Source of the DNA: Bacteroidales bacterium
Lineage (GTDB): Bacteria > Bacteroidota > Bacteroidia > Bacteroidales > WCHB1-69
DNA: 64,000 nt
Direction: 5' to 3'
NCBI GenBank assembly: GCA_045132055.1
Contig: JBGURP010000055.1
Location: forward strand, 104,372 to 168,371
Position 1 is the first letter of the stretch; each line of letters begins with the position of its first letter. Shown piece by piece: positions 1 to 64,000 of the stretch. Both the position numbers and the translations under genes were made by a program. Under the pieces are notes generated by a model. That model saw only the letters and a list, made by a program, of their open reading frames with translations, did no database searches and was not told the DNA's origin.

Positions 1-45
1 TTGAGGCGCACTGATAATAAATGGAGATTGCTCACAAATTTTTTA

Positions 46-53
46 TACTTTTG
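46..53 (+). promoter_or_regulatory. Bacteroidetes -7 promoter box (TACTTTTG) upstream of folD
   Basis: Matches the TAnnTTTG consensus and lies ~43 nt upstream of the ATG at 96. Confidence 0.5.
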
Positions 54-95
54 CGGCCGTTTAACGCAAGGATTGTTAACCATTAGCTCGCATTT

Positions 96-953
96 ATGAA
101 AATCATTGACGGTAAGGCATGTGCCCAGCAGATTAAAGACCAAATCACCAAAGAGGTTGAAATGATTAAGGCCATCGGCTTTCGCGTGCCCAAGCTGGCC
201 ATTCTTCTTGTGGGCAATCGGTCTGACAGTCTTTCCTACGTGCGCAGCAAGGAGAAAACCTGCAAATCGTTGGGTATGGATTGCGACACTTATCTGTTGC
301 CCGCTACCACTTCTGAAAGGGAGATTCTGGATCTCATCGACCGATTGAACAATGATCGTACCGTTGATGCCATCTTGATACAACTGCCGTTGCCAGATCA
401 TTTTGACAGTGCCAAGATTCTGGATTTCATTGATTATAAAAAAGATGCAGACGGTCTGCACCTCATGAACGTAGGTTTGTTGCACTTAGGCGAACCCTAC
501 GTGATGCCCTGCACGCCGAAAGGCATTATCTCGTTGCTGGAGACCAACAACATTGAGGTTGCCGGCAAGCACGCGGTGGTCATCGGGCGCAGTCAGCTGG
601 TAGGCGAACCCACGGCCCAGTTGCTCATCCGCCAGAATGCTACCGTTACGCTTTGCCATTCCCACACGCAGCATTTGTCAGACATCACGCGCATTGGCGA
701 CATCATTATCACCGCTGCTGGTCATCCTAACCTGCTGAAGCCCGAAGATTTCAAAGAGGGGGCCATCCTGATAGATGTGGCCATCAACCGCACCGACGAA
801 GGTTTGGAGGGTGATGTGTATAGCCCGCGCACGCGTGAGGCGCTGGAGAAACGATTGAGCGCGGCCACGCCCGTGCCTGGCGGCGTAGGCCCCATGACCA
901 TCGCCATGCTCATGCAGAACGTGCTGGATATGTACAAAATTAAGAATGCGTAA
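96..953 (+). CDS. folD: Bifunctional methylenetetrahydrofolate dehydrogenase/cyclohydrolase
   Basis: 285-aa ORF. Typical FolD sequence (KLAILLVGNRSDSLSYVRSK, ILIQLPLP, PGGVGPMT). Confidence 0.93.
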   Translation: MKIIDGKACAQQIKDQITKEVEMIKAIGFRVPKLAILLVGNRSDSLSYVRSKEKTCKSLGMDCDTYLLPATTSEREILDLIDRLNNDRTVDAILIQLPLPDHFDSAKILDFIDYKKDADGLHLMNVGLLHLGEPYVMPCTPKGIISLLETNNIEVAGKHAVVIGRSQLVGEPTAQLLIRQNATVTLCHSHTQHLSDITRIGDIIITAAGHPNLLKPEDFKEGAILIDVAINRTDEGLEGDVYSPRTREALEKRLSAATPVPGGVGPMTIAMLMQNVLDMYKIKNA

Positions 954-993
954 TGATATGTAGGGGCGAGTGATTATTCGCCCCAACCACGTA

Positions 994-2277
994 TTACCGC
1001 GCGTAATAATCAATCACCTCTTCCAATGTTTTCTTGCACACCGGACAAAAATCATTGTACCGGATCTGGTGCATGGTGCAATGTTGTGCAGGACGATAGA
1101 CACCTTTTGCAACGTAGCCGCCGCCTTCGTACACGCCCAATTGGTCATATTCCGGGGTTCCCTTGCCCGTGACGGGCGTGGGAATCGGCGTGTTTTCATC
1201 CAACATATTCTTCCATTTCGAATCGAAATCCACCAACGTAGTAAGGTTGGGTTCCACAGGTTCTATACCGGCAGGATAGAAGTCTTGCACAGACACTTCT
1301 GAAGTGTAATATTCGTCTGCTAGACCGCCGATGAGGTGCCCCATTTCGTGCACAATCACATAGTCAGGATATTGACCGTGGTTGTAAACCGTGCAGTAGA
1401 AATTGTAAATGCCTCCGCCACCGTATTTTTCACTGTTACAGATAATTACAATGGCATCAAAAGGTGCGTCATCAGCTACATCATACAAATGCCAAACACC
1501 CAGACACATCAGATAGCGGTCCAAATCCAAGGCGTTGTATGCAGTGTTCACAAGTGTTTTCTTGAAGATATTATTCTGCGGTTGCGTAATACCCGAATCT
1601 TCCGAATATCCTTTGATAGCACGGATGTTCACCTTCTTCTTCATCTCCTTATAGGGTGAGCAGTTCATCACGTAGGAGGCGAAGCGTTTCATGTCTTTCT
1701 TCAGCAGTTTGGCGTCGCTTTTGGCATAACCGTCGGGGATGAAAAGAATGTCGATGGCCTTGTCGGGCGTGTTGCCGATGTGCAGATTCATCGTAGGATA
1801 ATTTTTCACCAGCGGCTTTGTCGGGGTCGTTTTCGGATTAAAATAGCTTTCAGAAAGCACGGTTCCCACACGTTTGCGGTCGTAAGAAGTGAATTTCAGT
1901 TTTACGGTGTTCTTGGGGAATGGCACGTTCACCGACTCCTCCATGGAAGCAATTTCGGTTTCGCCCCTTTCGGTGGTGCGGTACTCGGTAAACAGGCATG
2001 AGTAGCTGCGGCTGTAGAGCAGTTTGTTGGACACGGAGTCGAACAGCTCCACCACAATGTCGCCGTACATGTCGGGCTCAATCAGGAACTGGCGCGTGCC
2101 GTTCCAAGTGCCACCGGCCGTGAAATGGTCGATTTTCAACGCCTCCTGCGTTAAATTGCCGATGTGAAGATAGTTCACCCGCAGGTTCTTGTTTTCAAAA
2201 TATTGATCAAAATGCTGTGCAAATGTTATTCCCAAGCAAAAAAAGAGGGTGAAAAGGGTGAAGAATAATTTTTTCAT
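994..2277 (-). CDS. Secreted M64 family (IgA-peptidase-like) zinc metallopeptidase
   Basis: 427 aa with an N-terminal signal peptide and an HEMGH zinc motif followed by GGLADEY, typical of M64. Confidence 0.8.
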   Translation of the reverse strand: MKKLFFTLFTLFFCLGITFAQHFDQYFENKNLRVNYLHIGNLTQEALKIDHFTAGGTWNGTRQFLIEPDMYGDIVVELFDSVSNKLLYSRSYSCLFTEYRTTERGETEIASMEESVNVPFPKNTVKLKFTSYDRKRVGTVLSESYFNPKTTPTKPLVKNYPTMNLHIGNTPDKAIDILFIPDGYAKSDAKLLKKDMKRFASYVMNCSPYKEMKKKVNIRAIKGYSEDSGITQPQNNIFKKTLVNTAYNALDLDRYLMCLGVWHLYDVADDAPFDAIVIICNSEKYGGGGIYNFYCTVYNHGQYPDYVIVHEMGHLIGGLADEYYTSEVSVQDFYPAGIEPVEPNLTTLVDFDSKWKNMLDENTPIPTPVTGKGTPEYDQLGVYEGGGYVAKGVYRPAQHCTMHQIRYNDFCPVCKKTLEEVIDYYAR

Positions 2278-2309
2278 TTCTTAAAAGGGTTATGTTTCAA
2301 TTTTTTTTC

Positions 2310-2317
2310 TATTTTTG
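2310..2317 (+). promoter_or_regulatory. -7 promoter box (TATTTTTG) for tRNA-Thr
   Basis: TAnnTTTG match 13 nt upstream of the tRNA 5' end. Its context is nearly identical to the tRNA-Phe promoter at 9961. Confidence 0.55.
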
Positions 2318-2330
2318 CGGCCTCAAAAAA

Positions 2331-2403
<73 letters not shown>

Positions 2404-2408
2404 CCGTC

Positions 2409-2436
2409 AAGGGGCATGAAAGTGCCCCTTTTTTAT
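2409..2436 (+). terminator. Intrinsic terminator after tRNA-Thr
   Basis: 8-bp stem AAGGGGCA/TGCCCCTT followed by a T run. Confidence 0.7.
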
Positions 2437-2492
2437 TGCCATTTATTCGTCATATTTTGGCGACAAAAATACGAAAAACTCCGTTTGTGCAC

Positions 2493-3863
2493 ATGAGTCT
2501 CACTTTTCGCCCCATACAAATTGAAGATCAGGCCGTGTTCCGGCAGCACTTGCAGGACTGCGGGCGCGTGTGCGATCATGTCTTCGCCAATCTCTTCTGC
2601 TGGCGGGAGTATTATGGCAACCAGTGGGCCGCGTGCGCCGACCGGCTGATAATTCGTTCACAGTCCGCTGCAAGTCACAGTTTGCCTAAATACATGATTT
2701 ATCCTAACATCCACACCTCATCCCTGCCGCAAATTCTCGAGCAGATTGGCAAAGATGCAGGAGAAGACGGATATATCTTGTTGCAACTTTCTGAAAAAGA
2801 GCAGCAAACGCTTGAGCAACTTTATCCCGATGGTTTTCTGTACGACAATCTCCGTTTCAGAGCGGATTATCTGTATGAAACTCGTGCCTTTCAGACTTTC
2901 AGCGGGCGGAAATTGGCCGCCAAGCGCAATCATGTCAACAAGTTCAAGTCGCTGTATTCATATCATTACGAGCCGCTTATGCCCAAACATTTCGATGCGT
3001 GTCTGCAACTGCTGCGCCAATGGCGTGAGCATTACACGGGCGACGCAACGCATTTGAATATGGAAGAAATAGCCATTCGTCGTTTTTTGGACCATTTTGA
3101 GGAATTCGGGTTGTTTGGCGGAGCGTTGTTTGTGGAGGAGAATCTCGTGGCGTTTACGCTAGGGTCGCCCATCAACAGCCATACCTTCGATATTCATGTG
3201 GAGAAGGCTGACGCGCAATATGAGGGCGTTTTCCCGATGATCAGCCAGCAGTTTGCGCAGCATTTGCCGACACAATATACCCATATCAACCGGGAGGAGG
3301 ATTTGGGTTTGCCCGGTTTGCGGCAGTCGAAGCTGTCATACCAGCCGTTGCAATTGGTGGAGAAGCGCACCGCCCGGCTGGCCGACGATGATTTGCGCGG
3401 CATTGTGCGGTTGTGGCAGGCATGTTTCCATGACGAAATGGAGTTTGTACATACCTGTTTGTCGCGATACTATGACAGCCGCCATATATTCACGCGCAAA
3501 GTGGACGGGCGTGTGATTGCTGTTTGTCTGCTCATCCCGTGCGCGTGCGAAGTGGGGCGGGTTGGCTATTTGTATGGCATTGCGACGGAGGAGGCGTACC
3601 GCCGGCAGGGGTTAGCGGGCGAGGTGATACGCGAGGCGATAGGGTATGCGCGGGCGTGCGCCATGGACGCCGTGGTGCTGATCCCGGAGAATGAGGATTT
3701 GCGGAGATATTATGAAAAGTTTGGCTTCTTGGCGCACGCCCTGCCCGTGAGGTTCACCAACGACTGCGACTTGGGCACGGGCGATGTCACGCGCGACCTG
3801 GCCTCTGTCCTATGGCTGAACAAGGCGCACCCGGAAGTCGAGGCGCTGACGCTGACGGCTTAA
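2493..3863 (+). CDS. DUF2156-like domain plus GNAT N-acetyltransferase fusion protein
   Basis: The N-terminal part has the FANLFCWREYYG motif typical of DUF2156 (lysyl-PG synthase C-terminal-like). The C-terminus has a GNAT-like RRQGLAGEVI segment. Start moved to the internal Met (MSLTF) because the longer ORF overlaps the tRNA terminator. Confidence 0.6.
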   Translation: MSLTFRPIQIEDQAVFRQHLQDCGRVCDHVFANLFCWREYYGNQWAACADRLIIRSQSAASHSLPKYMIYPNIHTSSLPQILEQIGKDAGEDGYILLQLSEKEQQTLEQLYPDGFLYDNLRFRADYLYETRAFQTFSGRKLAAKRNHVNKFKSLYSYHYEPLMPKHFDACLQLLRQWREHYTGDATHLNMEEIAIRRFLDHFEEFGLFGGALFVEENLVAFTLGSPINSHTFDIHVEKADAQYEGVFPMISQQFAQHLPTQYTHINREEDLGLPGLRQSKLSYQPLQLVEKRTARLADDDLRGIVRLWQACFHDEMEFVHTCLSRYYDSRHIFTRKVDGRVIAVCLLIPCACEVGRVGYLYGIATEEAYRRQGLAGEVIREAIGYARACAMDAVVLIPENEDLRRYYEKFGFLAHALPVRFTNDCDLGTGDVTRDLASVLWLNKAHPEVEALTLTA

Positions 3864-3900
3864 TCCACCACCATTTTGCTAAACAACACACGGTCTAACA

Positions 3901-4110
3901 TCACCAGAGAACCTTTTCATAGCGTCGGTCAAGAGCAGTCCTGATTTTGCCGATGAATTCATCCACAGACATTGTATCTGTACCAGATGAAATCATGCCA
4001 TTACCAATGCTTGCAGCACTCTCATCAGAATGTGCAATTGTATATGTTGCAACTGGCTCTTCCGCTGTAAATTCTAATTGCTCTTTAATTTTGTATTTTT
4101 CAGGTTTCAT
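3901..4110 (-). CDS. Small hypothetical protein (69 aa)
   Basis: ORF with a TAnnTTTG box located inside the longer track ORF, so the start is taken as MKPEKYK. No recognisable domain. Confidence 0.4.
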   Translation of the reverse strand: MKPEKYKIKEQLEFTAEEPVATYTIAHSDESAASIGNGMISSGTDTMSVDEFIGKIRTALDRRYEKVLW

Positions 4111-4137
4111 AATGTATGTATGTTTATGTTTCCGCTG

Positions 4138-4145
4138 CAAAAGTA
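4138..4145 (-). promoter_or_regulatory. -7 promoter box (TACTTTTG on the minus strand) for the small ORF
   Basis: The reverse complement of caaaagta matches TAnnTTTG, ~28 nt upstream of the ATG at 4110. Confidence 0.45.
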
Positions 4146-4256
4146 CGCATTTTTTCATACGGCATCGTTACTCTTTTTGTTGTAACGCTATTTTAGGACG
4201 AGACAATTTGTGAACAGTCAAGGGGCGTGGCCGTGGGGCTGCGCCCTTTTGGGATG

Positions 4257-4700
4257 AGTGGGTTAATGGTGGAGGTTCCGCCAGCAAAGCTGGCGGAATG
4301 GTGAGGGCTCAGCGGTGCGTTTGTGGTATTTCGCGGCGGGTTGGTTCAGTGCCTCGGCGCATGTGTGTCGCGCACCGCGACCCAACGCACAGACCATCCC
4401 GCACCCAGGGGTTGACACCCCTGGTTATCGCTCACACCCTGCACGGGAGTGCAGGGTTGCGCATCGGGCGGCCTCTCCGAGGCATACGGCATCATAGCCA
4501 CAGACCTGCTGCAAGAGCTGAGTCCTGAAGAGAGACCTCCCATTGGTAGCCTCACACGGCAGTGTGAGGTACCGGCGATGCAGCGCATGGCCAATCGCGG
4601 CGCGGGAGTCGCGTGCACCGAAGCATAATGTTTGCCCGCCGCGAAACGCCCATCATTATCCACCAACCCACTACCATTCCGCGCGACATGTCGCGCGGAA
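4257..4700 (+). ncRNA. Candidate structured RNA or GC-rich hairpin-array element (unclassified; strand tentative)
   Basis: A 60-nt sample is ~63% GC. Two long-range helices (4257-4273/4659-4672 and 4325-4340/4635-4650) enclose perfect hairpins at 4276-4298, 4405-4424, 4436-4457 (GGGA loop), 4471-4483 and 4545-4573, with another at 4677-4700. There is no credible ORF. Confidence 0.35.
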
Positions 4701-4764
4701 CCTCCAACACTGCATTTTAATAAGCCCGAAAGCAGTCGAGACCAACTATCGCGATTGTAGAAGC

Positions 4765-5736
4765 TTACGCAAAAAACTTTGCCTTCACCTCATTCCAAAC
4801 CTCATCAGGAAGCTTGGCGCCGATGTGCTCGATGACTCTTCCGGCCAAGTAGGCGGCCAGCTCGCCCGCTTTCTCAGGGGTGTAGTCGTTCATCAAGCCA
4901 TACAAGAAGCCAGAGGCGTATATGTCTCCTGCGCCGGTGCTGTCCACGGCTTTCACCGGAATCACACCCACCTGCGTGACTTTGCCGTTCATCTTGATGT
5001 AGGAACCCTCCTTGCCGACTTTCACGATGGCCACAGGGCAGTATTCCGACAACACTTCCAATGCCTCCCGGCCCTCTTTGCCCGTAAAGGCCTTGGCTTC
5101 TTCCTCGTTGGCAAAGATAATGTCCACATAGTCCGTCAACAACATCTTCACGAAGTCGTAGTTGGCCTCGATGATGTTGTAGCTGGCCATGTCCATGGAG
5201 ATTTTCAGACCTTTTTCTTTGGCGATTTGGCATACTTTCAGGATAAGATCATGATTGAAGATGAGATAACCTTCCACATGGATGCAGTCGTACTGGTCAA
5301 ACACCTTGGGGTCAAGTTCATCGGGGGTCATCATGGCGGCAGCGCCGAGGTAGGTGGCGAAGGTGCGCTCGACATCCTGCGAGATGAAGGTGGTGGCGAT
5401 GCCCGTATCCACATCCGACTCGATCATGTGCGGGGTCACGTGGAAACGCTCCATCTCGCGGCGGAAGAAGTCGCCCATCTCGTCGCGGCCAATTTTGCCA
5501 ATGTAGCCCGCCGGAGCACCCAAACGCGCCAACCCGTGTATTGTGTTGGAGGTGGAGCCGCCCGTGGCACACGACTGTTTCATATTCTTGATCCGTTCGT
5601 GCAGCTCTTTCTTCCGCTCCGCATCAATCATCACCATGCCGCCCTTGTCCAAGCCATTTTGTTTCAATATCTCATCATTGTCAATATTCAACAAAACATC
5701 CACTAAGGCGTTTCCGATTCCTAATATCTTTTTCAT
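4765..5736 (-). CDS. PfkB-family carbohydrate/adenosine kinase
   Basis: 323 aa. N-terminal GIGNALVD and C-terminal DSTGAGD motifs are typical of the ribokinase/PfkB family. Confidence 0.85.
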   Translation of the reverse strand: MKKILGIGNALVDVLLNIDNDEILKQNGLDKGGMVMIDAERKKELHERIKNMKQSCATGGSTSNTIHGLARLGAPAGYIGKIGRDEMGDFFRREMERFHVTPHMIESDVDTGIATTFISQDVERTFATYLGAAAMMTPDELDPKVFDQYDCIHVEGYLIFNHDLILKVCQIAKEKGLKISMDMASYNIIEANYDFVKMLLTDYVDIIFANEEEAKAFTGKEGREALEVLSEYCPVAIVKVGKEGSYIKMNGKVTQVGVIPVKAVDSTGAGDIYASGFLYGLMNDYTPEKAGELAAYLAGRVIEHIGAKLPDEVWNEVKAKFFA

Positions 5737-5755
5737 ATACTCTCTTTTTTGAAAA

Positions 5756-6181
5756 TTAACACTCTTTTGCTTTGAATGCCACTGCGTACAATTTGATTTG
5801 CTTGATCATGGAGGCCAGACCATTGGAGCGGGTGGGGGAAAGATGCTCTTTCAGCCCAATGGCGTCCAAGTAATGGAGGTCGTTGTCGATGATTTCCTGT
5901 GGCGTCCGCTCCGATAAAACTCTAATTAGTAGATTTACAATGCCTTTTGTGATAATGGCATCGCTGTCAGCGGTAAAGAATACCTTGCCATCCCGATAGT
6001 CGGCATGTAGCCACACCTGCGACTGGCACCCGTCAATCAGAAATTCCGGAGTCTTGTATTGCTCGTCAATCATGGGTAGCTCCTTGCCAAGCTCTATGAT
6101 GTAGTTGTATTTGTCCATCCAGTCATCAAATAGCTCAAATTCTTCTATCAGAGCCTCTTCCACTTCTTTCATTGTTGCCAT
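5756..6181 (-). CDS. sufE: SufE-like cysteine desulfuration protein
   Basis: 141 aa. The DGCQSQVW active-site cysteine context and overall sequence are typical of SufE/CsdE. Confidence 0.8.
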   Translation of the reverse strand: MATMKEVEEALIEEFELFDDWMDKYNYIIELGKELPMIDEQYKTPEFLIDGCQSQVWLHADYRDGKVFFTADSDAIITKGIVNLLIRVLSERTPQEIIDNDLHYLDAIGLKEHLSPTRSNGLASMIKQIKLYAVAFKAKEC

Positions 6182-6193
6182 AACAGTATTTTT

Positions 6194-6691
6194 TTATTTT
6201 TGTGTATCTTCTTGATTTTCAACATGTATGATTTTCTCCCACTCCAAAGCATGCGGGACGATGGGGTTAATATATTCGAAAACTAACGATTTTTCTTTGG
6301 TTTCTTTCTTGATGATGATTTCGTGCGGGTCAATCATATCAATCAGATAGAAAAGGACGCTGAAGACCAGAATCACCTTGCCCGCTCCGAAAAGCAAGCC
6401 AAAAATATGGTCCACCGCTCCGGGAATCACCAGTTTCACAATCTTACACATCATTTTTCCAGCCAAATGCACCAAAAACAGAACGATAAAAAACGTTAAT
6501 GTGAAAGATATTTGTTTTGCAAAGGGCATGTCGGGTAGCCAAAGTGCAATTGAATCTGAAAAACGATAGGCGGCCCAAACACCGAGGATTAGTGCCAAAA
6601 TGGAGGTCAGCTCGTAAATGAGGCCCTTACGGAATCCCAAAAAGGCAAACCAACAGAGCGGAATCAGCACAATATAGTCGAGTAGGATCAT
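6194..6691 (-). CDS. CvpA family membrane protein
   Basis: 165 aa with four predicted TM segments and a CvpA-like N-terminus. Confidence 0.7.
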   Translation of the reverse strand: MILLDYIVLIPLCWFAFLGFRKGLIYELTSILALILGVWAAYRFSDSIALWLPDMPFAKQISFTLTFFIVLFLVHLAGKMMCKIVKLVIPGAVDHIFGLLFGAGKVILVFSVLFYLIDMIDPHEIIIKKETKEKSLVFEYINPIVPHALEWEKIIHVENQEDTQK

Positions 6692-6694
6692 AAA

Positions 6695-7447
6695 TTACAG
6701 GGATTGTCTGATTCTTTGGGTTAGCGGTTGGGCATAGATGAAATCGTTGAGTTCTTTGCTGTCGGAGGTCAGCACATTGTCCTTGTTGCCGCGCCAAGCC
6801 AGATGTCCTTCGTAGATGAAGGAGATGGTTTCTCCGATGGTGATGACGGAGTTGAGGTCGTGGGTGTTCACCACCGTGGTGATGCCGAACTCGTGGGTGA
6901 TATCAGTAATCAGTTCATCGATAACGAGCGAAGTCTTCGGGTCGAGGCCAGAGTTGGGCTCGTCGCAGAACAGGTACTTCGGGTTGCAGGCGATGGCGCG
7001 CGCGATGGCGGCACGCTTCTTCATACCGCCACTCAATTCGGCTGGATAAAGATTGTTCACATTGTGAAGATCCACTCGTTCCAAACAGAAGTTAACCCGA
7101 TCCAACTTTTCCTTGTCCGTCATATTGGTGAACATATCCAGCGGAAACCCCACATTTTCCTGTATGGTCATGGAGTCAAACAATGCGGAGCCTTGGAACA
7201 CCATGCCCATCTCGGCGCGGAGCAGCTGCTGTTCTGCAGTGCCCATGTGGTGGAAATCGCGGTTGTTGTAGAGTACCACGCCCTCCTCAGGGGAGTGCAA
7301 TCCCACCAGACATTTCATCAGCACGGTCTTGCCCGATCCAGAACGCCCGATAATCAGGTTCACCTTACCTTCCAAAAAAGAGGTGTTGATGTCAAACAAA
7401 ACCTGTTTGTCACCAAAATATTTCGATATATTGTTTAATACTATCAT
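6695..7447 (-). CDS. ABC transporter ATP-binding protein (MlaF-like)
   Basis: Walker A GRSGSGKT, signature LSGGMKKR, Walker B FCDEP. Adjacent to an MlaE-type permease. Confidence 0.85.
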   Translation of the reverse strand: MIVLNNISKYFGDKQVLFDINTSFLEGKVNLIIGRSGSGKTVLMKCLVGLHSPEEGVVLYNNRDFHHMGTAEQQLLRAEMGMVFQGSALFDSMTIQENVGFPLDMFTNMTDKEKLDRVNFCLERVDLHNVNNLYPAELSGGMKKRAAIARAIACNPKYLFCDEPNSGLDPKTSLVIDELITDITHEFGITTVVNTHDLNSVITIGETISFIYEGHLAWRGNKDNVLTSDSKELNDFIYAQPLTQRIRQSL

Positions 7448-7448
7448 A

Positions 7449-8192
7449 TTACAACATTATTTGGGTGACCAACACGTTCAAAATCAAAATAATGACACTG
7501 GAAACCACTATTCCTTGGGTATTTGCTATACCCAATTCCAATGCGCCACCATCAATTTTGTACCCATAAAATGAGGCTACTGATGACATGACAAAAGCGA
7601 AAATAAATGTTTTCACTATGGCGTAAACCACATCATATACCCGGAAAAACGAGATGAGTCCGTCCAAAAAATCGTATGTGGAGACGCACCCTGTTATGGC
7701 TACGGTGATGTAACTGCCGACCAAAGCGAAAAAAATACTGAAAATAATCAGGATGGGATTTACAATAAGAGAGGCCACAATCTTGGGCAACACTAGGTAG
7801 GATGCCGGATTGATACCCATAACTTCCAGGGCATCAATCTGTTCTGTTACCCGCATACTTCCTATTTCCGCCGTGATACGGGATCCAAGGTTGCCTACCA
7901 AGAGCAAACTGATGATAGTGGGACACACTTCCATCACGATAGAGGTGCGTGTGATAAAACCGACGGTCCAAGTTGGGACCCAGCTGCTCTCAATCTGCAT
8001 GGCCGTCTGGGTGGTAATAACGCTTCCTATGCCAATGGAGACGATGCTCACAATCAGCATGGAGCCGATGCCCATAGCATCCATCTCAAAGACTAATTTC
8101 TTGAAGAAGATGCTCCATTTGTCAGGTTTGGAGAACACCTTTTTCAGGAAAATAAAATAATCGCCGATAGTGATAAATAAATGCTCTATCAT
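7449..8192 (-). CDS. MlaE-family ABC transporter permease
   Basis: 247-aa polytopic membrane protein with the EQIDALEVMGINP motif typical of MlaE/Ttg2B. Confidence 0.8.
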   Translation of the reverse strand: MIEHLFITIGDYFIFLKKVFSKPDKWSIFFKKLVFEMDAMGIGSMLIVSIVSIGIGSVITTQTAMQIESSWVPTWTVGFITRTSIVMEVCPTIISLLLVGNLGSRITAEIGSMRVTEQIDALEVMGINPASYLVLPKIVASLIVNPILIIFSIFFALVGSYITVAITGCVSTYDFLDGLISFFRVYDVVYAIVKTFIFAFVMSSVASFYGYKIDGGALELGIANTQGIVVSSVIILILNVLVTQIML

Positions 8193-8232
8193 TATGCCGT
8201 GTTAAGATGGTGCAAAAATACACCTTTTTTTG

Positions 8233-8240
8233 TACTTTTG
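8233..8240 (+). promoter_or_regulatory. -7 promoter box (TACTTTTG)
   Basis: TAnnTTTG match 20 nt upstream of the ATG at 8261. It lies inside the longer track ORF. Confidence 0.5.
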
Positions 8241-8260
8241 CGCCTGCAAAACCAACTAGC

Positions 8261-9025
8261 ATGAGACCCGTTGTAACCTTAATCAGTGACTGGAGAACGC
8301 GCGACCCGTATGTGGCCATGTTCAAAGGCAAGCTGCTGACCGCTATTCCCGATGCGGAGATCATTGACATCAGTCATGTGGTGGACTTGTACAACATCAA
8401 CCAGACGGCGTTTCTCACCTTGCAGAGTTACCGCAACTTTCCTGAAGGTTCCATCCATATCCTGCTGACCAACGCCTCGGCCACATCTGCTTTTTCGCCT
8501 GTGGTGGTACCTTACGACGGGCATTTTTTCATCGGGGAGGACAACGGCATTTTCTGCCTCATGTTCAATCTTCATTTTCCCATCACCGGCCACCAGTATT
8601 CTGGCAGTACGCCTGGCGCGCTGGATAGAATCATTGAGCTGACACAGGCCGTGAAGGAAGAAAAGATGGAATCTGTTACAACGGAATACACGAATTTCAA
8701 GAGAATGTTTGCCGCATTGCCAATACATTTTGACAATGACCGAACCATTGAAGGGGAGATAGTGTACATCGATGCCTATTTCAATGCCATCACGAACATT
8801 CCGGTCAGCATGTTCAAAGAAGCGGTAGGCAAAGGTTCCTTCCAAGCCACCATTCATTCCAAAAAGGAATGGAAATGCCAGATTTATCACGACAATTATC
8901 GCCCGGAAGAGGAGTTTTATTTCACGGGCAATGCCTTAGGATGTCTTGAAATTGCCATGTATCAAGGCAATGTGGCCATATTGGCCGATTTCAAGGTGGG
9001 CGACAAAATTACCATCAAATATTAA
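8261..9025 (+). CDS. SAM hydrolase / SAM-dependent halogenase family protein (DUF62)
   Basis: N-terminus RPVVTLISDWRTRDPYVAMFKG is typical of the S-adenosyl-L-methionine hydroxide adenosyltransferase family. Start set to the Met after the promoter box. Confidence 0.75.
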   Translation: MRPVVTLISDWRTRDPYVAMFKGKLLTAIPDAEIIDISHVVDLYNINQTAFLTLQSYRNFPEGSIHILLTNASATSAFSPVVVPYDGHFFIGEDNGIFCLMFNLHFPITGHQYSGSTPGALDRIIELTQAVKEEKMESVTTEYTNFKRMFAALPIHFDNDRTIEGEIVYIDAYFNAITNIPVSMFKEAVGKGSFQATIHSKKEWKCQIYHDNYRPEEEFYFTGNALGCLEIAMYQGNVAILADFKVGDKITIKY

Positions 9026-9028
9026 AAA

Positions 9029-9799
9029 ATGGTTAAAGTAGCGCTGATTCAGTCCGATATCCGGCCTCATGATGTGGAGGCTAATCTTAATCATTATGAG
9101 CATTTACTGAAAGAGAAAATTCAGGAATCCGTTGATTTAATGGTATTTTCTGAAATGTTCAATTGCGGTTTTTCCATGGATTTTGATAAAAATGCCGAGA
9201 CCATGGAGGGCGAAAGTGTGGCATTCTTGAAAACTATTGCGCATCGTTACCAGTGTGATGTGGTGGCCACGCTTCCTATCCGCGAGGGGGAGAGCATTGT
9301 CAATCGCCTGATTTGGATGTCGCCTGAGCAGATTTTGGGTTGGTATGACAAAAAACATCTTTTTTTAGGATCAGAGCAAAGAATATGCACATCGGGGAAC
9401 AAGCGCACGATTGTGGAAAGTTTAGGCCAGCGTTGGCTGCCGCTTATCTGCTATGATGTCCGCTTTCCCATTTGGAGTCGCAATCATCTGCAAAATAATA
9501 CATTTGAATACGATTGTCTGATTTATACCTGTAACTTTCCTGCGCCCCGCGAGCAGGTGTTACTGAAACTGGCTACGGCGCGCGCTATCGAAAACCAGGC
9601 ATACGTGTTGGTGGTGAACCGCATCGGTTGTGATGGCGAGGGTCACGCGCACGCGGGTGGCACAGCGGTCATCTCGCCCCATGGCGAAATTTTGTGCCAA
9701 GCGGAACCCAATGGAGAGCAGGTGCTGACCTGTGCTTTGGATTTCGAGTCGTTGCAGCAATATCGCGCTTCTTTTCCGGTGGCAAAACAATGGGATTAG
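9029..9799 (+). CDS. Carbon-nitrogen hydrolase (nitrilase superfamily, omega-amidase YafV-like)
   Basis: 256 aa with a CN-hydrolase pattern (VFSEMF, catalytic LICYDVRFP). Confidence 0.8.
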   Translation: MVKVALIQSDIRPHDVEANLNHYEHLLKEKIQESVDLMVFSEMFNCGFSMDFDKNAETMEGESVAFLKTIAHRYQCDVVATLPIREGESIVNRLIWMSPEQILGWYDKKHLFLGSEQRICTSGNKRTIVESLGQRWLPLICYDVRFPIWSRNHLQNNTFEYDCLIYTCNFPAPREQVLLKLATARAIENQAYVLVVNRIGCDGEGHAHAGGTAVISPHGEILCQAEPNGEQVLTCALDFESLQQYRASFPVAKQWD

Positions 9800-9960
9800 A
9801 AGGGAGAAGAGGAGGAAAAGAGGAGAGGAGGAAGAAAAAATCCCCTTCTATTATAGAAGGGGTGGCCGTAGGCCGGGGTAGTAATATTGATTCTTATGCA
9901 TTGATTTTCAAGATATTACAAAAAATATTTTTTTATATGCTGTTTGAATCAAAAAAATTG

Positions 9961-9968
9961 TATTTTTG
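9961..9968 (+). promoter_or_regulatory. -7 promoter box (TATTTTTG) for tRNA-Phe
   Basis: TAnnTTTG match followed by GCAGCCTCAAAA, parallel to the tRNA-Thr promoter. Confidence 0.55.
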
Positions 9969-9986
9969 CAGCCTCAAAACTGAGAT

Positions 9987-10059
<73 letters not shown>

Positions 10060-10063
10060 CAGA

Positions 10064-10088
10064 GCCTCGAATTTTTCGGGGCTTTTTT
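10064..10088 (+). terminator. Intrinsic terminator after tRNA-Phe
   Basis: GCCTCGAA/TTCGGGGC hairpin followed by TTTTTT. Confidence 0.65.
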
Positions 10089-10112
10089 GTTTTCACAGCC
10101 TTCCATTTTTTG

Positions 10113-10120
10113 TATATTTG
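10113..10120 (+). promoter_or_regulatory. -7 promoter box (TATATTTG) for pepT
   Basis: TAnnTTTG match 38 nt upstream of the ATG at 10159. Confidence 0.5.
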
Positions 10121-10158
10121 CCCCCGCTTTATTTCATCACACATTAAATTCGCACACT

Positions 10159-11370
10159 ATGAAAGAAGAACTGTTGAAACGATTTTCCAAGTATATCTCT
10201 TACGCCACTACTTCTGATGAGACATCCGAAAAATATCCCAGCACGCAGGCGCTGCTGGACTTTGCCGACGTGATGGTGGAGGAACTGAAATCCATCGGCA
10301 TGACGGAGGTGGCCAAAGACCAATATGGTTATGTATCTGCCCTGCTGCCGGGCAACACGGGTGGCAACGAGCCTACCATCGGGTTCATCGCGCACATGGA
10401 CACGGCGCCCGACATGCCGGGCATCGCCGAGCCGCGCATCATCGAAAACTATGATGGTAAGGACATCATGCTGGATGCAGAAACCAACACGGCCCTCACC
10501 TTGGCCGACTTTCCGGAATTGGCCGGCTACAAAGGACAAACCCTGCTTACCACGGACGGCAAAACATTGTTGGGTGCCGACGACAAAGCCGGCATGGCCG
10601 AGATTGTCTGCGCCATGGAATACCTCATCCAACATCCTGAAATCAAACATGGTCCAATCAAGGTAGCTTTCACGCCCGACGAGGAGATTGGCCAAGGGGT
10701 CAAGTACTTTGATGTGGAGAAGTTCGGTTGCGACTATGCCTACACTATGGACGGCGGGGCCATTGGCGAGCTGGAGTATGAGAACTTTAATGCCGCTTCA
10801 GCAGTCATCAAGATTCAAGGGCGCAATATCCATCCAGGTTACGCCAAGAACAAAATGGTGAATTCCCAGCTCATCGCCATGGAGTTCAACAGTATGTTGC
10901 CGGAGTTCGAACGTCCACAATACACGCAGGATTACGAAGGATTCTTCCTGCTCATTCACATGGAGGGCAGCGTGGAGAACAGCCAGCTCAATTACATCAT
11001 CCGCGACCACGACAAAGAGAAGTTCGAAGCCAAAAAGAAACAAATTCAGCAGATTACAGATTATCTGAACGTAAAATACCACAACCGCCTGACGTGCGAA
11101 ATCAAGGATCAGTACTACAACATGCGCGAGAAGGTGGAACCAGTGTTTTACGTGGTGGAGCGTGCCATGAAAGCCATGGAGAAGGCGGGCGTGAAACCGG
11201 TGGTGCAACCCATTCGCGGCGGCACCGACGGAGCCAATCTGTCGTTCCGTGGACTGCCCTGTCCCAACATTTTCGCGGGCGGACACAACTTCCACGGCAA
11301 ATACGAATATGTGCCGCTGGAGTCCATGGTGAAAGCCACGGAGGTCATCCTCAACATCGCAATGGTTTAG
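10159..11370 (+). CDS. pepT: Peptidase T (tripeptide aminopeptidase, M20B)
   Basis: 403 aa from MKEELLKRFSKYISY. The HMDTAPD and GADDKAG motifs are typical of PepT. The longer track ORF overlaps tRNA-Phe and is rejected. Confidence 0.9.
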   Translation: MKEELLKRFSKYISYATTSDETSEKYPSTQALLDFADVMVEELKSIGMTEVAKDQYGYVSALLPGNTGGNEPTIGFIAHMDTAPDMPGIAEPRIIENYDGKDIMLDAETNTALTLADFPELAGYKGQTLLTTDGKTLLGADDKAGMAEIVCAMEYLIQHPEIKHGPIKVAFTPDEEIGQGVKYFDVEKFGCDYAYTMDGGAIGELEYENFNAASAVIKIQGRNIHPGYAKNKMVNSQLIAMEFNSMLPEFERPQYTQDYEGFFLLIHMEGSVENSQLNYIIRDHDKEKFEAKKKQIQQITDYLNVKYHNRLTCEIKDQYYNMREKVEPVFYVVERAMKAMEKAGVKPVVQPIRGGTDGANLSFRGLPCPNIFAGGHNFHGKYEYVPLESMVKATEVILNIAMV

Positions 11371-11375
11371 CGAAA

Positions 11376-11410
11376 ACAAAAAGGAGACGCAAGAAAGCGT
11401 CTCCTTTTTT
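11376..11410. terminator. Bidirectional intrinsic terminator between pepT and the SPOR gene
   Basis: GGAGACGC/GCGTCTCC stem flanked by an A run and a T run. Confidence 0.7.
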
Positions 11411-11418
11411 ATATCTGA

Positions 11419-11808
11419 TTACTCTTTAAAAAAGATTTTCTCGGGAACGATGTACGCGTTGGGGTAGGTCAGCTGGATGCGTTTCAAATCTTTGTATGCT
11501 TCCAGACGGGTGAGGTAATTGCCCACGCGGATCTTGAAATAAGGTTCGGAATAGGAGAGATAGACACTGATGCCGGGAAAATTGGCTTTGAAGGAGGCGC
11601 GTTCCGCCTCAGCGCGGTTGCGGGAATTGTTGCCGGAATAGGCTGTAATCTGAATGCGGTAGCCATCAATTTTGTCCACTTTCTCCCACGCTTTGATGTA
11701 GTCGGATTGAATCTGCTGCACCGTCGGGTCAATGGAGTAGTGCACCTGTGCAAAAGACACGGCGCAAAACAGAACCAATATTAAGACAAGTCCAATTTTT
11801 TTCATCAT
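11419..11808 (-). CDS. SPOR domain-containing secreted protein
   Basis: Signal peptide plus a C-terminal SPOR-like segment (GYRIQI...YFKIRVGNY...A). Confidence 0.7.
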   Translation of the reverse strand: MMKKIGLVLILVLFCAVSFAQVHYSIDPTVQQIQSDYIKAWEKVDKIDGYRIQITAYSGNNSRNRAEAERASFKANFPGISVYLSYSEPYFKIRVGNYLTRLEAYKDLKRIQLTYPNAYIVPEKIFFKE

Positions 11809-11930
11809 TGTTGAGACAAAAGTATCAAACTATTTTTTTTGCAAAAATAGAAATTTTTAAATAAACACGACTTTTTGTCGTTATCATGTAACATTAGAAA
11901 AAAATCAACGTATAGCAGTAAGATTTTTAA

Positions 11931-11938
11931 TACATTTG
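11931..11938 (+). promoter_or_regulatory. -7 promoter box (TACATTTG) for mreB
   Basis: TAnnTTTG match 25 nt upstream of the ATG at 11964. Confidence 0.5.
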
Positions 11939-11963
11939 CATTTTTAAATTTTTAAAGCAAATT

Positions 11964-12986
11964 ATGGGTTTATTTTCAATATTCACAAAAGAAATCGCTA
12001 TTGACTTAGGCACAGCCAACACCGTTATTTTGCAAAACAACCAGGTGGTGGTGGATGAGCCTTCCATTATTGCAATAGATCAGAAAACCAAGGAAGTCAA
12101 GGCTGTCGGCAAGAAAGCCTTGATGATGCATGGCAAGACGCCGGAAGGCATTCGCACCATCCGTCCGTTGCGCGACGGTGTCATTGCGGACTTCCAGTCC
12201 ACCGAGATGATGTTGCGTGAGTTCATCAAGATGACGAGCAACAAAGGGCATTTTCTGCCGCCGGCATTGAAGATGGTGATTTGTATCCCGTCAGGCATTA
12301 CGGAAGTGGAGGAGCGCGCTGTGCGTGATTCCGCCGAGCAAGCCGGTGCCAAGGATGTGCGTTTGATCCAGGAGCCCATGGCCGCCGCTATTGGTATTGG
12401 TATCGACGTGTTGGCTGCTTGTGGTAACATGATTATCGACATCGGTGGTGGTACGGCTGAAATCGCCGTCATCTCCTTGGGCGGCATCACGACGTTCAAG
12501 TCTGTTAAGGTGGCTGGCGACCGTTTCAACAGCGACATTCAGGAGTACATGCGTAAAAAACACAATATCGCCATCGGCGAACCCACTGCAGAGCAGATCA
12601 AGATCAATGTCGGTTCCGCTGTGGAGGATTTAGAGAACCCGCCTGCGGATTACGAGTTCTATGGCCGTAACCTGCTCACGGGCGTGCCCACCGCCGTGAA
12701 GGTCAACTACCGCGAGGTGGCTCAGGCTATCGACCGTTCCATCGCCCAAATTGAGACAGCCGTTATCAACGCATTGGAGAACACGCCGCCGGAGCTTTCC
12801 GCTGATATTTACAAAACCGGTATCTATCTGGCGGGTGGTGGTTCCCTGTTGCGCGGCCTTGACAAGCGTCTCGCCAAGAAGACGACCTTGGACGTTCACG
12901 TGGCGGAAGACCCGCTGAAAGCCGTGGCGCGCGGAACGGCAATTTCCCTCAAGAACTTCGACAAGTTCCCGTTCCTGATGAAGTAA
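11964..12986 (+). CDS. mreB: Rod shape-determining protein MreB
   Basis: 340 aa with the actin-like ATPase motifs DLGTANT and DIGGGT. Confidence 0.95.
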   Translation: MGLFSIFTKEIAIDLGTANTVILQNNQVVVDEPSIIAIDQKTKEVKAVGKKALMMHGKTPEGIRTIRPLRDGVIADFQSTEMMLREFIKMTSNKGHFLPPALKMVICIPSGITEVEERAVRDSAEQAGAKDVRLIQEPMAAAIGIGIDVLAACGNMIIDIGGGTAEIAVISLGGITTFKSVKVAGDRFNSDIQEYMRKKHNIAIGEPTAEQIKINVGSAVEDLENPPADYEFYGRNLLTGVPTAVKVNYREVAQAIDRSIAQIETAVINALENTPPELSADIYKTGIYLAGGGSLLRGLDKRLAKKTTLDVHVAEDPLKAVARGTAISLKNFDKFPFLMK

Positions 12987-13023
12987 AAAAAAGCGCCCAC
13001 ATCAATGCGGGCGCTTTTTTTTG
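12985..13023. terminator. Bidirectional intrinsic terminator
   Basis: AGCGCCC/GGGCGCT stem flanked by A and T runs, between convergent genes. Confidence 0.7.
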
Positions 13024-13042
13024 GTAAGTATTCAAATACAAT

Positions 13043-13630
13043 TTATATTGTTGCTGCGTCGCGGTGGAACACCAGCGGGAAGTTGATGATGGTGTTCTCA
13101 TCCTCAGCGTTGGCAAACTGCAGATTGATGGTGATGGTGTCGTCGTTGTCATCATAGGTGAATACAATCTGATAGTTGATAGGATCGCCGTTCTCATCGG
13201 TACCCACAGCTGTTAACGTACCCGTATGTGTAAGGCCGTCATAGACGTATGCAAGATCCATATTTTGGATTTCCTCGTTGGTGTAACCGCCAGCTATTTC
13301 AACCACATTGATCAAGGCCATGTTGTCGCTGAATGTAAAATGTGCATAGGTCGGATCGAAGTTGAGATGGAAAACCATCGTGGTGTCGAAACCATCAGGG
13401 AATTGGCAGCCGTAGTCGCTGAGGTTCATGCCAGTCATAGCATATACCAGATCGCCAAAGGAACGGGTTGCGGTCCAATCGGTGTTGATGAGGTCGGCAG
13501 TAACTGTCACTTTAGGAGTGTTTCCGGGATTGTCACCATTTCCTCCATCAAGGACGATGTCTTCTCTGTTACAAGAGGTCAAACAAAGTGCGAAAGCAGC
13601 AATTGCGATAATAAAGATGTTTTTTTTCAT
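13043..13630 (-). CDS. Hypothetical lipoprotein
   Basis: Signal peptide with lipobox LTSC. No recognised domain. Confidence 0.55.
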   Translation of the reverse strand: MKKNIFIIAIAAFALCLTSCNREDIVLDGGNGDNPGNTPKVTVTADLINTDWTATRSFGDLVYAMTGMNLSDYGCQFPDGFDTTMVFHLNFDPTYAHFTFSDNMALINVVEIAGGYTNEEIQNMDLAYVYDGLTHTGTLTAVGTDENGDPINYQIVFTYDDNDDTITINLQFANAEDENTIINFPLVFHRDAATI

Positions 13631-13727
13631 ACTTTTAAGATAATAATTTTGGTTATTGAATGTGTTGATTGTTTCTGCTATAAGAACGCAACAAGAAATC
13701 TAAAAACTACAACAGGGAAAAATTTTT

Positions 13728-14531
13728 TTATTCCCGGTCGAATTGCAACTGGTAGAGAATGTCTCCTTCTTCAGTCCCAAGATCGGAACGGGAGATAATC
13801 ATGGTGTTGTTGGTAATCCAGTTCACGTCCCAACATCCGCTGTTCGGAAGCAGTTCGCAGTTGAGTTTTCCTTCATCCGTGAGGGTCCAAATGGAATTGT
13901 CCGTGGCAACAGTGCCATCCATCGAGTTGAATGTCAGTGTCATGGTTCCATTGTCATAGAAAGTGTAATACATTGAGCCGCCACCATTTTCAGGAGCATA
14001 GTGGTCGCTGTTGATCAAAGCGCCGTTCGGATCTATGTGACTTACCACCGAGCAGCTGAAATGCCAAGTGCCAATAATATTGTTTAAGGTAGTTGCTGGA
14101 GGAGCAGAGGCGTATGCTTTGCCGTTCCACGTTCCATTGTCATAGGTGACAACTACCGTTCGACCTTCTTCCTCCATTTTTTTCATCCAGGCTTTCATCT
14201 CATCACGATTGGTAGTGCTGAATGTTTTGGCGGCTTTAGTGCCCCCTGATTCATTATTCTGGAAGTAGGTGGTTTGATTCATGTTGAAGAATGTAACCTT
14301 GCTGCCACTTTGAACTTGGTTACAAAGCACATCCAGCATGGCGTCCCATTGACCTTCCGTTGCCAAAGTCTGGCGATATTCGTTGTTACCAATTTTGTAA
14401 ACTATGACTCGCTCTTTTGGGTTGTTGTTGACATCATTACCATCAGGATCGTTGTTGTCAGGTCTTTCACATGCTGAGAAGGCAAAAAACAGTACTGCTA
14501 GTAAAGCGGAAAATTTCAGAATCTTTTTCAT
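13728..14531 (-). CDS. Hypothetical lipoprotein
   Basis: Signal peptide with lipobox FSAC. No recognised domain. Confidence 0.55.
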   Translation of the reverse strand: MKKILKFSALLAVLFFAFSACERPDNNDPDGNDVNNNPKERVIVYKIGNNEYRQTLATEGQWDAMLDVLCNQVQSGSKVTFFNMNQTTYFQNNESGGTKAAKTFSTTNRDEMKAWMKKMEEEGRTVVVTYDNGTWNGKAYASAPPATTLNNIIGTWHFSCSVVSHIDPNGALINSDHYAPENGGGSMYYTFYDNGTMTLTFNSMDGTVATDNSIWTLTDEGKLNCELLPNSGCWDVNWITNNTMIISRSDLGTEEGDILYQLQFDRE

Positions 14532-14543
14532 ATAAACCAGTTT

Positions 14544-14951
14544 TTATTTTGCTTGTTTCATATTATTCAGTTGATAATCAAGAAGTGCATCGTATTGCGC
14601 TTCAGTGTCAAGGCGGTAGAAGGCTACCGTTCGTCGTGTGTGGGAGGCCACCACGCGCAAGACAGAAGAACCGGTCCATTTTACACGTTGCTCCGGTTTT
14701 CCGGTGTTGCCTAACCAACTCACGACACCTTCGTCTCCCTTGATATTCAATTCTTTAGTTAGTTTCTGCCATGCGGTTTCGCTGTCAGCCACAACAAGCA
14801 CAACATCCACTCGTTCACTTTCGTTGAGCTTGAAGCCGCTTACTTGTGCGACAGTGAGATCCTGCCGAGAGGCATAGCGCTTATACAAGTCGTTTTGCGC
14901 CATGGCCACTATCGGAAGCATCAGCATCAATATGATTAATAGTCGTTTCAT
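14544..14951 (-). CDS. Secreted hypothetical protein, third gene of the ECF sigma operon
   Basis: Start taken at MKRLLIIL, overlapping the upstream stop as TAATG. Has a signal peptide. Confidence 0.55.
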   Translation of the reverse strand: MKRLLIILMLMLPIVAMAQNDLYKRYASRQDLTVAQVSGFKLNESERVDVVLVVADSETAWQKLTKELNIKGDEGVVSWLGNTGKPEQRVKWTGSSVLRVVASHTRRTVAFYRLDTEAQYDALLDYQLNNMKQAK

Positions 14952-15220
14952 TATTCCAATAACATTTCTGAGGCCAAAGAAGCCCATTCTGCGTCGGTGG
15001 TACCGATACGATTACAATAAACTTTCTCGTAATTCCGAGACGGGTGCAGTTGAGTAGTAATTAGCGACACCGTCAAGGCTACAACAATCAAAATAGCGGC
15101 CACTATGTTGATAGTGCGGCGTTGTTTCTGCCTCCAAACCGGGTATTCCCCAGCTAAGCGTTGGCTATAACCCTCTGCTTCAGCTCGTTGCCATAATTCA
15201 TCAAATTCTTTTTCTGTCAT
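14951..15220 (-). CDS. Putative anti-sigma factor-like single-pass membrane protein
   Basis: 89 aa with one TM helix. Its start overlaps the sigma factor stop by 4 nt (ATGA coupling). Confidence 0.5.
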   Translation of the reverse strand: MTEKEFDELWQRAEAEGYSQRLAGEYPVWRQKQRRTINIVAAILIVVALTVSLITTQLHPSRNYEKVYCNRIGTTDAEWASLASEMLLE

Positions 15221-15684
15221 ATTTCCATTGATTTTCTTAATTTTTCTTTGATTCTGACCAGTCTCACGCTCACATTTTTCTCTGTCATTCCCAATTGTTC
15301 GCCTATCTCTTTGTAGTTATAACCTTCCAGTTGCAACCTTACAATCGATCGGTCTGGTTCATCGAGCAGGTTAATCCTCTCATGCAATTCTCTCAACAAG
15401 CTGCGATCCTCATTGATCACATCATAATCCTCTGGCAAAGATTCAGTCTCTTTCACACGCCGCAGGCAGTCTATTACGGCGTTACGTCCTATTTTCCAAG
15501 ATAATGCAGCCTGCTGCAAAGCGGGTAGGGAAAGTAAACGTTCCCTGTCGCGCCATAAAGCCACAGTGACTTCCTGCAATAGGTCGTCAACTTCCAGTCC
15601 CCGCCGACTGTAATGACGACAGAGAGAAAAAAGCAACCCCCTATGACGGTGGAGCATATCTTCGAAAGGATCCCTTAGTCTCAC
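15217..15684 (-). CDS. ECF-type RNA polymerase sigma-70 family factor
   Basis: 155 aa with sigma-70 region 2 (DDLLQEVTVALW) and a region 4 helix-turn-helix (YKEIGEQLGMTEKNVSVRL). Confidence 0.85.
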   Translation of the reverse strand: MRLRDPFEDMLHRHRGLLFSLCRHYSRRGLEVDDLLQEVTVALWRDRERLLSLPALQQAALSWKIGRNAVIDCLRRVKETESLPEDYDVINEDRSLLRELHERINLLDEPDRSIVRLQLEGYNYKEIGEQLGMTEKNVSVRLVRIKEKLRKSMEI

Positions 15685-15742
15685 ATATATAGAAACGTAA
15701 GATAAAGCAAAAAAACTACAACAGAAAAAAATTTTGCCTTTT

Positions 15743-18724
15743 CTATTCTTTAATGAAATCCGAATATTTCAATTCCACAATCTTGTAGGTCTTGGACAGC
15801 TCTTTGAGATCTATACGGCTCTTGTCGCCGGCAATGGTGATGATTAACGGGCTATTTCCCATTTTCTGCTTGCAGAAGTCGGTAAGATGATCTATCTTCA
15901 CTTCTTCAATCAATTTCAATTGGTGTTCGCGGGGGTCGCTATTGTAGCCCTGCTCTTTCCAGCTCTGCACCTGGCCGGGGATGTTACGCGCACTGATGTA
16001 ATTGGCCTCCGAAGCACGGAGACAGGCTGTCTTGGCCATCTCAAACTTTTCAAGTTTTTCAGGAAAATCTGTCAATAATTCACCCATGGCCTGACAGCCT
16101 TCCACAGTTTTATCGGATTGCGTGCCCAGAAAGCCCATCAAATATCCAGGTCTTCTATTCAGTTTATCGAATTGATAAGCCGCGTAGGCAGAGTATCCCA
16201 AAGAACGCAGCTCCCGGATTTCCTGGAAAATCACGCTGGCCATGCTGCCTCCCATGTATTCATTATATAATTGACAATCCACACGTTCTTTCAGGTCTTT
16301 CAATGGCTCACCCATTTTGTAGAAATAGATGTTGCTTTGCAGGAATTTGTTGTTGGAAGCGATGAAAATGGTGGGTTGCTCATATTGAACTGGCTGACGA
16401 ACCAAAGATTTACCCTTTTCAACAGATTTTTCGACAAAACCCTCCTTAAGGCATTCCATCAGTTTTTCCATACCAGAGTTACCCACATACGTGGCATATT
16501 CGCCATGCCTGAGAGCAGCAGCAAAGGATTTCAACAGCTTGTCTCCGGACAATTTTTTCAGTTCTTTGAGCGATAGTCTGGAGAGATACGGGGAATTTTG
16601 GCCGTAGAGCGCATAGTTATATAAAGCCCGGCCCCACGCGGAGGCGTCATCTTTGGTCATCTTGTCATCACCTTCTCTATCTTCAATGATAGATTGCAGC
16701 ACTTTTTTCTCATTACCGGGATTGAAAATTTTCTCGTGACACAGTTTCATGATGGAAGGCAGGTCTTTTTCAAATCCGGAAATGGAGATGTAAAGACGGT
16801 CATCCGTGGAATACATTTCCATATTACCACCTAATTTCTGCAATTGCAGCTGGAAACGGTCAAATTTGGTATCTTTTGTGCCTTGTCCATCCACGTATTT
16901 CACTGCAGTAGCGAACAATCTGTCGTTCAAATTACCGTAATTGTATGCAATGGTCAGCGTAAAGTAGTCATTATAAGGATTAGGCGAACAATAGAGCATG
17001 AAATCATCGTTGATAGAAATCTCTTTTACATCCGATTTGAAATTGATAATCTGAGGCTTGATAGGATTTACAGGTTTTGACTCTATCATTGTGGCAAATT
17101 CGGAAGCTTTTTCCGTGTTTTGCGCTACAATGGGTTTCCAATTGGGTTTTTGCAATTTGACTTGCTCTTTGCTGCCCATATCAGAACGGTAAATCAAGCA
17201 ATTATCGTTAAAATAAAGATTAGCCAATTTCACAATATCCCCTTTCTGCAGTTTGCGAATCATCCGTTCGCGTTCGTTGATGGTTTTGGGATCCTGCTTG
17301 TTGCCGACAGCCATCAGCACCATGTGGAACTTGTCATCCAACGTCTCCATATTCAGCAGATGCTCTTTCAGGCAGCTCATCTTGACAGCATCAAACAGCT
17401 GGTCACTGAAATGGCCGCTTTTAAGGGAATCGATGGCAGCGAAAATGTAAGATTCGGCATTTTCATGAGATTGGCCCACAATCTTAGGCACATAGAAGAA
17501 TGCGAACATTCCGTGCTCCAGCATTGTGTAATTGAAAGCATTGGCAGAAAGTACCTTTTTGTCCTTCACGAGTTTGTCTAACAGGCCGGTTTCCTCATTG
17601 TTGTTCAGGAAATTGCTTAAAATGTCCAGATAAAACTCATTATAATCATGAGCGCCTATGGTTTGGAATCCGATAATACCCATTTTCACAGGCGTTTCTT
17701 TGACCGTAACCACCTGATGACCTTTGAACGGTTCCACTTTCTGGTTCAGGTCAGTTTTCATGCGCTCTTTGGTGTTAACCAATTTAAGATCGACATTTTC
17801 ACATTCATTATGATAAATACCAATGGTGGTGTTCAGCAAACCTTCGATATCCTTACTTTGGAAATCACCTACCAACACCAATGTCATGTTGTTAGGATGA
17901 TAGTAAGTGTTGAAGAATTCCTGCATAGCGGAAATCTGCGGGTTTTTCAGATGCTGCTGGTAACCGATTACAGGACGGCCATAAGGATGTTTGCCGTAGG
18001 CTTCAGCAACAGCATCTTCAAAAAACACACTGATGGGCTGGTCCTGATACATGTTGTATTCTTCATAAACTGCCTCCAGTTCACTTTGGAACAAACGGAA
18101 AACAGGATGGCGGAAACGCTCAGCATACACATTCAGCCATTTTTCCAGTTGGTTGGAAGGAAATGCGTTGAGGTACACTGTAATATCGTTGGAGGTAAAA
18201 GCGTTGATGCCTTCGCCGCCCATTTTGCTGAGCACCACATCCACTTCGTTGGGAATGGCATACTCCACGGCGCGGTTGCTCAAATCATTGATTTGCTCCA
18301 AGATGATATTTCTATCGTATTCATCTGTAAGGGAATGTAACTTGTCGTATAAATCTGTAATCTGGTCAAGCAGTTCTTTCTCGGTTTTCCAATCCAAGGT
18401 GCCGAGTTGGTCGGTGCCCTTAAACATGAGATGTTCGAGATAATGGGCCATACCCGTATTGTCAGCAGGATCGTTTTTGCCACCCGCGTGCACGCATACA
18501 GCGCCCCAGATTTTAGGTTGAGAATGATCTTCACATAACACCACATTCATACCATTGGGTAAGGTGAGAGAAGTGAAGACATTTTTATTCTTTTCTTCAT
18601 TCTTTTTAAGTTTTATCATCGGGCGTGATTCCACGCTCTTAGCTACGGGAATAGGATGGATATCTTGCGCCCATAAACAAGTTGAAAGGGCAACACAAAT
18701 GAAAGTAAGAAGTACCTTTTTCAT
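15743..18724 (-). CDS. M16 family (insulinase/pitrilysin-like) zinc peptidase, double-length
   Basis: 993 aa with a signal peptide and the inverted zinc motif HYLEH. Confidence 0.85.
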   Translation of the reverse strand: MKKVLLTFICVALSTCLWAQDIHPIPVAKSVESRPMIKLKKNEEKNKNVFTSLTLPNGMNVVLCEDHSQPKIWGAVCVHAGGKNDPADNTGMAHYLEHLMFKGTDQLGTLDWKTEKELLDQITDLYDKLHSLTDEYDRNIILEQINDLSNRAVEYAIPNEVDVVLSKMGGEGINAFTSNDITVYLNAFPSNQLEKWLNVYAERFRHPVFRLFQSELEAVYEEYNMYQDQPISVFFEDAVAEAYGKHPYGRPVIGYQQHLKNPQISAMQEFFNTYYHPNNMTLVLVGDFQSKDIEGLLNTTIGIYHNECENVDLKLVNTKERMKTDLNQKVEPFKGHQVVTVKETPVKMGIIGFQTIGAHDYNEFYLDILSNFLNNNEETGLLDKLVKDKKVLSANAFNYTMLEHGMFAFFYVPKIVGQSHENAESYIFAAIDSLKSGHFSDQLFDAVKMSCLKEHLLNMETLDDKFHMVLMAVGNKQDPKTINERERMIRKLQKGDIVKLANLYFNDNCLIYRSDMGSKEQVKLQKPNWKPIVAQNTEKASEFATMIESKPVNPIKPQIINFKSDVKEISINDDFMLYCSPNPYNDYFTLTIAYNYGNLNDRLFATAVKYVDGQGTKDTKFDRFQLQLQKLGGNMEMYSTDDRLYISISGFEKDLPSIMKLCHEKIFNPGNEKKVLQSIIEDREGDDKMTKDDASAWGRALYNYALYGQNSPYLSRLSLKELKKLSGDKLLKSFAAALRHGEYATYVGNSGMEKLMECLKEGFVEKSVEKGKSLVRQPVQYEQPTIFIASNNKFLQSNIYFYKMGEPLKDLKERVDCQLYNEYMGGSMASVIFQEIRELRSLGYSAYAAYQFDKLNRRPGYLMGFLGTQSDKTVEGCQAMGELLTDFPEKLEKFEMAKTACLRASEANYISARNIPGQVQSWKEQGYNSDPREHQLKLIEEVKIDHLTDFCKQKMGNSPLIITIAGDKSRIDLKELSKTYKIVELKYSDFIKE

Positions 18725-18783
18725 AAAAATGATTTTTAATGAGGGTGCAAAGGTATAAAAAAACCAGAAAAACGCATTTTTTG

Positions 18784-18791
18784 TATCTTTG
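18784..18791 (+). promoter_or_regulatory. -7 promoter box (TATCTTTG) for typA
   Basis: TAnnTTTG match 24 nt upstream of the ATG at 18816. Confidence 0.5.
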
Positions 18792-18815
18792 CGCGTTTTA
18801 ACGAAAAATCATAAC

Positions 18816-20633
18816 ATGCAGGAAATTAGAAATATAGCAATTATTGCCCATGTTGACCATGGCAAAACAACCTTAGTAGATAGAATTTTGTACCAAGCTC
18901 ACCTGTTCCGCGATAACCAACAGGTGCAGGATTTGGTGCTCGACAATAACGATTTGGAACGCGAAAGAGGTATCACCATTCTTTCCAAAAACGTTTCTGT
19001 GCGCTACAAAGGTGTCAAGATCAATGTGATTGACACTCCGGGACACAGCGACTTTGGCGGTGAGGTGGAACGCGTGCTCAACATGGCCGACGGCGTGTTG
19101 CTCGTGGTGGACGCCTTCGAGGGCCCCATGCCGCAAACGCGCTTTGTGACACAGAAGGCTATTGAGCTGGGATTGAAACCCATCGTAGTTATCAATAAAG
19201 TTGATAAACCCAACTGCCAACCCGACCTTGCGCAGGAGGCCGTTTTCGAACTGATGTTCAATCTCGGTGCTTCGGACGATCAGCTGGATTTCCCGACCGT
19301 CTATGGCTCCGCCAAGAACGGCTGGATGGGCCCCGACTGGAAAACGCCGACCTCTGATATCTCCTACTTGTTGGACACCATCGTGAAATACATTCCCGCG
19401 CCCAAGGCCGAACCTGGTACATTGCAGATGATGATTTCCTCTTTGGATTACTCCTCTTATGTGGGTCGTATCGCCGTGGGTCGCGTGAAGCGTGGCTCCA
19501 TCTCCTGGGGCCAGAACGTCTCCCTCGTGAAACGTGACGGCACTGTGCAACAATCCAAAGTGAAAGAGCTTTACGTGTTTGAAGGTTTAGGCAAGGAGAA
19601 AATCAAGACTCCGGTGGAAGCCGGCGAACTCTGCGCTATTTTGGGGTTGGATGATTTTGAGATAGGTGATACCGTAGCCGACTTCGAGAATCCTGAACAA
19701 CTGCAGCCCATCAAGGTGGACGAACCGACCATGAGCATGTTGTTTACTATCAACAACTCCCCGTTCTTTGGCAAGGAAGGCAAGTATGTTACTTCCCGCC
19801 ACTTGCGTGACCGTCTGTTTGCCGAGTTGGAACGTAATTTGGCCATGCGCATCGAGGAAACCGATTCACCCGACCGTTTGAACGTGTATGGACGTGGTAT
19901 TCTCCACCTCTCCATCTTGATTGAGACTATGCGCCGCGAGGGTTATGAATTGCAGGTGGGCCAGCCGCAGGTTATCATCAAGGAGATTGACGGCCAAAAG
20001 TGCGAGCCTATTGAGGAACTCACCGTGCTGGTGCCAGAGGAGATGTCCAGCCGTGTCATCGATCACGTGTCGCGCCGAAAAGGCGAGATGTTGAGTATGG
20101 ACACGCTCAATGACCGTGTGCATTTGACCTTCACTATTCCTTCCCGTGGTTTGATCGGTTTGAGCAACCAGTTGCTCACCGCCACCGAAGGTGAGGCTAT
20201 TGTGTCGCACCGTTTCATGGAGTTCCAACCGTGGAAGGGCGAGATTCCGGGTCGCCACGCCGGTTCTTTGATTGCGATGGAAACGGGCCAAGCATACGCT
20301 TATTCCCTCAACAAATTGCAAGATCGTGGCCGCTTCTTCATCGAGCCTAACGACCAGGTGTATGCCGGTCAGGTTATCGGTGAGCATATCCGTCAGGGAG
20401 ACTTGGTGATCAACGTGTGCAAGTCCAAGAAGCTTTCCAACATGCGTGCAGCGGGTTCTGACGAGAAGCTCGTGCTCGCTCCGGCGATCAAATATTCCTT
20501 GGAGCAATACATGGAGTTCATTGCCAAGGACGAGTACTTGGAAATCACCCCGCAATCGCTCCGTCTGCGCAAGATCATCCTCGACGAGCTCGAGCGCAAG
20601 CGTGCTGAAAAGCGCGCCGATTCTGCCGAGTAG
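18816..20633 (+). CDS. typA: Translational GTPase TypA/BipA
   Basis: 605 aa from [19 protein letters not shown] with G-domain motifs DTPGH and NKVD. Confidence 0.93.
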
Positions 20634-20666
20634 ACGTTGCTCTCCCCAATACCGAAAATATCAGAC

Positions 20667-21647
20667 ATGAATGAACTCATCGAAATACTGAGCCACTGGG
20701 GTACGCGCCGCGTGATGGTGCTGACCGACACCAATGTGGCTGGCCTTTACCCGCAGTATTTCGAGGCGCTGTCGTCGGTTTTCGAGTGTCAAACCATGGT
20801 GGTTCCAGCCGGAGAAGAATCCAAAAACGTGGAGCAATTGACACGGATTTGGAATCGGATGCTGGATTTCGGGATGGACCGTAGCGATACGCTCATCCTG
20901 TTCGGTGGCGGCACGATTTGCGACTTGGGCGGTTTTGCTGCAGCTACCTTCAAACGCGGAGTGCATGTGGTGAGTTGTCCAACCACCTTGCTAGCCATGA
21001 TTGACGCGGCGGTGGGCGGCAAGACGGGCATCAACTTTGAGCACATCAAAAACTGCATCGGCGTAGTGCGCCAACCTGACTACATCCTGCCCGCCAATCC
21101 TGCCTTTTTGCACACTTTGCCCGATTCGGAACTGAAAAGTGGGTTCGGAGAGATGATCAAATATGCCCTCATCGCCTTGCCGGATTTGTTTCAGCAACTG
21201 TGTGCTATCAGAATACTGACCGCCGAAGCTATCCGTCCCGAATGGATAGAATGGTGTGTGGATTACAAACAGAAAGTGGTGGCGTTGGATCCCGAAGACC
21301 ATAAGGAACGCCATGTTTTGAACTTCGGACATACCTTTGGCCATGCGCTGGAGAGTTTTTACTTGTCGGAAGGCATGCCCATCACCCATGGCGAGGCAGT
21401 GGCCATAGGCATGGTCTATGAAAGCCAGCTTTCGATGCAATATGCCGGTTTGAGTGAGATGCAGTTTGAACGGATTAAGGATTTGATTTCCCGGTTTTAT
21501 GATGTACCGGAGTTTTCAGATGACCTTCTCAAGCAATTAAGGCCATTTCTTCAGCAAGACAAGAAAAACAGTGGCGGTGAAATCAATTTCACTTTGTTGC
21601 GTGAGATTGGCAACGCTACGATAAACAATTTTATACAGATAATTTAA
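20667..21647 (+). CDS. aroB: 3-dehydroquinate synthase
   Basis: The GGGTICDLGGFAAATFKRG and DAAVGGKTG motifs are typical of AroB. Start chosen at MNELIEIL. Confidence 0.88.
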   Translation: MNELIEILSHWGTRRVMVLTDTNVAGLYPQYFEALSSVFECQTMVVPAGEESKNVEQLTRIWNRMLDFGMDRSDTLILFGGGTICDLGGFAAATFKRGVHVVSCPTTLLAMIDAAVGGKTGINFEHIKNCIGVVRQPDYILPANPAFLHTLPDSELKSGFGEMIKYALIALPDLFQQLCAIRILTAEAIRPEWIEWCVDYKQKVVALDPEDHKERHVLNFGHTFGHALESFYLSEGMPITHGEAVAIGMVYESQLSMQYAGLSEMQFERIKDLISRFYDVPEFSDDLLKQLRPFLQQDKKNSGGEINFTLLREIGNATINNFIQII

Positions 21648-21659
21648 AAGACAAAGAAT

Positions 21660-22445
21660 ATGCTTAAGACAAAATCAGACATTGTGCAAAATTGGCTCCC
21701 GCGCTATACGGGAATGAAATTGGAAGAGTTTGGTGAGTACATTTTGCTGACTAACTTCCAGGACTACGTCAACAACTTTGCGGAGTTGATGGGCACCGAA
21801 GTGAAAGGTGAGGGCCATCCCATGAAGTGTGCGACGAAGGACAACATTACCATCATCAATTTCACGATGGGCAGTGCCAATGCAGCCACCATCATGGACC
21901 TGCTTACGGCCATCAAACCCAAGGCAGCTCTGTTTTTGGGCAAGTGCGGCAGTTTGAAGGCCAACATTGGCATCGGCGAGCTGTTGCTTCCCATCGCGGG
22001 TATTCGGGGTGAAGGTACTTCGTTGGACTATTTTCCGGAAGAGGTGCCTGCGCTGCCGGCGTTCAACTTGGAAAAAGCTATCTCCACCACCATCCGCGAT
22101 TATGGTTTGGATTACTGGACTGGTACGGTCTATACCACCAACCGTCGTGTGTGGGAGCACGATGAAGAATTCAAGGAGTATCTGCGCGACATTCGTGCCA
22201 CGGCTGTGGATATGGAGACAGCCACGCTATTTTCTGTGGGCTTCTACAACCGCATACCTACCGGCGCCTTACTGCTGATTTCCGACCAGCCCATGCTACC
22301 CGACGGAGTGAAAACAGAAGCCTCTGACAAGCTGGTAAGTAAAAACTACAGTGTACGTCACTTGCAAATCGGTATTGATTCCCTGAAACAGCTAATTAAC
22401 AAGGGAATGACAGTGAAACATTTGAAATTCGATTACGACGAATAA
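21660..22445 (+). CDS. AMP nucleosidase-like nucleoside phosphorylase (PNP_UDP_1 family)
   Basis: 261 aa. Resembles the short Bacteroidetes AMP nucleosidase catalytic domain (FLGKCGSL, VDMETAT). Confidence 0.7.
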   Translation: MLKTKSDIVQNWLPRYTGMKLEEFGEYILLTNFQDYVNNFAELMGTEVKGEGHPMKCATKDNITIINFTMGSANAATIMDLLTAIKPKAALFLGKCGSLKANIGIGELLLPIAGIRGEGTSLDYFPEEVPALPAFNLEKAISTTIRDYGLDYWTGTVYTTNRRVWEHDEEFKEYLRDIRATAVDMETATLFSVGFYNRIPTGALLLISDQPMLPDGVKTEASDKLVSKNYSVRHLQIGIDSLKQLINKGMTVKHLKFDYDE

Positions 22446-22479
22446 AAAAAAGAACGGTCATTTGACCGTTCTTTTTTTG
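22444..22479. terminator. Bidirectional intrinsic terminator
   Basis: AGAACGGTCA/TGACCGTTCT stem flanked by A and T runs. Confidence 0.7.
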
Positions 22480-22498
22480 TCAAACAGGAAGTCCTGTA

Positions 22499-23137
22499 TT
22501 AGAATGTGTAACCAATCTTAGCCTGAATACCACCGTTGAAGGCGTTAGAACGCTCAAGGTTATAGTGGCCAGTACCATCAAGCACATAGTGATTGATAGG
22601 ATTGCTTCTCAAGAAAAAGCCAGCATTAAAAGAGAGGGCTTTGTATCGGAAACCGGAAGCAATAGTGGCGTATAGGCCGAAACCGGTTTTATTCTTGTCA
22701 GATGCAGGATAATCATAAATTATCCCATCATAATACTGTCCGTTGTAATAATCGTCGTAGTAATCAAAGTTTCCGCTGAAGATGAACGTGGCACCTGCTG
22801 CGATGTTGATAAGGGGTTTGATAGCCTTTCCGCGATCAAAGTAGTGGCGGTAGTTCAAGAACATCGGAACACCGTGACCGGCACATATGTCAACGGAGTA
22901 GCCCAAACCGATACCGATTAGGTCTTGTGTATGGTTGAAGAGAATGCTGTTGATGAGCAAGCCTTCAAAACCGACATTGGTTTGCTGGGTACCGCCTTGA
23001 GAACCGCCACCCAGATATAATCCGTATTCATTGATCATGTTATACGAAATCTTCTTTTCCTGATTTTCTTGAGCAGAAACAGACAAAGTGGCGCACAGTA
23101 AAAGTGCAGTCACAAATAACGATAATACTTTTTTCAT
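22499..23137 (-). CDS. Outer-membrane beta-barrel protein (porin-family, hypothetical)
   Basis: Signal peptide, alternating aromatic/Gly-rich strands, and C-terminal ...KIGYTF ending in Phe. Confidence 0.6.
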   Translation of the reverse strand: MKKVLSLFVTALLLCATLSVSAQENQEKKISYNMINEYGLYLGGGSQGGTQQTNVGFEGLLINSILFNHTQDLIGIGLGYSVDICAGHGVPMFLNYRHYFDRGKAIKPLINIAAGATFIFSGNFDYYDDYYNGQYYDGIIYDYPASDKNKTGFGLYATIASGFRYKALSFNAGFFLRSNPINHYVLDGTGHYNLERSNAFNGGIQAKIGYTF

Positions 23138-23183
23138 TTTTTTTAAAATCTTAGAAAATTTAAAAAATAATGATAATTATGAA

Positions 23184-24218
<1,035 letters not shown>

Positions 24219-24263
24219 TTAATTATAATGCGTTTTTAGGACTGCAAAAATAAGAATATTATT

Positions 24264-25478
24264 CTATCGGTCAACATTTTTTCTCAATTCGGTTTCATAA
24301 TCCAAAAGAAGATTCCGAATATAATCTAATTGCTTTATAGTAAATTGGTTAAATCCAATTTCAGGATGATACCAGTCGGGTATTTGGGAAGGCTGCCAAA
24401 GGGAGAGGTTTTGGTGCAGGGCAATTTCGTCTTCCATTGGGCGCGTTTGCTGCTGCCGGCGCACAAACTGGAGCGTCCGCAGGCCGTCTGCCTTTTCGTG
24501 GAACGCCTGTATGAAGTGGGGAAGGTCCTTCACGTTCTGCCGTATGCTTTGCCATAAGGAGACTTCGGATTTGGCACTCTCCTGCAAGAAATCCAGAAAT
24601 TCGGTGTGCACATCCTGATGATAGAGTTGAGGCAATAGGGCGAAAGTCTGGGCAATGGGCTCAAACAATGAGTGATGGTACAATGGATAGCTGTTCCAGT
24701 CGCCTTGGTTCCCCTTCATCATAGCGGGGCCGGTGCCGAAGGCCACGCGGGTGGAGTAGCGGGCGGCGGGATAGACCATCTCTTCGTTATACAACCCGAT
24801 TGTGGCCATCTTGCGGAATTTTTGCACCAAATAGAAGTCTTCGCCGCTCTTCAGGGGCGTGATGTTGCCGATTTTGTGCAAAGCACTCGCGCGCATTGCG
24901 ATGGCCGAACCCAAGGCAGTGAACCCGTAGGGGCTCCCGATTCGGAGCAGGTTGATGGCGTAGTTGCGCATGTAGAGCTCATAGCGCAATATGGCCCTGT
25001 CGCGCGCCTCGTCGCCCGTAAGCGGATGATAGTAAGGTACAGCAATGGTTGGCCACTCAGGATGACGTGCGAAATTGTCCGCGATGGATTGCAAATAGTT
25101 CGGATTGATGCGCGTGTCGGCATCCAAGCTGATCAGGATGTCTTCAGGGTTGGCTTTTGCTAAAATATTGTCGAACAACATCTTGCGTGCCCAACCCACG
25201 CCAAAATCTTTTCCTCTCCAACCTTTTCCAGGAGAGGAATAGTCTAAAATCTGTAACGAAACATCTTGATACTGACGGAGATAGCAAAGCAATTGCTGGT
25301 TGCGTTCGCATATCTCTTTCTTGTCAGGCTGTTGCCAGTACTCCTCTGGCTGATTCACGCAGACGTGGACCTCAAAAGGCACACGAACCTGCTGGACTGC
25401 TAAATCCTGCAAGGTAAGCGGCAGGTCCTGCAACTCATCCATGGCCGGAATGGCCACATAGATGCGTGAAGTCGCCAT
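24264..25478 (-). CDS. Glycosyltransferase family 2 protein
   Basis: 404 aa with an N-terminal GT-A fold pattern and a DAD motif (SLDADTRI). Confidence 0.7.
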   Translation of the reverse strand: MATSRIYVAIPAMDELQDLPLTLQDLAVQQVRVPFEVHVCVNQPEEYWQQPDKKEICERNQQLLCYLRQYQDVSLQILDYSSPGKGWRGKDFGVGWARKMLFDNILAKANPEDILISLDADTRINPNYLQSIADNFARHPEWPTIAVPYYHPLTGDEARDRAILRYELYMRNYAINLLRIGSPYGFTALGSAIAMRASALHKIGNITPLKSGEDFYLVQKFRKMATIGLYNEEMVYPAARYSTRVAFGTGPAMMKGNQGDWNSYPLYHHSLFEPIAQTFALLPQLYHQDVHTEFLDFLQESAKSEVSLWQSIRQNVKDLPHFIQAFHEKADGLRTLQFVRRQQQTRPMEDEIALHQNLSLWQPSQIPDWYHPEIGFNQFTIKQLDYIRNLLLDYETELRKNVDR

Positions 25479-25855
25479 TATTTCACCGTGATTACCACAT
25501 CGCGGGTGCGGACGGGCTCATTGATGTTCTGGCGGGCATAGACAAACTTTATAGTCTGCGTGCCTTTTTCCTTGGCCGTGAACTTCCAGAAAAGCTCGGA
25601 GGATGCACCTACCATGCCTTCCGGGGCGTTGCTCTCATAACGTTTGTCCACAGATTCTACCACCGTAATTTCATCGGCGTTGGCTATCTGCCACCAGAAA
25701 CCGGTAGAGGCATTGGTGCGGAACTGGATTTCGCAGGATTGACCTTTCTTAAGTGCCACTTCATTGGTCTCTTTGTTCACCGAAACCAATTCTTTTTGCG
25801 ATTGACATCCAACCATCAAGCTTACAATAATGCCAATGAAGAGTATCTTTTTCAT
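25478..25855 (-). CDS. Chagasin-like peptidase inhibitor (I42 family) lipoprotein
   Basis: Lipobox VGC and the motif NASTGFWW, resembling the chagasin NPTTG(Y/F)xW loop. Start taken at MKKILF. Confidence 0.6.
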   Translation of the reverse strand: MKKILFIGIIVSLMVGCQSQKELVSVNKETNEVALKKGQSCEIQFRTNASTGFWWQIANADEITVVESVDKRYESNAPEGMVGASSELFWKFTAKEKGTQTIKFVYARQNINEPVRTRDVVITVK

Positions 25856-25886
25856 ATTTGTATGGTTTTTCAAAAATCTCTAATCT

Positions 25887-26666
25887 TTAATCTCTTATCT
25901 CTAATCTCTTAGCAAGGTCCTCGTAGTCCTGAACTGTTAATTGCTCGGCGCGTTTGTTAAAGAGTGGGCTAGAGGTAACTTCCTTGGGAAAGGGTAGTGA
26001 TTGCAGCGCGTTGCGCAGTGTTTTACGGCGATAGTTGAACGCAGTTTTCACGATTAGTTTAAAAGTGACCTCGTCGCAATGCAGTTTCTTGTCGAAGTTG
26101 CGCGTGAGCCGCACCACGGCAGACTTCACCTTGGGCGGCGGGTTGAACTCGTTTTCTCCAACCGTGAAGAGATATTCTGTGTCATAGAAAGCCTCCAAGA
26201 GTACGCTCAGGATGCCGTATTGCTTGTTGCCAGCCTTGGCGGTAACCCGCTCTGCCACCTCTTTTTGGAACATGCCCACCACCTCCACTGCTTGGTCTTT
26301 GTAATCGAGCACCTTGAAGAGGATTTGCGAAGAGATGTTATAGGGAAAATTGCCCACAATGACGAATTTGTCAGAATAGCGTTCAGCCAAATCCATACGG
26401 AGAAAATCGCCAGCGATGAGGTTTTCTCCTAATTGTGGAAAATGTTGTTGCAAATAAGCCACAGATTCTTCGTCCAATTCCACCACAGAGAGGTCGGCGA
26501 ATGGTTGTTGCAGCAAATATTGGGTCAACACGCCCATGCCGGGGCCGATTTCCAGCACATGTGCGTCGGGTGTGCGCACGGCTTCTGCGATTCTCCGGGC
26601 AATATCTTCATTCTTGAGAAAATGTTGTCCCAGTCTCTTTTTTGCTCGAACTTTATCGTTATACAT
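25887..26666 (-). CDS. rsmA: 16S rRNA (adenine1518/1519-N6)-dimethyltransferase
   Basis: 259 aa with KKRLGQHFL, the SAM-binding EIGPGMG, and NFPYNISS. Confidence 0.92.
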   Translation of the reverse strand: MYNDKVRAKKRLGQHFLKNEDIARRIAEAVRTPDAHVLEIGPGMGVLTQYLLQQPFADLSVVELDEESVAYLQQHFPQLGENLIAGDFLRMDLAERYSDKFVIVGNFPYNISSQILFKVLDYKDQAVEVVGMFQKEVAERVTAKAGNKQYGILSVLLEAFYDTEYLFTVGENEFNPPPKVKSAVVRLTRNFDKKLHCDEVTFKLIVKTAFNYRRKTLRNALQSLPFPKEVTSSPLFNKRAEQLTVQDYEDLAKRLEIRD

Positions 26667-26668
26667 GG

Positions 26669-28543
26669 CTATTCTATGGTATCACCACGCAGCGCGCGGT
26701 AGTGTTTGCGGGCCTCCACCACGTAAAGGCTGCTGCTGTAATTTTGCATGATTTTGAGATAGTATTCCATTGCTTTGGGAATATCCTTGAGGTAATACTC
26801 GTACAATTCCGCCAGTTTGAACACAGCATCATCGCCCAGCAGTTCCTCGCCGTGCTTTTCCTCAATTTGTTTCAGAAGAGCCTCTGCCCCGAGATAGTTT
26901 TTCTGCTTGATGTAGATGAGCGCTTTCTGGTACAAAGCATCGTCCACCAACGTGCCCATCGGCGACAAGGTGATGACGGAGTCGAGTTCCACCAGCGCCT
27001 GTTCATCCTTGTTTTGGAAGATGAGGAAATCGGCTTCGGCGTATTTTTTCAACGGCAGATTAGTAGAAGGTTTTTCAAACAACAAATAAGTAGTATCTTC
27101 ATCCTCTTCCTCTTCTTCATCCTCTTCTTCCAGATTGTCGGAGATTAACAGGGAAAAGTAGATGGCGTCATTGGATACCAGTTTGGATGTGGCAGCGCTG
27201 AGCACGTCGAGCTGGCTTTTGGCCCACTCAAACTCGCCGATGTAGAATGAAAGCTTGGCATTTTTAAATTTGGCTTCATTGCCCAAAGCATCGTTGGGCA
27301 TGTCTTTGTCCACCTGCGAATAGTTGAGCGTGGCATCCCACACGTTGCCCATGTAGAGCTGCACGTCCGCAATGTCAATCTTGTACTGGTTCTTTTCCTT
27401 GGCTTCGCGGGTGTTGCTCATGGCCTGGTTGAGAATATCGATGGCCTCTTGAGGTCTGTTGACATAGAATGCCAACAGGTGCGCATATTTCCGAATCCAG
27501 TCCATGGAACCGGAATTGATGCCGTTTTCATCGATGACAGTTTGATAATCTTTCATCAGACGGACGGCTTCTGTCATTTTGACCGGAGAAGTGGAGGTTA
27601 GCTGTGAATAGCGCACGTCCAGAATCTTCATTCTGGCTTGTTTGTAGTTGAACACACCGTCGCCGAGGTTGATGATGTATTCCAAAGCTTCAATGGCGGT
27701 GGGATAATCGCGATTGTCGGCAGCCAGGCAGGCCAATTCGTAGGTTTTGACACATTCGGTCTTCATCCGCTTGTCGATAGCCTTGGCCAGTATCAGTGCC
27801 TCGCCGTACTCCTTGTGCAGCTGGTTAACCCAATACAGAAGGGTGAGATAATTGAGGTTGGTGGGGTTTTTCTGGATGATTTTTTGCAGATTGACCTTCA
27901 CCGTGTTGTACTTCTGGTTGTCTTCGTCGTCCATGAGCAGATTCTGGATGGCAGTCTTGGCCTGATCCATGTATTTCTGCTCGTTGTCGTCTTTCACCAG
28001 CGACAACACTTCTTCAATCACCTTGTCTGTCTGGCGTTGGTACTGATACAGGTTGATGAGCTCCTTGGACAAGAGTTGCGGATTGTTCATCAAACGTCGC
28101 CCTTTTTGGATGGCGTCAATGGCATAATCGATTTTCATTTTAGAGTAGAAGGCGCTGTAAAGTTCTTGCACCGCATACTCTTTGGCCTGCAGGTTTTTCA
28201 GCAGATCTTGATACTGCTTCTCAGCCTTGGCATTGTCGCCGGAACGCTCATACACATAACCTAGATCCACCTTATACCGCTGAACATTCGCGAAATTCTT
28301 GATCTGCTTCTTGACCAGCTTTTCCAACTCGTTGTATCGCTCTAATTCGAGCAAAGCGTTGTAGTAGTAATAGTAGATGTAAGAAGATGGTTTTTTAGCT
28401 TGGATCTTCTCAAACAGCTCAATGGCTTTGTCATACTCTTTGTCCTTGTAATACTGCAAAGCAAGCTTTTCGTCGTCGCTTTGTTGGGCGGCGAGCGAGC
28501 CTAAAGAGACTAGCAGCAGCAAAAGGAAGAGTATGCGCTTCAT
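26669..28543 (-). CDS. Secreted TPR-repeat protein (hypothetical)
   Basis: 624 aa with a signal peptide, TPR-like helical repeats throughout, and an internal acidic run. Confidence 0.6.
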   Translation of the reverse strand: MKRILFLLLLLVSLGSLAAQQSDDEKLALQYYKDKEYDKAIELFEKIQAKKPSSYIYYYYYNALLELERYNELEKLVKKQIKNFANVQRYKVDLGYVYERSGDNAKAEKQYQDLLKNLQAKEYAVQELYSAFYSKMKIDYAIDAIQKGRRLMNNPQLLSKELINLYQYQRQTDKVIEEVLSLVKDDNEQKYMDQAKTAIQNLLMDDEDNQKYNTVKVNLQKIIQKNPTNLNYLTLLYWVNQLHKEYGEALILAKAIDKRMKTECVKTYELACLAADNRDYPTAIEALEYIINLGDGVFNYKQARMKILDVRYSQLTSTSPVKMTEAVRLMKDYQTVIDENGINSGSMDWIRKYAHLLAFYVNRPQEAIDILNQAMSNTREAKEKNQYKIDIADVQLYMGNVWDATLNYSQVDKDMPNDALGNEAKFKNAKLSFYIGEFEWAKSQLDVLSAATSKLVSNDAIYFSLLISDNLEEEDEEEEEDEDTTYLLFEKPSTNLPLKKYAEADFLIFQNKDEQALVELDSVITLSPMGTLVDDALYQKALIYIKQKNYLGAEALLKQIEEKHGEELLGDDAVFKLAELYEYYLKDIPKAMEYYLKIMQNYSSSLYVVEARKHYRALRGDTIE

Positions 28544-28551
28544 TGGGGCGG

Positions 28552-29823
28552 TTAGTCGATAATGTCGAAATGGGTGTAAGGACGAAGCACTTCGGGCACG
28601 ATGATGCCATTGTCGGTCTGGTAGTTCTCGAGGATGGCGGCGAGCACGCGCGGCAGGGCAAGTGCACTTCCGTTGAGCGTGTGCGCGAGACGAGTCTTGC
28701 CAGTGGAATCTTTATATCTCAGTTTCAAGCGGTTAGCTTGGTAGGATTCGAAGTTGGACACGGAGCTGACCTCCAGCCATTTCTGCTGGGCTTTGGAATA
28801 GACTTCCAAGTCGTAGGTGAGGGCGGAGGTGAAGCTGATGTCGCCACCGCAGAGACGAAGCACGCGGAACGGGAGACCTAGTTTCGTGAGCAGACCCTTG
28901 GCGTAGTTGGTCATCTTCTCCAAAGTCTCGTAAGAACGGTCAGGATGCTCAATCACCACAATCTCGATTTTGTCGAACTGGTGCAGGCGGTTGAGGCCGC
29001 GCACGTCCTTGCCGTAGGAGCCGGCTTCGCGACGGAAGCAAGCGGAGTAAGCGCAGTTCTTCAACGGAAAATCGCTCTCTTTGAGGATCACGTCGCGGTA
29101 AATGTTGGTGACGGGCACTTCAGCGGTCGGAATCAAATAGAAATTATCGACTTGGCAGTGGTACATCTGACCCTCTTTGTCGGGCAATTGGCCCGTGCCG
29201 TATGCGGAGTCTTCATTTACCATGTAAGGCGGCTGGATTTCGGTGAAGCCTGCGGCGATGGCGCTGTCAAGGAAAAAGTCGATGAGCGCGCGCTGCATGC
29301 GGGCACCTTTGCCTTTATAGACGGGGAAACCGGCGCCGGTGATCTTGTTGCCCAGTTCAAAGTCGATGATGTCGTATTTTTTCACCAAGTCCCAATGGGG
29401 CATGGCATCGTAGTCAAAGTTGGAGGCATCGCCTTCGGTATAGACGATTTCGTTATCCTCAGCGCCCTTGCCCGGAGCCACAGCGGGACTGGGCAGGTTG
29501 GGCAGCAATACCATCTTGGTTTGCAATAGTTCTTCCTGCTCTTGCAGTTTGGCACGATCCACTCTCTCGGCTTCTTTCAGCTCGGCCATGCGGGCTTTCA
29601 AAACCTCAGCCTCGTCGCGCTTGCCCTCTTTGAAAAGCTGGCCAATCTGCTTGGCACCTTGGTTTTGCTCCATCAGGTTGTCATCCAAACTCTTTTTAAG
29701 GGTACGGTTATCGGTATCCAACTGACGAATTTCATTTACTAAATCAGTGGCATCGAAATTCTTGATTTTCAGTCTGTCAATTACTTCTTGAGGATTTTCA
29801 CGTAATAGTTGTATCTGTAACAT
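28552..29823 (-). CDS. serS: Seryl-tRNA synthetase
   Basis: 423 aa with an N-terminal coiled-coil arm and class II motifs (FRREAGS, GSALA). Confidence 0.95.
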   Translation of the reverse strand: MLQIQLLRENPQEVIDRLKIKNFDATDLVNEIRQLDTDNRTLKKSLDDNLMEQNQGAKQIGQLFKEGKRDEAEVLKARMAELKEAERVDRAKLQEQEELLQTKMVLLPNLPSPAVAPGKGAEDNEIVYTEGDASNFDYDAMPHWDLVKKYDIIDFELGNKITGAGFPVYKGKGARMQRALIDFFLDSAIAAGFTEIQPPYMVNEDSAYGTGQLPDKEGQMYHCQVDNFYLIPTAEVPVTNIYRDVILKESDFPLKNCAYSACFRREAGSYGKDVRGLNRLHQFDKIEIVVIEHPDRSYETLEKMTNYAKGLLTKLGLPFRVLRLCGGDISFTSALTYDLEVYSKAQQKWLEVSSVSNFESYQANRLKLRYKDSTGKTRLAHTLNGSALALPRVLAAILENYQTDNGIIVPEVLRPYTHFDIID

Positions 29824-29844
29824 TGGTCTAAAAATTTAAAGGTG

Positions 29845-29852
29845 CAAAGATA
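29845..29852 (-). promoter_or_regulatory. -7 promoter box (TATCTTTG on the minus strand) for the serS operon
   Basis: The reverse complement of caaagata matches TAnnTTTG, 21 nt upstream of the serS ATG. Confidence 0.5.
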
Positions 29853-29895
29853 TAAAAAATGAGGTGAAAGAGGTACAAGGGGTAAATGGGGTAGG

Positions 29896-30786
29896 TTAGG
29901 ATCTTTCGTAGCGTGTTTCGCGAAGCAAGCGGAAATGGTCGGGTTGCACTTCATCCTGGATGAATTCTCTGGCTGAATTTTCCTTGCCGTTTTCATCGTA
30001 GGTATATTCTGCCCAACCTTGAAGTTCGTTGTTTTTGTTGAAAAGAGAATTCTTTACCACAAGGTTGCCTTCGTATTCCATCGTGATTTTGCGGTAGCTG
30101 TCCAAATCCTCGGTTTCTGTTTCCGTCAATTGATTATTCTCATTGTAAGTGCGGTAGGTTTTGGCGATGAGCATGTTCTCATAGTCGTACACCAACTCCT
30201 TGATACAGTTGTTGCGGTCATCGTAGGAATACTCGTACGTCCGGCGGTCTTTGTTTTGGACCTCGTCGCGGATATATTTGGAAAACAAACCTTTTTCATT
30301 GTATTCGTAGGAGTGGATGTTCATGGTTTTGCCATAATCGTCGTTTTCAAACTCTTTGATGAGCTGGCCGTTCTGGTAGTGCATTTCTCTTTCCACGTAA
30401 TCCAGTTTGCCATCGTCGTACATCTCATGGCGCAGCAAATGTCCATCTTCATCATATATGAAGCGGGTGACATACTCAGTCTCACCCTCGCCGAAATAGT
30501 TGCTTTGTTGCACTATCAATCCTCTTTCATCGTAAGAATTCACGGATTTTTGAAGCAAAATATTGTCTTGGTCAAACTGTTCGGCTTGGATGAGTAGCCC
30601 TTTCTCATCGTAATAGTTGATGGTGAGGGTGTTGCGATTGCCATCGGGGTCGAAGCGTTCCTCGCGGACAATTTGTCCAGCCTCGTTGTAAGAGGCTTCT
30701 GTTTCCACATATTCCACTTTTTCGATATCGGCTTCATCGTACCCGATGCGCTGATATTCTGCTTTGACTATTTTCAGATTTTTCAT
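29896..30786 (-). CDS. Cytoplasmic protein made of YD-like beta-hairpin repeats (hypothetical)
   Basis: Repeated YxYDxxGxLI-like units (NYYDEKGLLI, SYDERGLIV, IYDEDGHLL, YEYNEKGLF, YTYDENGKE). No signal peptide. Start at MKNLKI. Confidence 0.5.
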   Translation of the reverse strand: MKNLKIVKAEYQRIGYDEADIEKVEYVETEASYNEAGQIVREERFDPDGNRNTLTINYYDEKGLLIQAEQFDQDNILLQKSVNSYDERGLIVQQSNYFGEGETEYVTRFIYDEDGHLLRHEMYDDGKLDYVEREMHYQNGQLIKEFENDDYGKTMNIHSYEYNEKGLFSKYIRDEVQNKDRRTYEYSYDDRNNCIKELVYDYENMLIAKTYRTYNENNQLTETETEDLDSYRKITMEYEGNLVVKNSLFNKNNELQGWAEYTYDENGKENSAREFIQDEVQPDHFRLLRETRYERS

Positions 30787-30893
30787 AGCGATGATTTTTA
30801 CAGGTGGCAAAGGTACGATTTTTTGATGAATGGCGGGCTTTTAAATGGATGGCAAATCCAATGTAAAGACGTGCCATGGCACGTCTCTACAAA

Positions 30894-32126
30894 TCAAAAA
30901 TCGGTATATACCCATTTGAAAATCTGATCGCCGCGGCGCACCAGGCTTTTCACAGGGATGGAACAGGCCACGCCCTTTTCCACTTTGTCCACCGGTTTGA
31001 GGTCGAGGCGGATTTCGGAAACCTTGTCTTCGTAAACGCCAGTGGTGGCTCCGATGATGAGAATCTCATCGCCCACGGCAAGCGAGTTTTCCTCCATCCA
31101 GATTTCGGCCACCGACAGTTTGGAGAAGTAGTTGGTGATTTTGCCGACTCTCTGTTTGGTGCGTGTGGCCATGGAGCCGTATTTTCCGGACCATTCGCCG
31201 ATTTTGCGTCCCAAATAGTAGCCGCCCCAAAAATCGCGGTTATAGACGCTGCGCAAGCGCGTCATCCATTGCTCGGTTTTCTCTTCATTGAAAGTGCCCT
31301 CGTCAATGGCACGCAAAGCCTCGTGATAGCATTCCGTCACCACCTTCACGTACTCGGGAGAGCGGCCGCGACCTTCAATCTTGAGAATGGAAACCCCGGA
31401 TTTGATGATTTTGTCCAGGAAACTGATGGTACACAAGTCTTTAGGAGACAAAATATAAGGATTATCTACCTCCAATTCTATCTCATTTTCCTCATCGATA
31501 ATCCGGTATGAACGGCGGCAAGGTTGGTTGCAAGCTCCGCGGTTGGAGGAGAAATTGTAGTTGTCGAGGCTGAGGTAACATCTTCCCGAAACGGCCATGC
31601 ACAAGGCGCCGTGCACGAAAATCTCAATCTTCATCAACTCGCCTTTCGGGCCTGTAATATGCTGGTCTTTAATTGCTTGACAGATGTCTGCAATCTGTCT
31701 CAGTGTACACTCGCGGCCCAGCACCACCACATCGGCAAACTGCGCGTAGTAGCGCACCGCCTCCACATTGGTGACGTTGCATTGGGTGGAAAGATGGATT
31801 TCCAGCCCGATTTGTCTGGCATATTGTATCACGGCCATATCGGAGGCGATGATAGCCGTCACATTGCATCGTTTGGCGGCGTCCAGCAGCTCATGCGCTT
31901 TCTCAATTTCATCGTTATATACGATGGTGTTGACGGTCAGGTAGGTTTTCACCTGATGCTCGTGGCAGATGTCCGTGATTTGCTGCAGGTCTTCTAATGT
32001 GAAATTGGCTGCGGAGCGGGAGCGCATGTTCAACACACCCACGCCAAAATACACAGACCCCGCACCGGCCTGAATCGCCGCTGCAAGAGACTCATACGAG
32101 CCAGCCGGAGACATTATTTCAACCAT
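30894..32126 (-). CDS. Peptidase U32 family protein
   Basis: 410 aa with an N-terminus (SPAGS...AAIQAGAGSVYFG) and a cysteine-containing core typical of U32. Confidence 0.8.
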   Translation of the reverse strand: MVEIMSPAGSYESLAAAIQAGAGSVYFGVGVLNMRSRSAANFTLEDLQQITDICHEHQVKTYLTVNTIVYNDEIEKAHELLDAAKRCNVTAIIASDMAVIQYARQIGLEIHLSTQCNVTNVEAVRYYAQFADVVVLGRECTLRQIADICQAIKDQHITGPKGELMKIEIFVHGALCMAVSGRCYLSLDNYNFSSNRGACNQPCRRSYRIIDEENEIELEVDNPYILSPKDLCTISFLDKIIKSGVSILKIEGRGRSPEYVKVVTECYHEALRAIDEGTFNEEKTEQWMTRLRSVYNRDFWGGYYLGRKIGEWSGKYGSMATRTKQRVGKITNYFSKLSVAEIWMEENSLAVGDEILIIGATTGVYEDKVSEIRLDLKPVDKVEKGVACSIPVKSLVRRGDQIFKWVYTDF

Positions 32127-32145
32127 AATTGATAATTTGAAATTT

Positions 32146-32193
32146 GGAATGGGAAATGGGGAATGGGGAATTGGGAATTGGGAATTGGGAATT
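32146..32193. repeat. Short tandem repeat of GGGAAT(T/G)-type units
   Basis: ggaatgggaaatggggaatggggaattgggaattgggaattgggaatt, in the intergenic region between the U32 and rluB-like genes. It is followed by repeated GTACCCTG and CCCTGAT words. Confidence 0.8.
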
Positions 32194-32236
32194 TAGACTG
32201 GAGATTGTACCCTGTTTACTGTACCCTGATCCCTGA

Positions 32237-33412
32237 TTACTGTTCTCTATTCTCCTCTTTTTCCTTTTTCGATATCATTTTGAGGAAAGCCACTTCTTTT
32301 TTGGTGAGGAAGCGCCACATGCCGCGGGGCAGGTCTTTTTTGGTGAGGCCGGCGAAGATTACGCGGTCGAGTTTCACCACATCGTAGCCGAGAAAATCGA
32401 ACATACGGCGGATGATGCGGTTTTTGCCGGAGTGGATGGTGATGCCAATCTCTTTCTTGGAGTCGGAACCTTCCACATACTGCACGTCGTCAGGGATGAT
32501 GACGCCGTCGGAGAGTTCGAGGCCATTGCGGATGGCAGCCATGTCGATAGCGGCGAAGGGTTTGTCCACCTCCACCAGATAGGTCTTCTCAATCTGAGTG
32601 CTCGGGTGGGTCAGTTTCTTGGTAAGATCGCCGTCGTTGGTGAAGAGCAGCAGGCCGGTGGTGTCGCGGTCGAGGCGGCCCACAGGATAGATGCGTTCCT
32701 TGCACGCGTCGCGCACGAGTTCCATCACGTTGGCACGGTCGTGCTCATCGTCGGTGGTGGTGATGTAGTCTTTGGGCTTGTTGAGGAGCACATAGACGGG
32801 TTTCTCGCGTTGGAGCACGCGGTCGCCGAAGCGCACCTCATCGGTGGGCAGCACTTTGTGGCCCATCTCGGTCACCACTTCGCCGTTCACGGTGATGGCT
32901 CCGGAGGCAATCAGCACGTCCGCATCGCGGCGCGAGCAGATACCGGCGTTGGCGATGTACTTGTTCAAGCGGATCGGGCCGTGCTGTTCCTCAAATTCGA
33001 GGGAGAGGATTTTCTGCGAGCGTGGCGTCTGCCGGCCCTCGCGTTTGCGCCGGGCCACAATCTCGGTCAGAATCTCCGACTCGGCCGTAACATTACGTTT
33101 GCGCGGACGGTCGTCCTCCTTGCGATCGCGGAAAGAGCGTCTCGGACGCTCGTCGTTATCGTCAAAACGGCGCTTTGGACGGTCATTGTCGTAGCCGGTT
33201 TTCTTGAAACTGCGTTTGCCACGGGAAAAGTTCTCCTCGCCATTGTCAAAATGACGTTTGGATTTATAAGGCTTGTCCTTGAACGAACGTTTGGGTTTGG
33301 AACTGCCCGCTTCGTCGTTGTTGAAGCGGCGCTTTGGGCGACTCTCTGTGCGCGGCTTTCTCTCGAAAGTCTGGTCGTCCGAAAAATCTTCGCTGTTGAA
33401 TTTGCGTGCCAT
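32237..33412 (-). CDS. rluB: Pseudouridine synthase (RluB/RsuA family) with a long basic N-terminal extension
   Basis: S4 domain (RLNKYIANAGICSRR) and the catalytic GRLDRDTTGLLL motif. The first ~130 aa are Arg/Lys/Asp-rich. Confidence 0.8.
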   Translation of the reverse strand: MARKFNSEDFSDDQTFERKPRTESRPKRRFNNDEAGSSKPKRSFKDKPYKSKRHFDNGEENFSRGKRSFKKTGYDNDRPKRRFDDNDERPRRSFRDRKEDDRPRKRNVTAESEILTEIVARRKREGRQTPRSQKILSLEFEEQHGPIRLNKYIANAGICSRRDADVLIASGAITVNGEVVTEMGHKVLPTDEVRFGDRVLQREKPVYVLLNKPKDYITTTDDEHDRANVMELVRDACKERIYPVGRLDRDTTGLLLFTNDGDLTKKLTHPSTQIEKTYLVEVDKPFAAIDMAAIRNGLELSDGVIIPDDVQYVEGSDSKKEIGITIHSGKNRIIRRMFDFLGYDVVKLDRVIFAGLTKKDLPRGMWRFLTKKEVAFLKMISKKEKEENREQ

Positions 33413-33437
33413 TAAAGGTTTTTTCTAAAAATCGCTG

Positions 33438-33445
33438 CAAAGATA
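33438..33445 (-). promoter_or_regulatory. -7 promoter box (TATCTTTG on the minus strand) for the rluB-like gene
   Basis: The reverse complement of caaagata matches TAnnTTTG, 25 nt upstream of the ATG. Confidence 0.5.
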
Positions 33446-33707
33446 TACAAAATATTGCACATTTTTCATGTAGGCCTGCCAGACCACGGTAGCAAAGACA
33501 CACATCCTCCGCACGCCTTTAGGTGTGCGACGGGGGCTCTGAAATTGCACATAACATAAACATCTGTCAAGGCATTCATCTTCTTGCTGTTGATGTAGAT
33601 GGTTACCCTGCGGGTACTGCTCTTTGTCATATACTTGCAGTTTGGGCAAAATGGCCGAAATGTCCGGCACAGTCTGGGAATTCAATTATGGATTTGAAAA
33701 TCGGATG

Positions 33708-34331
33708 TTATTCTCTATGGGGTAAACGGTTCGAAGATTTAAAATCCAAAAATATATCTTCAAATTTTGAATCTGGTCTTACAACTTTAAATTTGCTTTT
33801 TTGATATACATACCTCTGTATATCAAAAGTGATAAACAAAGGTATATCAGAAGAATGTGTATCAATATGACTAAACAAATCATCCATATATCGGACACTT
33901 GACACTTCTGATATCCATTCAAATTTTTTAGGTATCAAGATTGTGTTTTTTGTTCTTCGAAAGAACCTTTTAGTGGATTGATCCCCAAAGACGAAACAAT
34001 CATAATTCGAAATCTTAAGGTATCCTACAAGATTTTGAGATTGAAATTCTGTTTCTGTAATCAAATAACAAGCCAATCCTTTGTTGATACACCCGACGAA
34101 TAGGAACTGACACCCATCAAATTTACAGACACTCAACAAAATGACATTTGACTTGTTTGTGCCTTTTGTGTTGAGGACCAAAGAATCTATGAGAGTCTTT
34201 ACTTGTTTGTTTTTTAATATCAAAATTGGTGTTTGTTTTGGAACGGAATCATGAACTGCAGACGCGCTCAAAAACAAAAAACTAAAGAATATAAAAATAA
34301 TAATTTTTGATACATGTTTTAACATTGTCAA
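33708..34331 (-). CDS. Putative immunity protein for orphan toxin cassette 3 (secreted)
   Basis: First ORF downstream of the orphan CT at 34441-35268. Low GC, N-terminal signal peptide, no known domain. Confidence 0.45.
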   Translation of the reverse strand: MTMLKHVSKIIIFIFFSFLFLSASAVHDSVPKQTPILILKNKQVKTLIDSLVLNTKGTNKSNVILLSVCKFDGCQFLFVGCINKGLACYLITETEFQSQNLVGYLKISNYDCFVFGDQSTKRFFRRTKNTILIPKKFEWISEVSSVRYMDDLFSHIDTHSSDIPLFITFDIQRYVYQKSKFKVVRPDSKFEDIFLDFKSSNRLPHRE

Positions 34332-34440
34332 ATAAAATTAGGTAAAGATTGAAACGAGCAGGTAAAATGGAACTGTTGAGAGATTGATGGTTATGATATT
34401 GAAAATAAAGATTGTAAACTTTTTCAGATGGTGTCAAATA

Positions 34441-35268
34441 TTAATTGTTATTAGTTCGTGCCGATTTCTTGCTTCCAAAATAATCGTAAAAAGTACCATT
34501 GGGAAAAGTTTTCTTCTCAAACATATAGTACTGTCTCTCTCCAGCCATATAAATACCTGTTGATACACTATTCTTGATGTGATTTTTTGCCGCATCACTA
34601 TCTGCACGACTTATAAAATCTTTGCCTGTGTGTTTCAAATCATGACTATGATAGGATTCTTTTTCGTTAGTGACTCCAGGCATTCTCACAAAAAGTTCCT
34701 CTCCTGCTGTCCCCACACGAACTTCCTTGTCAGAGGATGAAATTGCCCATTCCACAGATGTGTTCTCGGCAGCAAATTCAAAAAATGAATATCCAACATC
34801 TAAATTTGAAAAGTGCATATAGTTAGTTGTACAGGATTTCATAGAAGATTTCCCGTTTTCATCGAAAATCTCTTGTTCGAACGTATAAGAATCTTTTTTT
34901 TGATTAATACTATTTGCTGGAAACTTTCTACTTGTGGCCTCTCCTTCTGAAGTTGTTGCGTGAACTATATCTATATCGGTTCTGCCATTTTCTCTTTTAG
35001 TTAAAGTTCCATCACGTGCTAAATCCCACTCGTCCTCCCCGTTAGGATCAACAACTTTTATAGGGTTATTACTGCAATAAACATAGTTTGATTGATGAGG
35101 ATATTTCGAAGCCATCGGATCCACGCTCAGCCAAATGCTCAAATCGGAGTTGTAATACCTTGAACCAAAGTAGGAAAAGCCTGTTTCTTTGTCCTTTTCC
35201 TTTGCGGAGAAGGTGAAAGTCCGGGTAGGGGCAAAGGGGCTATATGCTCTGATGACGGGCATGGGCAA
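34441..35268 (-). CDS. Orphan Rhs C-terminal toxin cassette 3 (RHS core-end plus JAB/MPN-like tip)
   Basis: FTFSAKEKDKETGFSYFGSRYYNSDLSIWLSVDP...NPIKVVDPNGE followed by a ~210-aa variable domain containing YHSHD-x10-SRAD (HxH...SxxD). Confidence 0.75.
   Translation of the reverse strand: MPMPVIRAYSPFAPTRTFTFSAKEKDKETGFSYFGSRYYNSDLSIWLSVDPMASKYPHQSNYVYCSNNPIKVVDPNGEDEWDLARDGTLTKRENGRTDIDIVHATTSEGEATSRKFPANSINQKKDSYTFEQEIFDENGKSSMKSCTTNYMHFSNLDVGYSFFEFAAENTSVEWAISSSDKEVRVGTAGEELFVRMPGVTNEKESYHSHDLKHTGKDFISRADSDAAKNHIKNSVSTGIYMAGERQYYMFEKKTFPNGTFYDYFGSKKSARTNNN
35038..35217 (-). repeat. Rhs core-end homology box, copy 1 of 7
   Basis: DNA homologous to 39368-39548. Shares the exact 17-mer TTCACCTTCTCCGCAAA (gene-sense strand). 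This is the most diverged copy. Confidence 0.85.
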
Positions 35269-35281
35269 TTTTTTTTAAAGA

Positions 35282-35872
35282 TTATTTTTCACTACATTTG
35301 TAATGTTTGATAATTCTGTTGGCCTTGTGTTTTTTAACAGGTTTTTCAACCCGAATTGCAGAAGAAATACAATCATTTAAAGCAGCGGTGTCCCTTTCAG
35401 ATGCATATGTATATCCCACATATAAATGTTCAAAACCACTGTTGCTTACTCCATATAAATGATCTGGCTTTTCCAAGTTATATATTAAACAATATTTCCA
35501 AAATGTAGAATCGTGTCCTCCGCATTCATATAAAACACCTGCACTTGGTATATTAATTCTTTCTCCCGATTGATATAAGTGCTGCGTTTTCAGTAAAAAG
35601 TTGTACAAAGTGTCATGTGATTTATATGGATATTCCTCACTAATGTAAAAAATAGCGTCATGATAGGTGGTGAACGTATAACAATCTGAATGTCCCCTTA
35701 TTATGATTTTAATATTGCTGTTAAAAGGCAACTTTACCACATAGGCGGGGGAATCCTTTAATGGTTTGTATATAAATGCCTTACAACCACGTACATGTGA
35801 GTATGTTTCGCAACCATTTAATACAGTCATCACACACAAACAAATCAGACCCAGTTTAGCGCTTTTTTTCAT
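35282..35872 (-). CDS. Putative immunity lipoprotein for orphan toxin cassette 2
   Basis: Immediately downstream of, and overlapping, the CT gene. Start taken at MKKSAKLGLICLCVMTVLNGC (lipobox). Confidence 0.5.
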   Translation of the reverse strand: MKKSAKLGLICLCVMTVLNGCETYSHVRGCKAFIYKPLKDSPAYVVKLPFNSNIKIIIRGHSDCYTFTTYHDAIFYISEEYPYKSHDTLYNFLLKTQHLYQSGERINIPSAGVLYECGGHDSTFWKYCLIYNLEKPDHLYGVSNSGFEHLYVGYTYASERDTAALNDCISSAIRVEKPVKKHKANRIIKHYKCSEK

Positions 35873-36785
35873 AGGATTTGATATCAAAAGGTAAATATGG
35901 ACTTGTACCATCTTCATTTAAAAGCGATGGCCATTCTCCTCCTTGAAAATGTCCATCGTTAGTAAACCCAGACCTATAATGAGTTCTATATCCAAACCCT
36001 AATTCTTTTCGGACAATATTTTCCCTATAACAGGCGACCCATTCGTTTTTCCCTATTTTATCCTCGGGGTTGGGATCTCTCCCAACGGAAGTGAGATCTG
36101 TCCAATTATTATTGTCATCAAAAGCATGGGATAATTCATGAGCCAAATCACATGTTGGATTAAATTCTCCTAAAGGTGTTCCTTCAACGGGCAGCCTTGT
36201 TCCATTAGAATTCCATGTGATAGTATTCGGGTCATTTTTCTCGTATCCACTCGCGCCAGCTTTTATTGTATATTTAGTGTCTGATTCTTGCAAATCAGAA
36301 ATCATCCGGTTCCCCTCTGTGGTTTTATTTATCTTGTCCAATGAATTCTTCGCTTTGTTCACAAAGCGGTTCTGCTGTCGTTCATTAAGACTGCTACCTT
36401 TTAAATGAGTCAGCGTTCCGTCTTTTTCATACCTGTATTGTGATCCTTTCCATTCTATTATTATTTCTTCCCCATTCGGATCCACCAGCTTTATTGGGTT
36501 ATTCGCGCAATACACATACGGACTCAAATTCGGATATTTGTCACTCATCGGGTCAACGCTCAACCAGATGCTCAAGTCGGAGTTGTAGTACCTTGAGTCA
36601 AAGTAAGAAAAGCCTGTCTCGGCATCCTTCTCTTTTGCGGAGAAGGTGAAACGGGAAGATATATTGTTAAGATATTGATTTGCAATACTTTCAGTCACAC
36701 AGGAAGACATACTCCAACATCTGCGATAGGAGTTTCCATTGCAGGCCATTTCTGGGTAATATGACACGAGTGAATCGGACTTCAT
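35856..36785 (-). CDS. Orphan Rhs C-terminal toxin cassette 2 (HExxH metallopeptidase-like tip)
   Basis: Own ATG plus a 45-aa leader, then FTFSAKEKDAETGFSYF...NPIKLVDPNGEE, then a variable domain with AHELSHAFDD. Confidence 0.8.
   Translation of the reverse strand: MKSDSLVSYYPEMACNGNSYRRCWSMSSCVTESIANQYLNNISSRFTFSAKEKDAETGFSYFDSRYYNSDLSIWLSVDPMSDKYPNLSPYVYCANNPIKLVDPNGEEIIIEWKGSQYRYEKDGTLTHLKGSSLNERQQNRFVNKAKNSLDKINKTTEGNRMISDLQESDTKYTIKAGASGYEKNDPNTITWNSNGTRLPVEGTPLGEFNPTCDLAHELSHAFDDNNNWTDLTSVGRDPNPEDKIGKNEWVACYRENIVRKELGFGYRTHYRSGFTNDGHFQGGEWPSLLNEDGTSPYLPFDIKSYEKKR
36470..36650 (-). repeat. Rhs core-end homology box, copy 2 of 7
   Basis: Shares the exact 26-mer TTCACCTTCTCCGCAAAAGAGAAGGA (gene-sense) with the main rhs gene. 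Confidence 0.9.
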
Positions 36786-36789
36786 TCGG

Positions 36790-36797
36790 CAAAGTTA
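36790..36797 (-). promoter_or_regulatory. Cassette promoter box (TAACTTTG on the minus strand), 4 nt upstream of the orphan 2 ATG
   Basis: The same GTAACTTTGCC box with the same 4-nt spacing to the ATG occurs at 52510 and 55529. Confidence 0.55.
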
Positions 36798-36846
36798 CGA
36801 AATATTCAAATACAGTTAATTATTTAACTGACAAGGGGGCATATCA

Positions 36847-37473
36847 TTATTTTTTTCGTGATTTGCATATTGACAAACAACCATTGTCTTCAGATGGCAA
36901 TATCTGAACATCTATAAATTCATATAATTTTTTTTGAGTTGTGTTACTTGTCAAAATCGTTTCGTCGGTGATTTTTATCCATAAATACATTTCAATAAAT
37001 GGCATATAATCAACTATGGATTTCCCTATTTCAGTCTTACATTGCGCCTCCCAAAATTGTATTCTACTTTTTCTGTCCATACGTAAAAAAATCACATCAT
37101 GTGCTGGATACCTAATACTATCCACATAAACTATTGTTGTTAATGGTGCTATCCGAAAAAACGATGGCAACCAACAGCAGTTTTTAGCATCAACACTATC
37201 ATCGCCCAACACATAAGAATCATTTGTCAATGGGTGTAATGCATGTTTATAAGGTTCGTTGTAAATTTTCTGATATTCTCGAATACAGCACATCGCCGTA
37301 ATACGCAGCATGCAAGGTTTGTCAATTGGCAGATATAGCGTGTCAGTTCTGTTAAAATCCCTGTTGGTATATATTTTTTCAATGCTATTATATTTTCTGT
37401 TCTGAGAAAATATAATATTAACATTAGACAACAAAAATAATACTAAGAAAATTCTAATAACCATTGATTTCAT
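36847..37473 (-). CDS. Putative immunity protein for orphan toxin cassette 1 (secreted)
   Basis: Starts 8 nt after the CT gene stop. Has a signal peptide (MKSMVIRIFLVLFLLSNVNIIFSQ) and low GC. Confidence 0.5.
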   Translation of the reverse strand: MKSMVIRIFLVLFLLSNVNIIFSQNRKYNSIEKIYTNRDFNRTDTLYLPIDKPCMLRITAMCCIREYQKIYNEPYKHALHPLTNDSYVLGDDSVDAKNCCWLPSFFRIAPLTTIVYVDSIRYPAHDVIFLRMDRKSRIQFWEAQCKTEIGKSIVDYMPFIEMYLWIKITDETILTSNTTQKKLYEFIDVQILPSEDNGCLSICKSRKK

Positions 37474-37481
37474 AATAGCAT

Positions 37482-38360
37482 TTATTTGTAAAAAGACTTG
37501 ATAAGAGATGGTGTGTGTGCTCCTTTATCAAACCCCTCATATAATCTCGTGGAATTGGCAATCGATTTGCTTTTAAAACCATCTCGTAGGGTATTGAATT
37601 TTTTAGTGAAATTAGTTTCATTAATACGGCGACATTGAAAATCAGCAAAAGCTTCACTATAGGGATCTCCTTCTTTGGTACCGCCTTTAGGCCCCAACAC
37701 CAATCCGCCTCCAACTGTCAACATTGAAAAAAGATTAGCCTCCACCTCATTATGTATGGAAGCGCCTCCTTGTCCTTTCAATTCTTGATAACCATGAAAT
37801 AGTTCATGAGCCAGATAATCAGCATTATCTAATTGTCCATTCATATACATGGTTCCACCGTTGTTTCCATCTTTCTGAAATCGTCCAGTCCCATCATTTT
37901 TAAGGGATTCATTGGTAAATGTGAAAGTGGGTGAATCCTTCCCCGTCATTTCATCAATTACTGATTTACCGGCTTCTTTCCCATATATTTTATCAAGATT
38001 GTTCCATGCTGCCTGAACATTCTTGTCTGTGCTGTTGCATTGTTGCCCAGGAGTGAAAGTGTGTTCTCCATCCTCGCCTTGTATTACTATTGTTTCCCCA
38101 TTCGGATCCACCAGCTTAATGGGGTTGTTGGCACAATAGGTATATGGCGACAAATTCGGATATTTGTCACTCATCGGATCGACGCTCAGCCAGATGGACA
38201 AATCGGAGCTGTAATACCTTGAACCAAAGTAAGAAAAGCCGGTTTCGGAGTCCTTTTCTTTTGCGGAGAAGGTGAAACTTGCTGAAAACAAGGTTTTTAT
38301 GGGGTAATATGTTGATACTGGGGTGTTCATACGCCGTGAAATTACAAAATAATTGAACAT
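37482..38360 (-). CDS. Orphan Rhs C-terminal toxin cassette 1 (HExxH metallopeptidase-like tip)
   Basis: FTFSAKEKDSETGFSYFGSRYYSSDLSIWLSVDPMSDKYPNLSPYTYCANNPIKLVDPNGE, then a variable domain with AHELFHGYQ. The true start may be the internal Met at 38330. Confidence 0.8.
   Translation of the reverse strand: MFNYFVISRRMNTPVSTYYPIKTLFSASFTFSAKEKDSETGFSYFGSRYYSSDLSIWLSVDPMSDKYPNLSPYTYCANNPIKLVDPNGETIVIQGEDGEHTFTPGQQCNSTDKNVQAAWNNLDKIYGKEAGKSVIDEMTGKDSPTFTFTNESLKNDGTGRFQKDGNNGGTMYMNGQLDNADYLAHELFHGYQELKGQGGASIHNEVEANLFSMLTVGGGLVLGPKGGTKEGDPYSEAFADFQCRRINETNFTKKFNTLRDGFKSKSIANSTRLYEGFDKGAHTPSLIKSFYK
38096..38277 (-). repeat. Rhs core-end homology box, copy 3 of 7
   Basis: Contains a 43-nt exact direct match to the main rhs box (ggatatttgtcactcatcggatcgacgctcagccagatggaca). 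Confidence 0.9.
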
Positions 38361-38449
38361 GGCACAAGTTCCTTGCTGTTGTGCGGCGTGGGAGGTTTAA
38401 ATAATTGTAACAACCATAAGATATTGTCCATTTTTGAGAATGACTTCTA

Positions 38450-38800
38450 TCATAGAACATGTGGTGAAATATTTATTACAATATTTTTTCCCTGTATAAT
38501 AGAATCGGGTGAATAATGAAGAATCAATTGAGAGGTATACCAATCTAAATAAAATGAAGTGTCTGTGGAGTTCTGGAATTTTTTAGAAATCATGTATGAA
38601 TCCCCGTCTTGAAGGTCTATTTGAAAACTCCCTAACACATCTCCTTGGATAGTAACGTCTATCCCAGTAATATTCAAATCTTCATCAAAACATATCGTAT
38701 CTGTCACTTCTGAACAAATAGTATCTATGAGAAATGACTGGGATGAATCATTCTCACAAGATGCTAATGCTAAAGAAGATATAAGCAAAACGATTGCCAT
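38450..38800 (-). CDS. Putative cognate immunity lipoprotein of the resident Rhs toxin tip
   Basis: The ATG lies 1 nt after the rhs stop (TAG-A-ATG). MAIVLLISSLALASC is a lipobox. 116 aa. Confidence 0.55.
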   Translation of the reverse strand: MAIVLLISSLALASCENDSSQSFLIDTICSEVTDTICFDEDLNITGIDVTIQGDVLGSFQIDLQDGDSYMISKKFQNSTDTSFYLDWYTSQLILHYSPDSIIQGKNIVINISPHVL

Positions 38801-38801
38801 T

Positions 38802-41800
38802 CTAATAATCCGATGAGATTTGTACACCATCTTGTATGCTATTTGAAATTTTACGAATAGTTTCTTTATTTCTTATTTCTGATTGGTTAATAGGTTCTCC
38901 ATTAGATTTTTTTATGACATCCTTGCCCGTATTATCTTTTTCGAGAATTATTAAATCCCCATTGTCAATACGTTGTTTTATAATCTCTCCCAATTGTTTT
39001 GGAGAAGCATTTGGATTCTGTTTTCCAATTTCAATTCCGACATCATTATTATGAATATCCATAACTAAATCAGTCTCTATTTCATCAGCAGGAGTACTAT
39101 ATTCATGCGCGTCCGACCATTTTCGAGTCATTTTTTCGCCAACACTTTGAACATTTAGCGCTTGCCACATAGCATGCCTGTAGGCATCCGTTTTTCCTCC
39201 CTTTCCTCCTTCACCCGAAAATGCTTTTTTAGCCATCGAAGAGGCAAGTTTAGCATTCGAGTTTACTTGTATAGCTGTTGGAAATCTAATATCATATTTT
39301 AATATATGTTTCTCCTGTGGATTGAGTGATTTAATTCTATTATACAGAGGTGGTTTTGTTAAATCTTCCCCGTTCGGGTCCACCAACTTTATCGGGTTGT
39401 TAGCACAATAAGTATAAGGCGAAAGAGAGGGATATTTGTCACTCATCGGATCGACGCTCAGCCAGATGGACAGGTCGGAGCTGTAATACCTTGAGCCAAA
39501 GTAAGAATAGCCAGTTTCTGTGTCCTTCTCTTTTGCGGAGAAGGTGAAACGGGCGGCATAATCGGTTATCCGCTGGTTCACGAAGTCCTCGCCCCAAGGC
39601 ATATAATGCAGATGTTGCACGGCAGAACCGTCAGTATAAGTTATCCAAGAAGAACTTCCGAGATGGTCGGTGTGGTACCAGTAGCAATCCTTTTCCTCTT
39701 CCCTTATATCCTTCCATTCGTAAAGGAAATTCAGCAAAGATTCCTGCACTTCAGCCTGTGCATCAAGGCATTCCATCACATCATCGAAAAGCATTATGGA
39801 ATGTTCCTTGTGTGCAACAAACATTTCAGGATTGTCATTTCGGTCCAAGTATTTCAATCCGCCACCGCCTATTCTGCTGGCAATCCGCTCATTCTCCGCA
39901 TAATAATGCTTGGTATAGCCTTTGGGATTGGTTACCAGATACGGTGAGGCATATAGAGTTGGCCTCTTCATGTAATAGTAGTAACGCCACTCTCCATTTC
40001 GGTTCTGCCGGGCAAAATCACCGGTCAGTTTATATATCCTGTCACCGTTGGCGTCGTACTGGTAATATGACAGGAAACCATCGTCCTTAACACCCAGCAG
40101 CCTGTTCTGCTCGTCCCAGCAGAGACGACGGTCGGTATTGTTCAGGGTATTGATGTGTTGCGTCATGTTGCCCTTCACATCCCACTTGAAATATTGTTGC
40201 GGTCCGTTGTCTATGTATGCTAGAGTGTTCGGCTGGCTATTATTGTCATAATGATAGTCATTATGACAATGGACAGGGGCTTGGTTGTTGGAGAAGGGTG
40301 TTTGCGTGTAAGTGTCCGCATCGAGATGTTTTTTCACAATGCGACCATTCGGTTTATATTCCATGTCAAGTTCGTAGTCCACGGGATGATTTCCGTTCCA
40401 TATACCATTCGAGTAATCCAACCTGTACATGTCATCGTATTGATACTCGTTAATGTAAGTGCCTCCCAAGCCGTTGGAGAGCATTCCGGCATTGTTGGCA
40501 ATCATGGTTATGTTGCTCACCGAATCGTATCTGTAGTCAATGTCCTGCATGGGTTCATTTGCAGAAGTCACCGAATAAAGGTTTCTGAGTCGTTGCAGGG
40601 TGTCATACTTGTAGAACGTCTTCGTCCCGTTCCCGTAGTACATCGCAGCTTTCAGTTCAAACTCGTTGTAACGGACGCTGTCGAGATATTTGTAAGGGAA
40701 ACCATTCTTGACACCCGTTATGCTGTTGAGCATACCGCCGCTGTTATAGCCATAACAAACTATCTCGCCATCGGGATAAACCATGCTGTCAATACGGTTC
40801 CAACTGTCGTAAACGAATCTCATATCAAATGTGTAAGGCTGGTTTTCATACGGCAGCGTAAATGTCCGTGTGTTTTCTGTCACTTCTCCCAATTTGCCGT
40901 AAGAAAATGTCTGCCAGCCGGATGCGTCCTCCTGCGATATAACCTTGCCTACTGCATTTCTGACGGCATCGACAGAGGTTCCGTAATTGTAATGCACATT
41001 GTATTCAGGATAATGGGAGCAAAAGATGTCTGAAAGCTGGTTGAAGTAGTATTTATACTCAAGATTTTCTCCCATCTCGTTTGTATGCCTTGTCAGATTC
41101 CCGGCCGGATCGTACTCATAGTAGTCGTTCCCTGCATCCGGATGTTTGCGATGAATCATCTGTCCGAACATGTCGTAGTCGTAAAAGGTCTCGAATCCGT
41201 CAGGGTCGGTGCTTTTCTTCAACTGTCCCAAGCAGTCGTAATCGAAAAAGGTTGTCGTGCCGTATGGGGCCACCTGCATGAGCTGCTGGCCGAGCGTGCC
41301 TTTCAGCACCTGCACGCTGTTATTCATGGCATCCGTAGTGGTCGTGGAAAACACTGTCTTGCCGCCTGTGTTGCCAAAGCCATATTCCATTCTGGTCACC
41401 TCATGGGTGGGAAGCTCCACACGAATCTGTCTGTCCAAAATATCATATTTGATGGAGGTTATTGTGGCAGGGGCAAAGTATGGATTGTACAAGGCGTATA
41501 GTGCAGTGTCCTCAACAAAAGGATGGTATTGCTCCACCGTCCTGCCGAAGCAGTCGTATGTGACACGTCCAGTCACCAGGCTCACCTCTTGCCCGTCAAT
41601 CTCCGCATCTTTCTTTGTCTGCAGCAGGCGGCCTAATCCATCTGTAATAACTGTGGTGGCGATGTCATCGGTGGGATGCTGCGGGTCGTAATGGAATGTG
41701 CGGGCATAACTTTGGATGGTACCGATATTGAAAATGTCAGTGGTGCCATAATTTTTCGGGTGGTATTCCATTTTTATGGTATAAGGCTTGGACGCGTCAA

Positions 41801-44800
41801 TTTCGTATGGAGCTATAATCACCGTAGTCCTGCCCAAAGCATCGTAGGAATACATCATGGCATTGCCATTGATGTCAACGGTTTCCGTAGGTTTCCCGAT
41901 TTTGCAGTCGTAGTTTGCTGTAGAAGAGTACCCGAGCGACAAGTTTTCAACCTTGACAGGATAAGTCCATAGGGTATCATCGTACTGGTATTTAAACTCC
42001 AGCCGCTGTCCGTTGTGGTTTTCAGGCAAAACCGACCATACAAGGTTTCCATACTGGTCATAACTAAACTCATAGTCGGCGGTTTGCGAGCTGTTATGGC
42101 GTTCAAGATGCTGAAGTTTACCAGTGGAATAGTAAGAGGCCGTTCGCTTCTGCACGGTGTGACCAGCGTGGTTGCTGACAATTATCTGCACTGGCAATGC
42201 AGTCATGTTGAGGGGCATTCCCACTGCATAGTCTATCTTTGCCCTGAACCATTCATCAAAATGAGTGGTATCGCCACAGTGTGTATATTCCGTTACATTC
42301 CGCCATCTGTCGTACAATCTCATCACTACAGAAGTGATCTGCGGTAATGAAAGTCCCCCATACCAGTTGGTGATAACGGACTCCTTGGCCACATAGACAT
42401 CACTGCGGGCACAGCCGCCATCGGCGACAACGCTGTCGGCAAAGTCGTGTAAGACGACATCGTACAGATGCTCCACGTATGGGTTGCCTGCAGTATCAAA
42501 CACGCAGTCGCGGGTCTTACGACCGCGTTTGGCGAAATCATGGTTGTTGTATTCTTCCACAGTGTATCGGTAGAGAGTATCTCCCCCTTCCGTGTTGTAT
42601 TGTCGCGTGGTTACGGTTCCGTATCCATAGTCCATGCGCTCGTACCGATCATGGTGAGGGTCGGCATAGACGAATTTTGTATGGGAGACAGATCCGGCCA
42701 AGGGGGAGTTCGGATCCTCCAAGGCCAAGGTGTCAAGATTCCAGGATCGTTGGGGCTTTTCATAGCATGGCTGCGAGAGGGCATAGTCCAGTTCTATTGT
42801 GCTACCAGTGAAGTTGGTTACCTTTTTCAAAAGGTTGGTCTTTCCAGCCTGGTTGTACCGGACTGACATGCTGTTTTCCGATGAAGATGTGACGTAATCC
42901 ACATAGCCGTCCCCGTTAATGTCGGTAAGTTGAACGCTGTCTTTGCTAAAACTTTTTCCATAAGGGGAACCTGAAATGCCCACACAGACTTTCAATATAC
43001 TCCAGAATGTGAATCCGAGTGTCACAGACAGGTCCACGGATTCGCTATACGACTTGCCATGGCTGATTTGCTGGATGGTCGTGACCGTATCCCAGCCGGA
43101 CCACCGGCCGGCACCTTTGTTGTACTTGACCCGTATGCCTGTCGAAATCTTCTCCAGTAAATCAGGAAGTCCGTCCCCGTTGAAGTCGGTCAGCATCTTA
43201 TCGGTTTGATTGCGGGAAAGGTTCACTCCGACACCGCCGCCGATACTTGCCTGTCCCACATTGAAATTTCCCCCTAAGCTCAACCCATAGTTCTGGCTGT
43301 TCCCTTCCCTCACTGCAGTCACGCCCCAATTTTCAAAGGGATTGAATCCGTAACCCATATTGAGGGCGACACCTCCGACAGCATTCACCTTGTCGGGCAG
43401 TCCGTCACCGTTCATGTCCATCCAAGTAAATGCGGTGTTGTCGCTACCTCCGCCAAGACTGGCTCCAACGTTGCCAGATCCATTGAAGCTGATTTTGGCA
43501 CCCTTGGGATTGTTGGAGGCGTTTCTGGAGGGTGTAGAATAACTCCCTCCGAAGTTTGCACCTTCGGAGATTGTGTTCGAAGACGACACAATCTGCACAT
43601 GCGAATCGAGACTGCTCAATGGGCCAATGCCTCCCCATGGTTGCGAATACTGAACATAAACTTGGCCAATGATGTCGGGATATTTGTCCCCGTTGAGATC
43701 CATGTAGTCTGTCAAGATGGTGTTTTCACCCGTTGAATGAGAAACCCCTACGGAAATTGGCACAACAGGAATGGAAAGACTCAAAGAGTGGTTCTTCAGT
43801 TTTGTCATGTTCTGTTTCCTGACAGTTTTCACTTCAAAGCCTTGAGGAACCACAGGCACGGGATGGTCATATTCCACGATGTCTGCAGTGATGCTGTCTG
43901 TCACATACTCTGGTATTCTGGTGTTGGACATAGTGTCACGGACAATATAGTTTATATTTCCGTATCCGACCCACGCACCGTGCCTGCTGTCAGGCTGCAT
44001 TTCCACCCAGCCAGTTCTTTGGCTTAGAGGGTTGTATCCACCTGCCGATGAAAATGCCTGCGTAATAGTGGACTGTTCTTGAGGATGATCGGTTTCCTGA
44101 CTCGGTTGGAAAGCGCGGATGGCAGCCGTGTCGGATTCTGCTTGTGTCTGGTCTGCAGGATGTGTTCGCAAATCCACCACAAGACGGGACAGTTTTATGA
44201 CAGAGTCCTTGATAGCAATCCCGCCGACAGTGTCGTTGTTGTTATAGGCAAACTGTCCCCAGCCCCTGTACAAAGGCCCGAAAAGCCAATGGTAAACCGA
44301 ATCAATGGGGGTTTGTTTATAATTGTTTACAATAGCTTGTACCGGCGGGTAATAGTGAATGGTGTCTGTCACAGGATTACCGTTGATGGTGTCGGGAAAC
44401 ATGTATTGGATATGCGGCCGTACGTCGAAAGAACCGTAATTGGTCGCCAACAAGATTAATCTTATATAATCATTCTCTTTCAAGGAATCACTCCTGTTGA
44501 TGGTTAGGCTTTGGTTTCCACGTAAATCATATGTGAGTGGCGTAAAACCAGTGTCTTTGCCTAATACGACTGTAAGAACTGCAGTGTCAGGAAGAAGTGA
44601 ACGGGGCAAACATTCAATTGTCATGGTGTACCGGGAACTATTTTTGTGCGCCTGGAAAAACATTTTTCCACTTACAAGATAGTCCTGCTCCGAATTATAA
44701 TGATATGCATCCAGCTGAACAACCGAATCGTTTTCAAAGCTCGTGTAGGTAATATCCTGTTCCCATTTCACCTTGTCAAAGGATCTGTTCTCACCCGAAA

Positions 44801-47800
44801 TGAGTCTGAACATTACGATGTCATTTTCTCGAACATTTACCCCTGTAATAGTGGTATCATGTATCACATGTATGCTGTCGGGGATGGTGTCTCGCACAAG
44901 GATTTCCGGTGTCGTGGAACTGTGAAGACGGTACTTTCCGTCAACACGTATGCCCCGGCACACTTGGATAGCATACTGCACACCGTCGCATCGCTTTGAT
45001 TGCGCATGGCTTCTGGAACTATCACTGAGCAGAGTGATACCAGACGAAATACTGACAGTACCGCTATGCTGTGCAACCCAGACCTTCACTGTCTCCAAAT
45101 CCGGATCTGAGGGAATAGGTGTACAATGGATAGATTTCCTATATATTTCCAAACATCCTGTTTCGCTATTGTGATTCATTCCTGTGGGATTACAGTCTGA
45201 ATGCCTGAACACACACTCGTACATGCCTGTATTCATGAGACTGTCTGACAATGCGGCGGCATAACTGCTATCACCAACCTCCTTAATTTCAATACATCTA
45301 TCAAACTCCCACTCCACGGTACAGGCCACGTTGTCATCAACCTCACCGTCGAAAATAATTCCCCCGCACTCCCCTGGTATCGTCACAATGGAATCCTCTG
45401 GGGCCGCCCCACCTTGAGAACTGACCATGGAATAATAATTCCGGAATTTGACAGTGTCATTTGTTGTGACATTAAAGTACACCCCATCGTCGGTCACAAT
45501 GTCCGGAAGTCCATCGCCGTTGACATCCGAAAAATACACGGAAGTAGTTGAAGTGGTCTTGGGCCAGCTTCCACTATACGAGCATCCTGCAGAGGCCTGT
45601 AAGCCCCAGGTGGTGGTGCTTCCTGTTTCAGTCAGAAAGTCTGTGACACCGACGACAGGCACTGCAGGGCCGTAATGGAAAGACGTTTCACTATCAGCAA
45701 TCTGTTTTCTGCAATAAAGTTTTTTTTCTGATTTGAACAGCTTGTCTGCAAGCCCATCGCCATTGAGGTCCACCAATGTGAGAATACCCTCGCTCTTGGA
45801 GCGGCTGTAATTGAAATTGCCGCCCACGCTAAAGGAAGTCAATGGGACCACGGGACCTATGCCGATGGTTGCAGTTCCACCGACATTCCAGCTTTTGCCT
45901 TTGGTGGCGCCCAAAGCAGTTGCACTGCCCTCATTACCCACATTAAACGCATTGGTAATGAAAAAACTATGAAGATCATCGTTGCTGCTGCTAAGGTTTA
46001 TGGATGTTGATGGACCGAACAGAGCATTCCCTGAAGGAGCATCAAAGTAGTCGAAATGGGTACGAGTCCCGGAGAATCCCAGCTGGTCCAACCTGGAAAG
46101 TTCAGTATTGCAACCGAAGAAATCCTGAATGTTGTCAATACGCACGACATCAGTCAGACGAGTTTTGTATTGAGATTCACGTTTGTTTTCAGTATAGATC
46201 ATATAGCGTCTGAACACCTCATCATCAAAAGATATCTCAATGTTACAAAGCTCTTCAGCTGTAACTTCCTTAAAACCCCTGTTGAAAGAGACTGTCATGT
46301 CATCCCTTCCCCCTTTTCTGACAAAATGAATCTTGTAACGCGAAGGTGCATCTTCATGATAGGTATAACAGATACTGTCTATGTAAATCTGCTTTCCCAT
46401 GACGCTGGCGTTGCTAACTCCCGGATGCTGTATCACAGAATAACAATATCTTACGCCGTTGCCCGAAGGATCCACACTTTCTGCCAGGGCCCAGTGGGCG
46501 ATGGCACCGGATGAGTTTCCAGCACCAGTGCGCAGCACACAGCTGTTGTTCACGCCATTGTCCAAAGCATACTTGCCGTAGTAGTCCGTCACGCCGTTCT
46601 TGTGCGTCACTGTCCACCAGTAGCTGTCGGGTCCGCCGCCGTGGCGCACGATGCTGTCGTAGGCCTCGTTCTTGCGCGGATAGAACTGTTCTTGGCCATC
46701 ATGGTCTAGGATATTCCTGTTTGTCCAGTGATTGGTGCGGTGCGGCATGTCACGGAACCTGCCCGCCACGCTGTCGTAAGATACCAGCTGTTCGCCCTCA
46801 AAAACATACACTTCGCTTTCCAAATCGCTGTCGTATCTCGGCACGCCCCAGCGTGTCTCCACTGTGATGGAGGGGATGGAGATGTCCCAGCCCACACCGA
46901 GCCAGCCGTTGCCGCCACTGCTGCTGTAAGTCAGCGCGAGGTTGGGCTGCATGCCCTGACGTCCGGCAGGAATCTCGATAGGATAGCTCAGGTTGGCCGT
47001 TCCCATGTTGTTGGCGGTCGGCGGCTGCATCAGCGTCAGCCCCTCCAGCGGGTCGGCAGCCTTCAGCTCCTTGATGCTCGTGGGCGTGTAGGCCGATGTC
47101 TCCGGCATCTCCGGGGTCTTCAGCACCGCGTTGATGAAGTCCAGCGGCGATTCGCCGCCGCCCTCGCCCTGCGCGGCCACGGACAACATGCCCTGCGCCT
47201 GCGCGAGCGCGTCCTGCGGGCCGACCATGGCGTCCTGCGTGTGCGGCAGGCCTTTATCCCACGGCCTGAACCGCGAGCAGACCAGCAACGCCTCCGTGTT
47301 CACCGAGTCGCGCTGGATGGCCACCCATCTTCGATACTGCCTGTCATAGACATAGGTCTGTATGTCATCCTCGGTGAAGCCCTGCGGCAGCAATGATGGG
47401 TCATAGGGCACTGCAATAATGAACTCTCCTGGAAGGGGATTCACACGGTAGCCTGCCGTCTGACCGTTCCCGTCAAACCCGCCCGTCACGTTCACCATGC
47501 CCGCGTCCAGGGGCGGAAGCTGCGAGGGCGTGAGCTCTGCCATCGCGCCGGATGAAAGCGCCAAAGGCGGCGCGTTCAATGCGGAATTTGGAATGGGAAA
47601 TGGGGAATGGTTCCCCGTTCCGATTTCTTCTTCCGGAATAGAGATGCAGTGCTTGACTGCGTTGACTTTCTGCAATCTAGCCGCCGGTTCGTTCAAGCTG
47701 TCGTTCAAAACGTTGAGTCCCGAATTGTAGCTATATGCCCTATAGGAGCGGGTGGATACACCTTCTTTTGCCGTGTCTATGGAGAACAGCATGGCAAGCA

Positions 47801-47843
47801 ACGCTGCAAGGACGGATAATATGGCCAGTAGATATTGTCTCAT
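38802..47843 (-). CDS. Giant Rhs/YD-repeat polymorphic toxin (SpvB/TcB-like N-domain, FG-GAP/VCBS repeats, RHS core, variable C-terminal toxin)
   Basis: 3013 aa. N-terminal signal/anchor; SpvB-type motif LTYSSSGGNGWLGVGWDISIPSI; at least five D(L/V/M/F/I)NGDG(L/Y)(A/P/V)D repeats; many YD repeats; RHS core end FTFSAKEKDTETGYSYFGSRYYSSDLSIWLSVDP...NPIKLVDPNGE; ~190-aa C-terminal tip. Confidence 0.93.
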   Translation of the reverse strand: MRQYLLAILSVLAALLAMLFSIDTAKEGVSTRSYRAYSYNSGLNVLNDSLNEPAARLQKVNAVKHCISIPEEEIGTGNHSPFPIPNSALNAPPLALSSGAMAELTPSQLPPLDAGMVNVTGGFDGNGQTAGYRVNPLPGEFIIAVPYDPSLLPQGFTEDDIQTYVYDRQYRRWVAIQRDSVNTEALLVCSRFRPWDKGLPHTQDAMVGPQDALAQAQGMLSVAAQGEGGGESPLDFINAVLKTPEMPETSAYTPTSIKELKAADPLEGLTLMQPPTANNMGTANLSYPIEIPAGRQGMQPNLALTYSSSGGNGWLGVGWDISIPSITVETRWGVPRYDSDLESEVYVFEGEQLVSYDSVAGRFRDMPHRTNHWTNRNILDHDGQEQFYPRKNEAYDSIVRHGGGPDSYWWTVTHKNGVTDYYGKYALDNGVNNSCVLRTGAGNSSGAIAHWALAESVDPSGNGVRYCYSVIQHPGVSNASVMGKQIYIDSICYTYHEDAPSRYKIHFVRKGGRDDMTVSFNRGFKEVTAEELCNIEISFDDEVFRRYMIYTENKRESQYKTRLTDVVRIDNIQDFFGCNTELSRLDQLGFSGTRTHFDYFDAPSGNALFGPSTSINLSSSNDDLHSFFITNAFNVGNEGSATALGATKGKSWNVGGTATIGIGPVVPLTSFSVGGNFNYSRSKSEGILTLVDLNGDGLADKLFKSEKKLYCRKQIADSETSFHYGPAVPVVGVTDFLTETGSTTTWGLQASAGCSYSGSWPKTTSTTSVYFSDVNGDGLPDIVTDDGVYFNVTTNDTVKFRNYYSMVSSQGGAAPEDSIVTIPGECGGIIFDGEVDDNVACTVEWEFDRCIEIKEVGDSSYAAALSDSLMNTGMYECVFRHSDCNPTGMNHNSETGCLEIYRKSIHCTPIPSDPDLETVKVWVAQHSGTVSISSGITLLSDSSRSHAQSKRCDGVQYAIQVCRGIRVDGKYRLHSSTTPEILVRDTIPDSIHVIHDTTITGVNVRENDIVMFRLISGENRSFDKVKWEQDITYTSFENDSVVQLDAYHYNSEQDYLVSGKMFFQAHKNSSRYTMTIECLPRSLLPDTAVLTVVLGKDTGFTPLTYDLRGNQSLTINRSDSLKENDYIRLILLATNYGSFDVRPHIQYMFPDTINGNPVTDTIHYYPPVQAIVNNYKQTPIDSVYHWLFGPLYRGWGQFAYNNNDTVGGIAIKDSVIKLSRLVVDLRTHPADQTQAESDTAAIRAFQPSQETDHPQEQSTITQAFSSAGGYNPLSQRTGWVEMQPDSRHGAWVGYGNINYIVRDTMSNTRIPEYVTDSITADIVEYDHPVPVVPQGFEVKTVRKQNMTKLKNHSLSLSIPVVPISVGVSHSTGENTILTDYMDLNGDKYPDIIGQVYVQYSQPWGGIGPLSSLDSHVQIVSSSNTISEGANFGGSYSTPSRNASNNPKGAKISFNGSGNVGASLGGGSDNTAFTWMDMNGDGLPDKVNAVGGVALNMGYGFNPFENWGVTAVREGNSQNYGLSLGGNFNVGQASIGGGVGVNLSRNQTDKMLTDFNGDGLPDLLEKISTGIRVKYNKGAGRWSGWDTVTTIQQISHGKSYSESVDLSVTLGFTFWSILKVCVGISGSPYGKSFSKDSVQLTDINGDGYVDYVTSSSENSMSVRYNQAGKTNLLKKVTNFTGSTIELDYALSQPCYEKPQRSWNLDTLALEDPNSPLAGSVSHTKFVYADPHHDRYERMDYGYGTVTTRQYNTEGGDTLYRYTVEEYNNHDFAKRGRKTRDCVFDTAGNPYVEHLYDVVLHDFADSVVADGGCARSDVYVAKESVITNWYGGLSLPQITSVVMRLYDRWRNVTEYTHCGDTTHFDEWFRAKIDYAVGMPLNMTALPVQIIVSNHAGHTVQKRTASYYSTGKLQHLERHNSSQTADYEFSYDQYGNLVWSVLPENHNGQRLEFKYQYDDTLWTYPVKVENLSLGYSSTANYDCKIGKPTETVDINGNAMMYSYDALGRTTVIIAPYEIDASKPYTIKMEYHPKNYGTTDIFNIGTIQSYARTFHYDPQHPTDDIATTVITDGLGRLLQTKKDAEIDGQEVSLVTGRVTYDCFGRTVEQYHPFVEDTALYALYNPYFAPATITSIKYDILDRQIRVELPTHEVTRMEYGFGNTGGKTVFSTTTTDAMNNSVQVLKGTLGQQLMQVAPYGTTTFFDYDCLGQLKKSTDPDGFETFYDYDMFGQMIHRKHPDAGNDYYEYDPAGNLTRHTNEMGENLEYKYYFNQLSDIFCSHYPEYNVHYNYGTSVDAVRNAVGKVISQEDASGWQTFSYGKLGEVTENTRTFTLPYENQPYTFDMRFVYDSWNRIDSMVYPDGEIVCYGYNSGGMLNSITGVKNGFPYKYLDSVRYNEFELKAAMYYGNGTKTFYKYDTLQRLRNLYSVTSANEPMQDIDYRYDSVSNITMIANNAGMLSNGLGGTYINEYQYDDMYRLDYSNGIWNGNHPVDYELDMEYKPNGRIVKKHLDADTYTQTPFSNNQAPVHCHNDYHYDNNSQPNTLAYIDNGPQQYFKWDVKGNMTQHINTLNNTDRRLCWDEQNRLLGVKDDGFLSYYQYDANGDRIYKLTGDFARQNRNGEWRYYYYMKRPTLYASPYLVTNPKGYTKHYYAENERIASRIGGGGLKYLDRNDNPEMFVAHKEHSIMLFDDVMECLDAQAEVQESLLNFLYEWKDIREEEKDCYWYHTDHLGSSSWITYTDGSAVQHLHYMPWGEDFVNQRITDYAARFTFSAKEKDTETGYSYFGSRYYSSDLSIWLSVDPMSDKYPSLSPYTYCANNPIKLVDPNGEDLTKPPLYNRIKSLNPQEKHILKYDIRFPTAIQVNSNAKLASSMAKKAFSGEGGKGGKTDAYRHAMWQALNVQSVGEKMTRKWSDAHEYSTPADEIETDLVMDIHNNDVGIEIGKQNPNASPKQLGEIIKQRIDNGDLIILEKDNTGKDVIKKSNGEPINQSEIRNKETIRKISNSIQDGVQISSDY
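39368..39548 (-). repeat. Rhs core-end homology box, copy 4 of 7 (in the full-length gene)
   Basis: Encodes FTFSAKEKD...VDPNGE. Positions 39427-39470 form a 44-bp perfect inverted match to 52699-52742. Confidence 0.92.
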
Positions 47844-47895
47844 AGATATTTTATTTCTTAATTCCTTAGTCCCTTGATTTCACAACTGTCGTCTG

Positions 47896-49476
47896 TCAGT
47901 TCACCACCATCTTGAGCGTTTTGCGCTCAGTGCCGGAGGCTATGTCGATCAGGTAGTTCCCGGCGGTCTGCACTTTGCCTGCGAAACGGTAACTGCTCTG
48001 CCCCTTGCCGTCCATTTTCAACAGCACCTTGCCATCTGCATCATACACAGTGACAAACACATCCTGTGCTTCGGGGTATATTATCCCCACAGTGAAGTTC
48101 CCGTGGTTAGGGTTGGGGTGCAGTTTGTAATGGGCGATTTGCAATGGTGAACTTTCAATTTGTGATTTGGAATGGGTAATGTACAATGATTCCTTATTGC
48201 AACCATTTGTTTGGCAGAGTGCTCCATCTCTTTCTGATTTTCTGTTTTCCATACCCCATTCTCCATTGGACTCCCCGTTTGCCGCCAGCGCCTTCGGCGT
48301 GTTGGTGTCCGGCATCGCCACGGCGAAGCAGAAGAAGTCACGGCCGTTGAGGTCGGTATCCCAGTATATGCCGTCGTACAGGCAGCGCCCTGCGGTGTCC
48401 GTGCCCGAACACTGTACCTGTTCCATTTCCCCTGCGGGGAATTCGCCCGTGCCGCTGCGGTCGATCAACAGGACAGGCGCGACGCTGTCCCGCACTGCCG
48501 CCGTGTCCAGCAGGATGAACGTGCCGTAGATGCTTGCGTCGCCCGTCACCTGCGCCATGCTGCGCCCGACAACCTCGTAGGTTTTCCCGTCCTGCGTGTA
48601 TATTGTGGAGACGGTGCGCAGACTATCCCTGCACCCGAATAGGATGAAATCCCCGTCAGAGATGGCTGCAGCATTGTCCTCGTTTGTGTTCGCGAGCTGG
48701 CCCATGCCGAAAACCGTCTGGCCGTCTGCAAAGTATGTCTGCTTCTGGCACAGCCCCGTGGAGTCGTCCCGGCCCACTCCTGCGATGGAAATGCAGTAAT
48801 CGGGATAGTCGGTGAAGTTCCAGATGACGTTCCTGCGGCTGTCGAGATAGTCGGTCTGCAAAAGGGTCACGCCGTATTTCACGGCCAGGTAGCTGATCCA
48901 CTGGATGACGGCGGTGTCGCCGATGCGGCTGCCGAAGTACATCGCTTCGGCGATGCGCCCGTCCAGCAGCAGGGAATCCGCCGCGCAGAGGGTCAGCACG
49001 GGGGCGCACACCTCGGGTGTCCGCCACGACTGCGAGAGGTAGTTGACAACGGGCTTCAGGCGGTTGGCGGTGTCGTAGGTGATCTGGCCGTTGTCGTTCA
49101 GGATGCGCTGCGTGGTCTGCCCGATGCGTTTGGCCGAGTCAACCTGCACCTGCCACAGCGCGTTCTCGCCGAGGGTGTCGTATGTCTCATACACCACAAT
49201 CACGTCCGCATGCCGCGAGTCGTTGATGCCCAGCGGCAGAGTGAAGGTCTCCGCGCCGCCGACCGCGAAGCATCTGTTGAAGTTCATGCGGGAGAAAGCG
49301 GCGGGCATTGCGCCCGATGACGGCACGGCGTCGAACCCGTTGCCGGAGACATCGTGCCACGACGATGTGCCGAGTGCCGCGCTGTCGGCGCGCAGCCACG
49401 CCACGGGGTGGACGATCTGCGCCTTGAGCTGGCAGGAAAGGGCGATTGCGGCAAAAAGGATCAGGGCTTTCTTCAT
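47896..49476 (-). CDS. T9SS C-terminal-domain (Por tail) secreted protein with a LamG-like N-terminal region
   Basis: Signal peptide, a WHDVSGNGFDA motif of LamG-type jelly rolls, and a C-terminal LHPNPNHGNFTV...KMVVN typical of T9SS sorting domains. It ends 52 nt upstream of rhs. Confidence 0.75.
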   Translation of the reverse strand: MKKALILFAAIALSCQLKAQIVHPVAWLRADSAALGTSSWHDVSGNGFDAVPSSGAMPAAFSRMNFNRCFAVGGAETFTLPLGINDSRHADVIVVYETYDTLGENALWQVQVDSAKRIGQTTQRILNDNGQITYDTANRLKPVVNYLSQSWRTPEVCAPVLTLCAADSLLLDGRIAEAMYFGSRIGDTAVIQWISYLAVKYGVTLLQTDYLDSRRNVIWNFTDYPDYCISIAGVGRDDSTGLCQKQTYFADGQTVFGMGQLANTNEDNAAAISDGDFILFGCRDSLRTVSTIYTQDGKTYEVVGRSMAQVTGDASIYGTFILLDTAAVRDSVAPVLLIDRSGTGEFPAGEMEQVQCSGTDTAGRCLYDGIYWDTDLNGRDFFCFAVAMPDTNTPKALAANGESNGEWGMENRKSERDGALCQTNGCNKESLYITHSKSQIESSPLQIAHYKLHPNPNHGNFTVGIIYPEAQDVFVTVYDADGKVLLKMDGKGQSSYRFAGKVQTAGNYLIDIASGTERKTLKMVVN

Positions 49477-49502
49477 GGCGGAATATATTTCTTGGATGAT
49501 TG

Positions 49503-49510
49503 CAAAGATA
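49503..49510 (-). promoter_or_regulatory. -7 promoter box (TATCTTTG on the minus strand) for the T9SS-protein/rhs operon
   Basis: The reverse complement of caaagata matches TAnnTTTG, 26 nt upstream of the ATG at 49476. Confidence 0.5.
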
Positions 49511-49540
49511 GCATTTTTTTAATCCGGTTGCATTTTTTTG

Positions 49541-50665
49541 TCAGAAACGGATTTTGTTCGCCGCCAGTATCTTTCTGGCATCCGTCACGTGCGTGTAGCG
49601 GTCAGTCATGGAGATTGAGTGGTGCCCGGCAAGGTCCTTGACGTACTTCGGGGGCATTCCCGATTCGAGCATCTCGGTGATGCCCGTGTCCTTGAGGGAG
49701 TAGAAATGGAACGTGGAGGGCAGGGAGAGGTGTTTCAGCATCCTGTGCCAGGCCTCGAACAGGTTTCGGGTGGTGTAGGACTTCGGGCCGGGTTTGAAAT
49801 GCCGGGAGAATATGAAAGTATGGGGAGAGAGCGTCTCCGCCCGCAGTTTCCTGAAGTGTCCGAGCACATCGTCGGACAGGGCTATCACACGTTCCTCATG
49901 GTTCTTCGACACGTTTGGCGGTATCCTGAGCATCCCCTCGTCAAAGTCTATGTCCCGCAGTTGGAGCATGAGTATCTCCTTGGGCCGCACCAGATGCTTG
50001 AAGCAGAGTTGCATAATGGCTATGTATTCCGTCATGCCTCTTTTCGTGAAGTAGTCGAGGATTTTTTTGCGCTCATGTTTTGGGATGGTTGTCCTATGTT
50101 TTTTTTCTTTCCTCTTGCCTTTGAACGGTTCGAAGGGGTTGGATGGCAGAAGACCGTCGCTGACAAAGGACCGGAACATGCTCTTCAGGAACTGGAGCAT
50201 GTTGTTGTAGGCGTACGCGCTTCTTCCGCCTTTGCCGTACTCCTCCAGCAGTTCGGCGGCCTGCTTGCCCGTGAAGTAGGCACAAAGCCAGTCGGACAGG
50301 CCTTTCTTCTCGCACCATGTGAGAAAGAACGCAAGCTTCGACTTGTAGCCCCGTGTCGAGTCCTTCCGGAGGGTTTCCTGTTTTTTGCGGTAGAAGTCTT
50401 CGGCGGCCTGCTCCACGGTTTGCGGTCTTCTGTTCGACTCCTCTTCCCCCGTCAGAGGGTTCCAGCCCGCGTAGAGCCGTCTGTTGGTCTCCGCGCACAG
50501 CAGGCGCGCATAGCGCAAGCGCTCGCGGCGGTCACGGATGCGGTTGCAGCGGATCCTTCTGCGCTTGAGCCTTCCGCTGACAGGGTCGAGTACGTGGTAG
50601 CTGACATAGACCTCCTTGTTGGAGGACACTTGTGCCGGGATGAAGTCGATGAATGGTGTTGTCAT
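49541..50665 (-). CDS. Tyrosine-type site-specific recombinase/integrase
   Basis: 374 aa. The C-terminal catalytic region has LRPKEIL (Arg), HFYSLKDTG and LAGHHSISMTDRYTHV (His/Arg/Tyr box). Confidence 0.9.
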   Translation of the reverse strand: MTTPFIDFIPAQVSSNKEVYVSYHVLDPVSGRLKRRRIRCNRIRDRRERLRYARLLCAETNRRLYAGWNPLTGEEESNRRPQTVEQAAEDFYRKKQETLRKDSTRGYKSKLAFFLTWCEKKGLSDWLCAYFTGKQAAELLEEYGKGGRSAYAYNNMLQFLKSMFRSFVSDGLLPSNPFEPFKGKRKEKKHRTTIPKHERKKILDYFTKRGMTEYIAIMQLCFKHLVRPKEILMLQLRDIDFDEGMLRIPPNVSKNHEERVIALSDDVLGHFRKLRAETLSPHTFIFSRHFKPGPKSYTTRNLFEAWHRMLKHLSLPSTFHFYSLKDTGITEMLESGMPPKYVKDLAGHHSISMTDRYTHVTDARKILAANKIRF

Positions 50666-50919
50666 GATGGTGAATTGAAAAGGTTAGGAATGCTGCCTTG
50701 CAAGCATCTTGCTTGCTGGAATAAATATGGTTATAATCGTATTTTGGTTTAAAACACATTATGGATAAATCCTTCGCGAAACCCTCCGGTGCATTGCCGT
50801 GGTGCAGAACTGGCGCAGCGGCACAGGTTCGCAAGCGGTTGTGGATGCGGCGTTCAGAAAATACATGGTGCAACATCGCGGCGCAAATATGGCCATTTTT
50901 TTCTTTTGCGAAAAAATCT

Positions 50920-50927
50920 TATTTTTG
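50920..50927 (+). promoter_or_regulatory. -7 promoter box (TATTTTTG) upstream of orphan cassette 4
   Basis: TAnnTTTG match 19 nt upstream of the ATG at 50947. Confidence 0.5.
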
Positions 50928-50946
50928 CCACGATAAGTTGTTGCGT

Positions 50947-51762
50947 ATGAATCAGCCTGTTACATATAGTAAAACATTTCTGCCCGACACGCTTGCGGAG
51001 ATTTTCACCTTCTCCGCAAAAGAGAAGGACGCAGAAACCGGCTATTCTTACTTTGGCTCAAGGTATTACAGCAGCGATCTGAGTATCTGGCTCAGCGTCG
51101 ATCCGCAGGCTTCGAAATATCCTTCTTTGAGTCCGTACGTGTATTGCGCGAATAACCCGATAAAGTTGATGGATCCGAATGGGGAAGATTATGAAACCAT
51201 TATAAATAAAGATAATAAAACCATAACCATTAAAGCAATATATTATGCAAAAGATTCCGATAAGAAAAACCTCCAAAAAGGACTTGATGCTTGGAATAGC
51301 CAATCCGGCAAATACACTTTCACTATAGAAAATGGTGAAAATGCAGGAACTTATACCATAAACTTTGAACTAACCATGGCAGAGAGTGACGGGACAAGTA
51401 GCCCTATCGATGGCATTTCGAATTCTTTCGAGATGGTTTCAGATAACATTGGTGGGCGAGGTCTAACTAACGACGGCCGTACTATTAAAGTAAACAATAA
51501 CGCTCCGGACAGGACGATTATTCACGAAATAGGTCATACATTAGGAAATGGAGAATTTAATCGCGGAGTAATGCTACAAGGAGGGAATAGTGACAAAATC
51601 TTAAAGGAAAACATATCAACTACGCTTAATCAAGCAGGCTTTCATAGTCTGGGTAATTTCTGTGGCTCTCAAATCACAGATCCACCATCACAATCATGCA
51701 ACACTTTTTGTAATCAAACCACTAATGAACCCATATATGGGATAATTAACAGAAAAAGATGA
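50947..51762 (+). CDS. Orphan Rhs C-terminal toxin cassette 4 (HExxH metallopeptidase-like tip)
   Basis: MNQPVTYSKTFLPDTLAEI leader, then FTFSAKEKDAETGYSYFGSRYYSSDLSIWLSVDPQASKYP...NPIKLMDPNGED, then a variable domain with IIHEIGHTLG. The upstream part of the track ORF is GC-rich non-coding-like sequence. Confidence 0.8.
   Translation: MNQPVTYSKTFLPDTLAEIFTFSAKEKDAETGYSYFGSRYYSSDLSIWLSVDPQASKYPSLSPYVYCANNPIKLMDPNGEDYETIINKDNKTITIKAIYYAKDSDKKNLQKGLDAWNSQSGKYTFTIENGENAGTYTINFELTMAESDGTSSPIDGISNSFEMVSDNIGGRGLTNDGRTIKVNNNAPDRTIIHEIGHTLGNGEFNRGVMLQGGNSDKILKENISTTLNQAGFHSLGNFCGSQITDPPSQSCNTFCNQTTNEPIYGIINRKR
51004..51186 (+). repeat. Rhs core-end homology box, copy 5 of 7 (inverted relative to the main gene)
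   Basis: Starts with the exact 26-mer TTCACCTTCTCCGCAAAAGAGAAGGA. Confidence 0.9.
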
Positions 51763-52454
51763 GGACTCTTGTTTCAGTTTGCCAAATTGTATTTTTTTCC
51801 TTCTTGTTATATTCTTGCACAACAACAGCACATTATCAGAAATATAACAAAGCAATTGAAGAATTGACAAAACAGTATGCAAATAATATAGACACTGCGT
51901 CCTCAGTCATTCAAGTAACTGGAGTGGTCAAAGTCGATTCTTTCTTCATCCATTATAATAGAAATATTGATCCTGACAAACTATGGAAATACAATATTTT
52001 CAAAACAAAATCTGATGTGCTTTACTTCAGTACAACCCCATGCGATGTCATTGATTGCGGAGCCCACCAAAAACTCTTTAAAGAATGTATTTTTGATTCA
52101 ACATCTTTTGTCATTATTTCCTCTAGTGACTTTTTAAGAAAACATATTATTCCATTCGTTAAAGACACCATGCTGAAAGAGAATTTAAGAGTTATTGTTG
52201 ACAATGATGACATACTACCTATAGGTGTCGTAAATTATAAAAGAATTTTTTTTAAGCACAATAAATATGCTTGTGATGTGGCCTTCTATAAAACAAATTG
52301 TTTTTTGCGCGTACAAATGCCTGTATGGTTTTTCAATTTGACATACTCTAAACATAGTTGCCCACCCATATTTTATTTTTTAGGAGAAGAAGAATACTAT
52401 GACCTATATTTGAATGTGATTGTGCCCTTACCAGCGGATATTCAAGACATCTAA
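51759..52454 (+). CDS. Putative immunity lipoprotein for cassette 4
   Basis: The ATGA overlap with the toxin stop suggests translational coupling. Lipobox FLLYSC. Confidence 0.5.
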   Translation: MRTLVSVCQIVFFSFLLYSCTTTAHYQKYNKAIEELTKQYANNIDTASSVIQVTGVVKVDSFFIHYNRNIDPDKLWKYNIFKTKSDVLYFSTTPCDVIDCGAHQKLFKECIFDSTSFVIISSSDFLRKHIIPFVKDTMLKENLRVIVDNDDILPIGVVNYKRIFFKHNKYACDVAFYKTNCFLRVQMPVWFFNLTYSKHSCPPIFYFLGEEEYYDLYLNVIVPLPADIQDI

Positions 52455-52509
52455 AAATACAATTTTGTATCTTCCACATATTGCTAATTAACCTTAATTA
52501 ATTATTTTG

Positions 52510-52517
52510 TAACTTTG
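52510..52517 (+). promoter_or_regulatory. Cassette promoter box (TAACTTTG), 4 nt upstream of the orphan 5 ATG
   Basis: The TTTTGTAACTTTGCAGC-ATG context is shared with 36790-36797 (minus strand) and 55529-55536. Confidence 0.55.
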
Positions 52518-52521
52518 CAGC

Positions 52522-53388
52522 ATGAATAATGGTAGATTTGTAGCATATTATTCAGCAACAGTCTGCGATGGGAATCCATATTGCAAAAGCAAGAGTATGT
52601 CTTTGGATATAGCAGGAACTTTCACCTTCTCCGCAAAAGAGAAAGATGCCGAAACCGGCTTTTCTTACTTTGGCTCAAGATATTACAGCTCCGACCTATC
52701 CATCTGGCTGAGCGTCGATCCGATGAGTGACAAATATCCCTCACTGAGTCCGTATGCTTACTGTGCGAATAACCCAATAAAGTTGGTGGATCCGAATGGG
52801 GAAGAGATTGGAGATTTTTATGATCAATGGGGAAGAAAAATCGGTTCAGATGGACGTGCTGATGATAATGTTTTCATTGTAAGTGATCAAGCTTCTCAAA
52901 ACAAGATAAAAGAGAATAGGCGAAATCACGTAAATACCAATTCAGCCGATGTAAAAGTTGACGTGACTACCACGTATAATGTCTTAAGTGAGGCTTCAGA
53001 TGTTTATGAAAGAACTGTAAAAAACGGAGGATATAACGAAGAAGCATCAGCATTACCTACAGATGGAGGATCCGCTGATTGGGAAAGAAAATCTGGAGTT
53101 AATGAACATAGTGTTGAAGTCCCAATACCCCAAGGAGATGTCCTTATTCATTCTCACCCGTTAAAAAAAAGGAATCCATGTGATTACACATCCCCGAAAG
53201 TGATAAGTGATAAAGATAAATCACATTTTGAAAAATTTAAATTAAATATTGTAGTCGGAAATGACGGAGGTAACTGTAGCGGTGGAGTATGGTCTGGCCG
53301 CAAACCAACAGCATCTTTTTATGACTCGAGCAGCAAAAATCTCATAAATTTACTTTTCGATGTGGTGAAGAAAATAGTCAACCGATAA
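52522..53388 (+). CDS. Orphan Rhs C-terminal toxin cassette 5 (JAB/MPN-like tip)
   Basis: 33-aa leader, then FTFSAKEKDAETGFSYFGSRYYSSDLSIWLSVDPMSDKYPSLSPYAYCANNPIKLVDPNGEE, then a variable domain with IHSHP...SDKD. Confidence 0.8.
   Translation: MNNGRFVAYYSATVCDGNPYCKSKSMSLDIAGTFTFSAKEKDAETGFSYFGSRYYSSDLSIWLSVDPMSDKYPSLSPYAYCANNPIKLVDPNGEEIGDFYDQWGRKIGSDGRADDNVFIVSDQASQNKIKENRRNHVNTNSADVKVDVTTTYNVLSEASDVYERTVKNGGYNEEASALPTDGGSADWERKSGVNEHSVEVPIPQGDVLIHSHPLKKRNPCDYTSPKVISDKDKSHFEKFKLNIVVGNDGGNCSGGVWSGRKPTASFYDSSSKNLINLLFDVVKKIVNR
52621..52806 (+). repeat. Rhs core-end homology box, copy 6 of 7 (inverted relative to the main gene)
   Basis: Positions 52699-52742 are the perfect reverse complement of 39427-39470 (44 bp). 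Confidence 0.92.
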
Positions 53389-53399
53389 TTAGTACCATT

Positions 53400-53990
53400 A
53401 TGTTGAACAGTAATAAGATCTTTCAAAAAATATTTGTATTATTGTTTTTATTTTGGCCATTTACAATTATTTGCCAAAATAACAATCCAAATGATCCGTT
53501 AGACACGTACAGTGCTCCTTCATTCGCCTATTTAACCGTAATAGATGGGAAAATTCCATATTCTGTTCTTTCAAAACTATCGTTTAAGCACAATAAGCTA
53601 AACGACACTATAATATATAATTGCTATTATATCAATAACAGACATTATTCAGAAAATCTGATGATGCTGGATTCCATACCCGATTCAGTCACAGTTTCGA
53701 TAGATGTTTTTTTTGAAGAACCAATAGGATATAATAAAGCTAAAATGCATCATTATCATGATGAAATGCCTCTTGGTAGACTTAAACTTGTACAGATATT
53801 ATCAATCACCAATTTCCGTCACAAACAATACTATATGCATTATGTTTTTGATCCACCATTAAGAACATATCCTTTGTATGAAAGACGCTTTGGCAATAAG
53901 AATAAATTTTATTCGAGAGTGTTCTCATGTTTTTATCCGTATTCATATAACAAATGGTCAAAAGGAGGAAGAACAAAACCGTCATATTAA
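53400..53990 (+). CDS. Putative immunity protein for cassette 5 (secreted)
   Basis: Starts 11 nt after the toxin stop and has a signal peptide (FVLLFLFWPFTIICQ). Confidence 0.5.
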   Translation: MLNSNKIFQKIFVLLFLFWPFTIICQNNNPNDPLDTYSAPSFAYLTVIDGKIPYSVLSKLSFKHNKLNDTIIYNCYYINNRHYSENLMMLDSIPDSVTVSIDVFFEEPIGYNKAKMHHYHDEMPLGRLKLVQILSITNFRHKQYYMHYVFDPPLRTYPLYERRFGNKNKFYSRVFSCFYPYSYNKWSKGGRTKPSY

Positions 53991-54068
53991 GGTGAAAGTT
54001 TAATACTGATAAATCGTGGTCATCAACTCGACTCATTAAATTCTGTATCATTACTTTATTTAATCCTT

Positions 54069-54899
54069 ATGACTGCTGTCGCCATGTATAATCACATGAT
54101 TCTTGCCAATAGTTTCACCTTCTCCGCAAAAGAGAAGGATACCGAGACGGGGTATTCCTACTTTGGTGCGCGGTATTACTCTTCTGATTTATCTATTTGG
54201 CTGAGTGTGGATCCGATGAGTGACAAATATCCGTCACTTTCGCCTTATACTTACTGTGCGAACAACCCGATAAAACTTACTGATCCTGACGGAAGATGGA
54301 TTCCAGGACTGGATGACGAAGGGAATGTGACATACACGGCAGAGAAAGGTGACAGTTATGACACTTTCATCAAACAGTTCGACTGTAGAGATGCTGATGG
54401 AAATAATCGGGGCAGAGATATTTTTTCGAATGCTGGTTTAAAAAAAGATGGAAGTGAAATAAAAGAAGGTTCCGTAATAAAAGGAGATGCTGTTAAACAA
54501 GTGACAGGCAATGATGTGTTGAAAGGAAATTGGAATAACATGACGGATGACCAAAAAGCTTCTCAAATAAAATTCGCTCTTGATTATGGAGAAAAACACA
54601 AGACTACGATTGGAAATTCCTATGCGATAGATCTGAATGAATTCATAAATGATTTTGGCTCATCTTATAGCGGTATAAGTTTGAACAATGTGCAAATCCC
54701 CGACAAAAATACAGGAACAGCGATTGTCAACATGAGGCTTTGGCCAAAGGAAGGATTGACAGATAGTCGAGGTCGAATACCCATACGCTGGAGGTCACAA
54801 TCTGGAGGAGAAAATTATAATACCAAGTATTATTATAGTGCTAAAAATCCAAATGCGCGGAATCCTTTGCCGGCAATTGGAATTACTCGTTGTAAATAA
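54069..54899 (+). CDS. Orphan Rhs C-terminal toxin cassette 6 (tip with a LysM-like segment)
   Basis: FTFSAKEKDTETGYSYFGARYYSSDLSIWLSVDPMSDKYPSLSPYTYCANNPIKLTDPDG, then a variable domain beginning with YTAEKGDSYDTFIKQF...LKKDGSEIKEGSVI (LysM-like pattern). Confidence 0.75.
   Translation: MTAVAMYNHMILANSFTFSAKEKDTETGYSYFGARYYSSDLSIWLSVDPMSDKYPSLSPYTYCANNPIKLTDPDGRWIPGLDDEGNVTYTAEKGDSYDTFIKQFDCRDADGNNRGRDIFSNAGLKKDGSEIKEGSVIKGDAVKQVTGNDVLKGNWNNMTDDQKASQIKFALDYGEKHKTTIGNSYAIDLNEFINDFGSSYSGISLNNVQIPDKNTGTAIVNMRLWPKEGLTDSRGRIPIRWRSQSGGENYNTKYYYSAKNPNARNPLPAIGITRCK
54114..54292 (+). repeat. Rhs core-end homology box, copy 7 of 7 (inverted relative to the main gene)
   Basis: Starts with the exact 26-mer TTCACCTTCTCCGCAAAAGAGAAGGA. 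Confidence 0.9.
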
Positions 54900-54907
54900 A
54901 TCCCATT

Positions 54908-55507
54908 ATGAAATTCACCATATTATTACTATTCATATCTTTATCAGTTTTTGTATCTGCTCAACAAACAAAAATTGACACGATTAACATATCAATCGTA
55001 AAATCTAATTATCCGTTAATAGCAAAAACGGAAGATTTACATTTTATTCCAGATGTTCGACATTGGCATAGTTGTTTTAATGTGAAAGGTCAACTTTACC
55101 CTTCGCACAGTTCAGATTCTTTTTACGTCTTCTATGCAAATCAAATATCTGCAGACAAATATAAATTATCCTATCTTGAAACGGGCTCTGATGCGCGATT
55201 GGAATACATCTGGTTGAAAAAGAATAAAAAATTCTGGATGGATTATCGCGGATTAATTTTACGAAATAATACATCTTTAAGTGATGTCAATATTTTTTTT
55301 AAATATGACGAGAGTGAAGCAGAATACGGCATAGGCCCTTTAATCATAGGAAATAGATGCAAAAATATCCCACAGTACATTCTCTCTTTCAGTACAGGCG
55401 AACCAAATAACACTAAAATCACTTTGATTTTTGACAGGAAAAAACGCCTTAAAATCATACATATGGACTACTATCATCCATCTAATTTAATATTAAGACG
55501 CCAATGA
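54908..55507 (+). CDS. Putative immunity protein for cassette 6 (secreted)
   Basis: Starts 8 nt after the toxin stop and has a signal peptide (MKFTILLLFISLSVFVSAQQ). Confidence 0.5.
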   Translation: MKFTILLLFISLSVFVSAQQTKIDTINISIVKSNYPLIAKTEDLHFIPDVRHWHSCFNVKGQLYPSHSSDSFYVFYANQISADKYKLSYLETGSDARLEYIWLKKNKKFWMDYRGLILRNNTSLSDVNIFFKYDESEAEYGIGPLIIGNRCKNIPQYILSFSTGEPNNTKITLIFDRKKRLKIIHMDYYHPSNLILRRQ

Positions 55508-55528
55508 TTGTATCAAATGGATTTTTTG

Positions 55529-55536
55529 TAACTTTG
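55529..55536 (+). promoter_or_regulatory. Cassette promoter box (TAACTTTG), 4 nt upstream of the truncated leader ORF
   Basis: TTTTTTGTAACTTTGCCAC-ATG, the same architecture as at 52510 and 36790. Confidence 0.5.
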
Positions 55537-55540
55537 CCAC

Positions 55541-55720
55541 ATGAAAAGCTGTTGGTTAGAAGCATATTATCCGGCAAAGGCACACTGTGAGAAGCCAGCT
55601 CGCAGGTGGTATGATATGCTGTTTTTATATATGGAAAGTGATGTGAGTCAATTCTTTAGTAAATCATCTATCCCTTTCAGCTTCAAAGTGATTGCTGATA
55701 GTTTCGCCCCAGGTCTCTGA
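55541..55720 (+). pseudogene. Truncated orphan-cassette leader (cassette remnant ending at the homology-box position)
   Basis: The 59-aa ORF MKSCWLEAYYPAKAHCEKPARRWYDM...SSIPFSFKVIAD aligns with the orphan 2 leader MKSDSLVSYYPEMACNGNSYRRCWSM...SSRFTFSAKEKD. It loses homology exactly where the box should begin. Confidence 0.6.
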
Positions 55721-55727
55721 GAGAATG

Positions 55728-55877
55728 TCAGCAATAGTATAAACAATTGTCAATTATCAGCCATCTGTCATGCGACGGCTTTAACCAAACGTGTGTTTCT
55801 ATTGTCCTGCCATTTGCCGCGGCATTGATGCTGTTCACTCTGTAACCCACAGAAAGAATTAAATCCAAATTGAAATT
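55728..55877 (-). pseudogene. RhuM-family virulence protein gene fragment
   Basis: Minus-strand translation NFNLDLILSVGYRVNS matches the conserved RhuM motif (YNLDxIISVGYRVNS). Flanking sequence is frameshifted or unrelated. Confidence 0.4.
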
Positions 55878-55952
55878 TACAAGGTGTACGGTTGTTTGCC
55901 CTCATTACCCATATATTCCAAAATGGAATATGTGCCAATCATTGCCAATGCA

Positions 55953-56252
55953 CTAATACAGCAGTCCCAACTCCAACTTGGCGGCTTCCGTCATCATGTC
56001 CATCTCCCAGGGCGGGTCGAAGGTAACATCTACTGTGACCTTGTTCACGCCCGGAATCATGGCCACCTTGGTCTGCACTTCCATGGGCAGACTTTCGGCC
56101 ACCGGACAGTTGGGCGCGGTGAGCGTCATCAGGATATATACATCGTTGTTTTTGTTGACTTCCAGCTTGTAAATGAACCCCAACTCCCAGATGTTTACCG
56201 GAATCTCAGGGTCATAGATGGAATTGAGTACTTCAATGACTTTTTCTTTCAT
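55953..56252 (-). CDS. DUF59/SufT-like Fe-S cluster assembly protein
   Basis: 99 aa with IYDPEIPVNIWELG and LTAPNCP motifs typical of the MIP18/SufT family. Confidence 0.8.
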   Translation of the reverse strand: MKEKVIEVLNSIYDPEIPVNIWELGFIYKLEVNKNNDVYILMTLTAPNCPVAESLPMEVQTKVAMIPGVNKVTVDVTFDPPWEMDMMTEAAKLELGLLY

Positions 56253-56271
56253 CAGAATAATGATTTATGAA

Positions 56272-57213
56272 TTATTGGAGTGCTTTCTCTTTGAGTGAAG
56301 TGAAACCGTCGCCTAACGTTTCGGAAGCGTCCACGATGGTGACAAATGCCTTGGGGTCAATTTCGTGCACAAAGTGGATGAGCTCTGGGAGTTCCTTGCG
56401 CGAAATAGTCGTGAAAATGAGCTTTTTCTCATTGTAATTGTACATGCCTTCGCCATGGATGAACGTGCCACCGCGATCCAATTCGTCCAAAATGCGCAGA
56501 CGAATCTCCTCATATTGGTCGGAAATGATGAGTACAGCCTTGCTGGAGTGGAAACCGGCTATCACCTTGTCCATCACAACGCCCGTCACGTAAATGATGA
56601 GCCAGGAGTACAATGGGATGGTCCAGTCTTTGAACGCGGCCAATGCAGCCAAAACGATGGTGGAATCCACCATGATGAGCAACGTTCCCAGCGGGATGTG
56701 TTTCACATATTTGCCAATGATCATGGCAATAATATCCGAGCCGCCTGAAGTGGCACGAGTCTTGAAAATCAACCCCAGTCCGATGCCGATGATGACACCG
56801 CCGCACAAGGCAATGATGAAGTTGGCCGAAGGGTCAGGAGTCATGGGATGACCTGGCAGACTGATGAGCGGCGCGTAACCGTAGATTTTTTCCCACAGTG
56901 AGATGAATGCCGGCAGTGAGATGACGCCTACCAGCGTCTTGGCTCCGAATTTGGGTCCTAACCACAAAGTTCCAATCAGCAGCAAAGGCAAATCCAGACA
57001 GATACCCGACAAACCGATGGGAAAGTTGAACACGTGGTGCAGGATAATAGCGATACCGTAAACACCACCCGGAGCCAATTTCAACGGAGAGACGAAAATC
57101 ACATATCCGATGGACATGATGAATGTACCTAATATGATGAGCCCGTAACTCTTGACAACTTCTTTCCAGTTGATATTTTTCCAATCAATTTTGCTAAACA
57201 ATTTCATATCCAA
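56272..57213 (-). CDS. YitT family membrane protein (DUF2179 C-terminal domain)
   Basis: 313 aa with five to six TM segments plus a soluble C-terminal domain. Confidence 0.75.
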   Translation of the reverse strand: MDMKLFSKIDWKNINWKEVVKSYGLIILGTFIMSIGYVIFVSPLKLAPGGVYGIAIILHHVFNFPIGLSGICLDLPLLLIGTLWLGPKFGAKTLVGVISLPAFISLWEKIYGYAPLISLPGHPMTPDPSANFIIALCGGVIIGIGLGLIFKTRATSGGSDIIAMIIGKYVKHIPLGTLLIMVDSTIVLAALAAFKDWTIPLYSWLIIYVTGVVMDKVIAGFHSSKAVLIISDQYEEIRLRILDELDRGGTFIHGEGMYNYNEKKLIFTTISRKELPELIHFVHEIDPKAFVTIVDASETLGDGFTSLKEKALQ

Positions 57214-57219
57214 ACAAAA

Positions 57220-59202
57220 TTATCTACTAATGGTCATGTTAAGACGTTTGGCCAGCTCTTTTCTGACTCTGTCCACGTCCACGATTTTCTGAAGAATGCC
57301 GTTTGATTCTTCTTCCGTATAAGTGTGATCGGTGAGTTCCTTTTCCAAAAAAGCCTTGGCCTGTTCCGCGATGCGCAGCTTGAAGGTGAGAATGTTCTTT
57401 TCCACTTCCTGCTGCAAAGTCATCCGGCTGTTCATCACCGTATTGGTGTACATGTCGAAACGTTTTTCCCACATTGGACTGTATTCAGGGTCTTCGGTGG
57501 CAATATATTGCATGGCGAAAGCACTCTCTTCTTTGTCCTCACTGAGCAGAAATGTGCGCTTGATGTCGTCCTGGTTGCGCAGTATCTCCGCAACTTCAGC
57601 ATAGTGTTCATAGATTCTAAGCAGGAGCGGATCTCTCAAGCGGATGCCATCGTGGAAGAGTTCATCAAAGATGTATTGATCGACACGCATAAGCATGGGG
57701 TCGCCAGTTTCAGGATCCTCCACATTGATTTCAAAGAGGCCGTACTTAATGAGCAGGATGACAAGGTTTTTTTCCGCTTCGTACAGAAGATCATGACTAT
57801 CTACCTCTCTTTCAGGATGCTCGTGTTTGGTGGGTGGCGCGATTTCAGGCATTTGCTCGCTACCAGCGGGTTTGTTACCGCCCTTCACCTTGTCCTGCCA
57901 GGTCAGATACCGCAGCTCATCGCCCAAGGTTTTCTCCGACAGATCAAAGAGCGAGGCACACTTCTTAATGTAAAAAGACTGCGCGATGCGGTCTTGTACT
58001 TTGGCGATGGTTTTCACAATTTCCTTCACCATCTCGCTGCGCTTGCGCGGGTCGTCGCCAGCCTCCTCGGAGAGGATGTTGGCCTTGAACAAGAGGAAGT
58101 CTGTGGAATTGGTTTCCAAATATTCAGACAACTCACTGTCTCTGTGTTTCTTGGCAAATGAATCGGGATCTTCGCCGTCGGGCAGGAGGCACACTTTGAC
58201 GTTGAGGTTCTTTTCCAGCAGCATGTCGATGCCGCGCAAAGAGGCCTTGATGCCCGCACGGTCGCCGTCATATAGCACCGTGATATTGCGGGTTTGCGTG
58301 CCCAAAATTTTCACCTGCTCGTTGGTGAGCGATGTGCCCGAAGAGGCCACCACATTCTCGATGCCCGCCTCAAACATGGAAATCACATCCGTATAGCCTT
58401 CTACCAAATAGACATTGTCCTTCTGACGGATAGTCTTTTTGGCCAAATAGATGTCATATAATGTATCGCTCTTGTGGTAAATGTCATTCTCCGGCGAGTT
58501 GATGTATTTGGCAGTTTTTTCATCTTTCTTCAAGACTCGTCCGCCGAAGCCGATGGTCTTACCCGTGGTGTTGTGGATGGGGAAGATGACGCGCCCGCGG
58601 TAGGCATCGTACAATTTGCCGCTGTCCGACTTCTTAATCAGGCCCAATTTCAGCAGAAATTCCTCTTTATAGCCTTTCTTCAATGCCTCCTTGGTAAAGG
58701 TATCCCAACCGCCAGGGCAATAGCCGAGATGGAATTTGTCGATGGTGGAGTCCAGAAAACCACGCTCTTTGAAATAGGACATGCCCAAAAGTTTACCCTC
58801 TTCGCCGTTGCGCAACTGGTCCATAAACCATTTCTCCGCAAATTCGTTGACGAGATAAAGGCTCTCTTTTTCACTCCGTATCTCCTTTTCCTCCGGCGTT
58901 TCTGCCCGGTCATACTCAACGGTGATGCTGTATTTGCTGGCCAGATATTCCAATGCCTCGGGGTAGGTCATTTTGGCATGTTCCATCAGGAACGTGACAG
59001 CACCGCCCTTGGCATCACACACAAAACACTTGTAGATACCCAGACGGGGATTCACGTGCATAGAGGGATTGCGATCGTCATGGAACGGGCACACACCCAC
59101 GTAACCCTGCCCCTGCCGTTTCAGCGGGACAAAGTCACCCACGACCTCCTCAATCTTGGCCGCGAAGTTGATTTCATCTATGGTTTTCTTGGAAATCATC
59201 AA
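57220..59202 (-). CDS. dnaG: DNA primase
   Basis: 660 aa with the zinc ribbon CPFHDDRNPSMHV...KCFVCDAKG and TOPRIM motifs (EGYTDV, YDGDRAG). Confidence 0.93.
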   Translation of the reverse strand: MMISKKTIDEINFAAKIEEVVGDFVPLKRQGQGYVGVCPFHDDRNPSMHVNPRLGIYKCFVCDAKGGAVTFLMEHAKMTYPEALEYLASKYSITVEYDRAETPEEKEIRSEKESLYLVNEFAEKWFMDQLRNGEEGKLLGMSYFKERGFLDSTIDKFHLGYCPGGWDTFTKEALKKGYKEEFLLKLGLIKKSDSGKLYDAYRGRVIFPIHNTTGKTIGFGGRVLKKDEKTAKYINSPENDIYHKSDTLYDIYLAKKTIRQKDNVYLVEGYTDVISMFEAGIENVVASSGTSLTNEQVKILGTQTRNITVLYDGDRAGIKASLRGIDMLLEKNLNVKVCLLPDGEDPDSFAKKHRDSELSEYLETNSTDFLLFKANILSEEAGDDPRKRSEMVKEIVKTIAKVQDRIAQSFYIKKCASLFDLSEKTLGDELRYLTWQDKVKGGNKPAGSEQMPEIAPPTKHEHPEREVDSHDLLYEAEKNLVILLIKYGLFEINVEDPETGDPMLMRVDQYIFDELFHDGIRLRDPLLLRIYEHYAEVAEILRNQDDIKRTFLLSEDKEESAFAMQYIATEDPEYSPMWEKRFDMYTNTVMNSRMTLQQEVEKNILTFKLRIAEQAKAFLEKELTDHTYTEEESNGILQKIVDVDRVRKELAKRLNMTISR

Positions 59203-61007
59203 TCTTCGTCGTTATCTTTGTGTTTTCCTTTATCGGAACTGCTTTTGCCAGCATCCACTTTGAACTTCTTGAAAATCTTCTTGTTATGCATTACCTCCAA
59301 TGCCTTTTGGTAGGTATCATCGCTCTCAAGGAAGATGCGGTAGGCATCGCCGAATCCATACAGACTGCGTGCGATTTCGTATTTCAGATATTCGCGGATG
59401 TACTCACCCACGTGTGCTTCATTGCGCAGGCGCATGGCCTCGGCGTAGTTTTTCGTCACGTAGTTGGTGAACATGGTGTCTAAAATCTGCACATCAATGT
59501 TGTGCGAGGAGGTGAACAGAGAATCCAGTTTGCTGGTATTTTCCTTTATGAAAGCGTTGGCATAGTTGGAGAATTTGAATGTAGCGCTGTCGCTTACGCC
59601 CTCTTTTTTGGCATAATCCATGAATTCCTTGTAGAAATCATCCGTGATGATGTATTTGGATTGGAAATCTTCAAAAGTAGAGTATTGGCGTTTCAGCGGC
59701 TCGCGGTTGTTTTCCATATAATCGGCCACAAAACTGCCGAAAATGCCTTTCCGGACAATCTCGTTGTAAAGTGTGGAGTATTTGGTGGTGTCTAATGGCA
59801 CGAAAATGTCGGGCATGATGCCACCGCCGCCATAGACAGTGCGTCCGTGCGGGGTTTTGTACTTCAGGGAATCCGGAAATTTGATACTGTCGGCGGTATA
59901 GAGCTCGCCACGGTTGGCGCGGGCTTGCAAATCTTTGAAATAGCTGTCTAAGCCGTCGTTATAAGGTTTTTGGATGCAACGGCCTGTGGGCGTATAGTAG
60001 TGAGAAATGGTAAGGCGTACTTGCGATTGATCTACAAAAGTGAGCGGTTTTTGCACCAGGCCTTTACCGAAAGTGCGGCGGCCAATGACAAGACCACGAT
60101 CCCAATCTTGCACACAACCGGAGGTGATTTCGGATGCGGAAGCAGAGTTCTCGTCCACTAACACAATGAGCTTACCTTCTTCGAAAAGTCCATTCTTTTC
60201 CGAATAGAATTTCTCACCTGTCTTGCGGAAGTTGTCGGTGTAAACGATGATACGTTTGCCAGAGATGAACTGGTCACAAATCTCGAAAGCCACGTTCAGA
60301 TAGCCGCCACCATTACCGCGCAAGTCGAGGATGAGATCCTGCATACCTTGCGATTTGAGTTTCTTGATGGCTGTCGTGAGTTCATTGGTGGAAGTGGCAG
60401 CAAAGCGCTCCAACTTGATGTAGCCGGTGGTCTCGTCGGCCATGAAGGAAACGTTGATGCTGTGCATGGGGATAGCCCCGCGCGTGATGACAAACTCCAG
60501 CAGTTCAGGATTGCGACCGCGCTTGATGGAGACTTTCACCTTGGAGCCCTTGGCTCCGCGCAAATGCTTGCGCACCCAGTCGTTGGTAATCTTGTCGCCG
60601 TAGGCAATCGTATCGTCCACCTTGATGATCTTGTCGCCGGCCAATAATCCTACTTTCTCGGACGGACCGTTGATGATCACTTCCATCACGTTGATGGTGT
60701 CCTTGATGAGCTGGAAGGTGACGCCGATGCCGTCAAAAGAGCCGACCAAAGGCTCATTCATGGCCTGCACATCCTTTTTGGGAATGTAGGCGGTGTGCGG
60801 ATCCAACTCCTTGAGCATGGCCACGATAGCTTTGTCCGTCATAGGGTCAAAATCCACCGAATCGACATACATCATGTTGATGGCGTTGAGAAGCTGGTCC
60901 ATCTTCGTCTTGTTGGGCTGGTAGTTTTTGTTCGGATTTTGTGCAAAAACCACTGTCAAGCAACCAATATAGAGCAAAAAAGTGCAAAGAATATTCTTTT
61001 TCATCAC
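59199..61007 (-). CDS. S41 family C-terminal processing peptidase
   Basis: 602 aa with a signal peptide, a PDZ segment, and the motifs DLRGNGGG, SASASE and TFGKG. Confidence 0.88.
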   Translation of the reverse strand: MMKKNILCTFLLYIGCLTVVFAQNPNKNYQPNKTKMDQLLNAINMMYVDSVDFDPMTDKAIVAMLKELDPHTAYIPKKDVQAMNEPLVGSFDGIGVTFQLIKDTINVMEVIINGPSEKVGLLAGDKIIKVDDTIAYGDKITNDWVRKHLRGAKGSKVKVSIKRGRNPELLEFVITRGAIPMHSINVSFMADETTGYIKLERFAATSTNELTTAIKKLKSQGMQDLILDLRGNGGGYLNVAFEICDQFISGKRIIVYTDNFRKTGEKFYSEKNGLFEEGKLIVLVDENSASASEITSGCVQDWDRGLVIGRRTFGKGLVQKPLTFVDQSQVRLTISHYYTPTGRCIQKPYNDGLDSYFKDLQARANRGELYTADSIKFPDSLKYKTPHGRTVYGGGGIMPDIFVPLDTTKYSTLYNEIVRKGIFGSFVADYMENNREPLKRQYSTFEDFQSKYIITDDFYKEFMDYAKKEGVSDSATFKFSNYANAFIKENTSKLDSLFTSSHNIDVQILDTMFTNYVTKNYAEAMRLRNEAHVGEYIREYLKYEIARSLYGFGDAYRIFLESDDTYQKALEVMHNKKIFKKFKVDAGKSSSDKGKHKDNDED

Positions 61008-61082
61008 AGGGTGTGTTTTTTAGGGCGGCAAAGATAGTAAAAATAGGGGACAGTGAACAGTAGTCAGGGGACAGAAATTGCC

Positions 61083-63548
61083 CTATATTCGCATTTTCAC
61101 CACCGTGATGCCGCTGCCACCCATTTCGAGGGCTTCATCTTGGTAGGCTTCCACATCCTTGCGCTTGGCCAATTCCTGGCGGGTGATTTGGCGCAGGATG
61201 CCGTTGCCTTTGCCGTGCAGGATGCGCACGAAACGGATGCTCAACAAAGCAGCTTCGTCCAGATACTCCTCCAAGTTGGAGATGAGCTCTTCCGCGCGCT
61301 GCCCGCGCACGTCCAACGTGGCGTCAAATTCCGCCAATTTCTTGTTCATGGCATCTCCCAACGTGCCTTCGTTGTAGCGAACTACCCCGCCCCTACGCAC
61401 CTCGCGCGCCTCCTTCTTGCTGATTTTTGCCAACTTGCGGATGTCTGTTTTAAATGAGATGGAGTTGAACGCGATGGTGGCGTCATTGCCGTTGATGGCC
61501 GTCACCTCGCCTGTCACCTGCATTTCGGCCATAAAGACGCTGTCGCCCACACGGATGATGTTGTCCTCCGGCTTCTCCTCTACCTTCTTCGGCTTGGGCG
61601 CCGTGCGCTTAACAGGAATGATCGGTTTGATACTCTCCTCTTTCTCAATGGATTCTATCTCCTCTTTGAGTTCCTCTTTCAGCTTGGTGACATTTTCCCG
61701 CGCTTTCTTGGTTTTCACCGCATCGGCCTTGGCCTCTTTGATGTCGCGGATGGTCTTTTCTATCACCTTATTCGCGCTCTCTACAATGATATTGGCCTGG
61801 TTTTTAGCCTTTTGGATGATCTCTTTGCGCTGTTTGTCCAGTTCCGAAAACTTGGCAGAATATTCGTCAATCATTTCGGCCAACTGGTCATCGGCGGCAC
61901 GCACCTGTTTCAGCGTCTTTTCCGTTTCCTGCTGGGCCAATTCAATCTCTTCTAGCTTGCGCTCATAGTCAATCTGCGCGGTGCCGGACTTGGAAATGGC
62001 GCTTTCGATGATATCGGGATTCAAACCGATGTGATGGGCAATTTCGTAGGTAAACGAGCTGCCAGGCTTGCCGATTTTGAGTTTGTACAACGGCTGTAAC
62101 GCTTTGGTATCGTACAACATAGCCCCGTTTACCGCTTCCTCGTGCGTGTCGGGGAACATCTTCAAGTTGCCGTAGTGCGTGGTGATGATACCGAAAGATT
62201 TTTTCTCGTAAAAGCTCTCTAAGATAGCCTCCGCCAACGCGCCGCCCAGCGTGGGTTCCGTGCCTGAGCCGAACTCATCGATGAGGAACAGCGACTTCGC
62301 GTTGAGGTTTTCGTCCATCACTTTGAGGTTGGAAAGATGTGAGCTGTAGGTACTTAAGTCGTTTTCGATGGACTGCTCGTCGCCGATGTCAATGAAGATG
62401 CTCTGGAACACGCCCATGTCGGAAGTACTTTGCATGGAGACCAGCAGACCGCACTGCATCATATACTGGAGAAGCCCCACGCACTTGAGGCACACGGACT
62501 TGCCGCCGGCATTTGGACCGGAAATCAACAGAATACGCTGGTTTTCGGTGAGTTGCACATCCAACGGCACCACCTTTTTGCCCGCTTTCTGCAAAGCAAG
62601 ATACAACAACGGATGCTGTGCCTGCTGCCAGTTGACGAGAGGCTGGTTGTGTACATGCGGCAGGGCGGCATTGAGGTCGATGGCGAATAGGGCCTTGGCG
62701 CGCAGGAAGTCGTAACGGCCCATAATCCGCTGTGCTTCCAATAGTTCCGGAATCAGCGGGCGGATGTTGGCCGACATCTCGGAGAGTATGCGCACCACCT
62801 CGCGGCTGGCGGCATTTTGCAAATCTTTGAGCTCGTTGTTGGCATCGAACACCTCCGTGGGCTCAATGAAAACCGTTTGGCCGGTGGCCGACTCGTCGTG
62901 GATGAAGCCCTTGAGGCGGCGTTTGTATTGCGCCGCGATGGGAATACAGAGGCGGCCGTTGCGGATGGTCATTTCGGCATCCTCCTTCACCAAACCATCT
63001 TGTTTAGCAGCATTGAGGATCTTGCGAATCTGACGGTCGGCGCTGTTGGAAATGCGGTTGATTTCGCTTTTGATGCGACTGAGCTCGTCGGAAGCGTTGT
63101 CGCGCAATTGCCCTTTGTCATCCAAAATGCGGTTGATGCCGTTCAGCAGGTCTCGTTGCACGGGCATCGCCTCGCAGATGTCCCACAGGTAGGGATACTT
63201 TTTGTCCTGGTGGCGTGTGCGCAGATAGACGAAGATGTTCGTCATGGTGACGATGAAAGCACGTAACTGAGCTAGTTCTTCCAGCTCGATGTAAGTGCCA
63301 TCGGTTTGCAGGCGCTTCAGCTCGGCGCGAAGGTCGAAAAAATCCTGTGCGGGAAACGGCTCGTCGAAAAGCAGCACTTGCCGCATCTCTTCCACGCTTT
63401 CCAGTTCGGGTTGTATCTTGTCCAGATCCGACATCATGGCCACGGCATCCACCAATCCCTGCCCGAGTGCACTCAGGCAGCGCCCGCGCAACAATTGCCG
63501 TATGGTGTCGAAACCGATTTTCTCTTCAAAATTATTGGGGTAAAGCAT
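61083..63548 (-). CDS. mutS2: Endonuclease MutS2 (MutS domain plus C-terminal Smr)
   Basis: Walker A GPNAGGKS and a C-terminal Smr domain (LDVRGQRAEE...HGKGNGILR). Start taken at MLYPNNFEEKIGF because the longer ORF overlaps the miaB 3' end. Confidence 0.9.
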   Translation of the reverse strand: MLYPNNFEEKIGFDTIRQLLRGRCLSALGQGLVDAVAMMSDLDKIQPELESVEEMRQVLLFDEPFPAQDFFDLRAELKRLQTDGTYIELEELAQLRAFIVTMTNIFVYLRTRHQDKKYPYLWDICEAMPVQRDLLNGINRILDDKGQLRDNASDELSRIKSEINRISNSADRQIRKILNAAKQDGLVKEDAEMTIRNGRLCIPIAAQYKRRLKGFIHDESATGQTVFIEPTEVFDANNELKDLQNAASREVVRILSEMSANIRPLIPELLEAQRIMGRYDFLRAKALFAIDLNAALPHVHNQPLVNWQQAQHPLLYLALQKAGKKVVPLDVQLTENQRILLISGPNAGGKSVCLKCVGLLQYMMQCGLLVSMQSTSDMGVFQSIFIDIGDEQSIENDLSTYSSHLSNLKVMDENLNAKSLFLIDEFGSGTEPTLGGALAEAILESFYEKKSFGIITTHYGNLKMFPDTHEEAVNGAMLYDTKALQPLYKLKIGKPGSSFTYEIAHHIGLNPDIIESAISKSGTAQIDYERKLEEIELAQQETEKTLKQVRAADDQLAEMIDEYSAKFSELDKQRKEIIQKAKNQANIIVESANKVIEKTIRDIKEAKADAVKTKKARENVTKLKEELKEEIESIEKEESIKPIIPVKRTAPKPKKVEEKPEDNIIRVGDSVFMAEMQVTGEVTAINGNDATIAFNSISFKTDIRKLAKISKKEAREVRRGGVVRYNEGTLGDAMNKKLAEFDATLDVRGQRAEELISNLEEYLDEAALLSIRFVRILHGKGNGILRQITRQELAKRKDVEAYQDEALEMGGSGITVVKMRI

Positions 63549-63562
63549 AGATTCTGAATATT

Positions 63563-64000
63563 TTACGCAAACAGCGTTGCAGCAGTGCAATCCTTGACAG
63601 TCACATCGATATACTCGCCGATTTTGTGATTCTCTTTCGGGAAGATGATGACTTTGTTCTGGCTATTGCGGCCGTAGAGTTGGTCGGCGGAGCGCTTGGA
63701 GGCACCCTCAATCAATACTTGGAAGGTCTTGCCGATGTCGCGTTTGTTGCTGATGAGCGAGAGTTCACCCTGCAGCGCGATGATTTCCTCCAATCGGCGG
63801 GTTTTGACCTCATCGGGTACATCGTCAGTGAAGCGTTTGGCCGACATGGTGCCGCCGCGCTCGGAATATTTGAACATGTAGGCATACTCGTAGCCCACCT
63901 CGCGCATGATGGAGAGCGTTTGCTGGTGGTCTTCCTCCGTCTCGCCGCAGAATCCAGCAATAATGTCGGTGGAGATGGCGCAGTCGGGCATCAGCTCCTT
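63563..64000 (-). CDS. miaB: tRNA methylthiotransferase MiaB-type, 3' part (gene runs off the window)
   Basis: TDIIAGFCGETEEDHQQTL, MFKYSERGGT and a C-terminal TRAM-like domain. The frame stays open to position 64000. Confidence 0.8.
   Translation of the reverse strand, partial: KELMPDCAISTDIIAGFCGETEEDHQQTLSIMREVGYEYAYMFKYSERGGTMSAKRFTDDVPDEVKTRRLEEIIALQGELSLISNKRDIGKTFQVLIEGASKRSADQLYGRNSQNKVIIFPKENHKIGEYIDVTVKDCTAATLFA

Follow-up and report, generated by a model that had tools for sequence, protein, structure and literature searches.

A probable recombinase-driven Rhs toxin-tip shufflon in a Bacteroidales genome

The window analysed here – a stretch of 64,000 nucleotides of contig JBGURP010000055.1, from a Bacteroidales bacterium – contains an Rhs locus that extends from 33708 to 55720; the stretch that first drew attention (49541–55720) is one half of it. 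On the minus strand a tyrosine recombinase is followed by a DUF8202/T9SS gene, by a 3013-aa SpvB/TcdB/Rhs gene and then by three tip and immunity pairs. Three further toxin-tip and immunity pairs, all intact, run divergently from the recombinase on the plus strand. The features are as follows.

33708–34331, minus: immunity-like gene of the tipC cassette, 207 aa, signal-peptide-like N-terminus; the ORF immediately downstream of tipC
34441–35268, minus: orphan tip C, 275 aa, with a short leader, Rhs core-end repeat and toxin; weak Toxin-JAB1 match; core site 35201–35217
35282–35917, minus: immunity-like gene of the tipB cassette, 211 aa (ORF)
35856–36785, minus: orphan tip B, 309 aa, Peptidase_M91 toxin (PF14891, E 9e-13); core site 36634–36650; TAACTTTG box in the leader
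36847–37473, minus: immunity-like gene of the tipA cassette, 208 aa (ORF)
37482–38360, minus: orphan tip A, 292 aa, HELFHG motif; weak M91 match; core site 38260–38276
38450–38830, minus: immunity-like gene of the currently expressed tip, 126 aa (ORF); overlaps the Rhs stop codon
38802–39531, minus: cassette now attached to Rhs, comprising the remainder of the core-end repeat and a DUF6973 toxin tip (PF22322, E 9e-22)
39532–39548, minus: core recombination site TTCACCTTCTCCGCAAA within the full-length Rhs gene, the expression-site junction (from exact copies and junction mapping)
39549–47843, minus: Rhs body with signal peptide, SpvB, FG-GAP, TcdB_midN and RHS repeats (domain matches); 3013 aa including the attached tip
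47896–49476, minus: DUF8202 protein with a T9SS C-terminal sorting domain (domain matches); 65–86% identity across loci
49541–50665, minus: tyrosine recombinase, the proposed invertase, 374 aa (PF00589, E 5e-25)
50666–51003, plus: fixed leader beside the recombinase, with its presumed promoter region, a TATTTTTG box and the ATG feeding the first inverted cassette
50761–51762, plus: orphan tip 1 (ORF), HEIGH metallopeptidase-like; 65% identical to the tip of the full-length Rhs protein P0177
51004–51020, plus: core site of cassette 1, an exact copy, inverted relative to the Rhs site
51759–52454, plus: immunity-like gene 1, 231 aa (ORF)
52522–53388, plus: orphan tip 2, 288 aa; core site 52621–52637; TAACTTTG box in the leader
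53400–53990, plus: immunity-like gene 2, 196 aa (ORF)
54069–54899, plus: orphan tip 3, 276 aa; core site 54114–54130
54908–55507, plus: immunity-like gene 3, 199 aa (ORF)
55508–55720, plus: terminal trailer with a TAACTTTG box and a leader-like 59-aa ORF; neither core site nor toxin

The original prediction concerned 49541–55720, and the anatomy it described there – a recombinase transcribed divergently from three tip and immunity units – is real. So is the promoter-like box that several units were said to share: TAACTTTG stands a few bases 5′ of the ATG in the tip2 and tipB leaders and recurs in the trailer after immunity-like gene 3, a variant precedes tipA, and TATTTTTG precedes an internal ATG of tip1. 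What that description missed is the mirror-image array at 33708–38830 and the inversion of the plus-strand repeats relative to the Rhs gene. Its "fourth truncated unit" (55541–55720) turns out to be a leader remnant only, homologous to the tip2 and tipB leaders and devoid of both recombination site and toxin, and the array does not lie directly beside the Rhs gene: the recombinase and the DUF8202/T9SS gene intervene, and Rhs is on the opposite strand. GC content falls from 0.54 in the recombinase to 0.31–0.40 across the array (51000–55500); the DUF8202 and Rhs genes, downstream of the recombinase and co-directional with it, have a GC content of 0.45–0.64.

Each tip consists of an Rhs core end (FTFSAKEKD…DPNG) followed by about 190 aa of unique sequence. 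To call these toxin parts complete, as had been done, is reasonable because the six orphan domains are 34–65% identical to the C-terminal tips of full-length Rhs proteins elsewhere, although only tipB, among the orphan tips, reaches the Pfam cut-off (Peptidase_M91). Matches below threshold were obtained for tip1 (HEIGH, M57-like), tipA and tipC; the Pfam search returned no family for tip2 or tip3, nor for the immunity-like gene of the tipC cassette. An intact tip that bears the Rhs core end stands ahead of every immunity-like gene, and immunity-like gene 1 is also present on six other contigs, each of which breaks at the flanking repeats. With an RHS/YD-repeat shell, a core end bearing the DPxG motif (here DPNG), a variable toxin and a downstream immunity-like ORF, the locus is, on its sequence features, an Rhs polymorphic toxin system, the toxin and immunity roles being predicted. 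The same toxin types recur in divergent Rhs lineages.

The Rhs core end with which each tip begins is encoded by a repeat of about 186 nt. Its first 17 nt, TTCACCTTCTCCGCAAA, occur as seven exact copies, four on the minus and three on the plus strand, and nowhere else in the window (0.02 copies are expected by chance). The repeats of the plus array are inverted with respect to the Rhs gene, and pairs across the central block are 80–89% complementary. All core sites share one reading frame of the repeat; conservation at synonymous sites is raised in the core, but not uniquely so within the repeat. The conserved sequence linked to recombination is found inside the coding region and not in the spacers. 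The latter hold no more than the promoter-like box, and attC-like folding is absent from them.

The nearest annotated relatives of the recombinase are Porphyromonas prophage integrases (31–33% identity), and all relatives that are at least 47% identical and have enough flanking sequence occupy the same Rhs context; the recombinase does stand apart from ordinary phage and ICE integrases, as the original prediction supposed. It reaches no curated NCBIfam family and is not assigned to Rci, while IntI models score far under their cut-offs (37 bits against 265, and 20 against 435). Lys occupies the usual position of the catalytic Arg II and Tyr that of His II, and both are invariant in the family, a departure that counts against the inversion role proposed below. 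The best 120 relatives extend down to 38% identity; few have a source name, and these are all uncultured Bacteroidales MAGs, none Bacteroides. Nearly all of the best 80 genome loci, which reach down to 28% identity, belong to uncultured Bacteroidales and further Bacteroidota that live in the guts of herbivores and other animals; Bacteroides, Parabacteroides and Paraprevotella are not represented.

The layout of the locus is itself conserved. For recombinases 39–94% identical to that of the window, the block of recombinase, DUF8202 gene and Rhs gene keeps its order, with an inverted array diverging upstream and a second array following Rhs. The DUF8202 gene sits between recombinase and Rhs in every related locus, and the distance from the recombinase start codon to the first inverted site upstream is 235–341 nt in 46 loci. 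In metagenome loci anchored on DUF8202 that extend 5 kb or more upstream, inverted sites were found in all 13 that carry the recombinase versus none of the 14 that lack it. About half of related Rhs loci have no recombinase, and the enzyme is thus not needed for the toxin system itself. Its linkage to the sites suggests that the window recombinase catalyses their inversion; that recombinase and cassette array form one functional unit, as had been claimed, is supported.

Rearrangements are evident among related metagenome loci. L092 and L093 belong to the same strain and encode an identical 3060-aa Rhs protein, with the recombinase–Rhs block inverted between the arrays: the central 13 kb, colinear in the two, shows 4 mismatches between the repeats, the L092 left array is the L093 right array in inverted form (99.98% identity), and the PdxA/IF2/NusA chromosomal flank lies on opposite sides. 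The two differ in cassette content as well, and a single inversion therefore cannot explain all that separates them. L128 and L096 stand in the same inversion relationship around an AckA flank. One cassette, C55, forms the expressed tip of L092, L093 and L094 and is the silent, first inverted orphan in L142, where it shows no mismatch over 260 nt from the site and is preceded by unrelated sequence.

Nor is the array static, in agreement with what the original prediction required. L162, 98% identical to the window, differs in the cassette at position 2, the junction lying at the core; L092, L093, L142, L128, L095 and L096 carry permuted, partly different cassette sets; and in L089 (91% identical) the end of the body is identical to that of the window, and the sequences part just past the core site, beyond nt 23 of the repeat. 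Within Rhs clusters defined at 90% identity, bodies that are 98–100% identical carry unrelated tips, and polymorphisms in the repeat move with the tip. The equivalent of the window's fixed leader is joined to four different cassettes in relatives, where apparent gain and loss of cassettes between direct sites is also seen.

The points of exchange always lie within the first ~14–17 nt of the repeat. In 28 pairs that share a leader and differ in cassette the first mismatch falls at nt 2–29 of the repeat, and in five pairs that share a cassette and differ in leader the whole repeat is identical, the pairs used for junction mapping not being independent events. In 11 of the 18 clean pairs the repeat contains, further in, a longer identical run (up to 73 nt) that was never used.

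We propose that the locus is a recombinase-driven Rhs toxin-tip shufflon, a DNA-inversion switch, and consider this probable. What comparison between loci demonstrates – the geometry, the natural inversion variants, the re-pairing of leaders with cassettes and the confinement of exchange to the core site – carries the proposal. As in a shufflon, a short site is present in several copies and both orientations around and inside one gene, the gene for a site-specific recombinase is linked to the sites, and a constant body is in frame with alternative 3′ ends. Arrangements made by inversion are found in relatives (L092/L093, L128/L096, L142/L092); for the window's own strain no inversion variant was found, exact-match look-ups having given short contigs or nothing. 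We found no published description of such a system.

The switch may operate as follows. The central block (39549–51003: recombinase, DUF8202 gene and Rhs body) has copies of a single short site on both sides, in opposite orientations, at the 5′ edge of the repeat that encodes the Rhs core end. The linked tyrosine recombinase would join a site on one side with an inverted site on the other; the central block would flip, and the tails of the two cassette arrays would trade places. Were the site in the Rhs gene involved, the body would become fused in frame to another cassette – core-end repeat, toxin and cognate immunity – and the delivered toxin would therefore change. All cassettes retain their immunity genes, each behind a promoter-like box, and these would protect every cell from its siblings after switching. 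If this is correct, the bacterium can change the toxin it fires, drawing on two facing arrays of spare toxin and immunity cassettes. By extension from its relatives the window's own strain presumably switches, at some rate, and its orphan immunity genes are presumably expressed. The rearrangements could also be rare evolutionary events and not programmed switching.

Arrays of orphan tip and immunity pairs in which the core end is preserved are a known hallmark of rhs loci, where they are associated with "C-terminal displacement" in Rhs and CdiA systems (Koskiniemi et al. 2014, PMC3967940; Zhang et al. 2012, PMC3482391): a full-length Rhs gene is followed by such pairs, and recombination at the core end swaps toxin and immunity together. 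The locus in the window might be a classical one of this kind, in which the 186-nt repeats occasionally exchange tips through RecA-dependent homologous recombination, as they do in Salmonella, and the recombinase is a bystander. Loci of the same family that lack the recombinase do exist, and some orphans keep 130–460 aa of the Rhs body upstream of the site, a feature that points to events driven by homology. The known cases, however, involve general homologous recombination between direct repeats, whereas in the present locus one half of the cassettes is inverted, there is a linked, dedicated recombinase and exchange is held within a ~17-nt site despite the longer identical runs deeper in the repeat. 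The restriction of inverted arrays to loci with the recombinase, and a spacing from recombinase to first site that stays fixed across 39–94% identity, likewise tell against a bystander, and we judge this explanation unlikely.

The original prediction likened the array to an integron-like cluster of the rAID type. On a reading of the rAID-1 or polyimmunity kind the recombinase would capture foreign immunity genes with toxin remnants, and the array would serve mainly in defence. In rAID-1 clusters a 5′ recombinase more than 44% identical to BF9343_RS08045 of B. fragilis precedes at least two co-directional genes of GC no higher than 41%, with orphan immunity genes and with intergenic motifs that are conserved, repetitive and integron-site-like (Ross et al. 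2019, bioRxiv 10.1101/471110; PMC12247911); polyimmunity loci are never broken up by toxin cassettes (Zhang et al. 2012, PMC3482391). There are genuine likenesses: both are found in Bacteroidales, a tyrosine recombinase adjoins an array of small genes, immunity genes included, whose GC (0.31–0.40 in the window) is within the rAID-1 range, and content varies between strains, close relatives differing in cassettes, where the junctions fall at the site and some of the differences are losses or gains between direct sites. The recurrence of toxin types across divergent Rhs lineages would also fit. But rAID-1 genes are co-directional with the recombinase and immunity-only, with motifs between genes, whereas the low-GC array of the window is divergent (DUF8202 and Rhs are what runs co-directionally), is coupled to a delivery gene, has an intact tip with the Rhs core end ahead of each immunity gene and carries its site within coding sequence. 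The same cassettes, moreover, are expressed tips in relatives; no Bacteroides rAID recombinase is among the best 120 relatives; and a co-directional low-GC array was found at none of the 80 closest genome loci without Rhs sites. Identity with rAID-1 was rejected on the divergent array, the intact tips and the in-gene site, and we regard a mainly defensive array as highly improbable; the accompanying caveat, of an "offensive tip reservoir", came nearer the truth. Integrons resemble the locus in that a tyrosine recombinase adjoins a promoter-poor cassette array with apparent gain and loss between direct sites; here the recombinase is not of the IntI family (its matches are sub-threshold), attC hairpins are lacking and the main reaction observed is inversion.

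That the recombinase is instead the integrase of a mobile island carrying the whole Rhs locus, its activity unrelated to the repeats, is highly improbable. In favour of this reading, prophage integrases are the annotated proteins most similar to it, L092 and L095 have diverged further in the Rhs locus than in the chromosomal flanks (92–95% against 98.6–99% identity) and a terminal half-site abuts the chromosome; against it, no tRNA or att-like duplication was found at the locus ends, the recombinase is mid-locus and not terminal, L092, L093 and L095 share one chromosomal position with a rearranged interior, and the junctions map to the in-gene site.

One of the nearest known counterparts of a toxin-tip shufflon would be the R64/IncI1 shufflon (tyrosine recombinase Rci, sfx sites, C-terminal segments of PilV), where several short sites take part in multiple inversions, a constant 5′ body is joined in frame to alternative 3′ segments and a tyrosine recombinase is encoded beside the array; the site is asymmetric-looking in both, with unrelated leaders and a conserved cassette side. 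The R64 target is an adhesin, whereas that of the window is an interbacterial toxin, each segment having its own immunity gene; an 11.5-kb unit of body and recombinase would flip, with an array facing it on either side, the site lies inside a conserved coding repeat, and the recombinase matches no curated family. In the inverting hsdS genes of Type I restriction-modification systems and the Bacteroides lipoprotein and SusC–SusD shufflons, all gene-altering programmed inversions (Milman et al. 2023, PMC9881135), a tyrosine recombinase similarly adjoins inverted repeats within coding sequence, where a single gene is expressed and the partial copies are silent; toxins and Rhs receive no mention among the target families of that study. 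Unlike those copies, the window's cassettes are complete toxin–immunity modules, and its arrays are long (three plus three here, and up to six elsewhere).

The recombinase and the three plus-strand pairs of orphan toxin tip and immunity-like gene described in the original prediction are real: all are open reading frames, the recombinase belongs to PF00589, GC falls from 0.54 in the recombinase to 0.31–0.40 in the plus-strand array, and each tip carries the end of an Rhs core. The proposed fourth, truncated unit dissolved into a 59-aa ORF, a leader-like remnant with neither repeat nor toxin. The flagged interval (49541–55720) is half of a locus that, taken in full (33708–55720), is mirror-symmetric.

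Features of the locus, in window positions
49541–50665, minus: tyrosine recombinase, 374 aa (PF00589, E 5e-25)
47896–49476, minus: DUF8202 protein with a T9SS sorting domain, between the recombinase and the Rhs gene
38802–47843, minus: Rhs gene, 3013 aa, with signal peptide, SpvB, FG-GAP, TcdB_midN, RHS repeats and a DUF6973 tip
After the Rhs gene, minus: an immunity-like ORF, then three orphan tip and immunity pairs (tips tipA, tipB, tipC)
Flagged interval, plus: three tip ORFs of 276–333 aa (tip1–tip3), each followed by an ORF of 196–231 aa (imm1–imm3)
Before tip2, before tipB and in the trailer after imm3: box TAACTTTG
Before tipA: a variant of the box
Before tip1: box TATTTTTG

Every tip contains FTFSAKEKD...SIWLSVDP...NNPIKLVDPNG, the final stretch of the Rhs shell as far as the DPxG motif, after which come about 190 residues unique to each; each of the window's six orphan toxins has homologues (34–65% identity) that are tips of full-length Rhs proteins elsewhere. 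At the level of DNA, a repeat of about 186 nt is common to all seven tips, the four minus-strand copies being inverted relative to the three plus-strand copies (80–89% complementary). Its beginning is abrupt: the first 17 nt, TTCACCTTCTCCGCAAA – the core, or site, with the leader upstream and the cassette downstream – are identical in seven of seven copies and absent elsewhere in the window (0.02 occurrences expected by chance). If the Rhs copy recombined with any of the plus-strand copies, 11.5–14.6 kb comprising the Rhs body, DUF8202 and the recombinase would be inverted, and the Rhs body would be fused in frame to a new toxin with its immunity gene.

The sfx sites of the R64 shufflon are asymmetric, conserved on one side. 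The site described here has the same asymmetry: the cassette side is conserved, the leader side unrelated. The T preceding the first codon is conserved, its own codon not, and synonymous-site conservation, raised at codons 2–4 of the repeat with a few other codons equally uniform, weakly suggests a site at the DNA level. A palindrome, CCTTCTC-CGCAAAA-GAGAAGG, was considered as a symmetric core and is not relied upon, because most copies differ at synonymous positions in the right arm.

Inversion is visible among natural relatives. Loci L092 and L093, from two samples of one study, encode an identical 3060-aa Rhs protein and are colinear over the central 13 kb (4 mismatches, end repeats excluded); what stands on the left as an array in L092 stands inverted on the right in L093 (99.98% identity), and the PdxA/IF2/NusA chromosomal flank lies downstream of Rhs in the former and upstream of the recombinase in the latter. 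The same inverted relationship holds for L128 and L096 around an AckA flank. Labelling of leaders and cassettes shows free re-pairing: the recombinase-side leader is joined to four different cassettes and the Rhs body end to three. L092, L093 and L094 have one cassette, C55, as their expressed tip, and L142 has it as the first silent inverted orphan; its copies show 0 mismatches across 260 nt from the site and have unrelated sequence upstream. Within clusters of Rhs proteins formed at 90% identity, moreover, unrelated tips occur on bodies that are 98–100% identical over their last 400 residues, and small differences internal to the repeat move together with the tip. An apparent case of different arrays beside an identical recombinase (L002 and L003) was discarded: HMM mapping gave the same arrays, and only the gene calls differ.

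The switch between L092 and L093 falls within TTTCACCTTCTCCGCAAA. In 28 pairs with the same leader and different cassettes – pairs that share ancestry – the first mismatch always lies at repeat nt 2–29, and pairs with the same cassette and different leaders are identical across the entire repeat (five of five). Of 18 clean pairs, 11 have a longer stretch of identity (up to 73 nt) deeper in the repeat that is never used, which general homologous recombination would not predict; exchange appears to be site-specific. Some inverted arrays also hold orphan cassettes with 130–460 aa of Rhs body upstream of the site (L093 4228–5600, L095 ~852, L111 ~4574, L127 ~566, L142 ~1077, L147 ~284), and these longer remnants seem to have arisen in another way, by a homology-driven event.

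Linkage points to this recombinase as the catalyst. The order inverted tip array, recombinase, DUF8202, giant Rhs is kept for recombinase homologues at 39–94% identity, which belong to uncultured Bacteroidales living in the rumen and in herbivore guts. In 46 loci the distance from the first inverted site to the recombinase start downstream of it is 235–341 nt, many contigs stopping within that repeat. A second collection, gathered via DUF8202 rather than via the recombinase and counted only where at least 5 kb of upstream sequence was present, gave 13 loci with a recombinase, all 13 with inverted sites; the remaining 14 have neither. In an alignment of the family the recombinase has Arg I, His III and its nucleophile, Tyr357; a Lys (K325) is invariant in the family where the catalytic Arg II of XerC/XerD aligns, and a Tyr (Y322) is invariant at the aligned His II position. 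An antisense ORF of 377 aa (49619–50752, plus) covers the entire gene, and in L089 and L090 gene callers picked the equivalent ORF (366 aa), masking the recombinase.

In the window's own lineage, three loci (L089, L090, L091) with recombinases 94% and Rhs proteins 91% identical to the window's have a body that ends exactly as the window's does, and diverge from repeat nt 23 into a Peptidase_M91 tip. A fourth, L162, is 98% identical to the plus-strand array and runs from the tip2 leader and core into a different, tipB-like cassette, then tip3 and imm3. Exact-protein look-ups with the recombinase, imm1, the main immunity gene and Rhs gave short contigs broken at repeats, or nothing; for the strain of the window itself they revealed no inverted arrangement. 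Cassettes of this strain occur in the Logan runs SRR25030090, ERR15279203-5, SRR15093095 and SRR32996439. Five independent short-read contigs of ~1.5–1.7 kb (L163–L167) each consist of exactly one cassette with ends broken in repeats; assemblies systematically break these loci up.

[quoted passage not shown] Neither of the refuting observations named there applies: the best phage match to the recombinase is 31–33% identical, so that this is no ordinary phage or ICE integrase, and cassette content differs among relatives, so that the array is not static. The idea of a recombinase with a dynamic cassette array therefore survives, but as a probable offensive shufflon rather than as rAID defence. 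The defining features of rAID-1 are an XerD-like recombinase at the 5′ side whose identity to BF9343_RS08045 exceeds 44%, at least two co-directional downstream genes, GC no higher than 41%, orphan immunity genes and intergenic motifs (Ross et al. 2019, bioRxiv 10.1101/471110; PMC12247911); of the array features among these, the window locus shares the GC alone. Polyimmunity loci are, in addition, never interrupted by toxin cassettes (Zhang et al. 2012, PMC3482391). No named Bacteroides protein was found among the 120 best recombinase relatives, reaching down to 38% identity, and no co-directional low-GC array among the 80 closest genome loci without Rhs sites. The spacers, where a search for attC-like sequences had been suggested, yielded no attC-like folding or hairpins. 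The promoter-like boxes are present as predicted, in the leaders of tip1, tip2, tipA (the variant) and tipB and in the imm3 trailer: they are of the Bacteroides −7 type and stand just ahead of an ATG. Silent cassettes are presumably transcribed enough to keep every immunity protein present, which is what a switching population would need.

A broader reading of the shufflon is tentative and, in our estimation, on the unlikely side: that the in-gene site is also a point of cassette exchange, at which the same recombinase loses, gains and passes whole toxin–immunity cassettes between strains and species, making the locus both toxin shufflon and integron-like collector, its immunity genes also giving protection from neighbours armed with the same toxins. 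Three findings hint in this direction. Three cassettes (C53–C51) that L142 carries between the same leader and cassette are missing from L092, the junction lying in the core; L093 lacks cassette C54 exactly at the terminal half-site TTTCACCTT, which abuts the chromosomal flank at the array end (L092 ~21583; L093 ~4204–4222); and near-identical tips occur on Rhs bodies from two 90%-identity clusters, one with a representative at 91% identity to the window's Rhs, the other with a representative at 48%. The cassettes of L092 and L093 are also not the same set, which points to further events in which cassettes were lost or gained between direct sites, with junctions again in the core or at the terminal half-site. 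The Rhs locus DNA of L092 and L095 is 92–95% identical and the adjoining chromosomal flank 98.6–99%; the locus may evolve faster or be exchanged between strains.

Polymorphic toxins are thought to diversify slowly, when silent cassettes happen to take part in homologous recombination. With a dedicated invertase re-tipping a 3000-aa Rhs toxin, toxin identity would become switchable, like pilus or restriction specificity; this would account for full toxin–immunity pairs being kept on both strands, and would matter for kin discrimination where gut and rumen communities are dense. The locus is probably a shufflon that acts on polymorphic-toxin cassettes. Full-text literature searches for a toxin or Rhs shufflon found none; toxins and Rhs go unmentioned in a systematic survey of inversions that alter genes (Milman et al. 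2023, PMC9881135), and in the 2012 survey of polymorphic toxins recombinases come up next to polyimmunity loci only, inversions not at all (Zhang et al. 2012, PMC3482391). With its 17-nt site and one recombinase, the system would offer a compact natural tool for in-frame swapping of C-termini. It also cautions that a Bacteroidales recombinase plus low-GC small-gene array is not always rAID.

Several features vary among relatives. About half of the loci with DUF8202 and Rhs have neither recombinase nor inverted array (L098, L103, L105, L120, L131, L133, L136, L137, L146, L150, L153, and L096/L129); of these, L096 and L129 are related to L092 and have a LytTR regulator gene upstream where the recombinase would be. 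Some lineages carry an insertion between recombinase and DUF8202, made up of a divergent regulator gene of the LytTR family and an ORF of ~149 aa (L005–L007, L014, L016, L017, L107, L114, L123, L124). A recombinase clade at 39–43% identity (L029, L031, L035, L037, L045) has inverted Rhs-end arrays from 250–272 nt upstream; its cassettes become homologous to one another ~19–23 codons further on (around ..ARYY..) and lack the TTCACCTTCTCCGCAAA core, which suggests a different site co-varying with the enzyme. TTCACCT-like strings in the leaders of L031 and L037 were rejected as sites, being embedded in low-complexity sequence, and no long inverted repeats were found flanking more distant homologues (L021–L088). 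TCCCTATTCCCT-type leaders abut sites directly in L018 and L020, and short tandem repeats of GGGAAT/TGGGGAA type lie near the locus (window 32131–32198, 47575–47614, 48140–48193). Finally, compared over one set of loci, the DUF8202/T9SS-tail protein (65–86% identity) is far better conserved than either the Rhs body (48–91%) or the recombinase; it may act with the toxin as a partner at the cell surface.
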